A stretch of DNA of 64,000 nt, from positions 992,001 to 1,056,000 of the forward strand of contig OX337232.1 in assembly GCA_946965045.2 (NCBI GenBank). Direction: 5' to 3'. This stretch comes from Epithemia pelagica (Eukaryota > Protista > Bacillariophyta). The notes beneath the pieces were generated by a model, which was not told the origin of the DNA, searched no databases, and saw nothing but the letters and a program-made list of their open reading frames with translations. This document shows, in pieces, positions 1 through 64,000 of this stretch. The translations under genes and the position numbers were made by a program. Numbering within the stretch: position 1 is the stretch's first letter; each line of letters opens with the position of its first letter.

Positions 1-1
1 G

Positions 2-1603
2 GTTGGCGGATGCTCCAAAGGTCAACCGGAGATTGAGGTGAGCAAAGGAATTGGAGGGATCGATGGTAATGTTCCTTGCTGCGACATCGCCATCGCCATG
101 GACGCGACGATAGGCAGATGACCAATCAAACTTGCTGATGAGGATACGATCGGTGGGAAATTCCCAACGCAATGCAACAATCTGGTGGAGAACACGGTCT
201 AAACAGTGGCCCATCACAAGGTCAATCAATTTGCTTTGGTCGATCAAGTCGTTGGTCGAGGGGCAAAATCCGAGGGAAAAGGACTGGTCGTGTGTCAAGC
301 GGTCTTTTGGAACAAGGTCGCCGTTGGCATCGATGCCAAGTTGGTGAGCGACGCCCATGGGACTGATTCGGCTGTGCTTGATACGTTTGGCACAGTCGAA
401 GGTGATGGGAAGGGAGAAACCTTTCGAAGCGTCTTTGCGGAGGACTTTCGAGAGAGCTTCTGGATTCTTTTTACCAGAGGCGTGATTGCCGTATTCGAGG
501 ATTGCCTCGTTTTCAGCGCGTCTGGCTGGCTCGTCTTCCTCAGCTGTGAGAGGATAGGAGACACCATGCGTGATATTGTGGTGAAACCGTGACCAGTATG
601 GGTGGCCGGCTAGGAGTGGTTCGAGAATTTGGGCTGTGCGAAATTCCGAGCCGGGTGTGATGACGGAGTCGGGGTGACTGTCGATCACTCGTTGCATGTC
701 AAAATCAAACCGTTCAATCAGCTGTGAGTTGAAGGTTGCATTGGACAAAACAACAGAATCGTCGATAGAGTGACGAAAGGGTGATGGCTTGGGGGTTGAT
801 GGCTTGTGGTCGGCGATGAAAAGCATGACGGAAAGACGAATTGGGTGGCTAATCGGTTGGAGCGGAGGAGGGGCCAGTCTTGAGGGAAAAATCTTGGAAA
901 TCTCATTGGGAAGGTAGCATAGAGCGGAACTTGGGGAACGAAACTCTGTGTCATCAGCAATGTTAGACTCACCTAGTAAATTTAAATCCGCTTTTCGAGC
1001 TTGTTCAAGTCTTTTCACATTTCGTTGTAATGGCTTGCCGGAAAAATCAGACCCGATGATTGCAGAGGAGCTCCCTGGGAGAGATTCCGCAATTTGTGAG
1101 GGCAGATTTTCGGAAAGGGAACTTGGGGGACTTGGGGGTCTTGTTGGGGTGCCAACGGAAAAGGAGTCTCTTGCGAGATCCTTCGAGGTTGGTTGGGAAC
1201 GATTGGTGGCAATCGTGGAATTGGTGGGGGATGCGTCAACGGACGAACGGATCTTGGGAGCAGAATCAGATGTGATGACACATTGATTCTGAACGGACGA
1301 GATCAGATCGGAGAGTTCTCGTTGACGAGTCTCGGGGTATCTTGAGTAATCTTGTGTGACATGATGAACCAGAAAAGGGTTCGCAGTGCTTGGAATCTTG
1401 GGTTTTTGGTCAGACGACGGTATCGCCAATGGAGGGAGGAAGGATGCAACAATGTTGGATGCGGAAGGTGATGAAGGTGAAAGAGGCTTGGAGTAAGAAG
1501 AAGACTCCGCGATTATAATTTTACTATTATCGGTGGGTCGAGAGTCGTCTCGCAAAAAGGAAGATGAATTCGATGATGAAGAAACAATCAACCCGTCCTG
1601 GCG
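2..1603 (-). CDS. Reverse transcriptase (pol) ORF of the DIRS/Ngaro-like element, truncated by the window edge; absent from the supplied ORF track
   Basis: Manually translated. The frame is open from 1603 to 2 (534 codons, no stop) and the first ATG is at 826. It encodes SEFRTAQILEPLLAGHPYW, GNHASG, KDRLTHDQSF, SKFDWSSAYRRVH and LRLTFGASAN, matching N-terminal RT motifs of DIRS/Ngaro elements. Confidence 0.85.
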
Positions 1604-4489
1604 TCAATTGTGATTCGCATTGGCATATGCGGATCGGTAGAACTCGTCCATGGCCTCTTTCTTGTTGTGTTTGCTGGGATCATCATGAAGAAATTTACAT
1701 TTCTTGCCTTTCTTGCAGATTCCTTTGGTGAACAAGATGTTGCAAAAATGTTGCTTCTTCCCCCCATCTTTCGTCACGAAGGGGATGTTGGAAAGAACGC
1801 TTGGTGGGAACACACTCATGTAATTGGATTCGGGTGGAAGTCGCCAATTGGATGGGGAGTCAAAAGTGATGGGAGTCTTGGGTGGGTCAGAGTTCGACGA
1901 AGATGAATTCTGTTGACGCTTGGGATTGGAAGGACCGTCATCAGAACCTGCCGAACGTTTCTTTTGGGAGTGCTTGAGTTGGTTGGCTTGGAATTTGGCT
2001 TGTAGTGCCGGAGGGAGGGAAACGAGAGTCGAACCGGTCTTGACATTGAATAAGATCCAATTCACGCGTTCTTCGAAATCGTTGAAGCCAATGTCTGCTA
2101 GTGATGAAGCACTCGATAGGGTCGCAACGAACTCCTGAACAGCTTCGTCGATGGCAAAAAGAAATTGCCCGAAATAAAAGTCGTTACCCGAGCTCTGTTG
2201 CTTGGCCATAATCTTTGTCCGAAACTTGTGGTAAAAGTTCAAGACCTTGAGAACTTGGTTCGCAATCATCGAAGACGAGCCACAAAGGCCTTTCGCGCAT
2301 GCCCAGAAAGAACGCAACTGCTTTTCAAACTCATCCGCTGTTCTCGGGAAAAACAGGTTGTGGTCAGAGTACAATTGCTGCATGTCCTTGGATTGTTTCA
2401 TATCGTTTAAGTGAAACAAGGAAGCGTCATGAATCTGTTGTCGGATATTCTTGTCCAGGGTGTTGTTCGAATCCAAGCCTGGAATGGCGTAGGGATCGAA
2501 CGAGAAGGGACTGAAACCTCCTGGACAAGCTTCGGACTTCCAACGTAAACCCAAGCGTTGAATGACGGTGCATTGTCCGAAAAGGATGGTGCATGCATTG
2601 TCTGAGGGGTCGAAGACTTCGGCGAGAAAAGACTCAAAGAATGTTGCGGAGTTTTTCGATTTCCAGACGATTTTGATGATCTGGGACAATTCATCTGGTA
2701 AAGAGATGGCAGATGAAGTAATCGATCCAAGGCGCAAAGTCTTCTGGGCGTTCAGTGGCATGTCGCGAAACATGCTTTTTGATTCAGGGGCAGTGATGTC
2801 ATCTTCGTTGCCGCTTTTCTTGGATGTCATCTCCTTAATGCACTTCGAGAGTAAGAACATCTCGGGAGAGACAAAATGGACATTGCCTTCGTCGTCAAGC
2901 ATTCGGACGCCATTGCCTTGGGAAGAGGGCTGATCTGTCGATGGGGAGGCATCATGAGGCGGCATCAAACAATCAACCGGAGATGTCGATTGAAAGCGGA
3001 CATTGGACGAGGAGCGACGCAAAGATGGGCGCTTGGAGGATGACGGTGTCGTGCGAGCTTGAGGAGCAAGGTTGGGAAAGACTCGGGAGCGATGAATCGA
3101 AATCGTCGAATTCGCTTTCGAAGGGTCCTTGGGAATCGATGGGAAAACAATCTGCAACTTGGGGCTGTCTCGACGGTGAAGAACGATCCAAAGGAAGCGA
3201 ATGATCGGCTCTTGAATCATGAGGAGAGGGTAGTCAAGAGGCATACCTTTCTTCTTGACCTCTACGGTACTGTCCATGGAGGACGTCCACCAATGGTGGA
3301 GGGCAACCTTGTACAATCCACTGGCTAAGTCCTCAAACGAGACGTTGACATTGTGGGTCGAGGCATCGGTGTTGTGGAGCATCAATCCCGAGAAACAAGG
3401 TGGGATGAGGCATAAGCTCGAGCAGACAAAGTCACGATCGGTCTTCGAGGAGGAAGAGGAGCTGGAAGCAACACCAGAGAAGCTTTTGAACTTGGATGAA
3501 TCGAAGGTCAGGTGAGGGAAAGATGACGACGGGGAGAAGTCATCAATTTCAACGACGCAATGATCGAGGATCTCCGCAAAAGTGGGGACTTGAGAGAACA
3601 CGTGATCGCTTAAGAGGAGGGGAACATCTTCGTTGTCAAGTTGGAACGGGATGGACTCGAACGGGATGCGATTGAGACCATAAAACGGGATCTGGGGATC
3701 AATAAAGGAACCACAATTCTCAGGGCAACAAAGGTTGTGAAAGAGAAAGGGTTTACCACCGCGAGACAAACCCAACAAAGCAAAAGGATGGTTCTTCGTC
3801 TTGGAGGTCAACCAAACATGGAGATCGTCCGTGGAGGTGAGACGATTGAAGCTGGATCGAACTTCTGACCAAAGGGAAGGATCACGGGTCAAAGTGACGT
3901 GGAAGGGCTTGAAAAAGGAATCACACCAATCAATCGGAGCAGATTTCTCGAGTTCTGAAAAGATGTATTCGAGAGACTTGTCGGAGAGCTTGTGGAAATC
4001 ATGAGTGAAATAGAACTCATGACGATAGGCGCCTGCACGAAGAAGAAAGGGTGGGTTTTCGTCGTCAGGGTCGGTACCAATCTCTCCTTCCGTGAGGAGA
4101 AGTTCATCATCGTTGCCAGTCGGATCTTCTTTGGAAGCAATGAGAGAATCGAAGCGTTTCAAAGCAAGAGGAGGCGGAGCCTTGGGGTTCTTGGTCTTGT
4201 CGCTAGAAGCAGAGATGGTCTTGGCTTCAGCGAAAAGTTTCTCTTGGGCTTCGGAATCGGACTCGACAGAGTAAATGTCATCATCTTCTTCTTTAGGAGC
4301 ATGAGCCTTGAGAGAGGACTTCTTGTTGGAGGCGGAAGGTTTCTGATCTCCTTTCGGATCGTCAGGTTGGGAGACGACGGCTGCCACGGGAGCAGACGAG
4401 AAAGGAGCAGGGGGATCAGATCCCTTGGCCGACGACGGTTTCTTCGGAAAGATATCGTCGAGGAACGGATTGGAACCAGAGAAAGTCAT
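1604..4489 (-). CDS. Gag-like ORF1 of the DIRS/Ngaro-like element with C-terminal CCCH zinc finger
   Basis: About 961 aa from ATG 4489. C-x8-C-x5-C-x3-H motif (CNILFTKGICKKGKKCKFLH) near the C-terminus, directly upstream of and in frame with the RT ORF. Confidence 0.75.
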   Translation of the reverse strand: MTFSGSNPFLDDIFPKKPSSAKGSDPPAPFSSAPVAAVVSQPDDPKGDQKPSASNKKSSLKAHAPKEEDDDIYSVESDSEAQEKLFAEAKTISASSDKTKNPKAPPPLALKRFDSLIASKEDPTGNDDELLLTEGEIGTDPDDENPPFLLRAGAYRHEFYFTHDFHKLSDKSLEYIFSELEKSAPIDWCDSFFKPFHVTLTRDPSLWSEVRSSFNRLTSTDDLHVWLTSKTKNHPFALLGLSRGGKPFLFHNLCCPENCGSFIDPQIPFYGLNRIPFESIPFQLDNEDVPLLLSDHVFSQVPTFAEILDHCVVEIDDFSPSSSFPHLTFDSSKFKSFSGVASSSSSSSKTDRDFVCSSLCLIPPCFSGLMLHNTDASTHNVNVSFEDLASGLYKVALHHWWTSSMDSTVEVKKKGMPLDYPLLMIQEPIIRFLWIVLHRRDSPKLQIVFPSIPKDPSKANSTISIHRSRVFPNLAPQARTTPSSSKRPSLRRSSSNVRFQSTSPVDCLMPPHDASPSTDQPSSQGNGVRMLDDEGNVHFVSPEMFLLSKCIKEMTSKKSGNEDDITAPESKSMFRDMPLNAQKTLRLGSITSSAISLPDELSQIIKIVWKSKNSATFFESFLAEVFDPSDNACTILFGQCTVIQRLGLRWKSEACPGGFSPFSFDPYAIPGLDSNNTLDKNIRQQIHDASLFHLNDMKQSKDMQQLYSDHNLFFPRTADEFEKQLRSFWACAKGLCGSSSMIANQVLKVLNFYHKFRTKIMAKQQSSGNDFYFGQFLFAIDEAVQEFVATLSSASSLADIGFNDFEERVNWILFNVKTGSTLVSLPPALQAKFQANQLKHSQKKRSAGSDDGPSNPKRQQNSSSSNSDPPKTPITFDSPSNWRLPPESNYMSVFPPSVLSNIPFVTKDGGKKQHFCNILFTKGICKKGKKCKFLHDDPSKHNKKEAMDEFYRSAYANANHN

Positions 4490-5008
4490 GATGAACAAGG
4501 TAAACTCAGAAGATTAGCTAACTAGAATCGTTGCGATCTCGAACTCGTCTCGTAGTCGTTGCAAAGATGCTGAACCCAAGAAGAGTGAGCTCTTCTCACG
4601 CTCCAACGACTCTGCATCAGGGTCATCCTAAAACTTCCGATTGTGGGAATCAAATCGGATGCTCGCCTCGCGTCGAGGAGGCGGAGCAGTCGCACCTCTG
4701 TTGTCGGTCGCGGAGTCTGGCCAGCATCGGCCACGTCACTCCACCCAGTACAGACACCACCGGATCGAAATCCGTTATGCGTGCTGCGAAGTGCGCCATG
4801 GTCGCCGGCCGGTCAAACGACTGAAATGCGACTCCTCTTATTCTTTCGATTTCGGGGTTCGGGGGTGTCAATGTTTGGGTTTCTTTCTTTCTGCAACAGA
4901 GTTGTCAAAGCCGACACCGACGAAGCATCATCATGAATCATGTGATCCCTTGCCCGTTCCGACCTACCCATTTCGCCAGCAACAATAGTTCGCTTTGAGG
5001 CTGTGCGA

Positions 5009-6379
5009 ATGATTTTCCTGACGATTTTCTGGGCCGTTCCCATTCAGTCGTTTCATCCTCCAACGGAATGGAATGCCATTTTCCAATGCCCCCATCATCC
5101 TAAACGTCTGCCAATGTTGTCGACGACCTTCTCAAGCGTTCGTCCATGTTTAAGACAGGCATGCCATTGGACTCTACCGTTTCCACGAACGCTCCAGGTC
5201 ACTCACAACAACAAAGCCGTCAACGGCGACTGCGCCCATGGCCAACAGCACCGACGAACGACTGAGACCATGCCGGAGATTGTTCCAGGGACACATCGGG
5301 TCGTATTCTTGCGCCATGGCGAATCGGAATTCAACAATGCCAACATTTTCACGGGTTGGTGTGATGTGGCATTGACACCGCGTGGTGTTGTCGAGTCCGT
5401 CGAAGCCGGCCAGGTCTTTGCCAGTCACGATTTGACCTTTCAAAAGTGCTACTGTTCCCTCCTCACACGGTCCATTGTGACGGCCCATCGAGCCTTGGAG
5501 GCGGCGGGGATTGCCTACACTCCCACAGTTTCCGACTGGCGTCTCAATGAACGTCATTATGGCGCACTGCAGGGATTGAGCAAAGAACGGACCGCCGAGC
5601 GTTTGGGGCGAGAATTGGTCATGCGGTGGCGCCGGTCCTATGCCGAACGACCGCCACCCATGCTACCGGATCATCCCCATTATGACATGATTCAAAAGGA
5701 TGCGAGATATCGTCATCTTCGTTCCGATATTCCTCTCGCCGAGTCACTGGAAGATTGCCAAGCACGGGTCATACAAGCGTGGAATGACATTTTGAACGAC
5801 ATTGCCGGCTCTGGCAGGATGGCCAGTGCCTCTTGCTCTACCACTACCAGCAATGTGGATGTTTCAGATTCACCGCACTCGCTCGTGGTGGCCCATGCCA
5901 ATACACTGCGGGCCCTGGTAATGCACTTGGATGGTATCAGTGCCAATGAGATTGAAGGTCTCAACATTCCAACGGCCATTCCCTTTTATTATGACATTGG
6001 CATTGAAAGTGGGGAGGTTGTATCAGGTGGAAATGCCGATGAGTCGGCCTCCCGGGATCGCATTGGTTTGGGTCGGTTTCGGGGCGTGTACATTGCCGAT
6101 GAACGTAAAAAACGTAGCTTTTTGGAACGACGACGAGCGGCCAATGATCCGTGGCTTTGGGCCTTGGACGATGAGCAAGTAGGACGCAACATGTTACTGA
6201 ACAGTAACAGAAACAACAATGACTACAAAGAGGATGACAGTGCTTCTACTGCTTCGAATGAGGGAGAAACGGATCAATTGGATGTGGCTGTGGCCCAAAA
6301 CATGCATGCCTTTGAACAAGAGGCTGACCAGAATACCAAGCTTTTCTCTCCCAATCTTGGCAAACAAGATACCTTATAG
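5009..6379 (+). CDS. gpmA: 2,3-bisphosphoglycerate-dependent phosphoglycerate mutase, probably plastid-targeted
   Basis: Motifs LRHGESEFN, FTGWCDV, LNERHYGALQG and VVAHANTLR. N-terminus MIFLTIFWAVPIQS-F resembles a diatom bipartite plastid presequence. Confidence 0.92.
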   Translation: MIFLTIFWAVPIQSFHPPTEWNAIFQCPHHPKRLPMLSTTFSSVRPCLRQACHWTLPFPRTLQVTHNNKAVNGDCAHGQQHRRTTETMPEIVPGTHRVVFLRHGESEFNNANIFTGWCDVALTPRGVVESVEAGQVFASHDLTFQKCYCSLLTRSIVTAHRALEAAGIAYTPTVSDWRLNERHYGALQGLSKERTAERLGRELVMRWRRSYAERPPPMLPDHPHYDMIQKDARYRHLRSDIPLAESLEDCQARVIQAWNDILNDIAGSGRMASASCSTTTSNVDVSDSPHSLVVAHANTLRALVMHLDGISANEIEGLNIPTAIPFYYDIGIESGEVVSGGNADESASRDRIGLGRFRGVYIADERKKRSFLERRRAANDPWLWALDDEQVGRNMLLNSNRNNNDYKEDDSASTASNEGETDQLDVAVAQNMHAFEQEADQNTKLFSPNLGKQDTL

Positions 6380-6743
6380 CTAGCTGGTTTGCTCGCGTAG
6401 CAATGGAAGGATCTCTCTGTTTCTGTCCCTTTTTCTGCACACAAGCACGCTGTGTGACCAGCAAGAATCGAGCTCCTGTCGAACACAACCATAATGCAAC
6501 AACCGAGCGGAAGGATGACGGCGCCACGAATGGAAGCACAGTGAAAGCTCCCCTAAGAGTTGCATCAACTGGGTGTTGTCTTTTTGTTTGGTATGTCTTT
6601 ACGAATGTATTGTTGACTTGGAATTCGGAACCTGGAAGCATCCCGAATCCCACTGGAGACTTGAGTCGTGGAACGCCACCGACTACAAGGAGGAGTCCTG
6701 TGGAAAGTGAAAACAAAACTTGAGGTCTCATTTAGTTGGGACC

Positions 6744-7424
6744 ATGAGTTTGAGATTGGATAACAATAACAATGACGACGACAGTTTGACCGATCCACTG
6801 CTCCTGTCGGTCCATACCACTGTCTCGGATGGCGTCCCAACCTTGGCCTCCGACCTTCCAAGTGGTGATGAACAAGAAGAAGAAAACCACGATCCAACAA
6901 GAGGAGTCATTAATCCAGACAGAAGAGTACCTCCACTTCCCCAAAATGTTGAATATCCATCCAGAAGACTACGCACCTCCACGGCAGCTTATGTCCAAGA
7001 AGTATTCGATCATGACGACAACGACGAAGCATGGAGAAGGAGGATGGGCCAGTCAGATTTAGAACAAGATTTCCAGTCCCACACTTCCATGAGTCATTCC
7101 AATCGGACCGTGCGGTCGCAACGTGTCCGAGACGTACATACATCACCATCCCATGACGACGACGAAGCAGAAGAAGAGTCAGCATCCTGTGGTCATTGTC
7201 GATCCATTCTCGGCATGGTTGTGACAGTCTTGGTTGTTTTACTGCTTGTGGGTCTGGCGTTGGTGGCCTATTTCGTGGGATGGATCATGGCTGCCCAAGT
7301 CTTCGTCTTTTGCATGGTATCGGGAGCTTTGTCACCGCTCCTCACGGCCTTGTATATCCTTTCCCAGAAACAAAAACAGCAACGACGACGACCATCCCAA
7401 GAGACAGAGGAGGAAGCCTGTTGA
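6744..7424 (+). CDS. Hypothetical membrane protein with two C-terminal TM helices
   Basis: 226-aa ORF from ATG 6744 with an acidic disordered N-terminus and a hydrophobic hairpin (ILGMVVTVLVVLLLVGLALVAYFVGWIMAAQVFVFCMVSGALSPLLTALYIL). Diverged copies of its 3' half lie at ~17310-17990 and ~34480-35170. Confidence 0.6.
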   Translation: MSLRLDNNNNDDDSLTDPLLLSVHTTVSDGVPTLASDLPSGDEQEEENHDPTRGVINPDRRVPPLPQNVEYPSRRLRTSTAAYVQEVFDHDDNDEAWRRRMGQSDLEQDFQSHTSMSHSNRTVRSQRVRDVHTSPSHDDDEAEEESASCGHCRSILGMVVTVLVVLLLVGLALVAYFVGWIMAAQVFVFCMVSGALSPLLTALYILSQKQKQQRRRPSQETEEEAC

Positions 7425-8535
7425 CGACCCTGACTATACAAGGCGGGGGAATCCTGCAACGACGGGTCACTACCGCACCATTTCGGGTATGGATGCCCCA
7501 GTCTCTTGTTGGAGTCGTGCAAGACAATGAAAACCCCTTTGATATCGCTTTTACAATAGCGCAATACCATGTATGTGTTAGATTTTGTAGATCACTCAAA
7601 TTAATCCAGCGTGAACATATGTCTTTAATTGCTTATTTTTAATGCAACATTGGCTCAAACTCTCCAACGGATACAAACGTTGGACTGGCTCGTTTATTCT
7701 TGACTCTTTCAGGCGCGTTGGTTCCTATTAAGGTGATGACATAAAGGTTCGTTGGTATCGCCCAGACTGTTGGTAAGCTGGTAATGCCTTCTCGGTGAAG
7801 ATCCTAACCGGAGACAAAGTAATGTATTCTACATTACCGCCAGGTGCTGAAAGGCACAGAGCTATCAATTTCCTCCATCAGATTTCTTCTCGGTCGAATG
7901 CGACAATCGCTTCTTCTGATTCCCTTTTTCAGGACTTCCTGTCCCAATAATGTCGCTGTAGATTTCCGTCTCGGCCGCCTCTAGCAATCCAATGCACAAG
8001 TCTGAATGTTTCGTAATGAATGCTTCAAAGAGTTGGACCGGTTTTGCAACCCCTTCTCTCAATTCTTTGACAAAATCTCCATAAACATGCAAATGAGCTC
8101 CATCGACAGGTATATACAAAGCCATGGTTCCAGCAAGATCTTTCCAATCATGCTCAAACATCATGGTTTCGTCTGGGCCTCCAGCTCTAGATCCAATCCT
8201 CTCTGGAATAGTTGTCGAATAAGTGCTGGGGTACATGTCTTCGTTGTTCTTTCCTGAGAGATCAAAATCAAGTAAACAAGACTCTTGTATACCTCGTGGA
8301 TTTATTCCTCGTTCTGTTTCGTGTGGATGCAGCATATTGAAACCACGAACGTCACCGTGGACAAGACTCTGTCTTGCATGGACTGAATGATCTTCGCAAT
8401 ATCTAGAAAGTGACTAAGTTTGGAGGCAACGTGCGTTCCATCCTGATAGTCATAAGAAAGAATGACAACCGCTCCCTTCCCGTAGGGTGTTGGCACAACC
8501 GAATCGACTTTCCGGCGCTTGGATGAACTTGGTTC

Positions 8536-8829
8536 TGTTGGAAATAATGACGAAAACGGAAAAATGATCCACGAGTCCTCAGAGCCACCCGGCGACCAAA
8601 TTGAGACAATGACGGGAACTACTTATCGAAACAGTCACGAACAATCACGCGAGCAAGAAGGTAAGCGCGTTACGTTCGCTGACGTGGTAAAATACGGAAA
8701 ACCAAAGACGAGCGAGGCGAAAAAGATGAATGCTCATTCTTTGGAGATAATCAAGAAAGTAAAGTAAAATTACGTTTTACATCTACGACGATAGCGACGA
8801 AGCTGACGGCATCCTTGCATCGTCCAACA
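8536..8829 (+). repeat. 5' LTR of copia 1
   Basis: Direct repeat of 14574-14867 with 7-bp inverted termini. Contains TGACGTGG and an Inr-like TCATTCT at 8734-8740. Confidence 0.97.
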
Positions 8830-8891
8830 TTATCTCCAAAGAAAAAGGAACTCCTACAAACCATCTTTTCAAGCATATCAACGCAATTTCT

Positions 8892-9638
8892 ATGTCCAGC
8901 CCAAACAAACAAGAGATTGACGAACTCATCCAAGAACTCGAAGAACTCACAACTCGACAGAGAGAAGTGCTTGCCCAAATCAAGAGCATCCGAGAAGCTC
9001 CCATCGTTGAAGCGACACAGGTTGCCACTGGGGCAAAGTCCCAGCCCGGAGGGTACGAGACAGGCGACAGTGAAGAAGGCAGCCAGTCGGAAAAGAAGCA
9101 GGCGGCCGCGCAGAGAAGAAACAAGCATCAACGATCATCGCCCACTGCATCCAGTGTGGCCAGTTCAAGCGTGGAAGTCGTTGGAGTCATTCGTCACCAA
9201 CGCCAATCTCGAGGACAAGAGTCGGACGGCGATACCACTCTTTATTCGGAGAACGAAGGAGCCGAAAGAGAACCAATCACATATACAACAGCGGAACTCT
9301 CGGCACTGAAAAGTGGCTGCACCTTGTGGACCTCAGCGGTTTCAGGGAAGCGGTACATCATCCACAAGAAAAGGAGAGCTTTCCGAGTGGGAGACATAGT
9401 TAGAATTGTCAACCCCACCTCGCTTCACGACGGAGAAGCACCAACCATTCGTGACGGCACGGGTGTTGTTGCCCGACTCACTGCATATCAAGTAATTGTC
9501 CACACTGATAGTGGCCAGGACGTTCGACGAGGTAAGAACAACATCCGATATCTCTCCGCAGAGAAGGATGAGCAGTTCGAGCGCGTCCAACCCGTCCAGC
9601 CAGGACGGCGCCCCCAGTTCGCCAGGTACCACGCCTGA
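8892..9638 (+). CDS. Extra upstream ORF (ORF0) inside copia 1: N-terminal coiled coil plus C-terminal SH3/KOW-like beta-barrel
   Basis: 248-aa ATG ORF 62 nt after the LTR. EIDELIQELEELTTRQREVLAQIKSIRE has heptad character. FRVGDIVRIVN...GTGVVARLTAYQVIVHTDSGQDVRRGKNNI resembles KOW/SH3-like folds (inference). Confidence 0.7.
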   Translation: MSSPNKQEIDELIQELEELTTRQREVLAQIKSIREAPIVEATQVATGAKSQPGGYETGDSEEGSQSEKKQAAAQRRNKHQRSSPTASSVASSSVEVVGVIRHQRQSRGQESDGDTTLYSENEGAEREPITYTTAELSALKSGCTLWTSAVSGKRYIIHKKRRAFRVGDIVRIVNPTSLHDGEAPTIRDGTGVVARLTAYQVIVHTDSGQDVRRGKNNIRYLSAEKDEQFERVQPVQPGRRPQFARYHA

Positions 9639-12600
9639 AGGACGTGGTGCTGGTGGTCCAGGCCGAGGAGGAAGAGGCCGTGGACGAGGAAGAGGACGTG
9701 GTGGACGTGGAGGTCGTGGAAGCAGAGGAGGCCACACGAGTAGTAATGCTTTCAAGGGCAACACGGAAGGCATGAACGGCCACGTGTTTCAAGTGTTCCA
9801 TGAGTGCAATGACAAGCGACAGTTCACAAGAACACTAGAAGCATTAGAGGAACACTTTGCGAAGACGTTCAAGCATGCGGGCGACATGGTGGTCCTTACC
9901 CGAGATTTGAAGAATCCGTCCGTTCAAGAGCCAGCCGATCTCCCAGACGAAGAGACGAGTCGTTTGAAGATTGCAATTTTCGAGAAACAAGTCGCCGCCT
10001 ATGTTACTCGATGCGAAATACTCAAAAGTAATTTGCAAGCCGCCTATGCCATAATTTGGGGGCAGTGCAGCGAGGCTATGAAAGCTAAACTACAAGGATT
10101 AGAAAAGTATGAGACCTCCCGACTAGCTTGCGATTGTGCTTGGCTGCTGACCCAAATCAAAGGGATCAGGCACAAATTTGAAGAAAAACGATATGGGTAT
10201 GCGTCCCTGAACGATGCGTACACCAATTTTTACCTCCACCGACAGCAACCCGATGAACCTCTCTCGGATTACCTGCATCAATTCAAGGAAAACATCGACG
10301 TCCTTGAACACTATGGAGGCTCAGTTGGAGTAGACAAAGGATCACAGGATCTCATTGTCAAATATTTGGATCCCGACGTCATTACAACCTCCGAAACGAA
10401 GAAACGCATGAGTCGTGATCGTGCCCTGGCTATCCAGTTCCTGAAGGGAGCGGATAAGAAACGGTTTGGAAATCTCCTCATCGAATTGGAGAACCAATTC
10501 ACCCGTGGGACGGATCAGTACCCCGTCGACGTCACGGCGGCATATGGCATGTTGGTGAGTTATCGCGGACCCCGCCAACCGCAAAATCAACAACAAGGAC
10601 AATCTTCAACCAGTAATGGGCTCCAGTTTGCCCAAACAACAACCGCTCCCGTCCCTGGCCTCGACGGAATTTTGCATGAAGCCATCATCTGCTTCCATTG
10701 CCAGGGTCCTGGTCATTATGCAAGTCAGTGCCCACATCGGACCGATAACAACGAGGCAGCCGCTGGAGTTACCATGCTCCAAAGTCATGGTCCCGTCCAC
10801 AACTTCACTTTTCTGCATTTTGATTGTTGTTTCTCGCAATCACGCCATGTTGCTATACCCGATTCTTGGGTTTTGTTGGACAGCCAGTCCACAGTGTCCG
10901 TTTTCCGAAATGCCACCTTGCTCCAAAACATCCGCCCTGCCGCTTCTCCCCTCACGGTCTACACCAATGGCGGTTCCCAAATCTCTCGTCTTGTTGGGGA
11001 CATCCCCAATTTTGGCGAAGTATGGTTCAACCCACAATCTCTGGCTAACATCCTATCCCTTGCTGCTGTCCGTCAGCGGTGCCGTGTCACCATGGACACT
11101 GCTGGTGCCTCCGCCATTGCTGTGCATCGGAAGGATGGTTCGGTAATGCTTTTCAAAGAGAGCCCCATGGGTCTCTATTATTTTGATGTGAACGATCCCA
11201 CTAACTCTATTAATTCCCCTTCTGCCCCTTACCTTTTTCTCAATAGTGCGACTGGGTACTCCCCCCGTGAGGTCGAAGGAGCGGATCGTGCCCGCACTCT
11301 TTACAGGCAACTCGGTCGACCCTCCCAACGCGATTTCCTCGACGCACTGGCAAATAATGTCGTCCAAAACTGTCCCGTCACCCCCGAAGATGCCAAACGC
11401 GCCCTCAAAATTTACGGCCCAGACCCCGCCACCATCAAAGGCAAAACCGTAAAGCGACCGACACCCGCTGCACCACAAGTAGTCCCAACGGATATCCCTA
11501 CCAAAATCAAGAACGAACACCGACGCGTGACGATATGCGCGGACAATTTCTACGTTCAAGGTCATATTTTCTGCCACACTATTTCCAAGCACCTCCATTT
11601 CCGCACCGTTGCAGCAATCTCCAATCGACGCAAAGCAACTCTCGAGAAGGAAATTAAGGACGTCATCAACATGTACCATGCCAGAGGTTTCGAAGTCACG
11701 GATTTCCACGCAGATAACGAATTTGCACCAATCCAACAGAGAATTCTCCCCGTCCTATCAAACATCGTTGCCGCTGACGACCATGTCGGACAAGTTGAGC
11801 GATCCATCAGAACCATCAAGGAGAGGGTCCGAGCCCTAGTTCACGGCCTACCGTATCGACGCTACCCGTCCCTATTAGTGCGAGAAATCGTGGCGCATGC
11901 CGTCCGCACCCTCAACCAACTACCAAGCAGAAAAGGCGTGTCCACCACCATGAGCCCACGGAAAATAGTAACGGGCCTACCTGACCCGGATTTCAACAAC
12001 ATGCGCATCGAATTCGGCCATTATGCCCAAATATTCGAAGAAAGACGAAGAACGAACACGACCGCCCCGCGAACCATTGGTGCCATTGCACTCAACCCGA
12101 CTGGCAACACTCAAGGGAGTTACTACTTCCTATCTTTAGACACGGGTGCTCGCGTCACACGCCAACAGTGGACAGAGCTCCCCATTACACAAGCGGTAAT
12201 CGACCGTGTCGAGGAATTGGCTGAACAGCAAGACCAACCACTCATTGATGGTGAGCTGGTTTTTGAATGGGCCCCGAACATGCCCATCATTGACGACAAC
12301 AATGAGGTACCCAACGACAACGATGACCTTTTGAATGACGACGAATCGGACGGAGAACTGGAAGAAGGGGAAGAAGAAACCGACGACGGGAACAGCGACG
12401 ACTCTGATCCCAACGAAAACGATGTCGAGTCAAGCAGTGACGAACCACCGGCATCAGATGAAGATGATGACGACGAGCCACCAATGGTTTCGACGACAGA
12501 TGATGAAGACAACGACGATGATAACGACAACGACGATGATCACGGGGAAATTGAAGAAGAAGAAGGAGCGCACAGTGAAATGGATGAAGATGAAGGAGCG

Positions 12601-14805
12601 AATGGACCCGACGAAGATGAAGGAGCGCATCATACACAAGAGTCTCAGGATGAAGATGAAGGAGCGAACGACTATGACGAGCATAGTGATGAAGACGGCG
12701 ATGGTGAAGCAACCGCTATGTCCGAGGACGACATGCCCCAACACGAGTACAATTTGAGGAGCGACCGGACACGCTCCTACAGCCACAGACTTGACCACCA
12801 AATGGACACCGCGGACGGTAGCACATCATACATGCATATACAATTTCTCCAACGTGCGATCCGTCACGCAACAACCAACGTGAACGAACGGAAACCAATC
12901 CATTCCTTGGTAGCCCACTTCATATTCACCCAAATGTCTGCCCAAGCAGGCATCAAGAAACATGGTCAAAAAGCCATAGACGCACTTCTCAAGGAATTCA
13001 CACAATTAGACAATCAAGATACATTCGATCCCCAGGACGCATCAAAGCTTACGGCGCAACAGAAAAAAGCAGCCCTCAGATCAGTCAATGTGATCAAAGA
13101 GAAACGCTGTGGCAAGATCAAAGGACGATCCTGCGCGGACGGACGGTCCCAGCGGCCACACTACGATAAAAGTGAGACTGCTTCGCCAGCCCTGTCAACA
13201 GACACCCTGATCATGTCACTGATCATCGACGCGATTGAACGACGGAAAGTCATCACCGCTGACATCGCTGGGGCATACCTTAATGCTTTTATGCGCGATT
13301 ACGTGTTAATGAAGCTCACCGGTGATGTAGTGGACATCTTCTGCCAGATCGACGAGAAATACAAAAAGTTCGTCGTTATGGAAGGAAAGACCAAAGTACT
13401 CTACGTACGACTCAACAAAGCACTGTATGGATGCGTTCAATCTGCATTACTGTGGTACGAGCTGTTCTCCACAACACTGAAAGAGATGGGTTTCGAACTA
13501 AACCCGTACGACCCATGCGTGGCCAACAAAATGATCAACGGACGCCAATGCACTGTAACCTGGTACGTGGACGATCTAAAAGCATCGCACGTGGAAGAGA
13601 AGGTAATCGAAGATGTCGTGGCAGCAATCGAAGCAAAATTCGGGAAGATGTCGGTATGTAGAGGAAAAGAGCACACCTATTTGGGAATGAAAATTACAAT
13701 CAACGACAATGGCACAGTCAGCATTATCATGCCACAATACATCGACGAAGCAATCGACATGTTCGGCGAGAATGTCACACAAGGAGCATCAACGCCTGCG
13801 AGGAAAGGACTATTCACAATCAAGAAGAATTCACCGATACTCAGCAAGGAAAAGAAGGACAAATTTCACAGTATCGTGGCAAAATTACTCTACCTGTCAC
13901 AACGTGCCCGTATAGACATCCAAACGGCCATCGCGTTCCTGTGCACCCGAGTTGCCAAATGCACCGTCGACGATTGGGCCAAATTGAAACGAGTACTCCA
14001 ATATCTGTATGCTACCAAAGAATTGGAATACATTGTTGGAGCAGACGATGTACCCCATCTCAAGACATGGGTCGACGCATCATTTGCCGTACATGACGAC
14101 ATGCGCAGCCACACAGGCGGTGTAATGTCCCTTGGGCGAGGTGCTATCATCGCAAAATCAAGAAAGCAGAAGCTCAACACCAAGAGCTCGACCGAAGCCG
14201 AGGTTGTGGGTGCAAGTGACTACCTCCCAAACACGATATGGGCCAAACGATTCCTCGAGGCCCAAGGATATGAAATAGCAAGCACAAAATTCGCACAGGA
14301 CAACCAGAGCGCCATCAAACTAGAGAAAAACGGAAGAGCTTCAGCGGGGAAGCAGTCGCGCCATGTGGATATCAGATATTTTTTCATAAAAGACCGAATC
14401 AAACAAGAAAATATCGACATCCATTACTGCCCAACGGAGGAAATGTTGGCAGATTTTTACACAAAACCACTACAAGGGAGTCTTTTTATCAAGTTCAGAG
14501 ACGTATTACTCGGACACAAGCCCATCGATTCCCTGCAAGGCTCCCCGTGCGACTCCTCGACTCATGAGGAGCGTGTTGGAAATAATGACGAAAACGGAAA
14601 AATGATCCACGAGTCCTCAGAGCCACCCGGCGACCAAATTGAGACAATGACGGGAACTACTTATCGAAACAGTCACGAACAATCACGCGAGCAAGAAGGT
14701 AAGCGCGTTACGTTCGCTGACGTGGTAAAATACGGAAAACCAAAGACGAGCGAGGCGAAAAAGATGAATGCTCATTCTTTGGAGATAATCAAGAAAGTAA
14801 AGTAA
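9568..14805 (+). CDS. Gag-Pol polyprotein of copia 1
   Basis: First ATG at 9568. RGG box, CCHC knuckle (CFHCQGPGHYASQCP), protease WVLLDSQST, integrase D-D-E (CADNF, ADNEF, QVERSIR), RT (DIAGAYL, KALYG, YVDD) and RNase H (WVDASF, STEAEV, QDNQSA, ADFYTKPL). Confidence 0.96.
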   Translation: MSSSSASNPSSQDGAPSSPGTTPEGRGAGGPGRGGRGRGRGRGRGGRGGRGSRGGHTSSNAFKGNTEGMNGHVFQVFHECNDKRQFTRTLEALEEHFAKTFKHAGDMVVLTRDLKNPSVQEPADLPDEETSRLKIAIFEKQVAAYVTRCEILKSNLQAAYAIIWGQCSEAMKAKLQGLEKYETSRLACDCAWLLTQIKGIRHKFEEKRYGYASLNDAYTNFYLHRQQPDEPLSDYLHQFKENIDVLEHYGGSVGVDKGSQDLIVKYLDPDVITTSETKKRMSRDRALAIQFLKGADKKRFGNLLIELENQFTRGTDQYPVDVTAAYGMLVSYRGPRQPQNQQQGQSSTSNGLQFAQTTTAPVPGLDGILHEAIICFHCQGPGHYASQCPHRTDNNEAAAGVTMLQSHGPVHNFTFLHFDCCFSQSRHVAIPDSWVLLDSQSTVSVFRNATLLQNIRPAASPLTVYTNGGSQISRLVGDIPNFGEVWFNPQSLANILSLAAVRQRCRVTMDTAGASAIAVHRKDGSVMLFKESPMGLYYFDVNDPTNSINSPSAPYLFLNSATGYSPREVEGADRARTLYRQLGRPSQRDFLDALANNVVQNCPVTPEDAKRALKIYGPDPATIKGKTVKRPTPAAPQVVPTDIPTKIKNEHRRVTICADNFYVQGHIFCHTISKHLHFRTVAAISNRRKATLEKEIKDVINMYHARGFEVTDFHADNEFAPIQQRILPVLSNIVAADDHVGQVERSIRTIKERVRALVHGLPYRRYPSLLVREIVAHAVRTLNQLPSRKGVSTTMSPRKIVTGLPDPDFNNMRIEFGHYAQIFEERRRTNTTAPRTIGAIALNPTGNTQGSYYFLSLDTGARVTRQQWTELPITQAVIDRVEELAEQQDQPLIDGELVFEWAPNMPIIDDNNEVPNDNDDLLNDDESDGELEEGEEETDDGNSDDSDPNENDVESSSDEPPASDEDDDDEPPMVSTTDDEDNDDDNDNDDDHGEIEEEEGAHSEMDEDEGANGPDEDEGAHHTQESQDEDEGANDYDEHSDEDGDGEATAMSEDDMPQHEYNLRSDRTRSYSHRLDHQMDTADGSTSYMHIQFLQRAIRHATTNVNERKPIHSLVAHFIFTQMSAQAGIKKHGQKAIDALLKEFTQLDNQDTFDPQDASKLTAQQKKAALRSVNVIKEKRCGKIKGRSCADGRSQRPHYDKSETASPALSTDTLIMSLIIDAIERRKVITADIAGAYLNAFMRDYVLMKLTGDVVDIFCQIDEKYKKFVVMEGKTKVLYVRLNKALYGCVQSALLWYELFSTTLKEMGFELNPYDPCVANKMINGRQCTVTWYVDDLKASHVEEKVIEDVVAAIEAKFGKMSVCRGKEHTYLGMKITINDNGTVSIIMPQYIDEAIDMFGENVTQGASTPARKGLFTIKKNSPILSKEKKDKFHSIVAKLLYLSQRARIDIQTAIAFLCTRVAKCTVDDWAKLKRVLQYLYATKELEYIVGADDVPHLKTWVDASFAVHDDMRSHTGGVMSLGRGAIIAKSRKQKLNTKSSTEAEVVGASDYLPNTIWAKRFLEAQGYEIASTKFAQDNQSAIKLEKNGRASAGKQSRHVDIRYFFIKDRIKQENIDIHYCPTEEMLADFYTKPLQGSLFIKFRDVLLGHKPIDSLQGSPCDSSTHEERVGNNDENGKMIHESSEPPGDQIETMTGTTYRNSHEQSREQEGKRVTFADVVKYGKPKTSEAKKMNAHSLEIIKKVK

Positions 14806-14867
14806 AATTACGTTTTACATCTACGACGATAGCGACGAAGCTGACGGCATCCTTGCATCGTCCAACA
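14574..14867 (+). repeat. 3' LTR of copia 1
   Basis: Direct repeat of 8536-8829, followed by the GGTTC TSD. Confidence 0.97.
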
Positions 14868-16015
14868 GGTTCTTCATCCACGGTCTCCCAGGGCTTCCCA
14901 ATGAACCTCTTGCTACCGATATTCTCTTCCAATGCATACTGCTCTCGTACATTAAGTCCTTTGGTCCACGGGTACTCCTTAGCTTCCGACGGGGCCAGCC
15001 AGTAATCAACCTTTCGATATGTAGGGTAGAAACGGTTGTCGAAGATTTTGTATACAGTTGTCTTATCTTGAAAGGCAATGTTGTAGTTCTTCCTCTGCTC
15101 CCATACTTCGTCCGTCGGCTGCTGTCTGCTCAAATGCTCGGCGCAGTTAAGGTAGCGGACAATCCCTTTGCAGCTATCCATAACTGCTTCCGTAATATCC
15201 TCTCCTAATTTGCAATCGTAAATCTCGCGCCACAGAAGGCCCATCTTTACGTCGTTGTTTTTCTGCGACTGGTCGCCAACCTTGTCGAAGAGAAAGGCTT
15301 CCTGCACAATCTGCAGACGTAGACTCTTGTCCTTCGGAGTTCGATCGTAGTGAAGCCATAGAAGAATCATATGCGTGTTTGATTGACGAATCAAGCGTGC
15401 GTATTTGAAGGCCTGCTGTATTTTCCCGCAAACCATTTCTTCATTCTCGCCCGTTACAGTAAAGTCTGCCCCCTTCTTCTGATTCTTTCGCCAATTCTTG
15501 CTGACACTCATGCGCAACTTGTCTGAAAGATCCGTTTTTCGGACATGAGGAACTGTATTAAGGGCGTCCATCATATCCTTGGCTATCTCCTTTGTCGTAT
15601 CTTCGTCCTCCGTAGGCATACTTTTGTTTTTCTGGTCGCCATAATATTCCAACAGACCCATACCAACGGGGTGGACTAGAAGCGTCCCTCTTCGCTTTAC
15701 ATTTTCATAGAAAGATGCAGCAGTGCTGCTCTTGGCTATACTACTACTGCGCTCTGCCATTGTTGTTTTGTGATGAAGCCCCTTTTTTTTATTGACTTTC
15801 AATTTTGCATTGTGGCGAAGAATCTGCAAAAATTGCAACCACTGTCATTCACGACCAGGACTCACCCTCCGCTAAGGGGGTAGCTTCCGTTCTATTAAGG
15901 GGGAGGGGTGCCCTTTTCCTACACTCATAACTCATGTATTGCCGACACAACTTCCTCTCCTCATTCAAGCGCATTTGAGACAGAGGATTACACCAAAGTC
16001 CGTATCATCAAAATC

Positions 16016-16733
16016 ATGACGAATCCCACAGACCCAGACCTTGCTGAAACCACTGAAATACAGGTATGTCGCTATATGATTGACTGACGAAGTGATCCTT
16101 GCTATACGACATGGGTCTAAGACACCGAGATGGGAGCCGAAACTGCGCTTTCCTGCAGAACGTGACAGGAATTGGGAAGCACCACGGGGGCGGATAAAGA
16201 GAAGAAGAAAACAAGAACGGAAACTGAAAATTGAACGATTGCTGTCCAATGTCTTTTGAGTTGTATCTCACCTGTCACTTCCTCATTTTAACATTTGTTT
16301 AGGTGCAACTGCAACAGTGCCTTGAACGAAGCAAGAAAACGTGGACCGGTTTGTTCACCGGAATACCAGTCGCTTCCAATGGAATCAGTTTTCGGCAGCC
16401 TCTTTGTGGGCCAATGCCATTTTGTTTGCTGCCGCTGAAATCTCTTTGCATGCGTTTGTGGAAGCTGCTTCAGCGGCAGCAAACAAAATGGGATTGGCCC
16501 ACAAAGAGGCGGGGGACAAAGTTGTGGAAGCTGCAACGAAACTTGAAAACGGAATGGTGGAAGCTGCAACGAAACTTGAAAACGGAATGGTGGAAGCTGC
16601 AAAATGCGTCGCACTGGCCTGTGTAGTGGCCACTGTCATCAGCACAGCACCTTCGTGGGATGGCCTCATCCTTTTCTTTGTCGCAATTGGCTTGTTGTTC
16701 GTAGTCGCTGGACGGCGGTCCTTCATTTCATAA
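16016..16733 (+). pseudogene. Small two-exon coiled-coil/TM gene, copy A, frameshifted by an internal inverted duplication
   Basis: Exon 1 at 16016-16063, GT...AG intron, exon 2 from 16303, homologous to 33210-33974. A fold-back insert at ~16389-16468 moves the TM C-terminus into another frame. There is also a 30-nt tandem duplication at ~16524-16590. Confidence 0.65.
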
Positions 16734-16879
16734 TCCCGCAATGGGCTCGAACATATGGGTGGGAAGGGAACACGAGCCACCTTGGAAGCTCCTGAATTGC
16801 GTCGGCCGGATTGGATACGGTCGACGCACACCTGTCCGCGCTTCTTGATTCATCCGTACGCCCTTACGCTTGGAACGTG

Positions 16880-17300
16880 ATCGACCGAATTGGACTCTGT
16901 CGACAAACATCCATTTTTGCGGCATATGAGACGATTCCTCTACTTTCTTGGAGCATGTCTTGAACACACGTCCCTGTAGGTAGAGTCTCATAAAATATAG
17001 CATAGAGATTCAAACATGACCACAAAGAGGAACTTGCGTGCTACAGACATCCCGATATCTCGTGCACAACAAATTCCACCACTACGACTACGACGAATAG
17101 AATCCAAGCTCCTAGGATAAAGTTGGATCGGTTTCCAAGTTTTGCAAGTGATTTTCCATGCATCCAACGCAATGAAAATAACCACCAAAAGGTAACGTTC
17201 CATCCCCGAAAATAAAAAGTCCTGAATGACGTCTCAATACCACTACTTGGTTTAGGCATCGTCTCATTGGATCTGTAGTACTTCCAGTGAAACATGTCCC
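16880..17300 (-). repeat. Dispersed ~430-bp module (4 copies: here, ~34070-34470 minus, ~57790-58240 plus, ~62470-62990 plus)
   Basis: Shared anchors include TGTTTCACTNGAAGTACTA, CCTAAACCAAGTAGTGGTATT, GCATGGAAAATCAC and GTGGAATTTGTT. Reading frames differ between copies. Confidence 0.75.
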
Positions 17301-17309
17301 GCCCACTCT

Positions 17310-17990
17310 GGAGAAGGAGGATGGACCAGTCAGATTTAGAACAAGATTTCCAGTCCCACTACCATGCGTCATTCCAATCAAACTGTGCGGTCGCTAGGTG
17401 TCCGAGACGTACATACACCACCATCCCATGACGATAACGAAGCCGAGAGGGCGTCATCATGCTAGTCGATACATTCCCGGCATGGTGGTGACAGTCTTGG
17501 TTGTTTTGCTTCTCGCGGGTCTCGTGTTGGTGGCCTATTTCGTGGGATGGATCATGGCTGCCCAAGGTTTGGTCTTTTGTATTGTATCCGCAGCTTTATC
17601 ACCGCTCTTAACAGCCTTGTATGTCCTTTCCCAGAAACAAAACAGCAACAACGACGACGACCAGCCCAAGAGACGGAGGAAGAAGCCAGTTGACGACCCT
17701 TGCAATATACGACTTGGGAATCCTTCAACGACGGTTCACTAACGCACCATTTCGGGTATGGATGCCCCAGTCAATTGTTGGAGCCTGCAAGACAATGACA
17801 ACCCCTTTGATGTCTCTCATTGCGCAATACCATGCATTTGTTAGATTTTGCAGATCAATCCAGCGTGAACAGACGTTTGCCGCTTGTTTCAATGTAACAA
17901 TGAGCAAGATACTGCCATGTATACAAGCGTTTGACTTGCTAGTTTTCATGTAAGCAATCAACTTTATATCTTCAATTATTCTTGACTTTT
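17310..17990 (+). pseudogene. 5'-truncated diverged copy of the 3' half of the 6744-7424 membrane-protein gene
   Basis: Matches ~7030-7700, starting at TGGAGAAGGAGGATGG.CCAGTCAGATTTAGAACAAGATTTCCAGTC. No start region is present. Confidence 0.75.
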
Positions 17991-18075
17991 TCAGGGCTTA
18001 AACTCGTCATCACAAATGCTAGTCACGTATTGATTCATGGGCGAAATACTCTTGTGATGTAGTTGTATCATAAGT

Positions 18076-21000
18076 CTAATCGGACGACGACCCAAACAGA
18101 CCACGGAAGGCGGTCGCGGCCACAAAGGCCAGGCCTCCATAAACCAGATTTCGACGCATGTTCGCATCCATACCTTGGCCATTTTCGTTGTCAGCGTTGT
18201 CTTTATCAGCAATGGGAACTGGAAGATTGTCAAAGGTACCAGTGTATTCCTCAGCATACAATTGTCCGAATTCCGATTGTTCCAGTCGCTCTCGTTCTTC
18301 CTTGAGCTTTTGTCGTTTGTTGCGTACCGCCTTGAGGGCGTCGCTGGTAATGACCCGAACTTGATCAGCTTCTTCTTTCGTCGTGCCACTGGTCATCCTT
18401 GGGGTGGTGGGGGATACCATCTGGTCATTTTCTTGGCGCAATACGCGCACCTTGAGTAGCTTGGCACGGCTTGTAATGGATTCATCGTCAACCGTGACAG
18501 CTGCCGCGGCTGCCACAAGGGCCTTGATGATTTCGGACGATTCCTTGACGTCTTCGGGTGCCGCATTCTTGGGAACATGGTCCATAAAGAGCGACTTGTC
18601 CAATTCAAAACGAGATTCCTCGTCTGGGGCGCTTTCCAGGTCCAGGGACTCCTCTTCTTCTGGTGCCAAGGAAATCGAGGAATCCATTTCTTCCATCTTC
18701 AACTCTTCCCCAACAACCTTATTGGTTACATCGGACAAAACGGTTACAGATTCGGATTCCACAGTTTCATCTTCCATCTGGACCCTCTTTTCCAATGCGG
18801 CAAATAGCGACTCGTCGTGTGTTTCCAAAGAAAAGCTCGAATCTGTTTCTTCCACGATATCATTTTCCACACCAATTGTCTTGGTGGAATCGGACACGAC
18901 AGTGAAAGATTCGGATCCAAGAGCGTCTGCAACAGTCGTTTCAGACAAGGACATTGTCGTTTCTTCTTCTTCTTGTTGTTTGGAGTCAGGAGACACAATG
19001 TAGAAGTCGGCCGGCCGTTGAGAAGTCACGTCGTCGTTGACCGTTGTCCCTTCGACCACAGTAGCTGTGGCGTCCAGGGGCACTTCATCGTCTTGTTCGT
19101 CTTGGTTGTTACTGTGAGGTTGCGTTTCGAACGCAGCAGTACGGTCTGGCAAAGCCGTCAGTGCGCTCGTTTCGGCCGTCGTTGCTGCAACAAGATTGTG
19201 TGGTGGTTGTTCCTCAATCGTCGGCGCTTCCGTGGCCAGCGTGTCTTTAACGGCTTCGGTTTTTAAAAATTCTTGAACAAACTGCACCACTGGATCCTCG
19301 GCAGTTTCCTCCTCGGCCTTAATGTCGAGGATGGTTGGGGGAGTCGTCCTTGGTTCCTCCAGGTTGTTGGTGCTGGGTTCTGACGCCATGGGATCGAAAC
19401 TGCTCGAAGGAGTAGTCGTACCCTTGGGATCAGCCTCGTCTTCTTTCGGACGATGAAGGGCCGTCCATTCTTGCGCCAAGTCTTGCGCCGAGACGGTGGG
19501 CACTGGATTGCTCGTTTCCGGTTTGACGGGTGGTGGTGCTGGTATGGCCTGTGACAAGGCCAAGGCGGTCTGACTCATTCCACTATCATCACTACTACTG
19601 TCATCCGTATCCTTTTCCGACGAGGATGCAAACGAATCGGCCGTCGTCGTCTGTTTCTCGATACCAGAGGCCTGTTGTTGTAGATCTGTGGTGCGTTTCG
19701 TGGACTCCCAGGCGGCAGCCTCTTGCACATTCTTGGTGGTGGTTGGTTCTTGTGGCACGGCGGTCGACAGTGCCTCGTTCCGAATACTAGTAGTATGATC
19801 CGAATTGCTGGATTCGGTCGTTTCCACGTCCACCTCTTGATGGCGTCGCGTCCAATCCTGCGCCAGTTCTTGAATGGTAGCCGGATCGGAACGAGGGGTG
19901 GACGGTTGTTGTTGTTGTTGTTGTTGGAGCTGTTGATGTTGTTGCTGTTTCTTTTCATGCTCGTGTAACCATTCTTGGGAGACCTTGTGATTGGGTTTCA
20001 TTTCCTCGACCGACGGTGGATGCAACTGGGCCCACGCTTGATTCCAAAAGGACGTGGAAAAAGTCGTTGTGGTTGTCGTCGTGGAGTGGGTGCTGGTCGA
20101 TTTCTTCATGTCTCGAGGAGGGGGCAGGACAACTGCATCATTTTGTGGAGAAGGAGGCACACTCAATTCGACGTTGGGTGGTGAGGAAGATGGTACGACT
20201 GGTACACTCGTGGTCGAGGTGGTGGTTGCCTGGGAGGATGGAACCATGGTATTGTCCGAGTCGTCCTGCTTCGTCGTCGTTGTCTCGGACTCAAGGACCG
20301 TCAGTTCCTTGTTGGACTCTGATTTTCTCTTGGGAATGGAATCGGCCAAGGATTGCTTGTTGGGCTGCTGGACTTCAATGAAGGGTGGGTGCAACGAGGC
20401 CCATTGCGAGGCCGAGTCTTGCAAAATGTGCTGTTGCTCTTCGTTTGGTGGTGGTTCTTGGATGGAAACGGGCGAGGAAGAAGAAAAGAGTGGCAAGGGG
20501 TTGGGTTCTTGCAGTTGCGAACTCGACGAAATGTCAAAGTAGTCCAAGGCTTGTTGTTCCAAATCGTCCAAATCGGGTTCCATGCTGGTTCACCCCGTAA
20601 ACGACGTCGAGTCCTGAGGAGGAGGAGTGGTGATATCGTCCTTGTTAATATCCTTGGTGTCATCGTCCCTGTCGTGGTCCCTTGTCGGCGTTGTCATCTT
20701 CCAGGGGTCATGTTCCGTTTGCTTCTTGACGGCATTGATTTCGTCTTGCGATCTTGGTGGTGGTGGTCGACGCTGTCGACTCAAGGCCGCCCAGGTTTCG
20801 GGCATTTGCGCCATGGACGCCGGAGACGATTCGGAACGGAATAGGGATTCTTGTTGTCCTGGGTGTCGTAATTGTCATTGCTGCCCATCCTGGGTAAAGT
20901 GGTGGCGGGTTCCTCCGACGGGGACAACGACCCGGTGGTACTTCTACTCGTACTACTACTGCGACTCCACAATTGCGAGGGATAGACCCAGGGAGGCGAC

Positions 21001-21280
21001 GACGCCATGTCCATGGGGGATGACGGTTGCTCCGTGTCGTCGGTGGCGTCCTCGGGTGCTGCTGTGGTATCACGCAATCGACCCGTCGGGACCTTCATTT
21101 GGTGCATGGCCGTCATGGGAGATGACGATGTTGTCGTTGTCGATATGCTTGTGCGGGACATGGTCGAATAGGACCTCGCCGACAACATCATTTGAGAGGG
21201 ATACACCATGGCCGCTTCGGACGAGGAGGGAAAGGAGGAAATGTGCACGTGTTGGTTGGAACTGCCTCGAGGAGGACGAT
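18076..21280 (-). pseudogene. Paralog A of the long low-complexity plastid-targeted gene (35256-39011)
   Basis: The 835-aa 3' ORF is nearly identical to paralog B. It has a TGG>TGA nonsense change at 20590-20592, a frameshift near 20800, and has lost the signal-peptide region at the duplication junction. Confidence 0.85.
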
Positions 21281-21539
21281 GATCGAGACTGCCGTCAAGT
21301 CTTCAAGAGCTCCAACGGGTTCATTAGAATCAACAGTCGCCTTGTTGGACACAATGCACAAACGGGAAAAACAAAGTCAGGCTATTCTGCATTTCCGCCA
21401 GGTGCTGAAAGGCACAGAGCTATCAATTTCCTCCATCAGATTTCTTTTCGGTCGAATGCGACAATCGCGTCTTCTGGTTCTTTTTGCCAGGACAGCCTAT
21501 CCCAATAATATCGTTGTAGATTTCCCTCTTGGCCGCCGA

Positions 21540-22489
21540 TAGTATAACTAAGTTTATTGCTGAGGGTGGACGACGAGAAGTTGGGGACGACGAGGGGCAG
21601 TAACGACGAGAAGGGCTATAGCGACGAGGAGTGGACTGCCCTCCGTAAATCCGCGAAAGCGGATTGGAGGGGCAGTCCACGACGAGAAGCTATGGCCCGA
21701 CGAGAAGTTACGCCCCGAGAAGTGCCCCAACGACGAGGAGTCACCCGGGGCAATAAACTTATGTATGCTTCCTTTGTCGCGAGGAGTCGTGCCAAACGCG
21801 CGGCGTGACACTAGGTAATCTTTCATTGTTCCTAGTTCCTAAATGACCCCGTCAGTTAAGTGATTTCATCGGAGGACATCGGATGAAGTTTAACGCTTGT
21901 TTTCTTAAATACAATCGTCTCTCATTTATTACATGCCAATCAAACTCCGAGGCGTCCTTCTTGTATACGAGTAAATACAATACGAGTAGAGAAATCTAAG
22001 TACGTGCTACTTACAAGTAGAGTCATTGTCCCCCAACCCTCAACCAGAACCACTGATAACACGACACACGACACACGACACGACACAAGAAACAACACAC
22101 ATACTCGTAGAGCACTCATCATGAACACAATGGGAAAGTCTACCATGGTGAGTCCTCCTCTGGCCTCCAGGAGGATGCATTCTTGTCCTCTGTGTCTGTT
22201 GTTGGTGTTGGTGGATTGTTGCGTGTTGCGAACCTCTGTCCATTCCTGTCCTTTTTGCCTCGTCCTTTGGCTCGTCTGCTTTTGGTTCCTCTTTTCGTTT
22301 CGGTCTTTGTCTTTAGTGCGCCGCGCTAGTTTTTCTGTAGGTGCTACTTTTTGTCGGTGCTACTTTTTCTTTTCCCGGGCTATTTTACATGTATACACTA
22401 GAATAAAAAATCGTCGTAGAATAAATTTTTGGGCTTATCTATTTTGGGGTGTGAGTAGGGAAAGGCACGATGAGGAGTGATAAAGGTAG
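21540..22489. mobile_element. Unclassified non-coding insertion (~945 bp) without terminal inverted repeats
   Basis: Absent from paralog A, where the site reads GGCCGCC-TC-TAGCAATC. Here it is flanked by TAG at 21540-21542 and 22487-22489. No convincing ORF; long fold-back at the left end. Confidence 0.8.
21541..21769 (+). other. Long rod-like fold-back with periodic symmetric internal loops
   Basis: Nested helices can be paired by hand, separated by GACGAG(A/G)A loops on both arms, with an apical GAAA loop (see findings). Confidence 0.85.
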
Positions 22490-22702
22490 CAATCTAATAC
22501 ACAAGTCTGAATGTTTCGTAATGAATGCTTCAAAGCGTTGGACCGGTTTTGCAGCCTCTTCTCTCAATTCATTCAATTCATTGACAAAATCTCCATAAAC
22601 ATGCAAATGAGCTCCATCGACAGGTATATACATAGCCATGGTTCCAGCAAGATCTTTCCAATCATGCTCAAACATCATGGTTTCGTCTGGGCCGCCAGCT
22701 CT

Positions 22703-23468
22703 TAGTAGAACTCTCACCAAAAATCATCGGTTAGGTTCGGCACCTCATCGGTTAGTCGAGTCCCGTGGCTTCAAACATCACCTACATCACCTACATCCAC
22801 ACTACATACCTAGCTTCGCGCTAGCTCAACCTATATTTCGGTCGCATATACCAAAAAGTGAGAACAGATTGACAAACGTGCTATCAAGAATCAACTTTGG
22901 TCTTGATATCGCATCAACGGATGATCATCCGTTGAACATCCGAGCCTGACCTATGCCCTAAGCGTGCGCGCCCAAATTCGTCAAGATGCGCGCAAGAACT
23001 ATCCGAGCGTGGCGATCATGTATCCGACCCAACGGTCTAAGTACACAAGGCACGAATCACGATCACGCGAGACCATATCATTGTTCCCACTATTTCAAGA
23101 TTGCAAACAAGAACGCGCCAACAAAACTACATATACCAACTTTAGCCAAGAATCGTTGAGGCTGTATATGATATACAAGCACATATACATGTTATATACC
23201 TCACATACATCAACTCCAACCATTCCAGTCCTATCACCGCCAAGAACCTATTTCACACGATCGACAACAAGAATGGAAACCTCACACACCAAACCTAGTA
23301 GTAAGCTCACAATCATTAACATTACCATATCATCACGTCTTCAGTGTCCTGACTATCCCTACGATAGAGCCCTTGGGTTTCCTTTGTTCTCTGACCCGTG
23401 GAGAACCTTGGTATCAGTTGGTAATCGATTGTGGCTCTTCTAGAGCGTGTACTGACGGAATTCTACTA
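22703..23468 (+). repeat. 5' LTR of copia 2
   Basis: Direct repeat of 30947-31712 with 8-bp inverted termini. Confidence 0.96.
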
Positions 23469-23484
23469 GATTAACAGTCTCACC
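23469..23484 (+). other. Putative primer-binding site GATTAACAGTCTCACC
   Basis: Abuts the LTR. Its reverse complement GGTGAGA-CTGTTAA-TC reads as a tRNA-Asn(GTT) anticodon arm. Confidence 0.65.
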
Positions 23485-23507
23485 TGTCTCATTTCCCCGA
23501 AGTTTTC

Positions 23508-24295
23508 ATGTCCAGTGACTCCAATACTCCTGTCCGTCGGAACTACAACGCTTTCCAGCAGAGTGGTGACCCAACACAGCAGATTGCCGTCCACCCTGGC
23601 GAATTCCTCATCGAGACGCCCTCTAACTCCCCGGAGAAGGCTAGCGCGCCTAATCCGTTCCAGACTCCCGATCAAGTCGTCCCTCCGCCGTCCGACCCGA
23701 ATCGCCCGCCGAACACCCTTGCACGCCGACCGAGTACACCTCCTCGCCCAAACCCAACTCGCACCCGACGTACGAGCCGTCTCATCAACGCGCACCTCCG
23801 TTACTTCCGCGAGCCATCCGAGTATCAGAGCGACCCGGACCACATCCGTTCGACGAGTCCGTCCAACCCGTCGTCGACCTAGAGGATATCCAACGACTCC
23901 TAGACTTGCTATACCAATCTCCAAGCTACCGATACATAGCGACGACCCTATCGACCACCCCATCAGGCTGCCTTCGGGTACGCTTCCTTACTTTCCAGCG
24001 TCCGGTCAATTACTTCCATACCATTTGGGTCGTGAACAAGACTAACCAACCTCTTCCTACCTTGACTACCCGTCTCGACGACTACGTTGGTTTCATCCAC
24101 GTTATCAAGTTGCACCAGGACTTCCGTGCCACTATCTTCCCTCTACTCACCCAACCAGTGAACCACCTAGTTGAGGACCACAACGGCAACGAAGAGTTAC
24201 TGAGTCTCCGATTCAACTTGATTACCACAACGAGCCCAGAAGTGACCACGTTTAAGGCCATACGTAAGGGAGCAGTATATATACTGATCCCATAA
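23508..24295 (+). CDS. Possible extra upstream ORF of copia 2 in two overlapping frames (23508-23882 and 23645-24295)
   Basis: A Pro-rich ATG ORF overlaps a 217-codon ATG-less open frame in the -1 register. In-frame C CCA AAC heptamer at 23747-23753. Confidence 0.4.
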
Positions 24296-25282
24296 ATTCG
24301 AGCAGTATATACACTCCTCCCATAACTTTGAAGACATCTACTAATTGGAATATAGACGCCATTGTCTTTTTCACTTGTAATTCTAATAGTTTGTGGAATT
24401 TTGAACATTTTCATATATCATAGTCTACACTGATTTTGAAATTATAACAGTCGTTTCGTGTATCAAAACTTGGATGATTTTTGTGATTTTCTCATCCCAT
24501 CGACCATGGCCCAACTTTGAGCAGTACGCACACACTCAATATCCAACAGCAAATGTCAAGACCTTCCATTCTGGTGTAAAATAATATGAACTATAGGACT
24601 TTGTCTTTATTTGTGATTTGACAGCACCTCTGTTGAGCATTCGGCAATTCCCTCTCTCAGACCATGTTTTTGCCTGCTTCACAGCATTGACCCTTTTTCG
24701 ACACATTGAACCTTTCCTTGGTCAACTTTCGCCTCCACATACCATCTGTCTTGATCAATTGACTTTCCTTCATCCATTCTGACCTGGTTTGGCATCATTG
24801 GAAGATGATCCATGCCATTTTCATTGTCCGCCCTCATTGTCTCTCATTGTCATCGAGGATGGCCGCTCAAGTTCGAGAAAAGCGACTAAAATGACAAAAA
24901 ATTCTCACTATGAATAAATTTGTACTCGAAATTAAAACTGGGAGTTTTCAAACCGTGTTAAGATGGGAGTAGTTTATGGGAGTCAAAGCACTGATCCCAT
25001 ATTTTTTATGGGAGTAGTTTATTTTCTACTCCGTTACCCTTAAAACCCGTTCCTTACGTATGGCGTTAAGTAATTTTAAGTAGTTTTCACACCAAACCAG
25101 AGACAAAACCGAGTTCCGCACATCCGGGTTACCTTTCGGACATCACATCACACGTGGACATACGTGGCACATCCGGGTTCACAAGGCACACCACACATCC
25201 GGGTTACAAGTTTTAACTAAAGTTTTCGACTAAGACATCACAGGACACATATCAACATATCTTATCACCAAGTCAAGCAATC

Positions 25283-26782
25283 ATGGAACCAACTACACCG
25301 ACCACACCAGAGTTCAACACCAATCAAAGTATATCTGATCAAGAAGTCTTTGATCATATTACTCAGGTGTTGTTCAACTTTTCCAAGGAAAGGGTCGATG
25401 TACTCGTGAAATGGATGCACCATCATGCTTTTGATGATATCCTTAGTATCATTGAACATATGGCAATTGACCCTGAGAAGAACATGGATAGTATGACAAA
25501 ATACAAGTCAGGAAAACAAATGCACGACCTACATGTCAATACAAGCCAGCAGATCAAGTTGCTTGCCCATTGGTTCCGACAAACGAGTATCGACATTCAG
25601 GGTATACCTTCCAAGGCAACCTGGATGAATCTGACCAAGGTAGAATTTGATCTATGGAGGATAAACACTGACTTTCGCTCCGGAAGCCCTATCAATGACC
25701 CAGTATCACCTATGAAATCTCCATCCCATTCGACGTCACCCAAATTGTTTAGTACTACTTCTGCTGCATCACAGTCCCAACTGGACCTTACCGCATTCAA
25801 GAAGGGAACCAAGCGTGACGCTATGGCATATGAAACATTCAAGGATGAACGATACTACGACACGTTCTGGAGGACTTTCAAGACCACAGCAAAAGCCCAA
25901 GGTTTATCTAATGTTCTTGACTTCCGATACAAGCCGCCGACGAATGATACGTATGCAACAGAACTTTTCCAAGAGCAACAAATCTTCCTATACTCCGTCC
26001 TTGTGCGCATCATCCAGACTGATCAAGGAAGAGCTTATGTTCGCGAACATGAACATGATGAAGACGCACGAGCAGTGTTACAGAAGCTTCACACATTGCA
26101 TACGAAGTCAGACTTAGCGAAACGAGAGGTCTTACAATTAACCAATTACATCTCCAACCTTTGCCTCGATGATACATGGCGTGGATCATCACGTCAATTC
26201 TTGCTTCATTTCCAAGACAAACAACGTTTACTCGATAACCTTGTTGATCTCTCTGATCGCATACCTGATCACACCAGGATGACGTTTCTTATGCAAGCTG
26301 TCGAGAAGGTACCTGACCTTCGCAGAGTTAAAATCTTGGACAACGTCGTCAACACGAAGTCTGGAGCAAAGTCTTTATGTTATAAGTCGTACTTCTCCAT
26401 TTTGATGGACGCAGCATATGACCATGATCAAGTCACGCAATCTTCTGCAACTGGTCGTCGTCGTAGTGTCAAGCAACACGAGCAACACGAAACACAACAT
26501 GATATTGAGGGATCCCTTCAGGAAGACTATGCATATCAGATAAACAATACCAATGTCCAAGATGATAACACGGCATCTCCAAAAGCCAGTCTTCCTCGTG
26601 ACCTATGGTTTAAACTTCCTGAGGATGCTCGCAAGATGATTGTTGAGTATAACAAGAACGTGCAAGCTTCTACTCCGAGTCCAAGAAAAGTACAGCAACA
26701 CTCCCTTGACATTGATCCTGAACCTGATCCTGACCCTGGTCAAGATGTTTTTGATGACCTGGACAACCCCACATATCCATAG
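25283..26782 (+). CDS. Gag of copia 2
   Basis: 499-aa ORF directly upstream of and in frame with pol, inside the LTR pair. Confidence 0.85.
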   Translation: MEPTTPTTPEFNTNQSISDQEVFDHITQVLFNFSKERVDVLVKWMHHHAFDDILSIIEHMAIDPEKNMDSMTKYKSGKQMHDLHVNTSQQIKLLAHWFRQTSIDIQGIPSKATWMNLTKVEFDLWRINTDFRSGSPINDPVSPMKSPSHSTSPKLFSTTSAASQSQLDLTAFKKGTKRDAMAYETFKDERYYDTFWRTFKTTAKAQGLSNVLDFRYKPPTNDTYATELFQEQQIFLYSVLVRIIQTDQGRAYVREHEHDEDARAVLQKLHTLHTKSDLAKREVLQLTNYISNLCLDDTWRGSSRQFLLHFQDKQRLLDNLVDLSDRIPDHTRMTFLMQAVEKVPDLRRVKILDNVVNTKSGAKSLCYKSYFSILMDAAYDHDQVTQSSATGRRRSVKQHEQHETQHDIEGSLQEDYAYQINNTNVQDDNTASPKASLPRDLWFKLPEDARKMIVEYNKNVQASTPSPRKVQQHSLDIDPEPDPDPGQDVFDDLDNPTYP

Positions 26783-26821
26783 GATGATTCCGATCCAGCC
26801 ACCCATCTCATCCATCAAGCA

Positions 26822-29800
26822 ATGACGTCAACCGACATCAATCACCCAGCTTCTGATTTGTCTAATGTTCTATCCAATGCCGCATCCAAGACGAGTAAGA
26901 AAATTAGTTTCAAACCGAATGAGCACAAGCAGAAGGTCCACATGACTCAATATATGTTCTCTCGAAAGTCGACTTATACTGGGAATCAACTCATTGATCG
27001 TGGTGCCAATGGTGGTTTAGCCGGAGCTGATATGCGTATCCTTTCCAAGACAGGTCGTAACATCACGATTGTGGGAATCGACAACCACAAACTTACTGGT
27101 CTCCCCATTGTCACTTGTGCTGCCAAGTTTGAAACTAATGATGGACCAATCGTTGGCATCTTCAACGAATATGCATACTATGGAAAAGGACAGTCTATAC
27201 ATGCGCCTTGTCAATTGGAACATTATGGGCTATCTGTGGATGAACGTTCTGTCAAGGTGGATGGAAAGCAACGTATCACTACCCTTGATGGACGTGCTTT
27301 ACCTCTATGTATCAAGGATGGACTTGCCTTTATCCACTCATTAGGTATCCCTTCTGATGATGACATGGACCGATTGCCGCAAATCATCTTTACTTCGCCA
27401 TCTACTTGGGACCCCTCTGTTCTTGACCATACTCATTCAGATCCACAGCATGATGCTTCTACTACATGGCATCAGGTTGCGACCGATGGCAGTATGGCAC
27501 CTTATCCATATGACACGTATGGGGAGTACACTGATCGTGTTGTCTGCAATCTCAATCTTCTCCTTGACCTTCCTTATGACCACGGGCCCGACAACACCAC
27601 ATATTTCTCTATCTATGCTGATGCTAATGGTGAAGACCCAACCCTTCAACATGCATCTGTCCATCGTCGTTTTGTGGAAGAACATGATTGGAAACAATTT
27701 CGTCCCTTCTTTGGTTGGCAATCCGAGGAAGTTATTGCCGATACTTTCAAGCATACTACCCGACATGCTAATGTGACTTTTGACTGTGACACTCTCAAGA
27801 AACATTTCAAGGCACGCAACCCTATCCTGAATCTACCACGTCGTCATGAACCCGTTGCTGCCGATTCGATCTTTTCTGATACACCTGCTGTTGATCATGG
27901 TGGAAAGGTGGCTCAAATTTTTGTTGGCCGCGATACTCTTGTCACTGATATTTACGGTATCAAGTCTACCAAGCAATTTGTGAACACTCTTCAAGACAAT
28001 ATACGCATGCGAGGTGTCATGGAGACACTCATTAGTGATGGGGGTTCATCTCTTATTTCCCATAAGGTTAAGGATATCCTTCGCACCTTGCTCATCGGGG
28101 AGTATCGCTCTGAACCATACCACCAGCATCAGAACAAAGCCGAGAATCGTTATCAGACCGTTAAACGAATGACGAATGCTATCATGAATGCAACTGGATG
28201 CCCGGCCAATGTTTGGTTACTTTGCCTTGAATATGTCTGTGACTTATTGAATCATTCTTCTTCACATGCACACTCTGGACGGACTCATATTGAGGCTCTC
28301 ACCGGTCACCCTCCCGACATTTCGCACCTCCTGTTCTTTCCCTTCTGGGATGAAGTCTACTATTGTGTTGACCCCTCCGAACCGTCGTCTGGTCCCTACC
28401 CTTCTTCGACCGATGAGAAACTTGGCCATTGGGTTGGTTTTGCTCACAACGTTGGTGATGCTTTTACATGGAAGATTTTGTCTGCTGACAACCATATCCT
28501 CTACCGTTCCGCTGTTCGCCGTGTCGCTTCCACTACACCCAACCTTCGTGTGGATCGACCTTCAGGGGAGACGTCTCCGAAAGATGACACTGATAAGCAG
28601 GCTGACACTGTCTTCATTCGCAGTAAAAGTGAAGATCCATCCAAACCAATGCCTACAATCGATTACGAAAACATGATAGGACGCACTTTCCTATGCGACA
28701 CTGAAGAAAATGGGGAGCGTCATCGAGCACGCGTTGTCAAACGAGTTATAGATCTTATGAAAGAATCACTCAAGCAAGAAGAACGCATCAAGTACATCTA
28801 CCGCAAGACAAATTCTGACGTTGATGAAATGATCTCTTATAACCAGTTGATGGAGTATATTGAGAGGGACAATCAAGCGCAGACCTCGGGAGATAATTTG
28901 TTCCGTTTCAGGGATGTTATTGCACATCAAGGCCCACTGTCTTCAACTGACCCGGATTATAAGGGGAGTAAGTATAACTTGCTTGTGGATTGGGAAACTG
29001 GGGAGACAACCTATGAACCACTCTCCCTTATTGCCAACGACGACCCAATCACCGTTGCCATATATGGAAAGAAGCATGGGCTCCTCAACGACCCAGGATG
29101 GAAACACCTGAAACGCTACGTCAAGACGAGTAAACGCCTGATACGTGCTGCAAAACAATCAAGGATCAAACAAGTACGTCGATCAGTCAAGTATAAGTTT
29201 GGATTCCAAGTCCCTCGAGATTACGCCGAGGCTGTCAATCTTGACAAACAAAATGGTACCACAAGGTGGCAAGACGCAACTGAATTGGAACTGTCTCAGA
29301 TACAATCATATGAGACATTCAAGGACCATGGGAAGGCCATCTTCACAAATGGCAAGGTATCAAATGCACCTGAGGGATATCAAAAGATTCGAGTGCATCT
29401 CATTTTTGATGTGAAACATGATGGTAGACACAAGGCACGACTTGTTGCAGATGGACACTTGACGAAGGAACCTGTGGAAACGATCTACTCTGGAGTTGTT
29501 TCTATTCGCAACCTACGAATTGCTTTATTCCTTGGATCTCTGAACGATCTAGAAGTATGGGGAGCAGACATTGGGAATGCGTATCTTGAAGCATTGACTG
29601 GGGAGAAGTTATATATTGTGGCAGGACCCGAGTTCAAGGAGCTAGAAGGTCACATCCTCATCATCTACAAGGCCCTCTATGGTCTCAAATCTTCAGGCGC
29701 ACGATGGCATGATGTCCTTTTTGACGTCCTCACCGATATGGGTTTCTCACCAAGCAAGGCAGATCCTGACATTTGGATGAGAAAAGCACCTGGGGAGGAT

Positions 29801-30949
29801 TGCTACGAATATATCGCCGTATATGTGGATGACTTAGCCATCATAGCTACTGACCCTGGAAACATTTGCAAAGTCTTCAAGGAAAAGTACAACTTCAAGC
29901 TTAAGGGAGATGGACCTATTGACTATCACCTGGGATGCCGGTACACCAAGGACCCTGACGGAACCCTAGTCTCTGATCCACGCCGATACATTAGCAAAAT
30001 GATGGACACCTTCGAACGTATCTTCAAAGAGAAACCCAAGAAGGCTAAAACCCCTCTCATTGCTGGTGATCACCCGGAATTGGACGACACCGAACTCCTT
30101 GATGAAGAAGGTACACAGCACTTCCAGACCTTGATTGGACAGCTTCAGTGGGTGATTACAATTGGTCGCTTTGATGTTTTTACTGCTACGATGACCCTTT
30201 CCAGGTTCCGCGCAGCTCCAAGACAGGGACATCTCAACAGAGCTAAACGCATCTATGGATACCTTTTCAATCTTTCTGATGGTGCAATCAGATTCCGAAT
30301 CGGAGAGCCCGATTTCTCAAGCATTCCAAGTCAAGACTTTGATTGGAGTCGTACGGTCTATTCAGATGCCAAGGAATACATCCCTCATGATTGCCCAGAA
30401 CCACTTGGACGATATGTGACGACAACGCACTATGTTGATGCTAACCTTATGCACGACATGATCACAGGAAAGTCTGTAACAGCCATCCTGCATCTCTTGA
30501 ATGGGACACCAATTGATTGGTACAGCAAACGACAGAGCACTGTGGAAACGGCAACATATGGATCAGAATTTGTGGCAGCAAGGACAGCAGTCGACCAAAT
30601 CACTGAATTACGGCATTCACTTTGTTACCTTGGAGTACCAATCAGGGATCGCAGTTATCTGTTTGGAGACAATCGATCTGTGGTTGTTAACGCAACAATG
30701 CCTCATTCTATCTTGTCCAAGAGACATCATCTCCTTTCATATCACCGGGTACGAGAAGCGATAGCAGCGCAATACGTTGCATTCTATTGGAAGGATGGGA
30801 AGACCAACCCTGCCGACATCCTCAGCAAGCATTGGGAATTTGCAACTATTTGGCCTCTACTCAAGCCCCTATTGTTTTGGAGAGGAGAAGTTCAAGATCT
30901 CTACGAATCCAGCGATGACAAGGCTGAACCAACGAGCTGTGGGGAGTAG
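26822..30949 (+). CDS. Pol of copia 2 (protease, integrase, RT, RNase H)
   Basis: LIDRGANGG; integrase ADSIF/ISDGG/KAENR; RT DIGNAYL, KALYGLK, YVDD; RNase H YVDANL, TYGSEFVA, GDNRSV, NPADILSK. Confidence 0.95.
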   Translation: MTSTDINHPASDLSNVLSNAASKTSKKISFKPNEHKQKVHMTQYMFSRKSTYTGNQLIDRGANGGLAGADMRILSKTGRNITIVGIDNHKLTGLPIVTCAAKFETNDGPIVGIFNEYAYYGKGQSIHAPCQLEHYGLSVDERSVKVDGKQRITTLDGRALPLCIKDGLAFIHSLGIPSDDDMDRLPQIIFTSPSTWDPSVLDHTHSDPQHDASTTWHQVATDGSMAPYPYDTYGEYTDRVVCNLNLLLDLPYDHGPDNTTYFSIYADANGEDPTLQHASVHRRFVEEHDWKQFRPFFGWQSEEVIADTFKHTTRHANVTFDCDTLKKHFKARNPILNLPRRHEPVAADSIFSDTPAVDHGGKVAQIFVGRDTLVTDIYGIKSTKQFVNTLQDNIRMRGVMETLISDGGSSLISHKVKDILRTLLIGEYRSEPYHQHQNKAENRYQTVKRMTNAIMNATGCPANVWLLCLEYVCDLLNHSSSHAHSGRTHIEALTGHPPDISHLLFFPFWDEVYYCVDPSEPSSGPYPSSTDEKLGHWVGFAHNVGDAFTWKILSADNHILYRSAVRRVASTTPNLRVDRPSGETSPKDDTDKQADTVFIRSKSEDPSKPMPTIDYENMIGRTFLCDTEENGERHRARVVKRVIDLMKESLKQEERIKYIYRKTNSDVDEMISYNQLMEYIERDNQAQTSGDNLFRFRDVIAHQGPLSSTDPDYKGSKYNLLVDWETGETTYEPLSLIANDDPITVAIYGKKHGLLNDPGWKHLKRYVKTSKRLIRAAKQSRIKQVRRSVKYKFGFQVPRDYAEAVNLDKQNGTTRWQDATELELSQIQSYETFKDHGKAIFTNGKVSNAPEGYQKIRVHLIFDVKHDGRHKARLVADGHLTKEPVETIYSGVVSIRNLRIALFLGSLNDLEVWGADIGNAYLEALTGEKLYIVAGPEFKELEGHILIIYKALYGLKSSGARWHDVLFDVLTDMGFSPSKADPDIWMRKAPGEDCYEYIAVYVDDLAIIATDPGNICKVFKEKYNFKLKGDGPIDYHLGCRYTKDPDGTLVSDPRRYISKMMDTFERIFKEKPKKAKTPLIAGDHPELDDTELLDEEGTQHFQTLIGQLQWVITIGRFDVFTATMTLSRFRAAPRQGHLNRAKRIYGYLFNLSDGAIRFRIGEPDFSSIPSQDFDWSRTVYSDAKEYIPHDCPEPLGRYVTTTHYVDANLMHDMITGKSVTAILHLLNGTPIDWYSKRQSTVETATYGSEFVAARTAVDQITELRHSLCYLGVPIRDRSYLFGDNRSVVVNATMPHSILSKRHHLLSYHRVREAIAAQYVAFYWKDGKTNPADILSKHWEFATIWPLLKPLLFWRGEVQDLYESSDDKAEPTSCGE

Positions 30950-31712
30950 TAGAACTCTCACCGAAAATCATCGGTTAGGTTCGGCACCTCATCGGTTAGT
31001 CGAGTCCCGTGGCTTCAAACATCACCTACATCACCTACATCCACACTACATACCTAGCTTTGCGCTAGCTCAACCTATATTTCGGTCGCATATACCAAAA
31101 AGTGAGAACAGATTGACAAACGTGCTATCAAGAATCAACTTTGGTCTTGATATCGCATCAACGGATGATCATCCGTTGAACATCCGAGCCTGACCTATGC
31201 CCTAAGCGTGCGCGCCCAAATTCGTCAAGATGCGCGCAAGAACTATCCGAGCGTGGCGATCATGTATCCGACCCAACGGTCTAAGTACACAAGGCACGAA
31301 TCACGATCACGCGAGACCATATCATTGTTCCCACTATTTCAAGATTGCAAACAAGAACGCGCCAACAAAACTACATATACCAACTTTAGCCAAGAATCGT
31401 TGAGGCTGTATATGATATACAAGCACATATACATGTTATATACCTCACATACATCAACTCCAACCATTCCAGTCCTATCACCGCCAAGAACCTATTTCAC
31501 ACGATCGACAACAAGAATGGAAACCTCACACACCAAACCTAGTAGTAAGCTCACAATCATTAACATTACCATATCATCACGTCTTCAGTGTCCTGACTAT
31601 CCCTACGATAGAGCCCTTGGGTTTCCTTTGTTCTCTGACCCGTGGAGAACCTTGGTATCAGTTGGTAATCGATTGTGGCTCTTCTAGAGCGTGTACTGAC
31701 GGAATTCTACTA
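30947..31712 (+). repeat. 3' LTR of copia 2
   Basis: Direct repeat of 22703-23468, followed by the GCTCT TSD. Confidence 0.96.
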
Positions 31713-33209
31713 GCTCTAGATCCAATCCTCTCTAGAATAGTTGTCGAATAAGTGCTGGGGTACATGTCTTCGTTGTTCTTTCCTGAGAGATCAAAATCAA
31801 GCAACCAAGACTCTTTTATGCCTCGTGGTTCTGTTCCTGGTTCTGTTTCGTGTGGATGCAGCATATTGAAACCACAAACGTCACCGTGGACAAGACCTCT
31901 ATCGTGCATGGACTGAATGATCTTCGCAATATCTAGAAAGTGACTAAGTTTGGAGGCAACGTGCGTTCCATCCTGATAGTCATAAGAAAGAATGACAACC
32001 GCTCCCTTCCTGTAGGGTGTTGGCACAACCGAATCGACTTTCCGGCGCTTGGATGGACTTGGTTCCTCATCCACGGTCTCCCAGGGCTTCCCAATGAACC
32101 TCTTGGTACCGATATTCTCTTCCAATGCATACTGCTCTCGTACATTGAGTCCTTTGGTCCACGGGTACTCCTTAGCTTCCGACGGGGCCAGCCAGTAATC
32201 AACCTTTCGATATGTAGGGTAGAAACGGTTGTCAAAGATTTTGTATACAGTTGTCTTATCTTGAAAGGCAATGTTGTAGTTCTTCCTCTGCTCCCATACT
32301 TCGTCCGTCGGCTGCTGTCTGCTCAAATGCTCGGCGCAGTTAAGGTAGCGGACAATCCCTTTGCAGCTATCCATAACTGCTTCCGTAATATCCTCTCCTA
32401 ATTTGCAATCGTAAATCTCGCGCCACAGAAAGCCCATCTTTACGTCGTTGTTTTTCTGCGACTGGTCGCCAACCTTGTCGAAGAGAAAGGCTTCCTGCAC
32501 AATCTGCAGACGTAGACTCTTGTCTTTCGGAGTTCGATCGTAGTGAAGCCATAGAAGAATCATATGCGTGTTTGATTGACGAATCAAGCGTGCGTATTTG
32601 AAGGCCTGCTGTATTTTCCCGCAAACCATTTCTTCATTCTCGCCCGTTACAGTAAAGTCTGCCCCCTTCTTCTGATTCTTTCGCCAATTCTTGCTGACAC
32701 TCATGCGCAACTTGTCTGAAAGATCCGTTTTTTGGACATGAGGAACTGTATTAAGGGCGTCCATCATATCCTTGGCTATCTCCTTTGTCGTATCTTCGTC
32801 CTCCGTAGGCATACTTTTGTTTTTCTGGTCGCCATAATATTCCAACAGACCCATACCAACGGGGTGGACTAGAAGCGTCCCTCTTCGCTTTACATTTTCA
32901 TAGAAAGATGCAGCAGTGCTGCTCTTGGCTATACTACTACTGCGCTCTGCCATTGTTGTTTTGTGATGAAGCCCCTTTTTTTTTATTGACTTTCAATTTT
33001 GCATTGTGGCGAAGAATCTGCAAAAATTGCAACCACTGTCATTCACTACCAGGACTCACCCTCCGCTAAGGGGGTAGCTTCCGCTCTATTAAGGGGGAGG
33101 GGTGCCCTTTTCCTACACTCATAACTCATGTATTGCCGACACAACTTCCTCTCCTCATTCAAGCGCATTTGAGACAGAGGATTACACTAAAGTCCGTATC
33201 ATCAAAATC

Positions 33210-33974
33210 ATGACGAATCCCACAGACCCAGACCTTGCTGAAACCACTGAAATACAGGTATGTCGCTATATGATTGACTGACGGAGTGATCCTTGCTATA
33301 CGACATTGGTCTAAGACACCGAGATGGGAGCCGAAACTGCGCTTTCCTGCAGAACGTGACAGGAATTGGGAAGCACCACGGGGGCGGATAAAGAGAAGAA
33401 GAAAACAAGAACGGAAACTGAAACTTTGAACGATTGCTGTCCAATGTCTTTTGAGTTGTATCTCACCTGTCACTTCCTCATTTTAACATTTGTTTAGGTG
33501 CAACTGCAACAGTGCCTTGAACGAAGCAAGAAAACGTGGACCGGTTTGTTCACCGGAATACCAGTCGCTTCCAATGGAATCAGTTGCGCACATCTGGCCG
33601 CATCGAAAGAGATTTCAGCGGCAGCAAACAAAATGGCATTGGCCCACAAAGAGGCTGCCGAAACGGCGGGGGGCAAAGTTGTGGAAGCTGCAACGAAACT
33701 TGAAAACGGAATGGTGGCAGTTTCCAAGGCACATGTAGAAGCATCTAGAGAGGTTGCAAACTCGTTGGTGGAAGCTGCAAAATGCGTCGCACTGGCCTGT
33801 GTAGTGGCCACTGTCATCAGCACAGCACCTTCGTGGGATGGCCTCATCCTTTTCTTTGTCGCAATTGGCTTGTTGTTCGTCAGTCGCTGGACGGCGGTCC
33901 TTCATTTCATAATCTCGCAATGGGCTCGAACATATGGGTGGGAAGGGAACACGAACCACCTTGGAAGCTCCTGA
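33210..33974 (+). CDS. Small two-exon protein (~174 aa): Ala/Lys/Glu-rich helical region plus C-terminal TM hairpin
   Basis: Exon 1 at 33210-33257 (MTNPTDPDLAETTEIQ), phase-0 GTATGT...TTTAG intron at 33258-33497, exon 2 at 33498-33974. Both splice sites are conserved in the copies at 16.0-16.7 kb and 58.2-58.9 kb. Confidence 0.55.
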
Positions 33975-34479
33975 ATTGCGTCGGCCGGATTGGATACGGT
34001 CGACGCACACCTGTCCGCGCTTCTTGATTCATCCGTACGCCCTTACGCTTGGAACGTGATCGACCGAATTGGACTCTGTCGACAAACATCCATTTTTGCG
34101 GCATATGAGACGATTCCTCTACTTTCTTGGAGCATGTCTTGAACACACGTCCCTGTAGGTAGAGTCTCATAAAATATAGCATAGAGATTCAAACATGACC
34201 ACAAAGAGGAACTTGCGTGCTACAGACATCCCGATATCTCGTGCACAACAAATTCCACCACTACTACTACGACGAATAGAATCCAAGCTCGTAGGATAAA
34301 GTTGGATCGGTTTCCAATTTTTGCAAGTGATTTTCCATGCATCCAACGCAATGAAAATAACCACCAAAAGGTAACGTTCCATCCCCGAAAATAAAAAGTC
34401 CTGAATGACGTCTCAATACCACTACTTGGTTTAGGCATCGTCTCATTGGATCTGTAGTACTCCAGTGAAACATGTCCCG

Positions 34480-35170
34480 CCCACTCTGGAGAAGGAGGAT
34501 GGACCAGTCAGATTTAGAACAGGATTTCCAGTCTCAATACCATGCGTCATTCCAATCAAACTGTGCGGTCGCTAGGTGTCCGAGACGTACATACACCACC
34601 ATCCCATGACGATAACGAAGCCGAGAGGGCGTCATCATGCTAGTCGATACATTCCCGGCATGGTGGTGACAGTCTTGGTTGTTTTGCATCTCGCGGGTCT
34701 CGTGTTGGTGGCCTATTTCGTGGGATGGATCATGGCTGCCCAAGGTTTGGTCTTTTGTATTGTATCCGCAGCTTTATCACCGCTCTTAACAACCTTGTAT
34801 GTCCTTTCCCAGAAACAAAAACAGCAACAACGACGACGACCAGCCCAAGAGACGGAGGAAGAAGCCAGTTGACGACCCTTGCAATATACGACTTGGGAAT
34901 CCTTCAACGACGGTTCACTAACGCACCATTTCGGGTATGGATGCCCCAGTCAATTGTTGGAGTCTGCAAGACAATGACAACCCCTTTGATGTCTCTCATT
35001 GCGCAATACCATGCATTTGTTAGATTTTGCAGATCAATCCAGCGTGAACAGACGTTTGCCGCTTGTTTCAATGTAACAATGAGCAAGATACTGCCATGTA
35101 TACAAGCGTTTGACTTGCTAGTTTTCATGTAAGCAATCAACTTTATATCTTCAATTATTCTTGACTTTTT
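34480..35170 (+). pseudogene. Second 5'-truncated copy of the 3' half of the 6744-7424 membrane-protein gene
   Basis: Near-identical to 17310-17990. Confidence 0.75.
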
Positions 35171-35255
35171 CAGGGCTTAAACTCGTCATCACAAATGCTA
35201 GTCACGTATTGATTCATGGGCGAAATACTCTTGTGTATGTAGTTGTATCATAAGT

Positions 35256-38200
35256 CTAATCGGACGACGACCCAAACAGACCACGGAAGGCGGTCGCGGC
35301 CACAAAGGCCAGGCCTCCATAAACCAGATTTCGACGCATGTTCGCATCCATACCTTGGCCATTTTCGTTGTCAGCGTTGTCTTTATCAGCAATGGGAACT
35401 GGAAGATTGTCAAAGGTACCAGTGTATTCCTCAGCATACAATTGTCCGAATTCCGATTGTTCCAGTCGCTCTCGTTCTTCCTTGAGCTTTTGTCGTTTGT
35501 TGCGTACCGCCTTGAGGGCGTCGCTGGTAATGACCCGAACTTGATCAGCTTCTTCTTTCGTCGTGCCACTGGTCATCCTTGGGGTGGTGGGGGATACCAT
35601 CTGGTCATTTTCTTGGCGCAATACGCGCACCTTGAGTAGCTTGGCACGGCTTGTAATGGATTCATCGTCAACCGTGACAGCTGCCGCGGCTGCCACAAGG
35701 GCCTTGATGATTTCGGACGATTCCTTGACATCTTCGGGTGCCGCATTCTTGGGAACATGGTCCATAAAGAGCGACTCGTCCAATTCAAAACGAGATTCCT
35801 CGTCTGGGACGCTTTCCAGGTCCAGGGACTCCTCTTCTTCTGGTGCCAAGGAAATCGAGGAATCCATTTCTTCCATCTGCAACTCTTCCCCAACAACCTC
35901 ATTGGTTACATCGGACAAAACGGTTACAGATTCGGATTCCACAGTTTCATCTTCCATCTGGACCCTCTTTTCCAATGCGGCAAATAGCGACTCGTCGTGT
36001 GTTTCCAAAGAAAAGCTCGAATCTGTTTCTTCCACGATATCATTTTCCACAACAATTGTCTCGGTGGAATCGGACACGACAGTGAAAGATTCGGATCCAA
36101 GAGCGTCTGCAACAGTCGTTTCAGACAAGGACATTGTCGTTTCTTCTTCTTGTTGTTGTTTGGAGTCAGGAGACACAATGTAGAAGTCGGCCGGCCGTTG
36201 AGAAGTCACGTCGTCGTTGACCGTTGTCCCTTCGACCACAGTAGCTGTGGCGTCCAGGGGCACTTCATCGTCTTGTTCGTCTTGGTTGTTACTGTGAGGT
36301 TGCGTTTCGAAAGCAGCAGTACGGTCTGGCAAAGCCGTCGGTGCGCTCGTTTCGGCCGTCGTTGCTGCAACAAGATCGTGTGGTGGTTGTTCCTCAATCG
36401 TCGGCGCTTCCGTGGCCAGCGTGTCTTTTACGGCTTCGGTTTTTAAAAATTCTTGAACAAACTGCACCACTGGATCCTCGGCAGTTTCCTCCTCGGCCTT
36501 AATGTCGAGGATGGTTGGGGGAGTCGTCCTTGGTTCCTCCAGGTTGTTGGTGCTGGGTTCTGACGCCATGGGATCGAAACTGCTCGAAGGAGTAGTCGTA
36601 CCCTTGGGATCAGCCTCGTCTTCTTTCGGACGATGAAGGGCCGTCCATTCTTGCGCCAAGTCTTGCGCCGAGACGGTGGTCACTGGATTGCTCGTTTCCG
36701 GTTTGACGGGTGGTGGTGCTGGTATGGCCTGTGACAAGGCCAAGGCGGTCTGACTCATTCCACTATCATCACTACTACTGTCATCCGTATCCTTTTCCGA
36801 CGAGGATGCAAACGAATCGGCCGTCGTCGTCTGTTTCTCGATACCAGAGGCCTGTTGTTGTAGATCTGTGGTGCGTTTCGTGGAATCCCAGGCGGCAGCC
36901 TCTTGGACATGCATGGTGGTGGTTGGTTCTTGAGGCACGACGGTCGAAAGGGCCTCGTTCCGAATAACAGTAGTATGATCCGAATGGCTGGATTCGGTCG
37001 TTTCCACATCGACCTCTTGATTTCGACGCGTCCAATCCTGCGCCAGTTCTTGAATGGTGGCCGGATCGGTACGAGGGGTTGACAGTGGTGGTGGTGGTTG
37101 TTGTTGTTGTTGTTGGAGCTGTTGTTGTTGTTGTTGTTTCTTTTCATGCTCGTGCAACCATTCTTGGGAGACCTTGTGATTGGGTTTCATTTCCTCGACC
37201 GACGGTGGATGCAACTGGGCCCACGCTTGATTCCAAAAGAAGGTGGAAGTACTCGTTGTGGTTGTTGTAGTCATGGAGCGGATGCTGGTCGATTTCTTCA
37301 TGTCTCGAGGAGGGGGCAGCACAACTGCATCCTCTTGTGGAGAAGGAGGCAGAATCGATTCAACATTGAGTGAGGATGAGGAGGAGGATGGTACGACTGG
37401 TACACTCGTGGTCGTGGTTGCCTGGGAGGATGGAATCATGGAATTGTCCGAGTCGTCCTCCTTTTTCGTCGTGGTCTCGGACGCAAGGACCGCCAGTTCC
37501 TCGTTGGACTCGTCGTCTGTTGTTGTCGTTTTGGGAATGGAATCGGCCAAGGATTGTTTGTTGGGCTGCTGGACTTCAATAGAGGGTGGATGCAACGAGG
37601 CCCATTGCGAAGCCAGGTCTTGCAAACTGTGTTGTTCCTCTTCTTTTGGTGGTGGTTCTTGGGTGGAGACTGGCGTGGGAGAAGAAAAGAGTGGCAAAGG
37701 ATTGGGTTCTTGCAGTTGCGAACTGGAGGATAGATCGAAATAGTCCAAGGCTTGTTGTTCCAAATCGTCCAAATCAGGTTCCATGCTGGTCCAGCCCGTA
37801 AACGACGTCGAGTCTTGAGGAGGAGGAGTGGTTGGGTCTTGTTGCACTGTCCTGATATCGTCCTTGTTGGTATCCTTGGTGTCATTGTCCCTGTCGTGGT
37901 CCCTTGTCGTCGTCGTCGTCATCTTCCAGGGGTCATGTTCCGTTTGCTTCTTGACGGCATTGATTTCGTCTTGCGATCTTGGTGGCGTCTTGTGTTGGTG
38001 GTTATTGGAATCCTTGGAATTGGACGACGACACGGGTGGTCGACCCTGTCGATTCAAGGCCGCCCAGGTTTCGGCCATTTGCGCCATGGACGCCGGAGAC
38101 GATTCGTAGGTACCAATGACGGAATAGGGATTCTTGTTGTCATCCTGTATGTCGTCGTCCTTGTCGTTGTCATGGTCCATCCTGGGGAACTTGGTGCCAG

Positions 38201-39011
38201 TGGTGGGTTCCTCCGACGGGGACAACGACCCTGTAGTACTTCTACTCGTACTACTACTGCGACTCCACAATTGCGAGGGATAGACCCAAGGAGGTGACGA
38301 CGAGGACGCCGTGTCCATGGGGGATGACGGTTGCTCCGTGTCGTCGGTGGCGTCCTCGGGTGCGGCGGTGGTGTCACGCAATCGACCCGTCGGGACCTTC
38401 ATTTGGTGCATGGCCGTCATGGGAGACGATGACGATGTGCTGGTGCTGGACATGGTCGAAGTCGTTGTCGACATCATCATTTGAGAGGGATACACCATGG
38501 CGGCTTCGGACGAGGAGGGAAAGGAGGAAATGTGCACACGATCGGGGTGACTGCAACTGGAACTGCCTCGAGGAGGACGATGGCTGCCAGTGCTCGCCGT
38601 ACGACTCGCACTCGTCGGACCACCACCATGCTCGTCGTTGTGCTGTTGTCCCTGTTGATACCATTGTTGCAGGGCATGATCATTGTGAAAAAAGGAGGGT
38701 GACATGGTGGGAGGCGGTAACATGTTCATCATGCGTTGTTGAAAGGCTTGTCGAGCATTGTCGTCCATCATCATCATGGGCAAGGCGGCATTGTGATTGT
38801 CGTGTTGATTGTCATACTGATGATGATTGGAATTCGAATTGGTGGCCCCCAATACGACACTGGCCATGGGAGTGGAACGACCGCCGCGCAGAATGTTGTT
38901 GCTGCTACTGCTGCTGCTGGTAGTTCCAAAGGCATGGACGCCCTCCAACAACGACGATGAGGAGGATGCGAACCATGTCAGAATCGCCCAGCCAACCACA
39001 GGACTCTTCAT
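35256..39011 (-). CDS. 1251-aa low-complexity Ser/Thr/Glu-rich protein with predicted plastid presequence and C-terminal TM helix
   Basis: Uninterrupted ORF. Signal peptide ends VHA-F, W-x-x-L-H-like motifs recur, and the C-terminus carries LVYGGLAFVAATAFRGLFG. Confidence 0.8.
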   Translation of the reverse strand: MKSPVVGWAILTWFASSSSSLLEGVHAFGTTSSSSSSNNILRGGRSTPMASVVLGATNSNSNHHQYDNQHDNHNAALPMMMMDDNARQAFQQRMMNMLPPPTMSPSFFHNDHALQQWYQQGQQHNDEHGGGPTSASRTASTGSHRPPRGSSSCSHPDRVHISSFPSSSEAAMVYPSQMMMSTTTSTMSSTSTSSSSPMTAMHQMKVPTGRLRDTTAAPEDATDDTEQPSSPMDTASSSSPPWVYPSQLWSRSSSTSRSTTGSLSPSEEPTTGTKFPRMDHDNDKDDDIQDDNKNPYSVIGTYESSPASMAQMAETWAALNRQGRPPVSSSNSKDSNNHQHKTPPRSQDEINAVKKQTEHDPWKMTTTTTRDHDRDNDTKDTNKDDIRTVQQDPTTPPPQDSTSFTGWTSMEPDLDDLEQQALDYFDLSSSSQLQEPNPLPLFSSPTPVSTQEPPPKEEEQHSLQDLASQWASLHPPSIEVQQPNKQSLADSIPKTTTTDDESNEELAVLASETTTKKEDDSDNSMIPSSQATTTTSVPVVPSSSSSSLNVESILPPSPQEDAVVLPPPRDMKKSTSIRSMTTTTTTSTSTFFWNQAWAQLHPPSVEEMKPNHKVSQEWLHEHEKKQQQQQQLQQQQQQPPPPLSTPRTDPATIQELAQDWTRRNQEVDVETTESSHSDHTTVIRNEALSTVVPQEPTTTMHVQEAAAWDSTKRTTDLQQQASGIEKQTTTADSFASSSEKDTDDSSSDDSGMSQTALALSQAIPAPPPVKPETSNPVTTVSAQDLAQEWTALHRPKEDEADPKGTTTPSSSFDPMASEPSTNNLEEPRTTPPTILDIKAEEETAEDPVVQFVQEFLKTEAVKDTLATEAPTIEEQPPHDLVAATTAETSAPTALPDRTAAFETQPHSNNQDEQDDEVPLDATATVVEGTTVNDDVTSQRPADFYIVSPDSKQQQEEETTMSLSETTVADALGSESFTVVSDSTETIVVENDIVEETDSSFSLETHDESLFAALEKRVQMEDETVESESVTVLSDVTNEVVGEELQMEEMDSSISLAPEEEESLDLESVPDEESRFELDESLFMDHVPKNAAPEDVKESSEIIKALVAAAAAVTVDDESITSRAKLLKVRVLRQENDQMVSPTTPRMTSGTTKEEADQVRVITSDALKAVRNKRQKLKEERERLEQSEFGQLYAEEYTGTFDNLPVPIADKDNADNENGQGMDANMRRNLVYGGLAFVAATAFRGLFGSSSD

Positions 39012-39669
39012 GATGACAAGGATGATCTTTGGTTTGTTCCTTGGTTTCTTCTTTTGGTTGCCCTCTCTTTTCTAGCTTGGTTCCTTGGTTTGATGGATGC
39101 CCTTTTTGTGTGCGTATTGGCGCCTCTCTCGATCGATCGTGTGGATCGGATCGAGACAGACACGGTCGACAGGAAAACGAATGAAACATCCAGCAGATGG
39201 ACCAAAGATACGTATGATGATGGTGTCGGTCCAACAGTTGGTCCAAACAGAAGAAAAAGTTGCTGTCGCAGCGAAGGTTGGCAAGATGTTTCATTGATGG
39301 GTTAGGGAGGGACCATCTGCTTCTACGCGCGTGCCTGCAGGATGGGTCGGCGTGCGTAAGCGCACCTCTCACGCGGGGCGAACCAACAGTCCAGTCCAGA
39401 GAAAACGGTCCCCATTTTCACAAACGCCACAGTCTCTACGATTGGCAAACGACCCACGCACCTATTGTCTAGACGAAAATCTCATCTCTCGTTCTCTCCA
39501 GAGTACGCAAGAAGCAACGACCGAACTCCTGGTGGTAACAAACGCGAAGGAGAGGAAGCGAGGTGTTCTTTGGGGCTTGTGTTCTTTCCATCAAACTCTA
39601 TGCCTCCTCCAGTACAACATGATACGGTTGGAGTTGGAGGTGTATCATCGTGGACTCGCACACACATAC

Positions 39670-39785
39670 TCGGCAATCAGAAACCCAACACAAACCAATC
39701 GGTAGTCTCGATGTAACAAAATAACGTTCGGCAATCAGAAACCCAAAACAAACCAATCGGTAGTCTCAATGTAACAAAAGAACGT
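39670..39785. repeat. 58-bp tandem duplication (2 copies)
   Basis: TCGGCAATCAGAAACCCAA(C/A)ACAAACCAATCGGTAGTCTC(G/A)ATGTAACAAAA starts at 39670 and again at 39728. Confidence 0.9.
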
Positions 39786-40014
39786 TCTACCGTAGCGTCT
39801 TTTATATTAGTAGCAGTGAAGGATGTATCATAGTGTAGAAAAGTATAGATATATTGGAAACGTGCAGTGAATGGAATGCTGGTGGTTGTTGTTTGGGAGA
39901 GAAGGAATGCGGATAATGTACGTGACATGTGTGTGCGGTTGCCACAGATAGTATTCATCCGAGAGAGAGAGAGAACAACAATCCCATGATTGTCGGGAAA
40001 CCAAACGAGGGAGT

Positions 40015-41103
40015 CTAGCGAGATGTGGCAGAAGGACACTGCTGTATCCGAGACACCATCATTTTGGGTCGACGATGATGATGATGATGAGAGTGCAAGT
40101 TTCGACGCCGGCCACGATTGCTTCGCGAGAGTGACAACAAGGACGAGCCTTGTGGAGGTGGCGCGGATCGTCCGCCCTGCGTGAAAACGCCATTGTCCTC
40201 CGGTTCCTGCGACAGTAATGGTATGCGGTCGTCGTATTCGTGTCCTTGCTGCTGCTGCTGTTGTGTTTCGAGGGCTTGTTGGGCATCGACCTGGGCCAGG
40301 GCCCAGGCAAAGTATCGACTGGATCGAGACCATTGTCGCGACTGGGTTTGCACCAGTGCGGCATCACCTCGGGTTTCGCCATGCATTTGCAACACCAAGC
40401 TCTTGTGATCGTCCACAATGGTGCGATCGTGTTGATGCAAGACGAGCCATTCCAATCCCCGTGCCGCCTCCCAATACGATTCGACCCGTCGCAAGGCTTG
40501 TGGTACCGTCACACAGTCTCGAACATTGTCGTCGTAATATTGACACTGCGTGCTGCTGCGGCTATTACAATTGCTGGTGGCCGTTGTTGTCATACTGTCA
40601 TCGGCCGCTTCTCCTTCAGGAGGGTCTGTCGTTTCGTGTGGGTGGTGGTCGGTGGTGGACGACGGATCCGACGACGACAACGACGACACTTGACTGTACA
40701 AGACGGAAAGTGCCAAGGAAAAGTCGGCATCTTCTTTCAACGCATGAACGTAATTGGCACATTCTTTTCGAATGGCATGAACCTCTTGACGGCTCCACCA
40801 AACGTGGTGTTTTTCGTCCTCGTCTAGCCGATCCAGGACAGGATACACGTCACACTGCACGTTGCCAAACACGTCTTGGGCAAATCGAACACGGGTTTCG
40901 TCAAACAACATGCGTCGTCTTGGTTTTCCTGGGCGACTGCTGCCGCTGCTGCTCGAAGAAGAGGAACAAGATGTGGAGCAAGAAGAGGGAGCAGAGGGTG
41001 AATGGTCACTGCTGATGCTCCTATACCACACGGAATCTCGCTCGGAAGAAGTGACCTTGTCCAGCCCCGACATGGAGTAGTCGTCCTCAATCTCCACAAA
41101 CAT
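40015..41103 (-). CDS. Hypothetical protein (diatom-type RVRF...WW...RGLE family)
   Basis: About 362 aa from ATG 41103, with motifs RVRFAQD, HVWWSRQE and RGLE. Family assignment is from recollection only. Confidence 0.65.
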   Translation of the reverse strand: MFVEIEDDYSMSGLDKVTSSERDSVWYRSISSDHSPSAPSSCSTSCSSSSSSSGSSRPGKPRRRMLFDETRVRFAQDVFGNVQCDVYPVLDRLDEDEKHHVWWSRQEVHAIRKECANYVHALKEDADFSLALSVLYSQVSSLSSSDPSSTTDHHPHETTDPPEGEAADDSMTTTATSNCNSRSSTQCQYYDDNVRDCVTVPQALRRVESYWEAARGLEWLVLHQHDRTIVDDHKSLVLQMHGETRGDAALVQTQSRQWSRSSRYFAWALAQVDAQQALETQQQQQQGHEYDDRIPLLSQEPEDNGVFTQGGRSAPPPQGSSLLSLSRSNRGRRRNLHSHHHHHRRPKMMVSRIQQCPSATSR

Positions 41104-42208
41104 TTTCGTTTGGTGGGGCAAATAACAATGATGAATATCTTCCCGAAACACACAGTGTACGAATGACACGCACACACTTGTTTGATCGTTGTTGTTTCGA
41201 CTCTTGTGTTGTCACAATCGGTTGTTGGCCTGTTTTGGTTTTGGATGATTCTAAAAAAAAGTTGGAAATTGTGTCAGAGGACTGAATCGCTGTCTGAATT
41301 CTGAAGGCATGTGGGTCGGTCGGTGTGCGTGTGCGCTGGTGTCAAGGCGAAGAACACCGCGGGTGAGGTGACGTGTGACGCGTAATCCTTGTGCCGGCTT
41401 GTGTGCGTGACACATCGACGGACGTTTGCCGGTCTGTGCGCGCGCGCCAGCGCGATGGACGCCCTTTTGCGAAAAAATCTCAAGTGGCATCGTCTCGATG
41501 ATATATCATCCAAAGCTTTGGATGGTACAAAACAAAAAGACAACCAGTAGGAATGAGATGCAAGCCCCTGCTGGATGAATCCTCCAAGAATGCAATGCAG
41601 TCGAAAGCCATTTATCGAGCTCACGAAAATGTGGTGCAGCAACAACAACAGCAGCAAGCTGAAGCCACTGTTGTTTCTGCGTTGCAAGCAGCTCCGAGGT
41701 TTCCTTGCCGCTACTTGCACAAGAAAGTCTGTGCAATGAATTGACAGATTCACAGCCTCAATCAAATCAGGGACCTACCTGCCTAGGTAGACCCCTGACA
41801 AAGACGTGTCAACGAGCAAGGACCGGAACTACGTGTCAACGAAATGCAACTGGTTTTGGTTTGTACATTCGGGAGGTTCTAGTGTTACACAAGGCCGTTA
41901 AGGGTAGAGTAGTTTACTCTTGGAACGGTTCCAGACGTCAAGGATTCGTGCCATGACCGTCACGGGAGTGATGTGTGATTGCCCTTGGTGGTATGGTAGT
42001 GGTCGTTGTATGAAAATGAGTCAAATAGTACTGAACAAGCCAATGTGTATGCTTGCTGCTCGTTGGTAGAAAACCCATTATTATTCTTGCGTGATGTGTC
42101 ATTGAGAAGGGATGCATGCGACTTGGGGACATAGTGTATTGGGTTGCATCAATGTTTCCCCCTCCGAATCGCCCTGGTCTTGCTTCCTGCCACCTGTCCT
42201 GAGTTCCC

Positions 42209-43498
42209 TTATGGTTCCCATCCAGCCGTGTATTGCGTCACTGCGACAATGAGGGCAATTCCTCCCATGAGCGCCCCAAATTTCTTCCACTTGTGTGTGG
42301 AATCTTCCCATTCTTCGGGAATCACTTCGGTTGCACCGACATAGACAAAGGTTCCGGCCACAATCGCCAACATGATGGAATCCACGACGGGCGCCGCATA
42401 TTCATTCACAGCCATGCCCAATGCCACTCCCAAAGGTCCCATGCAACTAAAAATACTCAAAAATTGGATAATTTGTGCCTTGGGCATGCCCGATTTGAGA
42501 AAGGCCACCAACAAGGCAATCGATTCGGCCGGTTGGTGCAAGGCAATGCTCGTCGTGAGCAAGGCGGCGTCACCAAAGGTATCGGATAAGCCCAAGGCCA
42601 TCATTTCCAAAACACTGTGAACTCCCAAAGCACCCAACAAAATAATGGCACTGCGACCACTATTGTGCCCTGGTGCTTCTGCGACAGCACCATTCTCTTT
42701 TGTTGCAGCCTCGTCCTGGCTTGTCGTCGTCGTGGTATGTCCCGAATCGCCGCCACCACCACCCTGTTGCATTTCATGCAAAATATCATGCGCATCAAAT
42801 GCCACTTTTTCGACAAAGAAAATAATCAAATATCCTGCCAGTACCATGGCAAAGGGAGCCGTTTCGGGCCATGTCGAATCAAATCCATGGACGCATTCCG
42901 GAATCAAATGAAAAAAGGCCAGGGACAAAAAGACACCACCTGAAAAGGCATTGGCCAAACTCAAGGCCAGTTGATTGTCCGCAATCTTTTTGCTTTGCAA
43001 GGGTCCCAACCAACAAATCACATTAATGGCGGTCAAAAAGGCTTGCATAATGACCTTCCAGGCATGCAAGGGAATGCCATAGGGTGCCACGGCGGTCGAT
43101 CCGACGGATTCGGCGGCAGAAGACGCCATGTGGCCCCCTCGTGGAAGTTCGGCACATCGTTGGAGGCATTTGGGACAATCTTCCATGTCGTCATGGTCGT
43201 CCGAATCTTGCAAAAAGGCGGTGTTGGGTGTCGACTGCTCCGACGTGGCAGGAGGACTGCATCGACCATTGGTAGATTCGTTCGTTGGGGCAGCCAAGAC
43301 ACAAGTGGTCGATGGCGATGAGGCATCTTTGTTGTCAATGTTGTGGCAATTGGTTTCGTCGTCGTCGTCATCTTGATTGGTTGTCTTGGTCCAATCTGTA
43401 CGAGGAGCTGCTCGAGATGCATGGAGGACTGTCGCGGCCGGATCGGCCGTCACCACATTGGTAAACAGAAACAAACTCAAGGTGAATATTCCCTTCAT
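42209..43498 (-). CDS. ZIP-family zinc/iron transporter
   Basis: SGGVFLSLAFFHLIPE, HSVLEMMALG, LHQPAES and AGTFVYVG, with multiple TM helices. Likely start is MKGIFTLSLFLF at 43498. Confidence 0.92.
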   Translation of the reverse strand: MKGIFTLSLFLFTNVVTADPAATVLHASRAAPRTDWTKTTNQDDDDDETNCHNIDNKDASSPSTTCVLAAPTNESTNGRCSPPATSEQSTPNTAFLQDSDDHDDMEDCPKCLQRCAELPRGGHMASSAAESVGSTAVAPYGIPLHAWKVIMQAFLTAINVICWLGPLQSKKIADNQLALSLANAFSGGVFLSLAFFHLIPECVHGFDSTWPETAPFAMVLAGYLIIFFVEKVAFDAHDILHEMQQGGGGGDSGHTTTTTSQDEAATKENGAVAEAPGHNSGRSAIILLGALGVHSVLEMMALGLSDTFGDAALLTTSIALHQPAESIALLVAFLKSGMPKAQIIQFLSIFSCMGPLGVALGMAVNEYAAPVVDSIMLAIVAGTFVYVGATEVIPEEWEDSTHKWKKFGALMGGIALIVAVTQYTAGWEP

Positions 43499-44007
43499 TT
43501 GGAGTTTGCTAATCGTCACAGAAGCACAAGAACGACGAGTCTTTCGATTTGATGAAGGCAAAGAAACAGTAGATGGACGAATCAAGGGCGAGGATGGGGA
43601 TGATATCAGATAAGTACCAAATTGTACCAGCATACTTTCGCTTCGTGTCCTATTTCTCTTTTGGAATGGATCCCACGCAAAAGACAAAACGAGAGAGGGC
43701 GACGACAAGAGGAGAAGGGATCAGAACACAGTGTTTGGTGGGAAACAACGAGTGGCATCGCGACACGCTGCAACACAAACCCTTTGGGTCTCTCGATAAA
43801 CAACTCACTTTTTGCTCGGTGTGTGTCTTTTGGGACCATGACCATGGCCATTGGTGGAGTTGGAGTGTGACAATGTTCCGTGACAACTGGTTCGTTGTTC
43901 TCGAGCGGGGTTCTGGCTTCTAAAACGTCAGCAGATGCCGAACATGCGCAGGAGGCCACGTAGCCTATTTAACAAGGAAATGTCGGGCTGTGGTCCATGT
44001 GACGCAG

Positions 44008-44021
44008 ACATGACGTCATGT
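44008..44021. promoter_or_regulatory. Perfect 14-bp palindrome ACATGACGTCATGT containing a CRE (TGACGTCA) core
   Basis: About 510 bp upstream of the ZIP transporter start. TGACGC at 44000-44005 and CCACGT lie nearby. Confidence 0.45.
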
Positions 44022-44779
44022 TTGGTCGACCTGCTTCCGCAGCGGTGACACGCCGATGGGTAGTCCCGTGCTTCCACGAGTCCCGCACGCATCCTGGACA
44101 CGGGTAGCTTTGCTATGCTAGGAGTACATTGCTACTTGCTACTCCTACTTCCCTCATCCTGCCTTTCCCATGTTACTCCTAGTTTGAGCATGACAATTGA
44201 CAATGACAAAATGAACTCCTCCAAGGACCATATACTTACGTTCTCCGACTCGATTTCTTTGTTAACTCTGGAAGCCAGAAATGCATTTTGTATTGATCAA
44301 GAAGGAGATTAAATATATGAGTGACAGTGTAGCTGGCTATCATCAACCTGCCTCCTACTTCTAAAATAACTACGGAGAGTGTGGATCTCATTCCAGATTC
44401 CAGCACAAAGTATTGTGGTTTCGTCTCTTATCCTTAATGTCAAGAATCATATTTGTGTAGTGACCATCCTGTATTCTTCTTATCAATTGCCATGAATGAG
44501 AAAGGGACATCACAATCAAGTAATAGTCGTCGTTGCTTTAGTCTCGAGCGCTCCACTGTCGGTAGGGAAAAGTGTCTCTTTCCAATGGCATAGATTCACA
44601 ACCAACAACAAATGATTACAAAACAATGATTTCAACCAAGTATGCCACATCGATGCGGAATTTCTGATTGGAACTACAACTCGAACAAACCAACCAGTTT
44701 GGTGCAAAGCAGCAGTCCTTCGTCTCCAAATAAAATAGACGACAATTCGTTCTTTTCCAGTTACCGGTGGAATAATTCC

Positions 44780-45349
44780 TTACGAAGGATGATAGCAGGC
44801 ATGGTCCGATGTCGTTGTGCCGTTGCCCATTCCCTGTGGGTGGTCGCCGTTGTTGCTAGTGGTATTCGATGGTTCTTCCGAAAGTTGCAAGGAATCAATC
44901 AAGGTCATGCGCAAGGGAGTCAAAACATTTTGGAGCAAGGGTACCGCCGTAGTTCGCACGGCGGCCAAATTGGCCGACGGTCCACACAGGACCGTTACCA
45001 CCAAGGGGGGCCAATACAAGTGCAACAAACAACCGTGATTGTAAATGGCGGTAATGCACTTAACCTTGTCCAACCCCAAGACGGGCAATTGTTTCGACGG
45101 CGGTGCCCACACCGTTTCCAACAAGGCCAAGGTTTCTTCATTGTACAGTGTCTCCGATGTGTCCTGGGAATTCCAGGGGTCGGCCCCACGGCCGTACACG
45201 CGTCCCAATGGAACGCCTTCCATCGTGGACAAGGTAATAGCTCTCACATGACCCGACGACTGATTACAGAGTGTCACTACTTGCTGTAGCGACTTTTGCA
45301 GTGATGAAGGGAGAAGATTGTTTGGATCGATGGGGTGGATGTTGGACAT
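44780..45349 (-). CDS. LAMTOR3: Ragulator subunit LAMTOR3/MP1-like roadblock protein
   Basis: 189 aa from ATG 45349. RAITLSTMEGVPL and LGLDKVKCITAIYNHGCLLHLYWPPLVVTVLCGPSANL parallel the LAMTOR3 pattern (AIVVSDRDGVP; LGLSKNKSIICYYN...LPLVVSFIASSSAN). Confidence 0.75.
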   Translation of the reverse strand: MSNIHPIDPNNLLPSSLQKSLQQVVTLCNQSSGHVRAITLSTMEGVPLGRVYGRGADPWNSQDTSETLYNEETLALLETVWAPPSKQLPVLGLDKVKCITAIYNHGCLLHLYWPPLVVTVLCGPSANLAAVRTTAVPLLQNVLTPLRMTLIDSLQLSEEPSNTTSNNGDHPQGMGNGTTTSDHACYHPS

Positions 45350-45649
45350 GGTCAATAGTTCCGGTTTCCGATAGCGATGTGTTGGATTTTTTTTGGTCGT
45401 TGGTTTCCAAATAATACGCGACCGGTTATGGGGTGGAGGCGGTCTCTCCGTGGTCCGTTCTCTGCAGTGCGTGCTGGGATTACAACAAAACCTGAACCGA
45501 CCACTACCACGATAAGACCATGGATGATCCCTTTCCAACATACAGAAGGTTGTGATCCTACAAGGAAGAAGAGGAGGAAAGGAAGAAGCAAGCACTAAGG
45601 CCAATAGTAGCCTACCATAGTGGTAAGACCAACAGCAGTCATCTGAACC

Positions 45650-47116
45650 ATGGATGACAACAAAGTGGACCCGCTTGCAGACATTCCTGCTTTCATGCGA
45701 GGATCGCTGATCCGCACAGATAAAATTATATATCAATTGTTCATTCAGTATGTCCAAAAAGGAGAAGATCATGGCGTTGAGTATCTCAAGGAATTCCTCA
45801 TGAGACAAGGTGCTTACTTCTACTCGATCGACGAAGTCTTGTCGGAGGATCACGTTGATAAATTGGAACTTCATGATATCACGAAGCGGGAAGATGGATC
45901 CGTACAAACCGATTTGGCTGAAGCCTTTCGCCGCGTTGATCAGGTGCCAAGTTACAATGTCCAGGGGCAAGTGCAAGAGTTTCAAGTGACGCGCCGTGGC
46001 GTACTGGAAGGCTTGCAGACCGCGCCGTCGAACTGTTCCAGTCATGGATCCAACACGAAGAAAACAATTTGGAATGTAGACATTTTTGGCCGCCCATTTG
46101 AGAAGGTAATATCAAGTGAGGTTGCGCATTTGCTGCCGGATGCGGCTGCCGACTCGGTAGAGTGGTACGACGTCGCCTGTTGGGCCTTGGGATACGACCC
46201 TCGGGTCGCTCGGTGGGAAGATATATTTCGCCTACTACATGGAACCAAACCAGGGCAGAAGCGAACGTTTGGTTCAGGAATTTGTCATTTTGTAGCAAAC
46301 AAGGCTCGGATCAACCAGCAAGAGAGGCTGATTGAAAAGAATGACCCTCAGCTATTGTTGCTTCCGATTATGTCTCGACAGCAATGCCTGGACTGGAATG
46401 GTGATGACTACGATGTCATTGTGTTGGTTGGTACGGACGAGGATAAAGGTGGCTATAAATGGGCGGTGAAAGAAGTGGGCATGACCGACATTGCATACTC
46501 TCGTATGGGAGATGCTTCCAAGGATGAGTTTTTAAAAGCGATGAGTCTTCTACGAGAATGCACATTTGCCATGGTTCAAGCCTTGGTGAATTTGGAACCA
46601 CCACCTGTCGAAGAATATGCGACAGAAGAACAGAAGAAGAAAATGCGGGATGCTGTTCAAGCACGAAAGGCTCGGCAAGCCGATTTTCTCTCCTTTGCCA
46701 GAGAAAGTTCCGTTACCGTCCCAAACGTCGAGGACAAAATGTTCTCAGTTGATAATAATCCTTTTCGTGGGATATGCAAAGTGTCCTTCAGCAACGACAA
46801 AGCCAAAAAGCTTCACCCAGCACCAGATCCATTGTTGCTGGTGTCTCGAGCTTCTGTTGTGTGGTCTGTCAGACAAAGGTTTCGACTCCGGGCATCTGCC
46901 ATTGGTGCAGATGATTCATACTCGGAATGGGAGGAAGATTTGAAGCAGATGGAACTTCTTCACCAGGCTCATCGTGACCAAAGTTTGCGGGCTATCTTTT
47001 CGGAGACTGCCCTATCCGTGAAAAAGCATGACACGGAAGAGGACAACAGCACCAACAACAGTATGTCTGATCTGTCCACAGAAATGGACTCCTCAACTGG
47101 CGCAATGTCTAGTTAG
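45650..47116 (+). CDS. Hypothetical 488-aa protein with an HNH-like motif
   Basis: Long ATG ORF. EVAHLLP followed by ...ANKARI...LLLLPI resembles a degenerate HNH_2 nuclease (inference). Confidence 0.6.
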   Translation: MDDNKVDPLADIPAFMRGSLIRTDKIIYQLFIQYVQKGEDHGVEYLKEFLMRQGAYFYSIDEVLSEDHVDKLELHDITKREDGSVQTDLAEAFRRVDQVPSYNVQGQVQEFQVTRRGVLEGLQTAPSNCSSHGSNTKKTIWNVDIFGRPFEKVISSEVAHLLPDAAADSVEWYDVACWALGYDPRVARWEDIFRLLHGTKPGQKRTFGSGICHFVANKARINQQERLIEKNDPQLLLLPIMSRQQCLDWNGDDYDVIVLVGTDEDKGGYKWAVKEVGMTDIAYSRMGDASKDEFLKAMSLLRECTFAMVQALVNLEPPPVEEYATEEQKKKMRDAVQARKARQADFLSFARESSVTVPNVEDKMFSVDNNPFRGICKVSFSNDKAKKLHPAPDPLLLVSRASVVWSVRQRFRLRASAIGADDSYSEWEEDLKQMELLHQAHRDQSLRAIFSETALSVKKHDTEEDNSTNNSMSDLSTEMDSSTGAMSS

Positions 47117-47159
47117 ATCGTCAATTTTTCATTGAGCTCTGCATTGCGCGGAAGATATT

Positions 47160-48100
<941 letters not shown>

Positions 48101-48689
48101 GAGTGTCATCAAAGAGCACTGCCATAGTCGAAAGAGGCAGCAGATCTGTGTACCATTTCTTCCTTTCTGATGAATTCTTCTTGCTCGGATCAATGAAACA
48201 GGTAGCAAATCCTACATGGCGTCATTCGCGGATATGATGGAAGAACAATGGTGTTGCAAACTGGGCAGGAGAATCAAGTCAAGGTCGCCATAGTGAAGAG
48301 TAGCTAGATGCACATGATCTATTTCGTTGGCACTCTCCCTTGGCCTTTACCATTGATGCAGAATAAACGGTGTCACAATTTGAACGATGTTGTGGTTCAC
48401 AAGCCTTTGGTACACGGTGCAGTGGTTGCTAGTTGCTACAGAAGGATGCATTTCCGTTTCCTTCTTTCTCAAACTCCATTGCATCTGCTCTTATTTCCTT
48501 TCCCTTCTTTCTCAAACTTGATCGCATCTCTCACCGCCAAGCGTGATGCAGTGCTCCTGTCCTGATTCAATTTTATATCCATGCTTGTTCTTGTTGTCGT
48601 CCAGTATTTTCCAGGCCCGACGAGATCGGAAAACGTGTATGGAACGGGTTCGGCGAGTCATCCAACCAACAATGTGAGTAAATTGTCGA

Positions 48690-50633
48690 CTAGGATCGGT
48701 CCATCCAAATTTGCTTGGGAATCTTTTTCAAATCTCGTTGTCGCATGTCATTGGTGTATTTAAAGAAGAATTCGCCTTGAATCTTGTCCGCAATGCGGGA
48801 CACGAGCCACGACACGACCGTGCCTCCCACCAACCATTTCAGCAACGCACCGCGTCCCAACGCTCGGACGGGTCGTGGAAGCACGAGACTCATTCGGGAC
48901 AGGAGCGAATCACTGGACGGATTGTGCAGTAAAGGTACCAACGAAGCCAACGCCGTCACTCGGGCCATGGTCCGTGTGAGAGTCCTCAAGCGTTGACAAT
49001 TGCGGACCACGTCTTGCGAATCGGAACAAATCTCCAATTGTTGTGTTTGACGATCCAACACAATGGACCGTGGAGGTGTCGAAGCAAAGGTCCCGGCCGC
49101 CTCGAGTTGCAACAATCGTGCCGGTCGATTGGGACTCTTCCACAAGGTGGCATCCCAGAATTGTTCCATGCGGGCCCCCAACTTTTCCGTAGGACTGCAC
49201 AAACAAAACAAGTTGCGACGTGTCCGACTGGGTGGCAAGGACGTGGATGACGGTATCTCATTGTGGTTGTTGTTGGTTGCCGCCATGGCCTGTTTTAAAT
49301 CCTTGGCTTCCTGACCCAAAATATATTGTTGCTGAGTGGCCAAGAGGTAGGTATCTTGATCCAAAAAATTATCCAAGGCTAATTTGGGAATCCATCGTCG
49401 CGCCATGAAATTGAACAAGAAATTATTCCTGCCTTGTCGAAAGACCAAGGCACTCATAAAGCGTGACCGGCCGGCCCCCACGGGGCAAATAAAAAAGACC
49501 ACTGACGCGGCACTCAATGGCAAGTCGTCACGGCCCTCGAGCGTCGCCGCTTCCAACTCGGTACGATTCACACGTTTTTGTTGGACAAAGGAGGGAGCCA
49601 CAAAGGTGGTGGTGGCCATTTGATCGCTTGGTTGGGTCGGTGGTTGTTTGGCGGTTCCCCGCAATTCTTGATCCACTTGCAATACCTTGTAATTGGCCGG
49701 AACTTGGACTTGAATCTTCCATCCCTTGCCGTTTTGAGGAAATTCTTCTCGTCCAATCGCCATGGGATATTGCGACGAGGCCGAGTAGAGATCAAAGCCC
49801 TTGGATTGATGGGCAAACAAACCATGATCGGCATCGCAGATATTGGACAACAAAATGGACCAATCGACATGTGGAAAATCGCGAACAAAGGGTGTAATCA
49901 ATTGGTATCCCGGAACGCCATATTCTGGTACCGAGGGAGGTGGAGGAGCTACCAAGGCTTGTTCCCAAGGTCCACCCGGAAAGATCCAAATCATTTCTTG
50001 ATGAATTTGTGCTGGTACGGCTTGCGCCTGGGAGGCACTGGGATACCGAGGTGGTGATGCCAAAGAATTACCACTGTCTCCCTTCACCAATTGCGGGATT
50101 TCGACACAGGCTCCCGTCGTGCCATTAAAGCTCCATCCATGGTACGAACATTGGACCAACCCCGAACACGTCACACGCCCTTGCGATAACGAGGCAGCCT
50201 TGTGGGGACAGGCATCGTGCAAACACAACACTTGCGTATCGGAACGCTTGACCACGACATAGTCTTGATCAAACACTGTGACTTTTGTTGGTTCGTTGAG
50301 TGGGACATCGCGAGCCCAAATGACGGGATACCAATGGGCCATGTAATCAAACGAGGCAAAGGAGGACGAGGGGGAGGAGGAGGATTCCATCATGGGATTG
50401 TTGGATCCACCCGTCTCGATCGTCGAGTCAACGGCGACCGACGTGAGTGGATGCAACGGGCCCGGCACAGATGGACCATGAGGACCAATGGTCAACGGCC
50501 GCCAAGTAAGACGACGTGGTACCCAAAAGGCATGACTGAATTGACCCAATACTAGGAGAAGAGCCACTCCGAGACAAGGACGAAAACATCGTACGGGAGA
50601 CAATGGTGATACGGCTTGTCGTGGCTTTGTCAT
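48690..50633 (-). CDS. Rieske [2Fe-2S] oxygenase, pheophorbide a oxygenase/Tic55-like, plastid-targeted
   Basis: Rieske ligands CPHK...CSYHGW, mononuclear-iron motif NICDADHGLFAH, and a presequence ending SHA-F. Confidence 0.88.
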   Translation of the reverse strand: MTKPRQAVSPLSPVRCFRPCLGVALLLVLGQFSHAFWVPRRLTWRPLTIGPHGPSVPGPLHPLTSVAVDSTIETGGSNNPMMESSSSPSSSFASFDYMAHWYPVIWARDVPLNEPTKVTVFDQDYVVVKRSDTQVLCLHDACPHKAASLSQGRVTCSGLVQCSYHGWSFNGTTGACVEIPQLVKGDSGNSLASPPRYPSASQAQAVPAQIHQEMIWIFPGGPWEQALVAPPPPSVPEYGVPGYQLITPFVRDFPHVDWSILLSNICDADHGLFAHQSKGFDLYSASSQYPMAIGREEFPQNGKGWKIQVQVPANYKVLQVDQELRGTAKQPPTQPSDQMATTTFVAPSFVQQKRVNRTELEAATLEGRDDLPLSAASVVFFICPVGAGRSRFMSALVFRQGRNNFLFNFMARRWIPKLALDNFLDQDTYLLATQQQYILGQEAKDLKQAMAATNNNHNEIPSSTSLPPSRTRRNLFCLCSPTEKLGARMEQFWDATLWKSPNRPARLLQLEAAGTFASTPPRSIVLDRQTQQLEICSDSQDVVRNCQRLRTLTRTMARVTALASLVPLLHNPSSDSLLSRMSLVLPRPVRALGRGALLKWLVGGTVVSWLVSRIADKIQGEFFFKYTNDMRQRDLKKIPKQIWMDRS

Positions 50634-50779
50634 CGTTCGTCGTCTTTGTTCCAACGCAGATGAAAAAAACGTTCAAAATGGATTCAATTCTCGGCTGTTG
50701 TATCGTTACAAATTACAAACACAACAAGTTGATTGATGATTGATCTTGTGTTTCGTTTGTTGATGGACCTCCATCAATC

Positions 50780-50805
50780 GGAACGCACGTGGTGTGACGT
50801 ACTTG
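50780..50805. promoter_or_regulatory. G-box (CACGTG) and TGACGT motifs in the divergent promoter between two plastid-targeted genes
   Basis: Sequence GCACGTGGTGTGACGTAC. The motifs are short and could occur by chance. Confidence 0.3.
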
Positions 50806-51345
50806 GGCGCGCGTGCCGGCTCCCTCAGTCTCTCGATCTCAACCATGGGACAAAGATGTAGTTACGCTCAAGCGCTTCAAAAATGAAGCGGTAGGTAGTA
50901 GTATTCGCTTCTTAAAGCAGCGCTGAAACATCCTACTAAACTGTTGTGATATTCGCGTTAGGAAGTATTGGTGTCGGCCCAACAACGCCAACAGCGAGGC
51001 AACCACCTGTTGGTTCTGTTCCGCGCTGTCAACCCAATTGAATACGTGTTCTATGTTGCGGTGCGAGTTTGGTGAGGTTTGGGCATTCTATATTTTTCTT
51101 TTGGCATTTGGGGCGCGTCTTTGGCTTCTCAAGGCACTACTCTAGAGGACTTGGACTCTTGGTGTTCCATTTCCCTCTCTTCTTCTTGTTCAATTCCCTT
51201 CCATTCATACAGATAGGCAGCCTCTCTGCGGTGGACATTGCCGTAGGAACAGTCCTTTTGCTTGGAACCAACGTGTGATAGTTGTTCCTTTTCTCGCGTT
51301 CGTTCGGTTTGTCTTGTGTTCCATTCGAACCAAATCAAGGCTCGC

Positions 51346-52698
51346 ATGTGGCTCTCCTCCCCCGCCTCCTCCCAACGGTGGTCGACCCGAAGAACGGCCC
51401 TCTGGTTGGTCCTGGTCTGGTCCCATTCCTCGTTGTCGTCGTCGTCGTCCTGTCACGCCTTTGTGACACCACTGTCGTCCTGTTCCGGGCAAAGGTCCCT
51501 GTTGCGGCCGCATTCCACCACCACGCCCTCTTGGTTACAGGCAGGTTCTTCCTCCAACGACTGGAACGACGACAAGGACAAGGAGGACGACGACAAACGG
51601 GAGTCTTTGGACGAAACACGACAATGGCTCGAACGGCTCTTGACACACACCACACCGACCACGGATACCACCACCACGAAAAAGAAGAAGATCCACCAAC
51701 CGACCGGCGATTCCAACCAACCGCAGCAACCACGAAAACGGCGACGAAGATCCAATCCGTTTTCCTTTTTGGAACAATGGTTTGGAAATAACAATAATGA
51801 CGAGAATGAGAACGATTCCCAGCAAGACAAGGCTCTGACACCACCCAATGCCTGGGACACTTCCGCTCCATCTCCAACCACCACAATCAATTTGTCCATT
51901 TTGGACCCACGCTTGCAGCAACCCTTGAGTGCATCGACGACATCTTCTTCTTCTTCACCATGCAAACCTTTGACGGCCATGCAAGTCGATCGCCGTCAGG
52001 CGGAAATTCATTTGTTGACGCAATTGTTGGAGAGCAACGATGTCGTGGATGATTTGTGGCATTTGTGGTTGCACGAACAAGGCTTGGAGGGTGCGGCCTC
52101 TATGCGACAGGTGGAAGAGTGTTTGACCACACCCATGCAGTGGCCCAAGGCGGAAACCACCATGATTCAATTGATTCAACAGTTTGAGACGTCCTGGGCC
52201 GAACCCATTAATCGACTGGCCACTCTCTATTATATGCAAGGACGCATGGAAGAATCCGAACAATTGTGTCTGGTCGTTTTGTCCATTAAACCCTGGCATT
52301 TTGGAGCCCTCTCGGGTCTGGTCATGGTCTATGCCTCGATGCAACAAACCGACTTGGCGCGACACTGGGCCGCCCGACGATTGCCGTCCTTGCAGCCCAC
52401 GAGCGTGCCGCCCAACCCCTTGTCGTCGTCGTCCTCGACTTCGGCTTCCTCGTCGTCGCCGTCATTCAATCCCCGCCGTATTCAATGGGTCCAAATGGCG
52501 ACTCGACAAGCGGCCGATCAATTGGAACACCAGTTGGAACAAGGATCCAATTGGTGGGGACCGCCCGATGAACACAATCATCATCCACACAATGAGAACA
52601 ACAACAACAACAATCGCCCAAACGGCGACACTTGCCAGGACTCGTCGTCATCGTCGTATTCCTCGATTGATACCAGCAATACCAATGCCTGGCAATAA
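51346..52698 (+). CDS. TPR-containing protein, probably plastid-targeted
   Basis: WAEPINRLATLYYMQGRMEESEQLCLVVLSIKPWHFGALSG is TPR-like. Presequence ends CHA-F. Confidence 0.75.
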   Translation: MWLSSPASSQRWSTRRTALWLVLVWSHSSLSSSSSCHAFVTPLSSCSGQRSLLRPHSTTTPSWLQAGSSSNDWNDDKDKEDDDKRESLDETRQWLERLLTHTTPTTDTTTTKKKKIHQPTGDSNQPQQPRKRRRRSNPFSFLEQWFGNNNNDENENDSQQDKALTPPNAWDTSAPSPTTTINLSILDPRLQQPLSASTTSSSSSPCKPLTAMQVDRRQAEIHLLTQLLESNDVVDDLWHLWLHEQGLEGAASMRQVEECLTTPMQWPKAETTMIQLIQQFETSWAEPINRLATLYYMQGRMEESEQLCLVVLSIKPWHFGALSGLVMVYASMQQTDLARHWAARRLPSLQPTSVPPNPLSSSSSTSASSSSPSFNPRRIQWVQMATRQAADQLEHQLEQGSNWWGPPDEHNHHPHNENNNNNNRPNGDTCQDSSSSSYSSIDTSNTNAWQ

Positions 52699-53639
52699 AA
52701 ATCCACATACACGCGCGCATGTGTGTCTGGGGTGCCCTTTCGGATATCATCGTTGCAAAAAAGCTATAGTACCATGATACTACATCTAATAAATCCGGGA
52801 CGAGAAGAGACAGACACTGTACATTGTTTCATTGCGCTCCATTTGGCTACTTTCCCACCATGGTCTCTTTTTTTCTCCCTCCATATCTACGTTTCACTAC
52901 CAAATTCATGCCCTAAACAATAATGTTAAGTATGCAAAAAGCCTCAATGAGAGTGTAGGAATGGTTATCCATCGAGAGCTGGGTCAAACGTACAATGTCT
53001 TGGGTCTTGGATGCGAACAAGGCTGCGACAAGAAAGTTGCGCAAGATCCTTAGCGGAAAGGAAAAGGCAAATGACTTTCCACACATCTTGTCATGCCTTC
53101 GACAGCAGCCTCACCTGATTGGGCGTTCAGACTTGGTGGTCGGATGATCACAGGTACTGATCTCCATTTTTTGCGTGAGAAAAGTGGGCAAGTATCTTGT
53201 AACAGAGTTTCCGTGCAGCATATCATTTACAAGTTGTAAGAGACAGGAGAAAGTGATAGGAGTATGTTATCATTGCACTCTATAGAGGTGCTATGACTTG
53301 TTTATTGTACTATTGCTATCTACATTGCTCTCTACTAGGTAGGTAGGTAGTAGTTAGGTAGGAGTACCTAGAGGAATTTCGCAGACGTTAAGACCAGGCT
53401 TCAGGCTTGTGAATGGTCCTGCATTTTGCTGTCGCTCTGTCCGTCACCCGTAGGTCTGTCGCTCTCGACGACTCCCTGTGGTCAGTGCATTTGGGCATTC
53501 CCCATTCCCCTACATAAAACTACACGTAGACAGCATGGTCAGCCGAACCACAAGGGGAGGTCGTTGTGGTTTTGATTGGCAGACCACGCCATTTTTGGGT
53601 GGTGTTGTTTACTCTATGTGAGGATGTACGGTGAGACTC

Positions 53640-53900
53640 GCCCTCGACCTGTTGTTACCACCCCAATGTCAACTCCTTGATGATCTACTAAGCAAAGAAC
53701 CTACTCTCGGTCAAGGAGTCCTTTGAAACCATTTCATTGCTTACAAAGCAATCGTCATGAAAGGGATCGCCACCTACCAACAACTCGGAGACGCATTCAC
53801 GAAACCACTTGACCCTGGACCTTTCAAAATCGCCCGTAAAAAGATCATGGGGTGGTAACCACCGGTCGAGGGCGAGTGGAATCCCTCGAGGACGACGGCA
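53640..53900 (+). mobile_element. Degenerate copia remnant (RNase H C-terminus, PPT, start of LTR)
   Basis: Translates GIATYQQLGDAFTKPLDPGPFKIARKKIMGW* (stop at 53856-53858), followed by the purine run GAGGGCGAG and TG at 53877. Confidence 0.75.
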
Positions 53901-54142
53901 CCTAAACGCTGGGTCCGCCCGTCCAGGTGAGTTTGAATTTGTGATTGTGTATCTGAAGTCGATCTTGAGATTCTAGTCTAACAGACCCTCCAGGTTTGAA
54001 TGCCGACACAGCTTTTCAAACTGAAGCAAGTGAAGAATGAAAAATCGTTTCGCAAGTTTAGTAGTTTAGTAGTGTTTGTCTCTCTTGAACCAATTCGTCT
54101 CTTCTGTAAGCGACCTACGCAATTGGGCTCGAAGAAACGGGG

Positions 54143-56069
54143 TTGAAGTTGCTGGACAACGTTCAGGTCGATAGAATTGGTTCGTTTGACAACACCGTCA
54201 TCATTTTGAGGAGTCATTTTGTTTCCCGCGAAGCCGATTATTCCGGGCAGAATGATTATCCTGTTTGGAATGTTGAATTTGCAAGGGTTTCTAGTGATGA
54301 GACGTCCTATCTTGATTTGGATCGCATTGTCTGCCGGCACCTAAGGTTTGAAGAGAATTGTGCTTTTTCGAGAGCACCTGAAGGTGCCCATATATTTCCG
54401 AAAGCCAAATATAATGGCGGCTTCAAATGGCTTGATGACAAGGAGGATTTTAATCGAATCGCTTTCAAGCAGAGATGGGCATGTGCAGTTTGATGACACG
54501 GATCATGGGAGAGGAAAGCGACAAGACAACACCCAAGGCGACACTTCAGCCAACAGTTCCAGCACATGGATTTCTCCTCGTTCCGTCGATGGGAGGAATT
54601 TCATTGTTCTTCCCATCATTCGTTGTGGTAAACTCAGGACAGATGCAGATGCATGGATTCCTTATTTGAAATAGTTGTTACAAGTCGCAGAGGTGGAAGG
54701 CCAATTTTGCACCACAGGTCTCTCCACCAAAAAGACGACATGTAGTGCTGTTGCACGAAAACGACTCAGATGGTAGCCGCACATGGGTGATAGCAGTACC
54801 AGGTTTACCTGATCCAAGCACAGCAAAGGGATGGGAGAGGGAGGGCAACTCCATTGCCATTCATGAAATTGCGTGGCATCTCTTGAACTACCGGTATCAA
54901 TGTTGTTGTTAACTTGCAAACAACGATACCTCTAGACAGTTCAAGAGATTGCACAACATGAGAGCGTGACGTTCCTGGAAGATATCCTTGACCCACTTAT
55001 CAAAATTCGCAACCGGATTCGAAGCAGAAGCAAAATTGAGACTTTTCGAATCCGGTCGAGAATTTTGATAAGTGGGTCCAGGATGGTCCGGAGAAGGGAA
55101 GGGACGACTTGCGAAAGGCCCTAGACGGTGAGAACTGCACCGGTGTCGATGAAGGCTATTTGCCAAAAGGTCTCCGCCTTCTTTTGAATTTGATGGTACA
55201 AAAGAGTGACCAACTGCAAGGTTTCTCCGCTGACCTCAAGATCGAAGAACTTGGTCTTCAACTTGGCTCCGGCACTACGGCTGTAGTTTTCCGTCGCCTG
55301 GACTCTGACAAAAAAACCCAGACGTGGTAGTAAAGGTATCTCGGTACGGAGTCAAACAAGATATTGATCATGAGCTGGAAATTCCTTAAGAGCTCACTGC
55401 AACCTCATGACTGGAGCTCAATGACTGTTGGTATATAGTCTCTTTTTTTGATGCGAACCGAACGAAACCTGAAGGAATCCCGGCCTCGTTTCATTTTTCG
55501 GAGACTCAAAATAGATACCTCCAAGATGTCGACCTTACTGCAGTTTTGAACAAACACAATATTCTTGGGAGAAACGTCCAGATGAAAGATGTTTTTCGCA
55601 TGCATGTGAAAAAGATGTTTTTCGTTCGTCTGGACGTTTCTCCCTAGAATATTGTGTTTGTCAACGACAAGGCTGTTCTGATCGACTTTTCGCTTGCCTA
55701 CAAACGTCCGACCAGTACAAGCACCGGCAGTAGCGACAATCATGTCACAGGCTTCTTTGCAACACCTATGTTTGTGCATCGGGAAATTGCCAATGCTTAT
55801 CTCAAAAGGCAACAACACTGGAAATCTGCTGAAAAGCATGACGAGGCAGGGCTTGTCACTTTGGCTTTTTTGCTGCTGGTACTGTGTACATGTGGTCCGT
55901 TGACGACTATCCGATGGACATGAGCGATCCGACTGGGAATGAGATGAAAGAACTGGAAAAACCAATGGAACGCCGCATTGCGTTGGCAGCGGCAGTGGTT
56001 GATCAGAGAGTTGGAATTCCTGAGCTCAAGGGGCGCATCAAGAGCCATATTTCGAAGGACAAAGAGTAA
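54143..56069 (+). pseudogene. Crinkler-like HNH-nuclease plus protein-kinase gene, frameshifted and locally rearranged
   Basis: HNH pieces EGAHIFP...FNRIA / SRDGHVQFD. Kinase pieces LGSGTTAVVF, VVVKVS, LDVSP*NIV, LIDFSLA and GFFATPMF. Several frameshifts and stops. Confidence 0.75.
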
Positions 56070-56552
56070 AACTGCAACACTAATGGTTTGGGCATTTCGT
56101 TTGGCACGTCTTTGGCATCTTGTGGGTCGTGTCATGCAAGGTACGAGGACTCGTGGTGTTCCATGGCCCTCTCTTGCTCAATTGCATTCCATCCATTCCT
56201 ACGCAAAGGTAGTCCCTCTGTTGTGGACAGTGCCACAGGAACGGTCCTTTTTTATTGAAACCAACAAAGTAAATGTGGTGTTTTGTTATATTTGTTCCTT
56301 CTCTCTTGCTAGTATTTTGCATGTGGCTTTCCTCCCCCATTACTAGACACAAAGCACAGTGTGTCGTCAGGCACAATGCAGCAGTCAAAACGATCTTCCC
56401 TACTCGACAGTCACGATGTCCGCTACTCGATGGACCAGAACGTTTCCGTCTCCCCAAACGATTACCACGAACAGGAAAGAACTTTCCTGCTGTCCAAGTC
56501 CTTGTGGGATACCCTTTATTTGTTGACTGCTACAAATAATAAGTACCTACTA

Positions 56553-57167
56553 CTACAGCTCTGACTTTGAATCTGTTTCCGGTTCGTTAGTGTCCTGTTG
56601 TTGTTCTTGTTGTTCCAACAAGGCGAGTCGTCGTTGTTCGTTGCGTTTGCTAATGCGTCTCCACGTGACTTGTTTCTCGTGTTCGGTCAATTGATCCCAA
56701 TTGTCGATCCGTCGTGTCGTCCCATCGGTATTCAAAATAATGGGACCCCATTCTTCAAATCGAATCGTTTCTCCCAATCGAATCGACGGAATGGAGTCGT
56801 CGTTGCTATCGGAAGGTCGAGGCAACAAGGGGACGGTATTCGTGTCGGGGGGTTCTTGGGGATTGTTGGAAATACTGCTATCAGTAACATCCTTTGGTTC
56901 CATGTCTTGTTGGATTGAATCGTTGGAGCTCATATTGGAAGAGTCTGGATTCGAGGAGGAAGACGACGACGACGACGTTGTGGCGGACAAGGGTGGCACC
57001 GTGGCTGTTTTCGTTAATTTGGTAGTGGATACCAAGACAACCAAGGAAACGGGCGACGAAGACGACGACAAGGAGAGCCACGCTTGCACCGATCTGGGAT
57101 ACCACGATACCAACAAACTCAGCACCACGAATAACCCAGTTTGTTTGCGACCACTGCTTCGTGTCAT
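56553..57167 (-). CDS. Conserved hypothetical protein, probably plastid-targeted
   Basis: 204 aa, presequence ending VQA-W, and a conserved-looking core GPIILNTDGTTRRIDNWDQLTEHE...RISKRNEQR. Confidence 0.75.
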   Translation of the reverse strand: MTRSSGRKQTGLFVVLSLLVSWYPRSVQAWLSLSSSSSPVSLVVLVSTTKLTKTATVPPLSATTSSSSSSSSNPDSSNMSSNDSIQQDMEPKDVTDSSISNNPQEPPDTNTVPLLPRPSDSNDDSIPSIRLGETIRFEEWGPIILNTDGTTRRIDNWDQLTEHEKQVTWRRISKRNEQRRLALLEQQEQQQDTNEPETDSKSEL

Positions 57168-57359
57168 GGTCCTGAGTTTTTGGTTCTTGGTGTTGACTGT
57201 TGACCCCCCAGACCGAAAACTTCAGGGGTCACCCCCTTAAAAAAGAGGGAGAGCATTGAATGTCGACGGGTACGTCAGCCGCATCAAGGGTGTCACGAAT
57301 CATGAGGAATCTTTCCCCTTTTTGCTTTGCAATTTGTCTCGACACCATCTTTGTTGCTT

Positions 57360-57690
57360 CGATGTGAGGTCCTGTCAAGCGGTCAATTTGGGTACGGGAC
57401 AGGGCGTTTCCGTCTTGGAATTGGTGCAAGGCATGAGCGAAGCGACGGGACGGCCCGTGCCGTATGAGATGGTACCTCGACGCCCGGGCGATGTCGCAAC
57501 CGTTACGCCGATGCTCGTTTGGCGGAGTCACTGTTGCATTGGAAGGCAACCCTAGGTGTTCAAGCCATGTGCGACGATACCTGGAATCGGCAAAAGAACA
57601 ATCCACTCGAATATCAAGAGCAAGAACAAGAGACCGAAACAATCACATCTCCACCAGTAGTCACTATCACTTCGACGACCGAGTAGGAGC
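57360..57690 (+). pseudogene. galE: galE 3' fragment left by a ~1.2-kb deletion
   Basis: Upstream sequence matches 60620-60843, then jumps to the equivalent of ~62050 (GTCCTG.CAAGCGGTCAATTTGGG). Confidence 0.85.
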
Positions 57691-58239
57691 AAGGATTTTG
57701 TGAAAAACCAGATACGCTAGAGGGAAATCACGCGCTAACCAATGCCAGATGAGCAAGATTACTTTCGTTGTAGGATAGATACGAATCTGCTGGTGTTTCC
57801 TTCTAGGTGGTTTTCAGAGAGTCAATGAGAGGGATGTGTTTCACTTGAAGTACTATAGATCCAATGATATGTTGCCTGAACCAAGTAGTGGTATTGGGAA
57901 GTCATGTGGGACAATTTGTTTCCGTGGATGTTTGCTGGCTTACTTCAATGCGTTGGATGTATGGAAAATCACAAAGCAAACTTGGGAACCACTCTAACTT
58001 CTACCAGGAACTTCGATTCTATTGGTTGTTGTAGAAGTAGTGGAATTTGTTACGCACAAAATAACGGGGCGTCTGTGGAACACAAGTTGCAAGTTCCTAT
58101 TTGTGGTTATGAAAGAGGCTCTATGCTATATTTTATGACTCTATCTGGAAGAACGTGTGTTCAAGACATGTTCCATTGAAGTAGAGGAATCGTCTCATGT
58201 GCCACAGCAATGGATGACAGTTGTGCGTCGACCGTATCC

Positions 58240-58930
58240 AATCCGGCCGACGAAATTCACCAATCCTCGTGGAACTTCCAAGCTAGTTCGTGTTCAGCCC
58301 ATTTGTGGGATTGCGAAATTAGCGGCCGACGACGAACAAGAAGACAATGACGACGAACACGAGGAAGTATCCCTTAGCGGGCATTCCCCATCCATTTGCC
58401 AATGGCAGTCACCGCATGGACAAACACATAGGCTCCCGCGGTCCACTTTAAGCCGTTTTCAATCTTGTTTGCAGCTTCCACGTGGGAACTTGCAACTGCT
58501 TCTGCAGCATCTTTGTGTGCATCTGAGAGATGCTCCGCGGCGGTGAGATGGGCGCAACTGATCGCATTTGCCGAAACTGGGATTCCTGTTGAGTATCCCG
58601 ACCAAGTATTTTCGTTGTGCTCAAGGCACTGGCGCAGTTTCACCTAAACAGATTTTTGCATGAGAAAGTGATTGGTGAGAAAAAATTATTAAAAAAGACA
58701 TTGGACAGCAATCGACGAAAGCTTCAGCTTCCGTTTTCTTTTCTTTTGCCGTGGTGATTTCTCGTTCACCAGGAACGCACTGTTTCGCCTCGGTGTATTA
58801 TACGCATGTCGTAGCCAATACCTTTTGAAAGATCGCTACATCAGTCAATGTTCATCATATAACGAATAACGACATACCTCCATATCTGTGCTGCGCCGAT
58901 CAATGTTTGGATCTGTTGGATTCGTCATGG
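58240..58930 (-). pseudogene. Diverged inverted copy of the small two-exon coiled-coil/TM gene
   Basis: ATGACGAATCCAACAGATCCA...gtatgt...tttag-GTGAAACTGCGCCAGTGCCTTGAG. Exon-1 phase differs from the 33210 copy and the 3' end is truncated. Confidence 0.7.
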
Positions 58931-59319
58931 TTTTGATGATGGTGGATGTCCGAAGTTCAAACTGACTTTGGTGTAATCCTGTCTTCGATCAAACAACGCG
59001 ACAAGCGACCCATGCGTAAAAAACGGACGTCCGTCCGCCTGTACGTTATGCTGATTTTTCCACTTTAGAGGTGAGTGAGTCCCGCAGACCTCATTCGGAA
59101 AAAAGTGCCCCCATTGCGGGATTACGAAACGAGCGAGCACCGTCTAGTGAGGAGGAACACGATCCCCATAACGACAAACGAAAAAGTAGGTGGCCCTCCC
59201 ATCCAGGTGCTGTGTTGATGACAGCGGTCAATACAAAGGCCGTTGCGACCCATTTTGTTCCGTTTGAAATCTCTATGGCTGCCTCTTTGCGGGCCGTGGG
59301 CCTTTTCGGCTGTCTCTAC

Positions 59320-60190
59320 AATTTTCCTGACATGACTTCCAATCGTAAGCACGTCCTTGCGATAGCAATTCCATTGCGACATCTTCAAGCATTTTCCCCG
59401 ATATGTCCAGTATTTCATCATCAAGTCGCTTCAGGACGGCATGCATTTTCTCTTTCAACGGCTTCGTTTGCAGTCTGCTCGCCACTTCTAGTTCTACTTG
59501 TAGACTTGTGTACTCCAAATTCTTGGTCGAGAAGCGATTTTCCTCAATCAACCTGTTGTCATAACAGATAATGTATCCACTCACGTTGTTTTTTTCAGTT
59601 TTTCGGTCGACATTGAGCGCAATTGAGGTCAAAGCCTCAACCGAAATTTCCTTCAAACGGGCAGCCAGCTGTTCGTCTGCATCGGTCTGCTCTCCCAACA
59701 CGTTGCGAAGGATACCACCAAACTTGTTATATCGCCTCTGAAATTCGACAAGATCCATTGAAATGCCAGAATTACAAACAACAGCCCACATCTCCCCAAA
59801 TGACCATGGCCAAAAATAGGCAAAAGTGCAGAATCTCTTAAGGTACTCTTTAATTTTATCCTCAAACGGAGAAAGAGTTGAAAGGCTTGGTATGAAGACT
59901 TCAAGTGGGGACATGGTTGAGTCTCCGCCGGGCTCAAAGAAGTAGAGAGTCTTCGTCATTGTTGTCGAAATATCTTCAATGTCTTGTAAGCTCTTGCCTC
60001 TGCCAGATCGAAGACTGCAACTTTTGACTTGACTTGTCGAATGACAATGTCAAATTTCCGTTCCACATCATCCAGCAGTTGCTTCAAAGCATAGACCTGG
60101 AACCAGCTTTTTCCAGTACCAGCATTTCCCACGGGATTACTTTTCGCTCCATTTAGGCTGCCCCTTGACCTCAACAAAAACATAAACCGA
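59320..60190 (-). pseudogene. Fragment of a Crinkler-like P-loop NTPase/REase gene
   Basis: Walker A GNAGTGKS, one frameshift, near-identical to 63540-64000. Truncated after WKSCQ, where it joins a piece of the small TM gene. Confidence 0.75.
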
Positions 60191-60199
60191 AACATGACA

Positions 60200-60614
60200 C
60201 GTCATCATTTCGAATCAACGGAATAGAGTCGTCGTTGCTTTCGTCGGAAGGTGGAGGCAACAAGAGGACGGTATTCGTGTCTGCTGGAGGCTCTTGGGGA
60301 TCGTTGGAAGTACTACCATCAGTAACAGCCTTTGGTTCCATGTCTTGTTGGGATGAATCGTTGGAGCTCATATTGGAAGAGTCTGGATTCGAGGAGGACG
60401 ATGACGTTGTTGTGGCGGACAAGGGTGGCACCTTTGTGGCCGTTGTCGTTAGTTTGGCAGTGGATACCAAGACAGCCAAGGAAACGGGAGACGACGACGA
60501 CAACGACAAGGATAGCCACGCTTGCACCGACCTGGGATACCACGATACCAACAAACTCAACACCACGAAGAACCCAGTTTGTGTTCGACCACAACCATGG
60601 CTGCTTCGTGTCAT
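60200..60614 (-). pseudogene. 3'-truncated paralog of the 56553-57167 gene
   Basis: Same N-terminus up to ...SNDDSIP, with the conserved core missing. Confidence 0.8.
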
Positions 60615-61057
60615 GGTCTCAAGATTTTTGGTTTTGGGGGTGTTAACTGTTGACCCCCCCAACCGAAAACTTCAGGGGGTAGCCCCCATAAAAAGAGGGA
60701 GAGATTTTACGGGGCTTTGAATGTCGACGGGTACGTCAGCCGCATCAGCATCAAAAGGGTGTCACGAATCACGAAGAATCTTTCCTTTGTTTCTTCACAA
60801 AGAGTCTCGAGTCTCGACACCATCTTTGTTGCTTCGATGTGAGAGAGCAAAGACGAGACAACTTTTGCTCTGAATGTTCTGACTGCTCCGCCCATTCGCC
60901 ACAAAAACTCCAAGAGATTGCAGTGTCCTTCGGCCAGACACAGCACGAAGTGTATCCTTTTCCTCTACCTTGTCCACATCACAAAGGAACGCAATTGTGT
61001 TGCGATTCAAAGATGCATCCCGATCGATTGCAATCGTTTGGTTCTTCATCATCGTCC

Positions 61058-62365
61058 ATGGTGACGACGACGAGAATCCATCATGGACCGACCCGTCGTG
61101 GAGGATGGACAGTTTTTTTGTGGATGTTTTTGGTCAGCAGTGTCTGGAATCATCCAGCCACCTGTTTGTCGTTACGTCCCAATCCCCAACAAAATCATCG
61201 ACGAACCGTTTTGGTAACGGGTGGAGCCGGCTACATTGGATCTCATACCTGTTTGGAATTGTTGTTGACCAATCAATACAAGGTAGTAGTCGTCGATAAC
61301 TTGGACAATTCCTCCCAGGAATCCTTGCGTCGTGTGCAAGAATTGGTCCAAGCCGCCAAAGAACAACTGTCTGCAGAAGCCAACGGCGAGGACGAGACAT
61401 GCGACGACGGCAATATTGAAGACATGTTGGTATTCCGCTCGTGCGACATTCGAGATGGCGATACCTTGGAACAGGTGTTGCAAGAATTCCCTGACATTAC
61501 CTCTTGCGTCCATTTTGCCGGTCTCAAGGCCGTGGGTGAATCGGTAGCCAATCCCTTGGCTTATTACCATTGCAATGTCGGAGGGACGGTGCACTTGTTA
61601 CAAGCCTTGGAACGACATGATATTTCCAAATTTGTCTTTTCGTCGTCCGCTACCGTCTATGGCGATCCCGAACAATTGCCCGTCACCGAGTCGGCCAAAT
61701 TGCAGGCGACCAACCCGTACGGTCGGACCAAGCTCTTTATTGAAGAATTGTTGCGGGATGTTCATGCGTCCAATCCAGACTTGTGGAATATTTTGATTTT
61801 ACGGTACTTTAATCCCATTGGAGCGCATCCCTCGGGACGGATTGGAGAAGACCCCCAGGGGATACCCAACAACCTCATGCCCTTTATTGCGCAAGTTTGT
61901 GTCGGTCGTCGGGAAAAGTTGTCCGTCTTTGGGAATGATTACGACACTCCAGATGGGACAGGTGTTCGGGATTATATTCATGTGGTGGATTTGGCCAAGG
62001 GTCATGTCGCTGCCCTCAATCACTTGTACCAGCAACAAGAACAAGACAAGGGGTCCTGCCAAGCGGTCAATTTGGGCACCGGACAGGGCGTTTCCGTCTT
62101 GGAATTGGTGCAAGGCATGAGCGAAGCGACGGGACGGCCCGTGCCATATGAGATGGCACCTCGACGCCCGGGCGATGTCGCAACCGTATACGCCGATGCT
62201 AGTTTGGCGGAATCCTTGTTGCATTGGAAGGCAACCCTAGGAGTTCAAGCCATGTGCGACGATACCTGGAATTGGCAAAAGAACAATCCACTCGGATATC
62301 AAGAACAAGAGACTGAAGCAATCACGTCTCCACCGGTAGCCACTGTCACTTCGACGACCGAGTAG
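61058..62365 (+). CDS. galE: UDP-glucose 4-epimerase with N-terminal hydrophobic extension
   Basis: GGAGYIG, HFAGLKAVGES, SSSATVYG, PYGRTK (YxxxK), LRYFNPIGAH and GVRDYIHV. The start (61058 vs 61013) is uncertain. Confidence 0.95.
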   Translation: MVTTTRIHHGPTRRGGWTVFLWMFLVSSVWNHPATCLSLRPNPQQNHRRTVLVTGGAGYIGSHTCLELLLTNQYKVVVVDNLDNSSQESLRRVQELVQAAKEQLSAEANGEDETCDDGNIEDMLVFRSCDIRDGDTLEQVLQEFPDITSCVHFAGLKAVGESVANPLAYYHCNVGGTVHLLQALERHDISKFVFSSSATVYGDPEQLPVTESAKLQATNPYGRTKLFIEELLRDVHASNPDLWNILILRYFNPIGAHPSGRIGEDPQGIPNNLMPFIAQVCVGRREKLSVFGNDYDTPDGTGVRDYIHVVDLAKGHVAALNHLYQQQEQDKGSCQAVNLGTGQGVSVLELVQGMSEATGRPVPYEMAPRRPGDVATVYADASLAESLLHWKATLGVQAMCDDTWNWQKNNPLGYQEQETEAITSPPVATVTSTTE

Positions 62366-63034
62366 GAGCAAGAATTTTGTGACAAACCAGATACGCTAAT
62401 ACAGGGTAAACTAACGCGCTAACCAATGATGCCAAATGAGCAAGAGCACTAGCTGTAGGATAGATATGAATCAATGGGTGTTTCGTTCTTTTGGTTGTTA
62501 GAAGAGAGTGAATTAGAGGAATGTGTTTCACTTGAAGTACTACTACCGAATGATATGTTGCCTAAACCAAGTAGTGGTATTTTGAGAGGTCATTTGGGAC
62601 TACTTATTTTCGGGGATGGAACATTACCTTTTGTTGGCTTCCCTCAATGCGTTGGAGATGCATGGAAAATCACCTACGAAACTTGGGAACCAATCCGACT
62701 TATCCTAGGAGCTTGGATTCTAATCGCCGTTGTCGTCGTGGTGGAATTTGTTGCGCACGAGACACCGGGGCGTCTATGGCACGCAAGTTCCTCTTTGTGG
62801 TTATGTTATAATTTTCTATACTATATTTGATGACTCTTTCGGTAGGAACTAGGAACGTGCGTTCGAGACATGTTCCAAGAAAGTAATAGAGGAATCGTCT
62901 CATATGCCACAAACATGGATGTTTGTCGACAGAGTCCTATTCGGTCCATCACGTTCCAGGCGTATGGGCATATGGATGAATCAAGGAGTTTCTGGTTTGG
63001 AAGGACTCCAGGGCAAAGGAATCTTTCAACAAAA

Positions 63035-64000
63035 CTACCGATGCTCAGAGAGCCACTTGGTAATGTAGTCTTGCCATGTCATTTGTGGGCTTATCACCCA
63101 AATGTTCGTGGAATTCCACATTGCCTGAAGTCGCAATGAAGGGACTTTGACCGCCTCTGTAAATTGAAGATCGATGTCAAGGGAACCTTGCAGAAAGTCA
63201 TCTTTCGTCAGGGACGCATACGAAGCTGCCAACATGTCGTCTTTTGACGGACACACAATATAGATATCGACAATTTGGTCATCTGCGATGTTCATATGAC
63301 AGATTCGCAGATCGTACAGCGCCAGAATTGTAAGGGGGTGACGACTCTGCCATGTGCATAGGAAAGACACAATGGGACCATTCCCTGTGAATGAGTACAC
63401 AAAATCAACTACAGGAAATCTTGTTTTTGTTGGTGCAATAGTCAAACCGGGTTGGTTGAAATTTGCAGCGAGGGTGTAAGTGCGTTGGATGGTCCTCTTG
63501 CTCGTTGCGAATGAGACCCAGTGAGCTGTTCCAACCTGACATGACTTCCAATCGTAAGCACGTCCTTGCGATGGCAATTCCATTGCGACATCTTCAAGCA
63601 TTTTCCCCGATATGTCCAGTATTTCATCATCAAGTCGCTTCAGGACGGCTTGCATTTTCTCTTTCAATGGCTTCGTTTGCAGTCTGCTCGCCACTTCTAG
63701 TTCTACTTGTAGACTTGTGTACTCCAAATTCTTGGTCGAGAAGCGGTTCTCCTCAATCAACCTGTTGTCATAACAGATAAGGTATCCACTCATCGTGTTT
63801 TTTTCAGTTTTTCGGTCGACATTGAGCGCAATTGAGGTCAAAACCTCAAGAGAAATTCCCTCCAAACGGGCAGTCAGCTGTTCGTGCGCATCGGTCTGCT
63901 CTCCCAACACGTGGCGAAGGATACCACCAAATTTGTTATATCGCCTCTGAAATTCGACAAGATCAATTGAAATGCCAGAATTACAAACAACAGCCCACAT
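63035..64000 (-). CDS. C-terminal part of a Crinkler-like NTPase plus restriction-endonuclease-fold protein; 5' end outside the window
   Basis: The open frame runs to the window edge. GKMLE...FPVVDFV...SFLCTWQSRH resembles a PD-(D/E)xK-like CR-REase, and the paralog at 59.3-60.2 kb supplies the upstream P-loop. Confidence 0.65.
   Translation of the reverse strand: MWAVVCNSGISIDLVEFQRRYNKFGGILRHVLGEQTDAHEQLTARLEGISLEVLTSIALNVDRKTEKNTMSGYLICYDNRLIEENRFSTKNLEYTSLQVELEVASRLQTKPLKEKMQAVLKRLDDEILDISGKMLEDVAMELPSQGRAYDWKSCQVGTAHWVSFATSKRTIQRTYTLAANFNQPGLTIAPTKTRFPVVDFVYSFTGNGPIVSFLCTWQSRHPLTILALYDLRICHMNIADDQIVDIYIVCPSKDDMLAASYASLTKDDFLQGSLDIDLQFTEAVKVPSLRLQAMWNSTNIWVISPQMTWQDYITKWLSEHR

Follow-up and report, generated by a model that had tools for sequence, protein, structure and literature searches.

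The window, that is, the whole stretch of 64,000 nucleotides analysed here, appears eukaryotic, with few long ORFs and with copia-type elements. It holds two Ty1/copia-type elements (RVT_2, zinc knuckle) and genes for a pheophorbide-a-oxygenase-like Rieske protein, a ZIP transporter and an epimerase; no tRNA genes were found in it. Comparison of the window with itself revealed a tandem duplication of about 7 kb, whose units we call X and Y. X comprises 7814-8535, a copia-type element and 14868-21281. Y comprises 21371-21537, 949 extra bases, 22487-22702, a copia-type element and 31712-38582. When 20001-24000 was searched against the window with blastn, 21371-21537 aligned with 7814-7979 and 22487-22702 with 7982-8188, and the sequence between them had no match. 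A minus-strand kinase-like reading frame is continuous in X and broken in Y by the insert. Since the frame is interrupted in Y and continuous in X, the difference is a 944-bp insertion with flanking TAGs and not a deletion in X (Table 1). The paralogous ORF at 31658-32953 shows weak Kdo/RIO-type matches.

The empty paralogous site reads ...CTC TAG CAATCC, with a single TAG at 7982-7984. At the filled site, the left junction is ...CGA TAG TATAAC and the right junction ...AAAGG TAG CAATCT. The repeat flanking the insert is 3 bp long (TAG), whereas both copia-type neighbours, which were analysed for bounds, LTR identity and target duplications, have 5-bp duplications. A repeat search detected no terminal inverted or direct repeats in the 944-bp unit, and its family is present in a single copy. 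Two readings of the insert were rejected. As an intron or introner, it would read GT..AG on the plus strand, yet the interrupted gene is on the minus strand, where GT..AG is absent. As an LTR-type derivative, suggested by first bases that resemble the start of the neighbouring copia-type LTR, it has no matching 3' end and a 3-bp instead of a 5-bp duplication, and the likeness of its start is partly due to the letters of the target TAG. Of the features of TRIM, LARD and retrozyme elements, terminal direct repeats, a 5-bp duplication and a hammerhead are absent from the unit.

The left end of the insert carries a structured segment, the rod. Neither 5.8 billion clusters nor 1.84 billion representatives contained a relative of the rod ORFs on either strand, and a metagenome scan by a back-translated rod ORF retrieved none. 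An interior ORF of 68 aa matched only itself in the protein collection, as a single copy, and the unit ORFs had no Pfam or PHROG matches. The periodicity of the rod is not accounted for by a coding frame: a protein-coding repeat was rejected because the rod ORFs lack relatives in large protein collections and no frame is conserved.

Table 1. Position of the insert, its hairpin and the neighbouring features in the window
Feature	Position	Strand	Basis or opposing segment
Left flank: kinase-like pseudogene piece, unit Y of the tandem duplication, interrupted by the insert	21371-21539	-	blastn
Left TAG, common to target and unit junction; its AG paired within the rod	21540-21542	+	
Rod as first reported: H1-H6, four loop pairs, GAAA-capped apex	21541-21769	+	fold
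Inserted unit, 944 bp, non-coding, rod at left end	21543-22486	+	blastn self-comparison, junction alignment
Loop 1, left arm GACGAGAA	21572-21579	+	opposite 21732-21739 (GACGAGGA)
Loop 2, short form, left arm GACGA	21589-21593	+	opposite 21717-21721 (GAGAA)
Loop 3, left arm GACGAGAA	21605-21612	+	opposite 21699-21706 (GACGAGAA)
Loop 4, left arm GACGAGGA	21623-21630	+	opposite 21681-21688 (GACGAGAA)
Apical hairpin ATCCGC-GAAA-GCGGAT	21649-21664	+	fold
Right-arm extension: T, 10-nt helix strand (21771-80), GAGGA loop (21781-85), 8-nt helix strand (21786-93)	21770-21793	+	
CA-rich microsatellite-like stretch within the unit	22059-22101	+	
Lower left arm, formed by the unit's 3' terminus: 8 nt (22464-71), GAGGA loop (22472-76), 10 nt (22477-86)	22464-22486	+	
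Right TAG; its AG able to form the same pairs with 21768-69	22487-22489	+	
Right flank: next piece of the same pseudogene copy, up to the copia-type element	22490-22702	-	
Ty1/copia-type LTR element; 767-bp LTRs 99.7% identical; 5-bp duplication GCTCT	22703-31713	+	

A purine-loop hairpin with the unit boundary in its lower stem

The rod had been proposed from manual pairing, and its six helices (H1-H6) and four drawn loop pairs are all present in the MFE fold of the plus strand at 21541-21769. As RNA, this segment folds at -134.3 kcal/mol, compared with -65.6 +/- 4.0 for 200 shuffles (z -17.1). A structure walk along the plus strand counted 79 Watson-Crick and 4 G.U pairs. Three of the internal loops are 8x8, with GACGAGRA on either arm, and one is a short 5x5 loop, GACGA/GAGAA. 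Because the loop word is identical on both arms, each loop is two-fold symmetric, with a C-G pair, tandem G.A, a G-C pair and purine-purine flanks. The window contains 24 copies of GACGAGRA, with 5.3 expected, and all six copies within the rod are on the plus strand. The complement of the rod is weaker as RNA (-105.2 kcal/mol, z -11.5), and DNA parameters rank the strands in the same way (plus strand -60.0, complement -53.4), in agreement with the plus-strand preference suggested previously. The G.U/G.T pairs and the GAAA cap suit RNA no less than DNA.

The extent first given for the rod was right in that 21541-21769 folds as drawn, but it is incomplete, as the stem extends below the reported base. 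The right arm continues beneath this base to 21793, and the left arm resumes at 22464-22486, the far end of the insert. When the insert was folded as is, 21771-80 paired with 22477-86, one base off the rod foot, with a symmetric loop and another helix beyond. Compared apart, as two pieces, the ends form a duplex of -30.5 kcal/mol, whereas random 35-mers of the window reach -15.9 +/- 4.5, with 14 out of 5000 equally good. This duplex comprises 8 bp (22464-71 with 21786-93), a 5x5 GAGGA/GAGGA loop, 10 bp and a T.T opposition, and it also includes the AG of TAG paired with the CT of 21768-69. A contiguous-helix test between the 3' end of the unit and the rod foot gave p about 0.002.

This pairing explains a degenerate ninth motif close to the unit's 3' terminus, which is the partner strand of the lower loop and has the same word on both arms. 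Since the last 23 bases of the insert pair just past the rod, the insert ends sit within the lower stem of the rod. The complete hairpin is composed of 22464-22486, TAG and 21543-21793. Its lower 5' arm contains the unit boundary. For the window unit, the two ends were compared as separate pieces, and the fold across a junction was taken only from a natural contig of the second family described below (L441).

A second family of units

A pattern scan of metagenomes retrieved at least one true relative, contig L158, among the 120 matches listed. Two L158 ORFs present in the protein collection led to three further contigs from other samples (L438, L439 and L441). L158 has the same opposed GACGAGRA loops, while every helix is different from those of the window rod, and its apex is GGGC-TTTA-GCCC. 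Its rod folds as RNA at -93.6 (z -8.4), compared with -70.3 for the complement, and the strand with the purine loops folds better than the complement in both families. BLAST detected no sequence shared by the two families beyond the loops. A likeness between their 3' ends amounts to an 8-mer, as expected by chance, and was rejected.

The longest ORF of the second family has 4, 6 and 6 substitutions over the three codon positions, and its single-sequence AlphaFold model reaches a pLDDT of 40. Together with the absence of Pfam and PHROG matches, these values leave the ORFs of this family unsupported as genes. The L158 ORFs of at least 40 aa span just part of the rod on the plus strand. In both families, the units are without supported coding capacity.

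Selection on structure had been deduced from the window rod, and the second family bears this out by keeping the loops while all helices differ and by compensatory change within the family. One helix shows a double change of C-G to U-A and a change of U.G to C-G. In the foot region, a further double change, T-A to C-G, was read by hand from the alignment. One copy has lost its apex exactly between two loop words on opposite arms, leaving a shorter hairpin that is still symmetric, and thus shows a route by which rods can shrink.

The second-family unit, which like the window unit carries the rod at its 5' end, measures 981 nt in L158 (28-1008) and 972 nt in L441. Left flanks differ between L158 and L438 and right flanks between L158 and L439, and the unit was seen with three different flanks. 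The break falls at a constant position of the unit, with AC on either side, and such an identical break position in independent insertions speaks against random breakage. The units of this family begin with TAATAG... and end with ...GTAGT between AC flanks; the window unit begins with TATAAC... and ends with ...ATAAAGG between TAG flanks. Contig L441 closes on itself, with an exact overlap of 112 nt and a single AC at the junction. This terminal overlap is compatible equally with a perfect tandem array or a circle. In L438, a full unit is followed head to tail by a second, diverged unit. Circle or tandem forms were seen in the second family only. Folded as is, L441 forms a stem that crosses the junction through an 11-bp helix, an extra CGAG-type loop pair and four more pairs. 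By hand counts, 9-11 nt separate the boundary from the lowest loop beneath it, and 29-30 nt separate it from the first full loop above it, in both families. The units of the two families have defined ends and occupy several insertion sites, and their cut is fixed relative to the loops.

These observations bear on two other explanations. The first is that the rod is the product of neutral repetitive DNA, a functionless palindromic satellite or tandem repeat whose loops come from repeat slippage. Direct repeats on both arms do recombine, as in the copy whose apex is gone exactly between loop words, and tandem copies exist. Nevertheless, mirror-complementary spacers between the direct repeats are kept in two families that share no helix sequence, compensatory change is present and the spacing from loop to boundary is conserved, so that a neutral origin seems extremely improbable. 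The second is a long hairpin RNA gene (an siRNA or miRNA precursor), with the insert as a mere duplicated gene fragment. A long, near-perfect hairpin on one strand is what such a gene would have. However, a Dicer substrate has no need of the same non-complementary word recurring on both arms with a period of 18 nt, the unit boundary splits the stem in two families, and units with defined ends are found at several insertion sites and in tandem or self-closing forms. We give this explanation hardly any credence.

A TAGTA-like word is found at both feet of the hairpin in both families, and the cut positions of the two families fall on different bases of it. The word could be the origin nonanucleotide of a circular Rep-encoding ssDNA replicon, of which the unit would be a fragment or satellite; the unit is self-closing and about 1 kb long, and its repeated words could be iterons. 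At 21540-21548, TAGTATAAC is one position off the canonical circovirus-type motif (PMC7468197). However, TAGTATAAC and its L158 equivalent miss by one position each of the four origin patterns listed in PMC7468197, namely NANTANTAN, NAKWRTTAC, TAWWDHWAN and TRAKATTRC. These patterns fix so few positions that near-matches are common, and the foot word forms part of a stem instead of occupying a loop of about 11 nt above about 11 bp of stem. Nicking of the nonanucleotide usually takes place between positions 7 and 8, and the unit boundary is elsewhere. No Rep gene was found in the scanned ORFs, and the IMG/VR scans contained no rods among the matches listed. Membership of the CRESS-type origins was rejected, as the word fits no published pattern exactly and lies in the paired rod foot, and derivation from such a replicon is in our view very unlikely.

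Alternatively, the unit might have been copied into DNA from an RNA of about 1 kb that is circular or replicates by a rolling circle, in the manner of viroids, retrozymes or the Varkud satellite, or from a structured RNA gene. In this case, the rod would bring the two ends of the linear monomer together in a nicked helix so that they can be ligated, the loops would bind a replication or packaging protein, and DNA copies would be made by reverse transcription, for instance by the copia-type elements of the genome. The very stable RNA fold, the favoured plus strand, the four G.U pairs and the GAAA tetraloop are consistent with this route, as are the head-to-tail genomic copies and the reverse transcriptase genes nearby. 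The unit ends also lie side by side within a helix, which is the geometry of viroid and retrozyme processing. By hand reading, the diverged tandem copy differs from the others by A-to-G and T-to-C only (10/10). Such changes could mean editing of double-stranded RNA, but the presence of both types is impossible from one edited strand.

Searches of Rfam speak against an RNA route. The window had no match at the gathering score, and in 21300-22000 even a cut-off of E = 10 yielded nothing. For the remainder of the unit and for L158, L438, L439 and L441, natural junction included, only chance-level matches were obtained, with E values of 1.4-8.5, far below gathering. Covariance-model searches of both families therefore uphold the sequence-only reading in finding no known ribozyme or Rfam family, be it hammerhead, twister, HDV-like, Varkud or other. 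Neither a primer-binding site nor a polypurine tract, LTR or poly(A) was seen by eye, the rod-like portion makes up only about a quarter of the unit, and all data are DNA, from metagenomes and a 1.15-Mb contig. Taken together, the RNA route appears unlikely.

A proposed cut-and-join site and its relation to known elements

That the rod belongs to a non-autonomous mobile element had been one of the functions suggested for it, and this agrees with an insert that is missing from the paralogue, has no supported coding and has its cut-and-join point inside the rod in both families. A purely packaging role, also suggested, found no specific support. We lean slightly towards the view that the rod is the cis-acting cut-and-join site of a non-coding mobile unit of about 0.95-1 kb, which would exist as a circle or head-to-tail multimer. 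The site would be whole only with the two ends of the unit joined or held together. The strand with the purine loops would then form a hairpin about 280 nt long, interrupted by five or six internal loops that carry a GACGAGRA-type word on both arms. Each symmetric loop is a putative docking site for a dimeric protein supplied in trans.

According to this proposal, the unit would be cut in the lower stem, on its 5' arm, roughly one helical turn up from the lowest loop and with 29-30 nt between the cut and the first full loop above it. The opened unit would be joined to a target with which the cut site has 2-3 bases in common (TAG in the window, AC in the second family). These common bases would be present on both sides of an integrated copy and a single time in the joined form. 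The folded strand would probably be read as DNA, and an enzyme encoded elsewhere would cut the 5' arm and join it to the target. The preferred candidate is an HUH-type nickase (copy-and-paste, rolling-circle or peel-and-paste), since tandem multimers, copy-and-paste behaviour and strand-specific hairpins follow from HUH activity. The second choice would be a tyrosine recombinase acting on the folded strand, as at integron attC. We infer the binding of a protein, the DNA nature of the folded strand and the identity of the enzyme.

No enzyme gene linked to either family was detected: Pfam searches of the scanned window ORFs gave copia-type reverse transcriptase only, and neither these ORFs nor those of the units had a Rep HUH (Y1) or tyrosine-recombinase match. 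Scans of IMG/VR with two- and three-loop patterns retrieved no rods among the matches listed, but in-frame acidic coding repeats only; one of these patterns used a 6-nt gap, equivalent to a 15-nt in-frame period. The three-loop pattern had 29 matches in 185,579 prokaryotic GTDB genomes, none of them a rod. A literature search for the loop word gave unrelated papers only.

For HUH enzymes and integron integrases, recognition depends on the shape of a folded single-strand hairpin (PMC3201880, PMC2727003). Integron cassettes resemble the units in being mobile, about 0.5-1 kb long and with a circular intermediate, and in carrying an imperfect palindrome, attC, that is read by shape as a folded strand, the correct fold coming from one strand only (PMC2727003). 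However, attC sites are bacterial, about 60-140 nt long, have few extrahelical bases and depend on an integrase-bearing platform, whereas the host of the units described here is eukaryote-like, their hairpin is about 280 nt long and contains five or six symmetric purine loops, and they have no linked integrase. The boundary of an integrated cassette splits the attC palindrome, and a very short sequence is shared at both boundaries. The context of an integron is absent from the window, which has copia-type elements, no tRNA genes and few long ORFs. The resemblance to attC, which by the same reasoning extends to phage attachment sites that fold as single strands, is an analogy and not membership.

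The IS200/IS605 elements (HUH, Y1) have subterminal imperfect hairpins recognised on one strand, cleavage sites away from the hairpin that are set by pairing with foot-adjacent bases, a circular single-strand intermediate and no inverted terminal repeats (PMC3201880, PMC5027513, PMC6006769). They differ in being prokaryotic and in having two small hairpins, one per end, instead of one very long hairpin across the joined ends. No TnpA-like gene was found in the scanned ORFs.

The HUH transposons of eukaryotes include Replitrons and Helitron-like elements, both of which have small derivatives that are non-autonomous (PMC10288648, PMC11417382). Replitrons are copy-and-paste elements without inverted repeats that insert in one orientation directly 3' of RG, and the window insert follows ..TAG (PMC10288648). 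They have short terminal direct repeats, and a non-autonomous form of about 910 bp, Replitron-N1, is known (PMC10288648). The right end of the window unit, ..TAAAGG, equals six bases of the terminal repeat of Chlamydomonas Replitron-1, which could be due to chance (PMC10288648). The left end lacks the Replitron repeat, and the only repeated bases are TAG in the window and AC in the second family. At the right end of Replitrons only an 11-bp palindrome has been described, with no long rod or loop array (PMC10288648). Replitrons are present in several stramenopile classes, and none has been detected in diatoms (PMC10288648). The units could be non-autonomous partners of Replitrons.

Cryptons also lack inverted repeats, have a proposed extrachromosomal circle and are present in stramenopiles, CryptonS being found in oomycetes and a diatom (PMC3212892). 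Nevertheless, their repeats are of 4-6 bp (often TATGG in CryptonS), and no long hairpin has been described in them (PMC3212892). The direct repeats of the units are 2-3 bp long, with 3 bp in the window (TAG; 4/5 if GNTAG) and 2-3 bp in the second family (AC or TAC). Shared flanking bases of 2-3 nt, shorter than the 4-6 bp of Cryptons, could also reflect microhomology-mediated capture of a linear copy.

The rolling-circle Helitron-like elements of eukaryotes have a terminal stem-loop, are abundant as non-autonomous copies and also form tandem arrays. HLE1 elements start with 5' TC, end with 3' CTRR after a short hairpin and insert between A and T without duplication; HLE2 elements have terminal inverted repeats of 12-16 nt and a stem-loop close to one end and insert between T and T (PMC11417382). 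HLE1 ends (TC...CTRR) are absent on either strand in both families. Of the HLE2 features, the repeat search detected no inverted repeat between the unit ends, and the targets are TAG and AC. As none of the known families agrees with the units in all of its defining features, we describe functional analogies and do not file the units under any family. The proposed logic would resemble that of the folded-strand systems attC and IS200/IS605 and that of the rolling-circle Replitrons and Helitron-like elements, and a Crypton-type recombinase or an RNA circle might also be involved. The arrangement itself, with cutting and joining inside the lower stem of a hairpin, could not be matched to any described eukaryotic element.

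The second family comes from estuary-type metagenomes, and one of its samples is sediment of the Columbia River estuary, rich in phytoplankton detritus (PMC6848030). This origin is compatible with an algal host, without being proof of one. We put forward tentatively, and with more doubt than confidence, that algae (probably diatoms or their relatives) may carry previously unrecognised, tiny non-coding mobile circles, or else the footprint of a new viroid-like RNA replicon. The sole conserved part of such circles would be a long single-strand hairpin of two-fold symmetric purine loops, read by an enzyme acting in trans that would cut and join within the stem. They would be a eukaryotic counterpart of the folded-strand sites of integrons, IS200/IS605 and filamentous phages and would add a structure-defined mobile element to eukaryotes. 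An element of this kind would be invisible to protein-based and repeat-library annotation, because only its fold and a word of 8 bases are conserved. A hairpin in which identical purine loops face each other, with a unit boundary in the lower stem, would provide a searchable descriptor with which elements, their partners and their hosts could be surveyed. In addition, the loop recurs at a fixed pitch as a compact non-Watson-Crick motif with two-fold symmetry, and as such is relevant to nucleic-acid structure and recognition.

Tandem duplication and Ty1/copia-type elements

The 944-bp non-coding insert that begins with the rod lies inside the right-hand copy of a tandem segmental duplication of approximately 7 kb, which was delimited by comparing the window with itself. 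The two copies are 99–100% identical at their centre and only 81–92% identical at their margins, a difference that suggests either gene conversion or a partial re-duplication of recent date. The two copies have each been interrupted by a copia-type element of their own, and both elements, whose LTRs are nearly identical, are probably recent insertions. The LTRs of the right-hand element start with TAGTAG and end with CTACTA, instead of the usual TG..CA.

Duplicated segments, repeats and ORFs in the window
Feature	Position	Strand	Details
Tandem duplication, ~7 kb	7814-8535 + 14868-21281 vs 21371-38582		
Ty1/copia-type LTR element 1	8536-14867		LTRs 100% identical over 294 bp; 5-bp duplication GGTTC
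Ty1/copia-type LTR element 2	22703-31713		LTRs 99.7% identical over 767 bp; 5-bp duplication GCTCT
Inverted repeat, 51 nt	within 16389-16589		90% complementary; arms 29 nt apart
Low-complexity ORF	18076-20583	-	835 aa; Ser/Thr/Gln/Glu-rich; hydrophobic C-terminus
Low-complexity ORF	35256-39011	-	1251 aa; Ser/Thr/Gln/Glu-rich; hydrophobic C-terminus
Paralogous segment pair	47211-48091 / 61222-62101		
Paralogous segment pair	56778-58216 / 60210-62921		

Other repeats and ORFs

The shorter of the two low-complexity ORFs is a duplicated copy of the longer one, with a diverged upstream portion, and neither matched any Pfam family. The inverted repeat is adjoined by three 33-nt tandem repeats, and the same arrangement recurs near position 33600, in the duplicated copy. 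Additional dispersed paralogous segments, 80–83% identical and partially overlapping the epimerase gene region, occupy the right half of the window.

Metagenome contigs

L438, a metagenome contig of the second rod family, carries two units head to tail. When the alignment was read by eye, all ten substitutions that distinguish positions 1-330, in its second, diverged unit, from the four other copies were A-to-G or T-to-C, most of them at TA dinucleotides. Editing or deamination within one lineage could be the source of these changes, which may have run in either direction.

Some GACGAG-containing arrays are of another build. In the AT-rich contig L141 (2300-2470), eight 16-nt tandem units, each composed of GACGAG and a self-complementary AACATGTTC-type spacer, fold into either a ladder of small hairpins or a single long stem; this array is no rod of the kind found in the window. 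Among the matches listed by the second metagenome scan, L153, L177 and L184 contain arrays of a 16-nt tandem repeat with GACGAG. This array is adjoined by a stretch complementary to the repeat in L153 and L177, and is followed in L184 by an array of one GC-rich word able to pair with it; all three are long repeat-against-repeat hairpins, unlike the rod in build.
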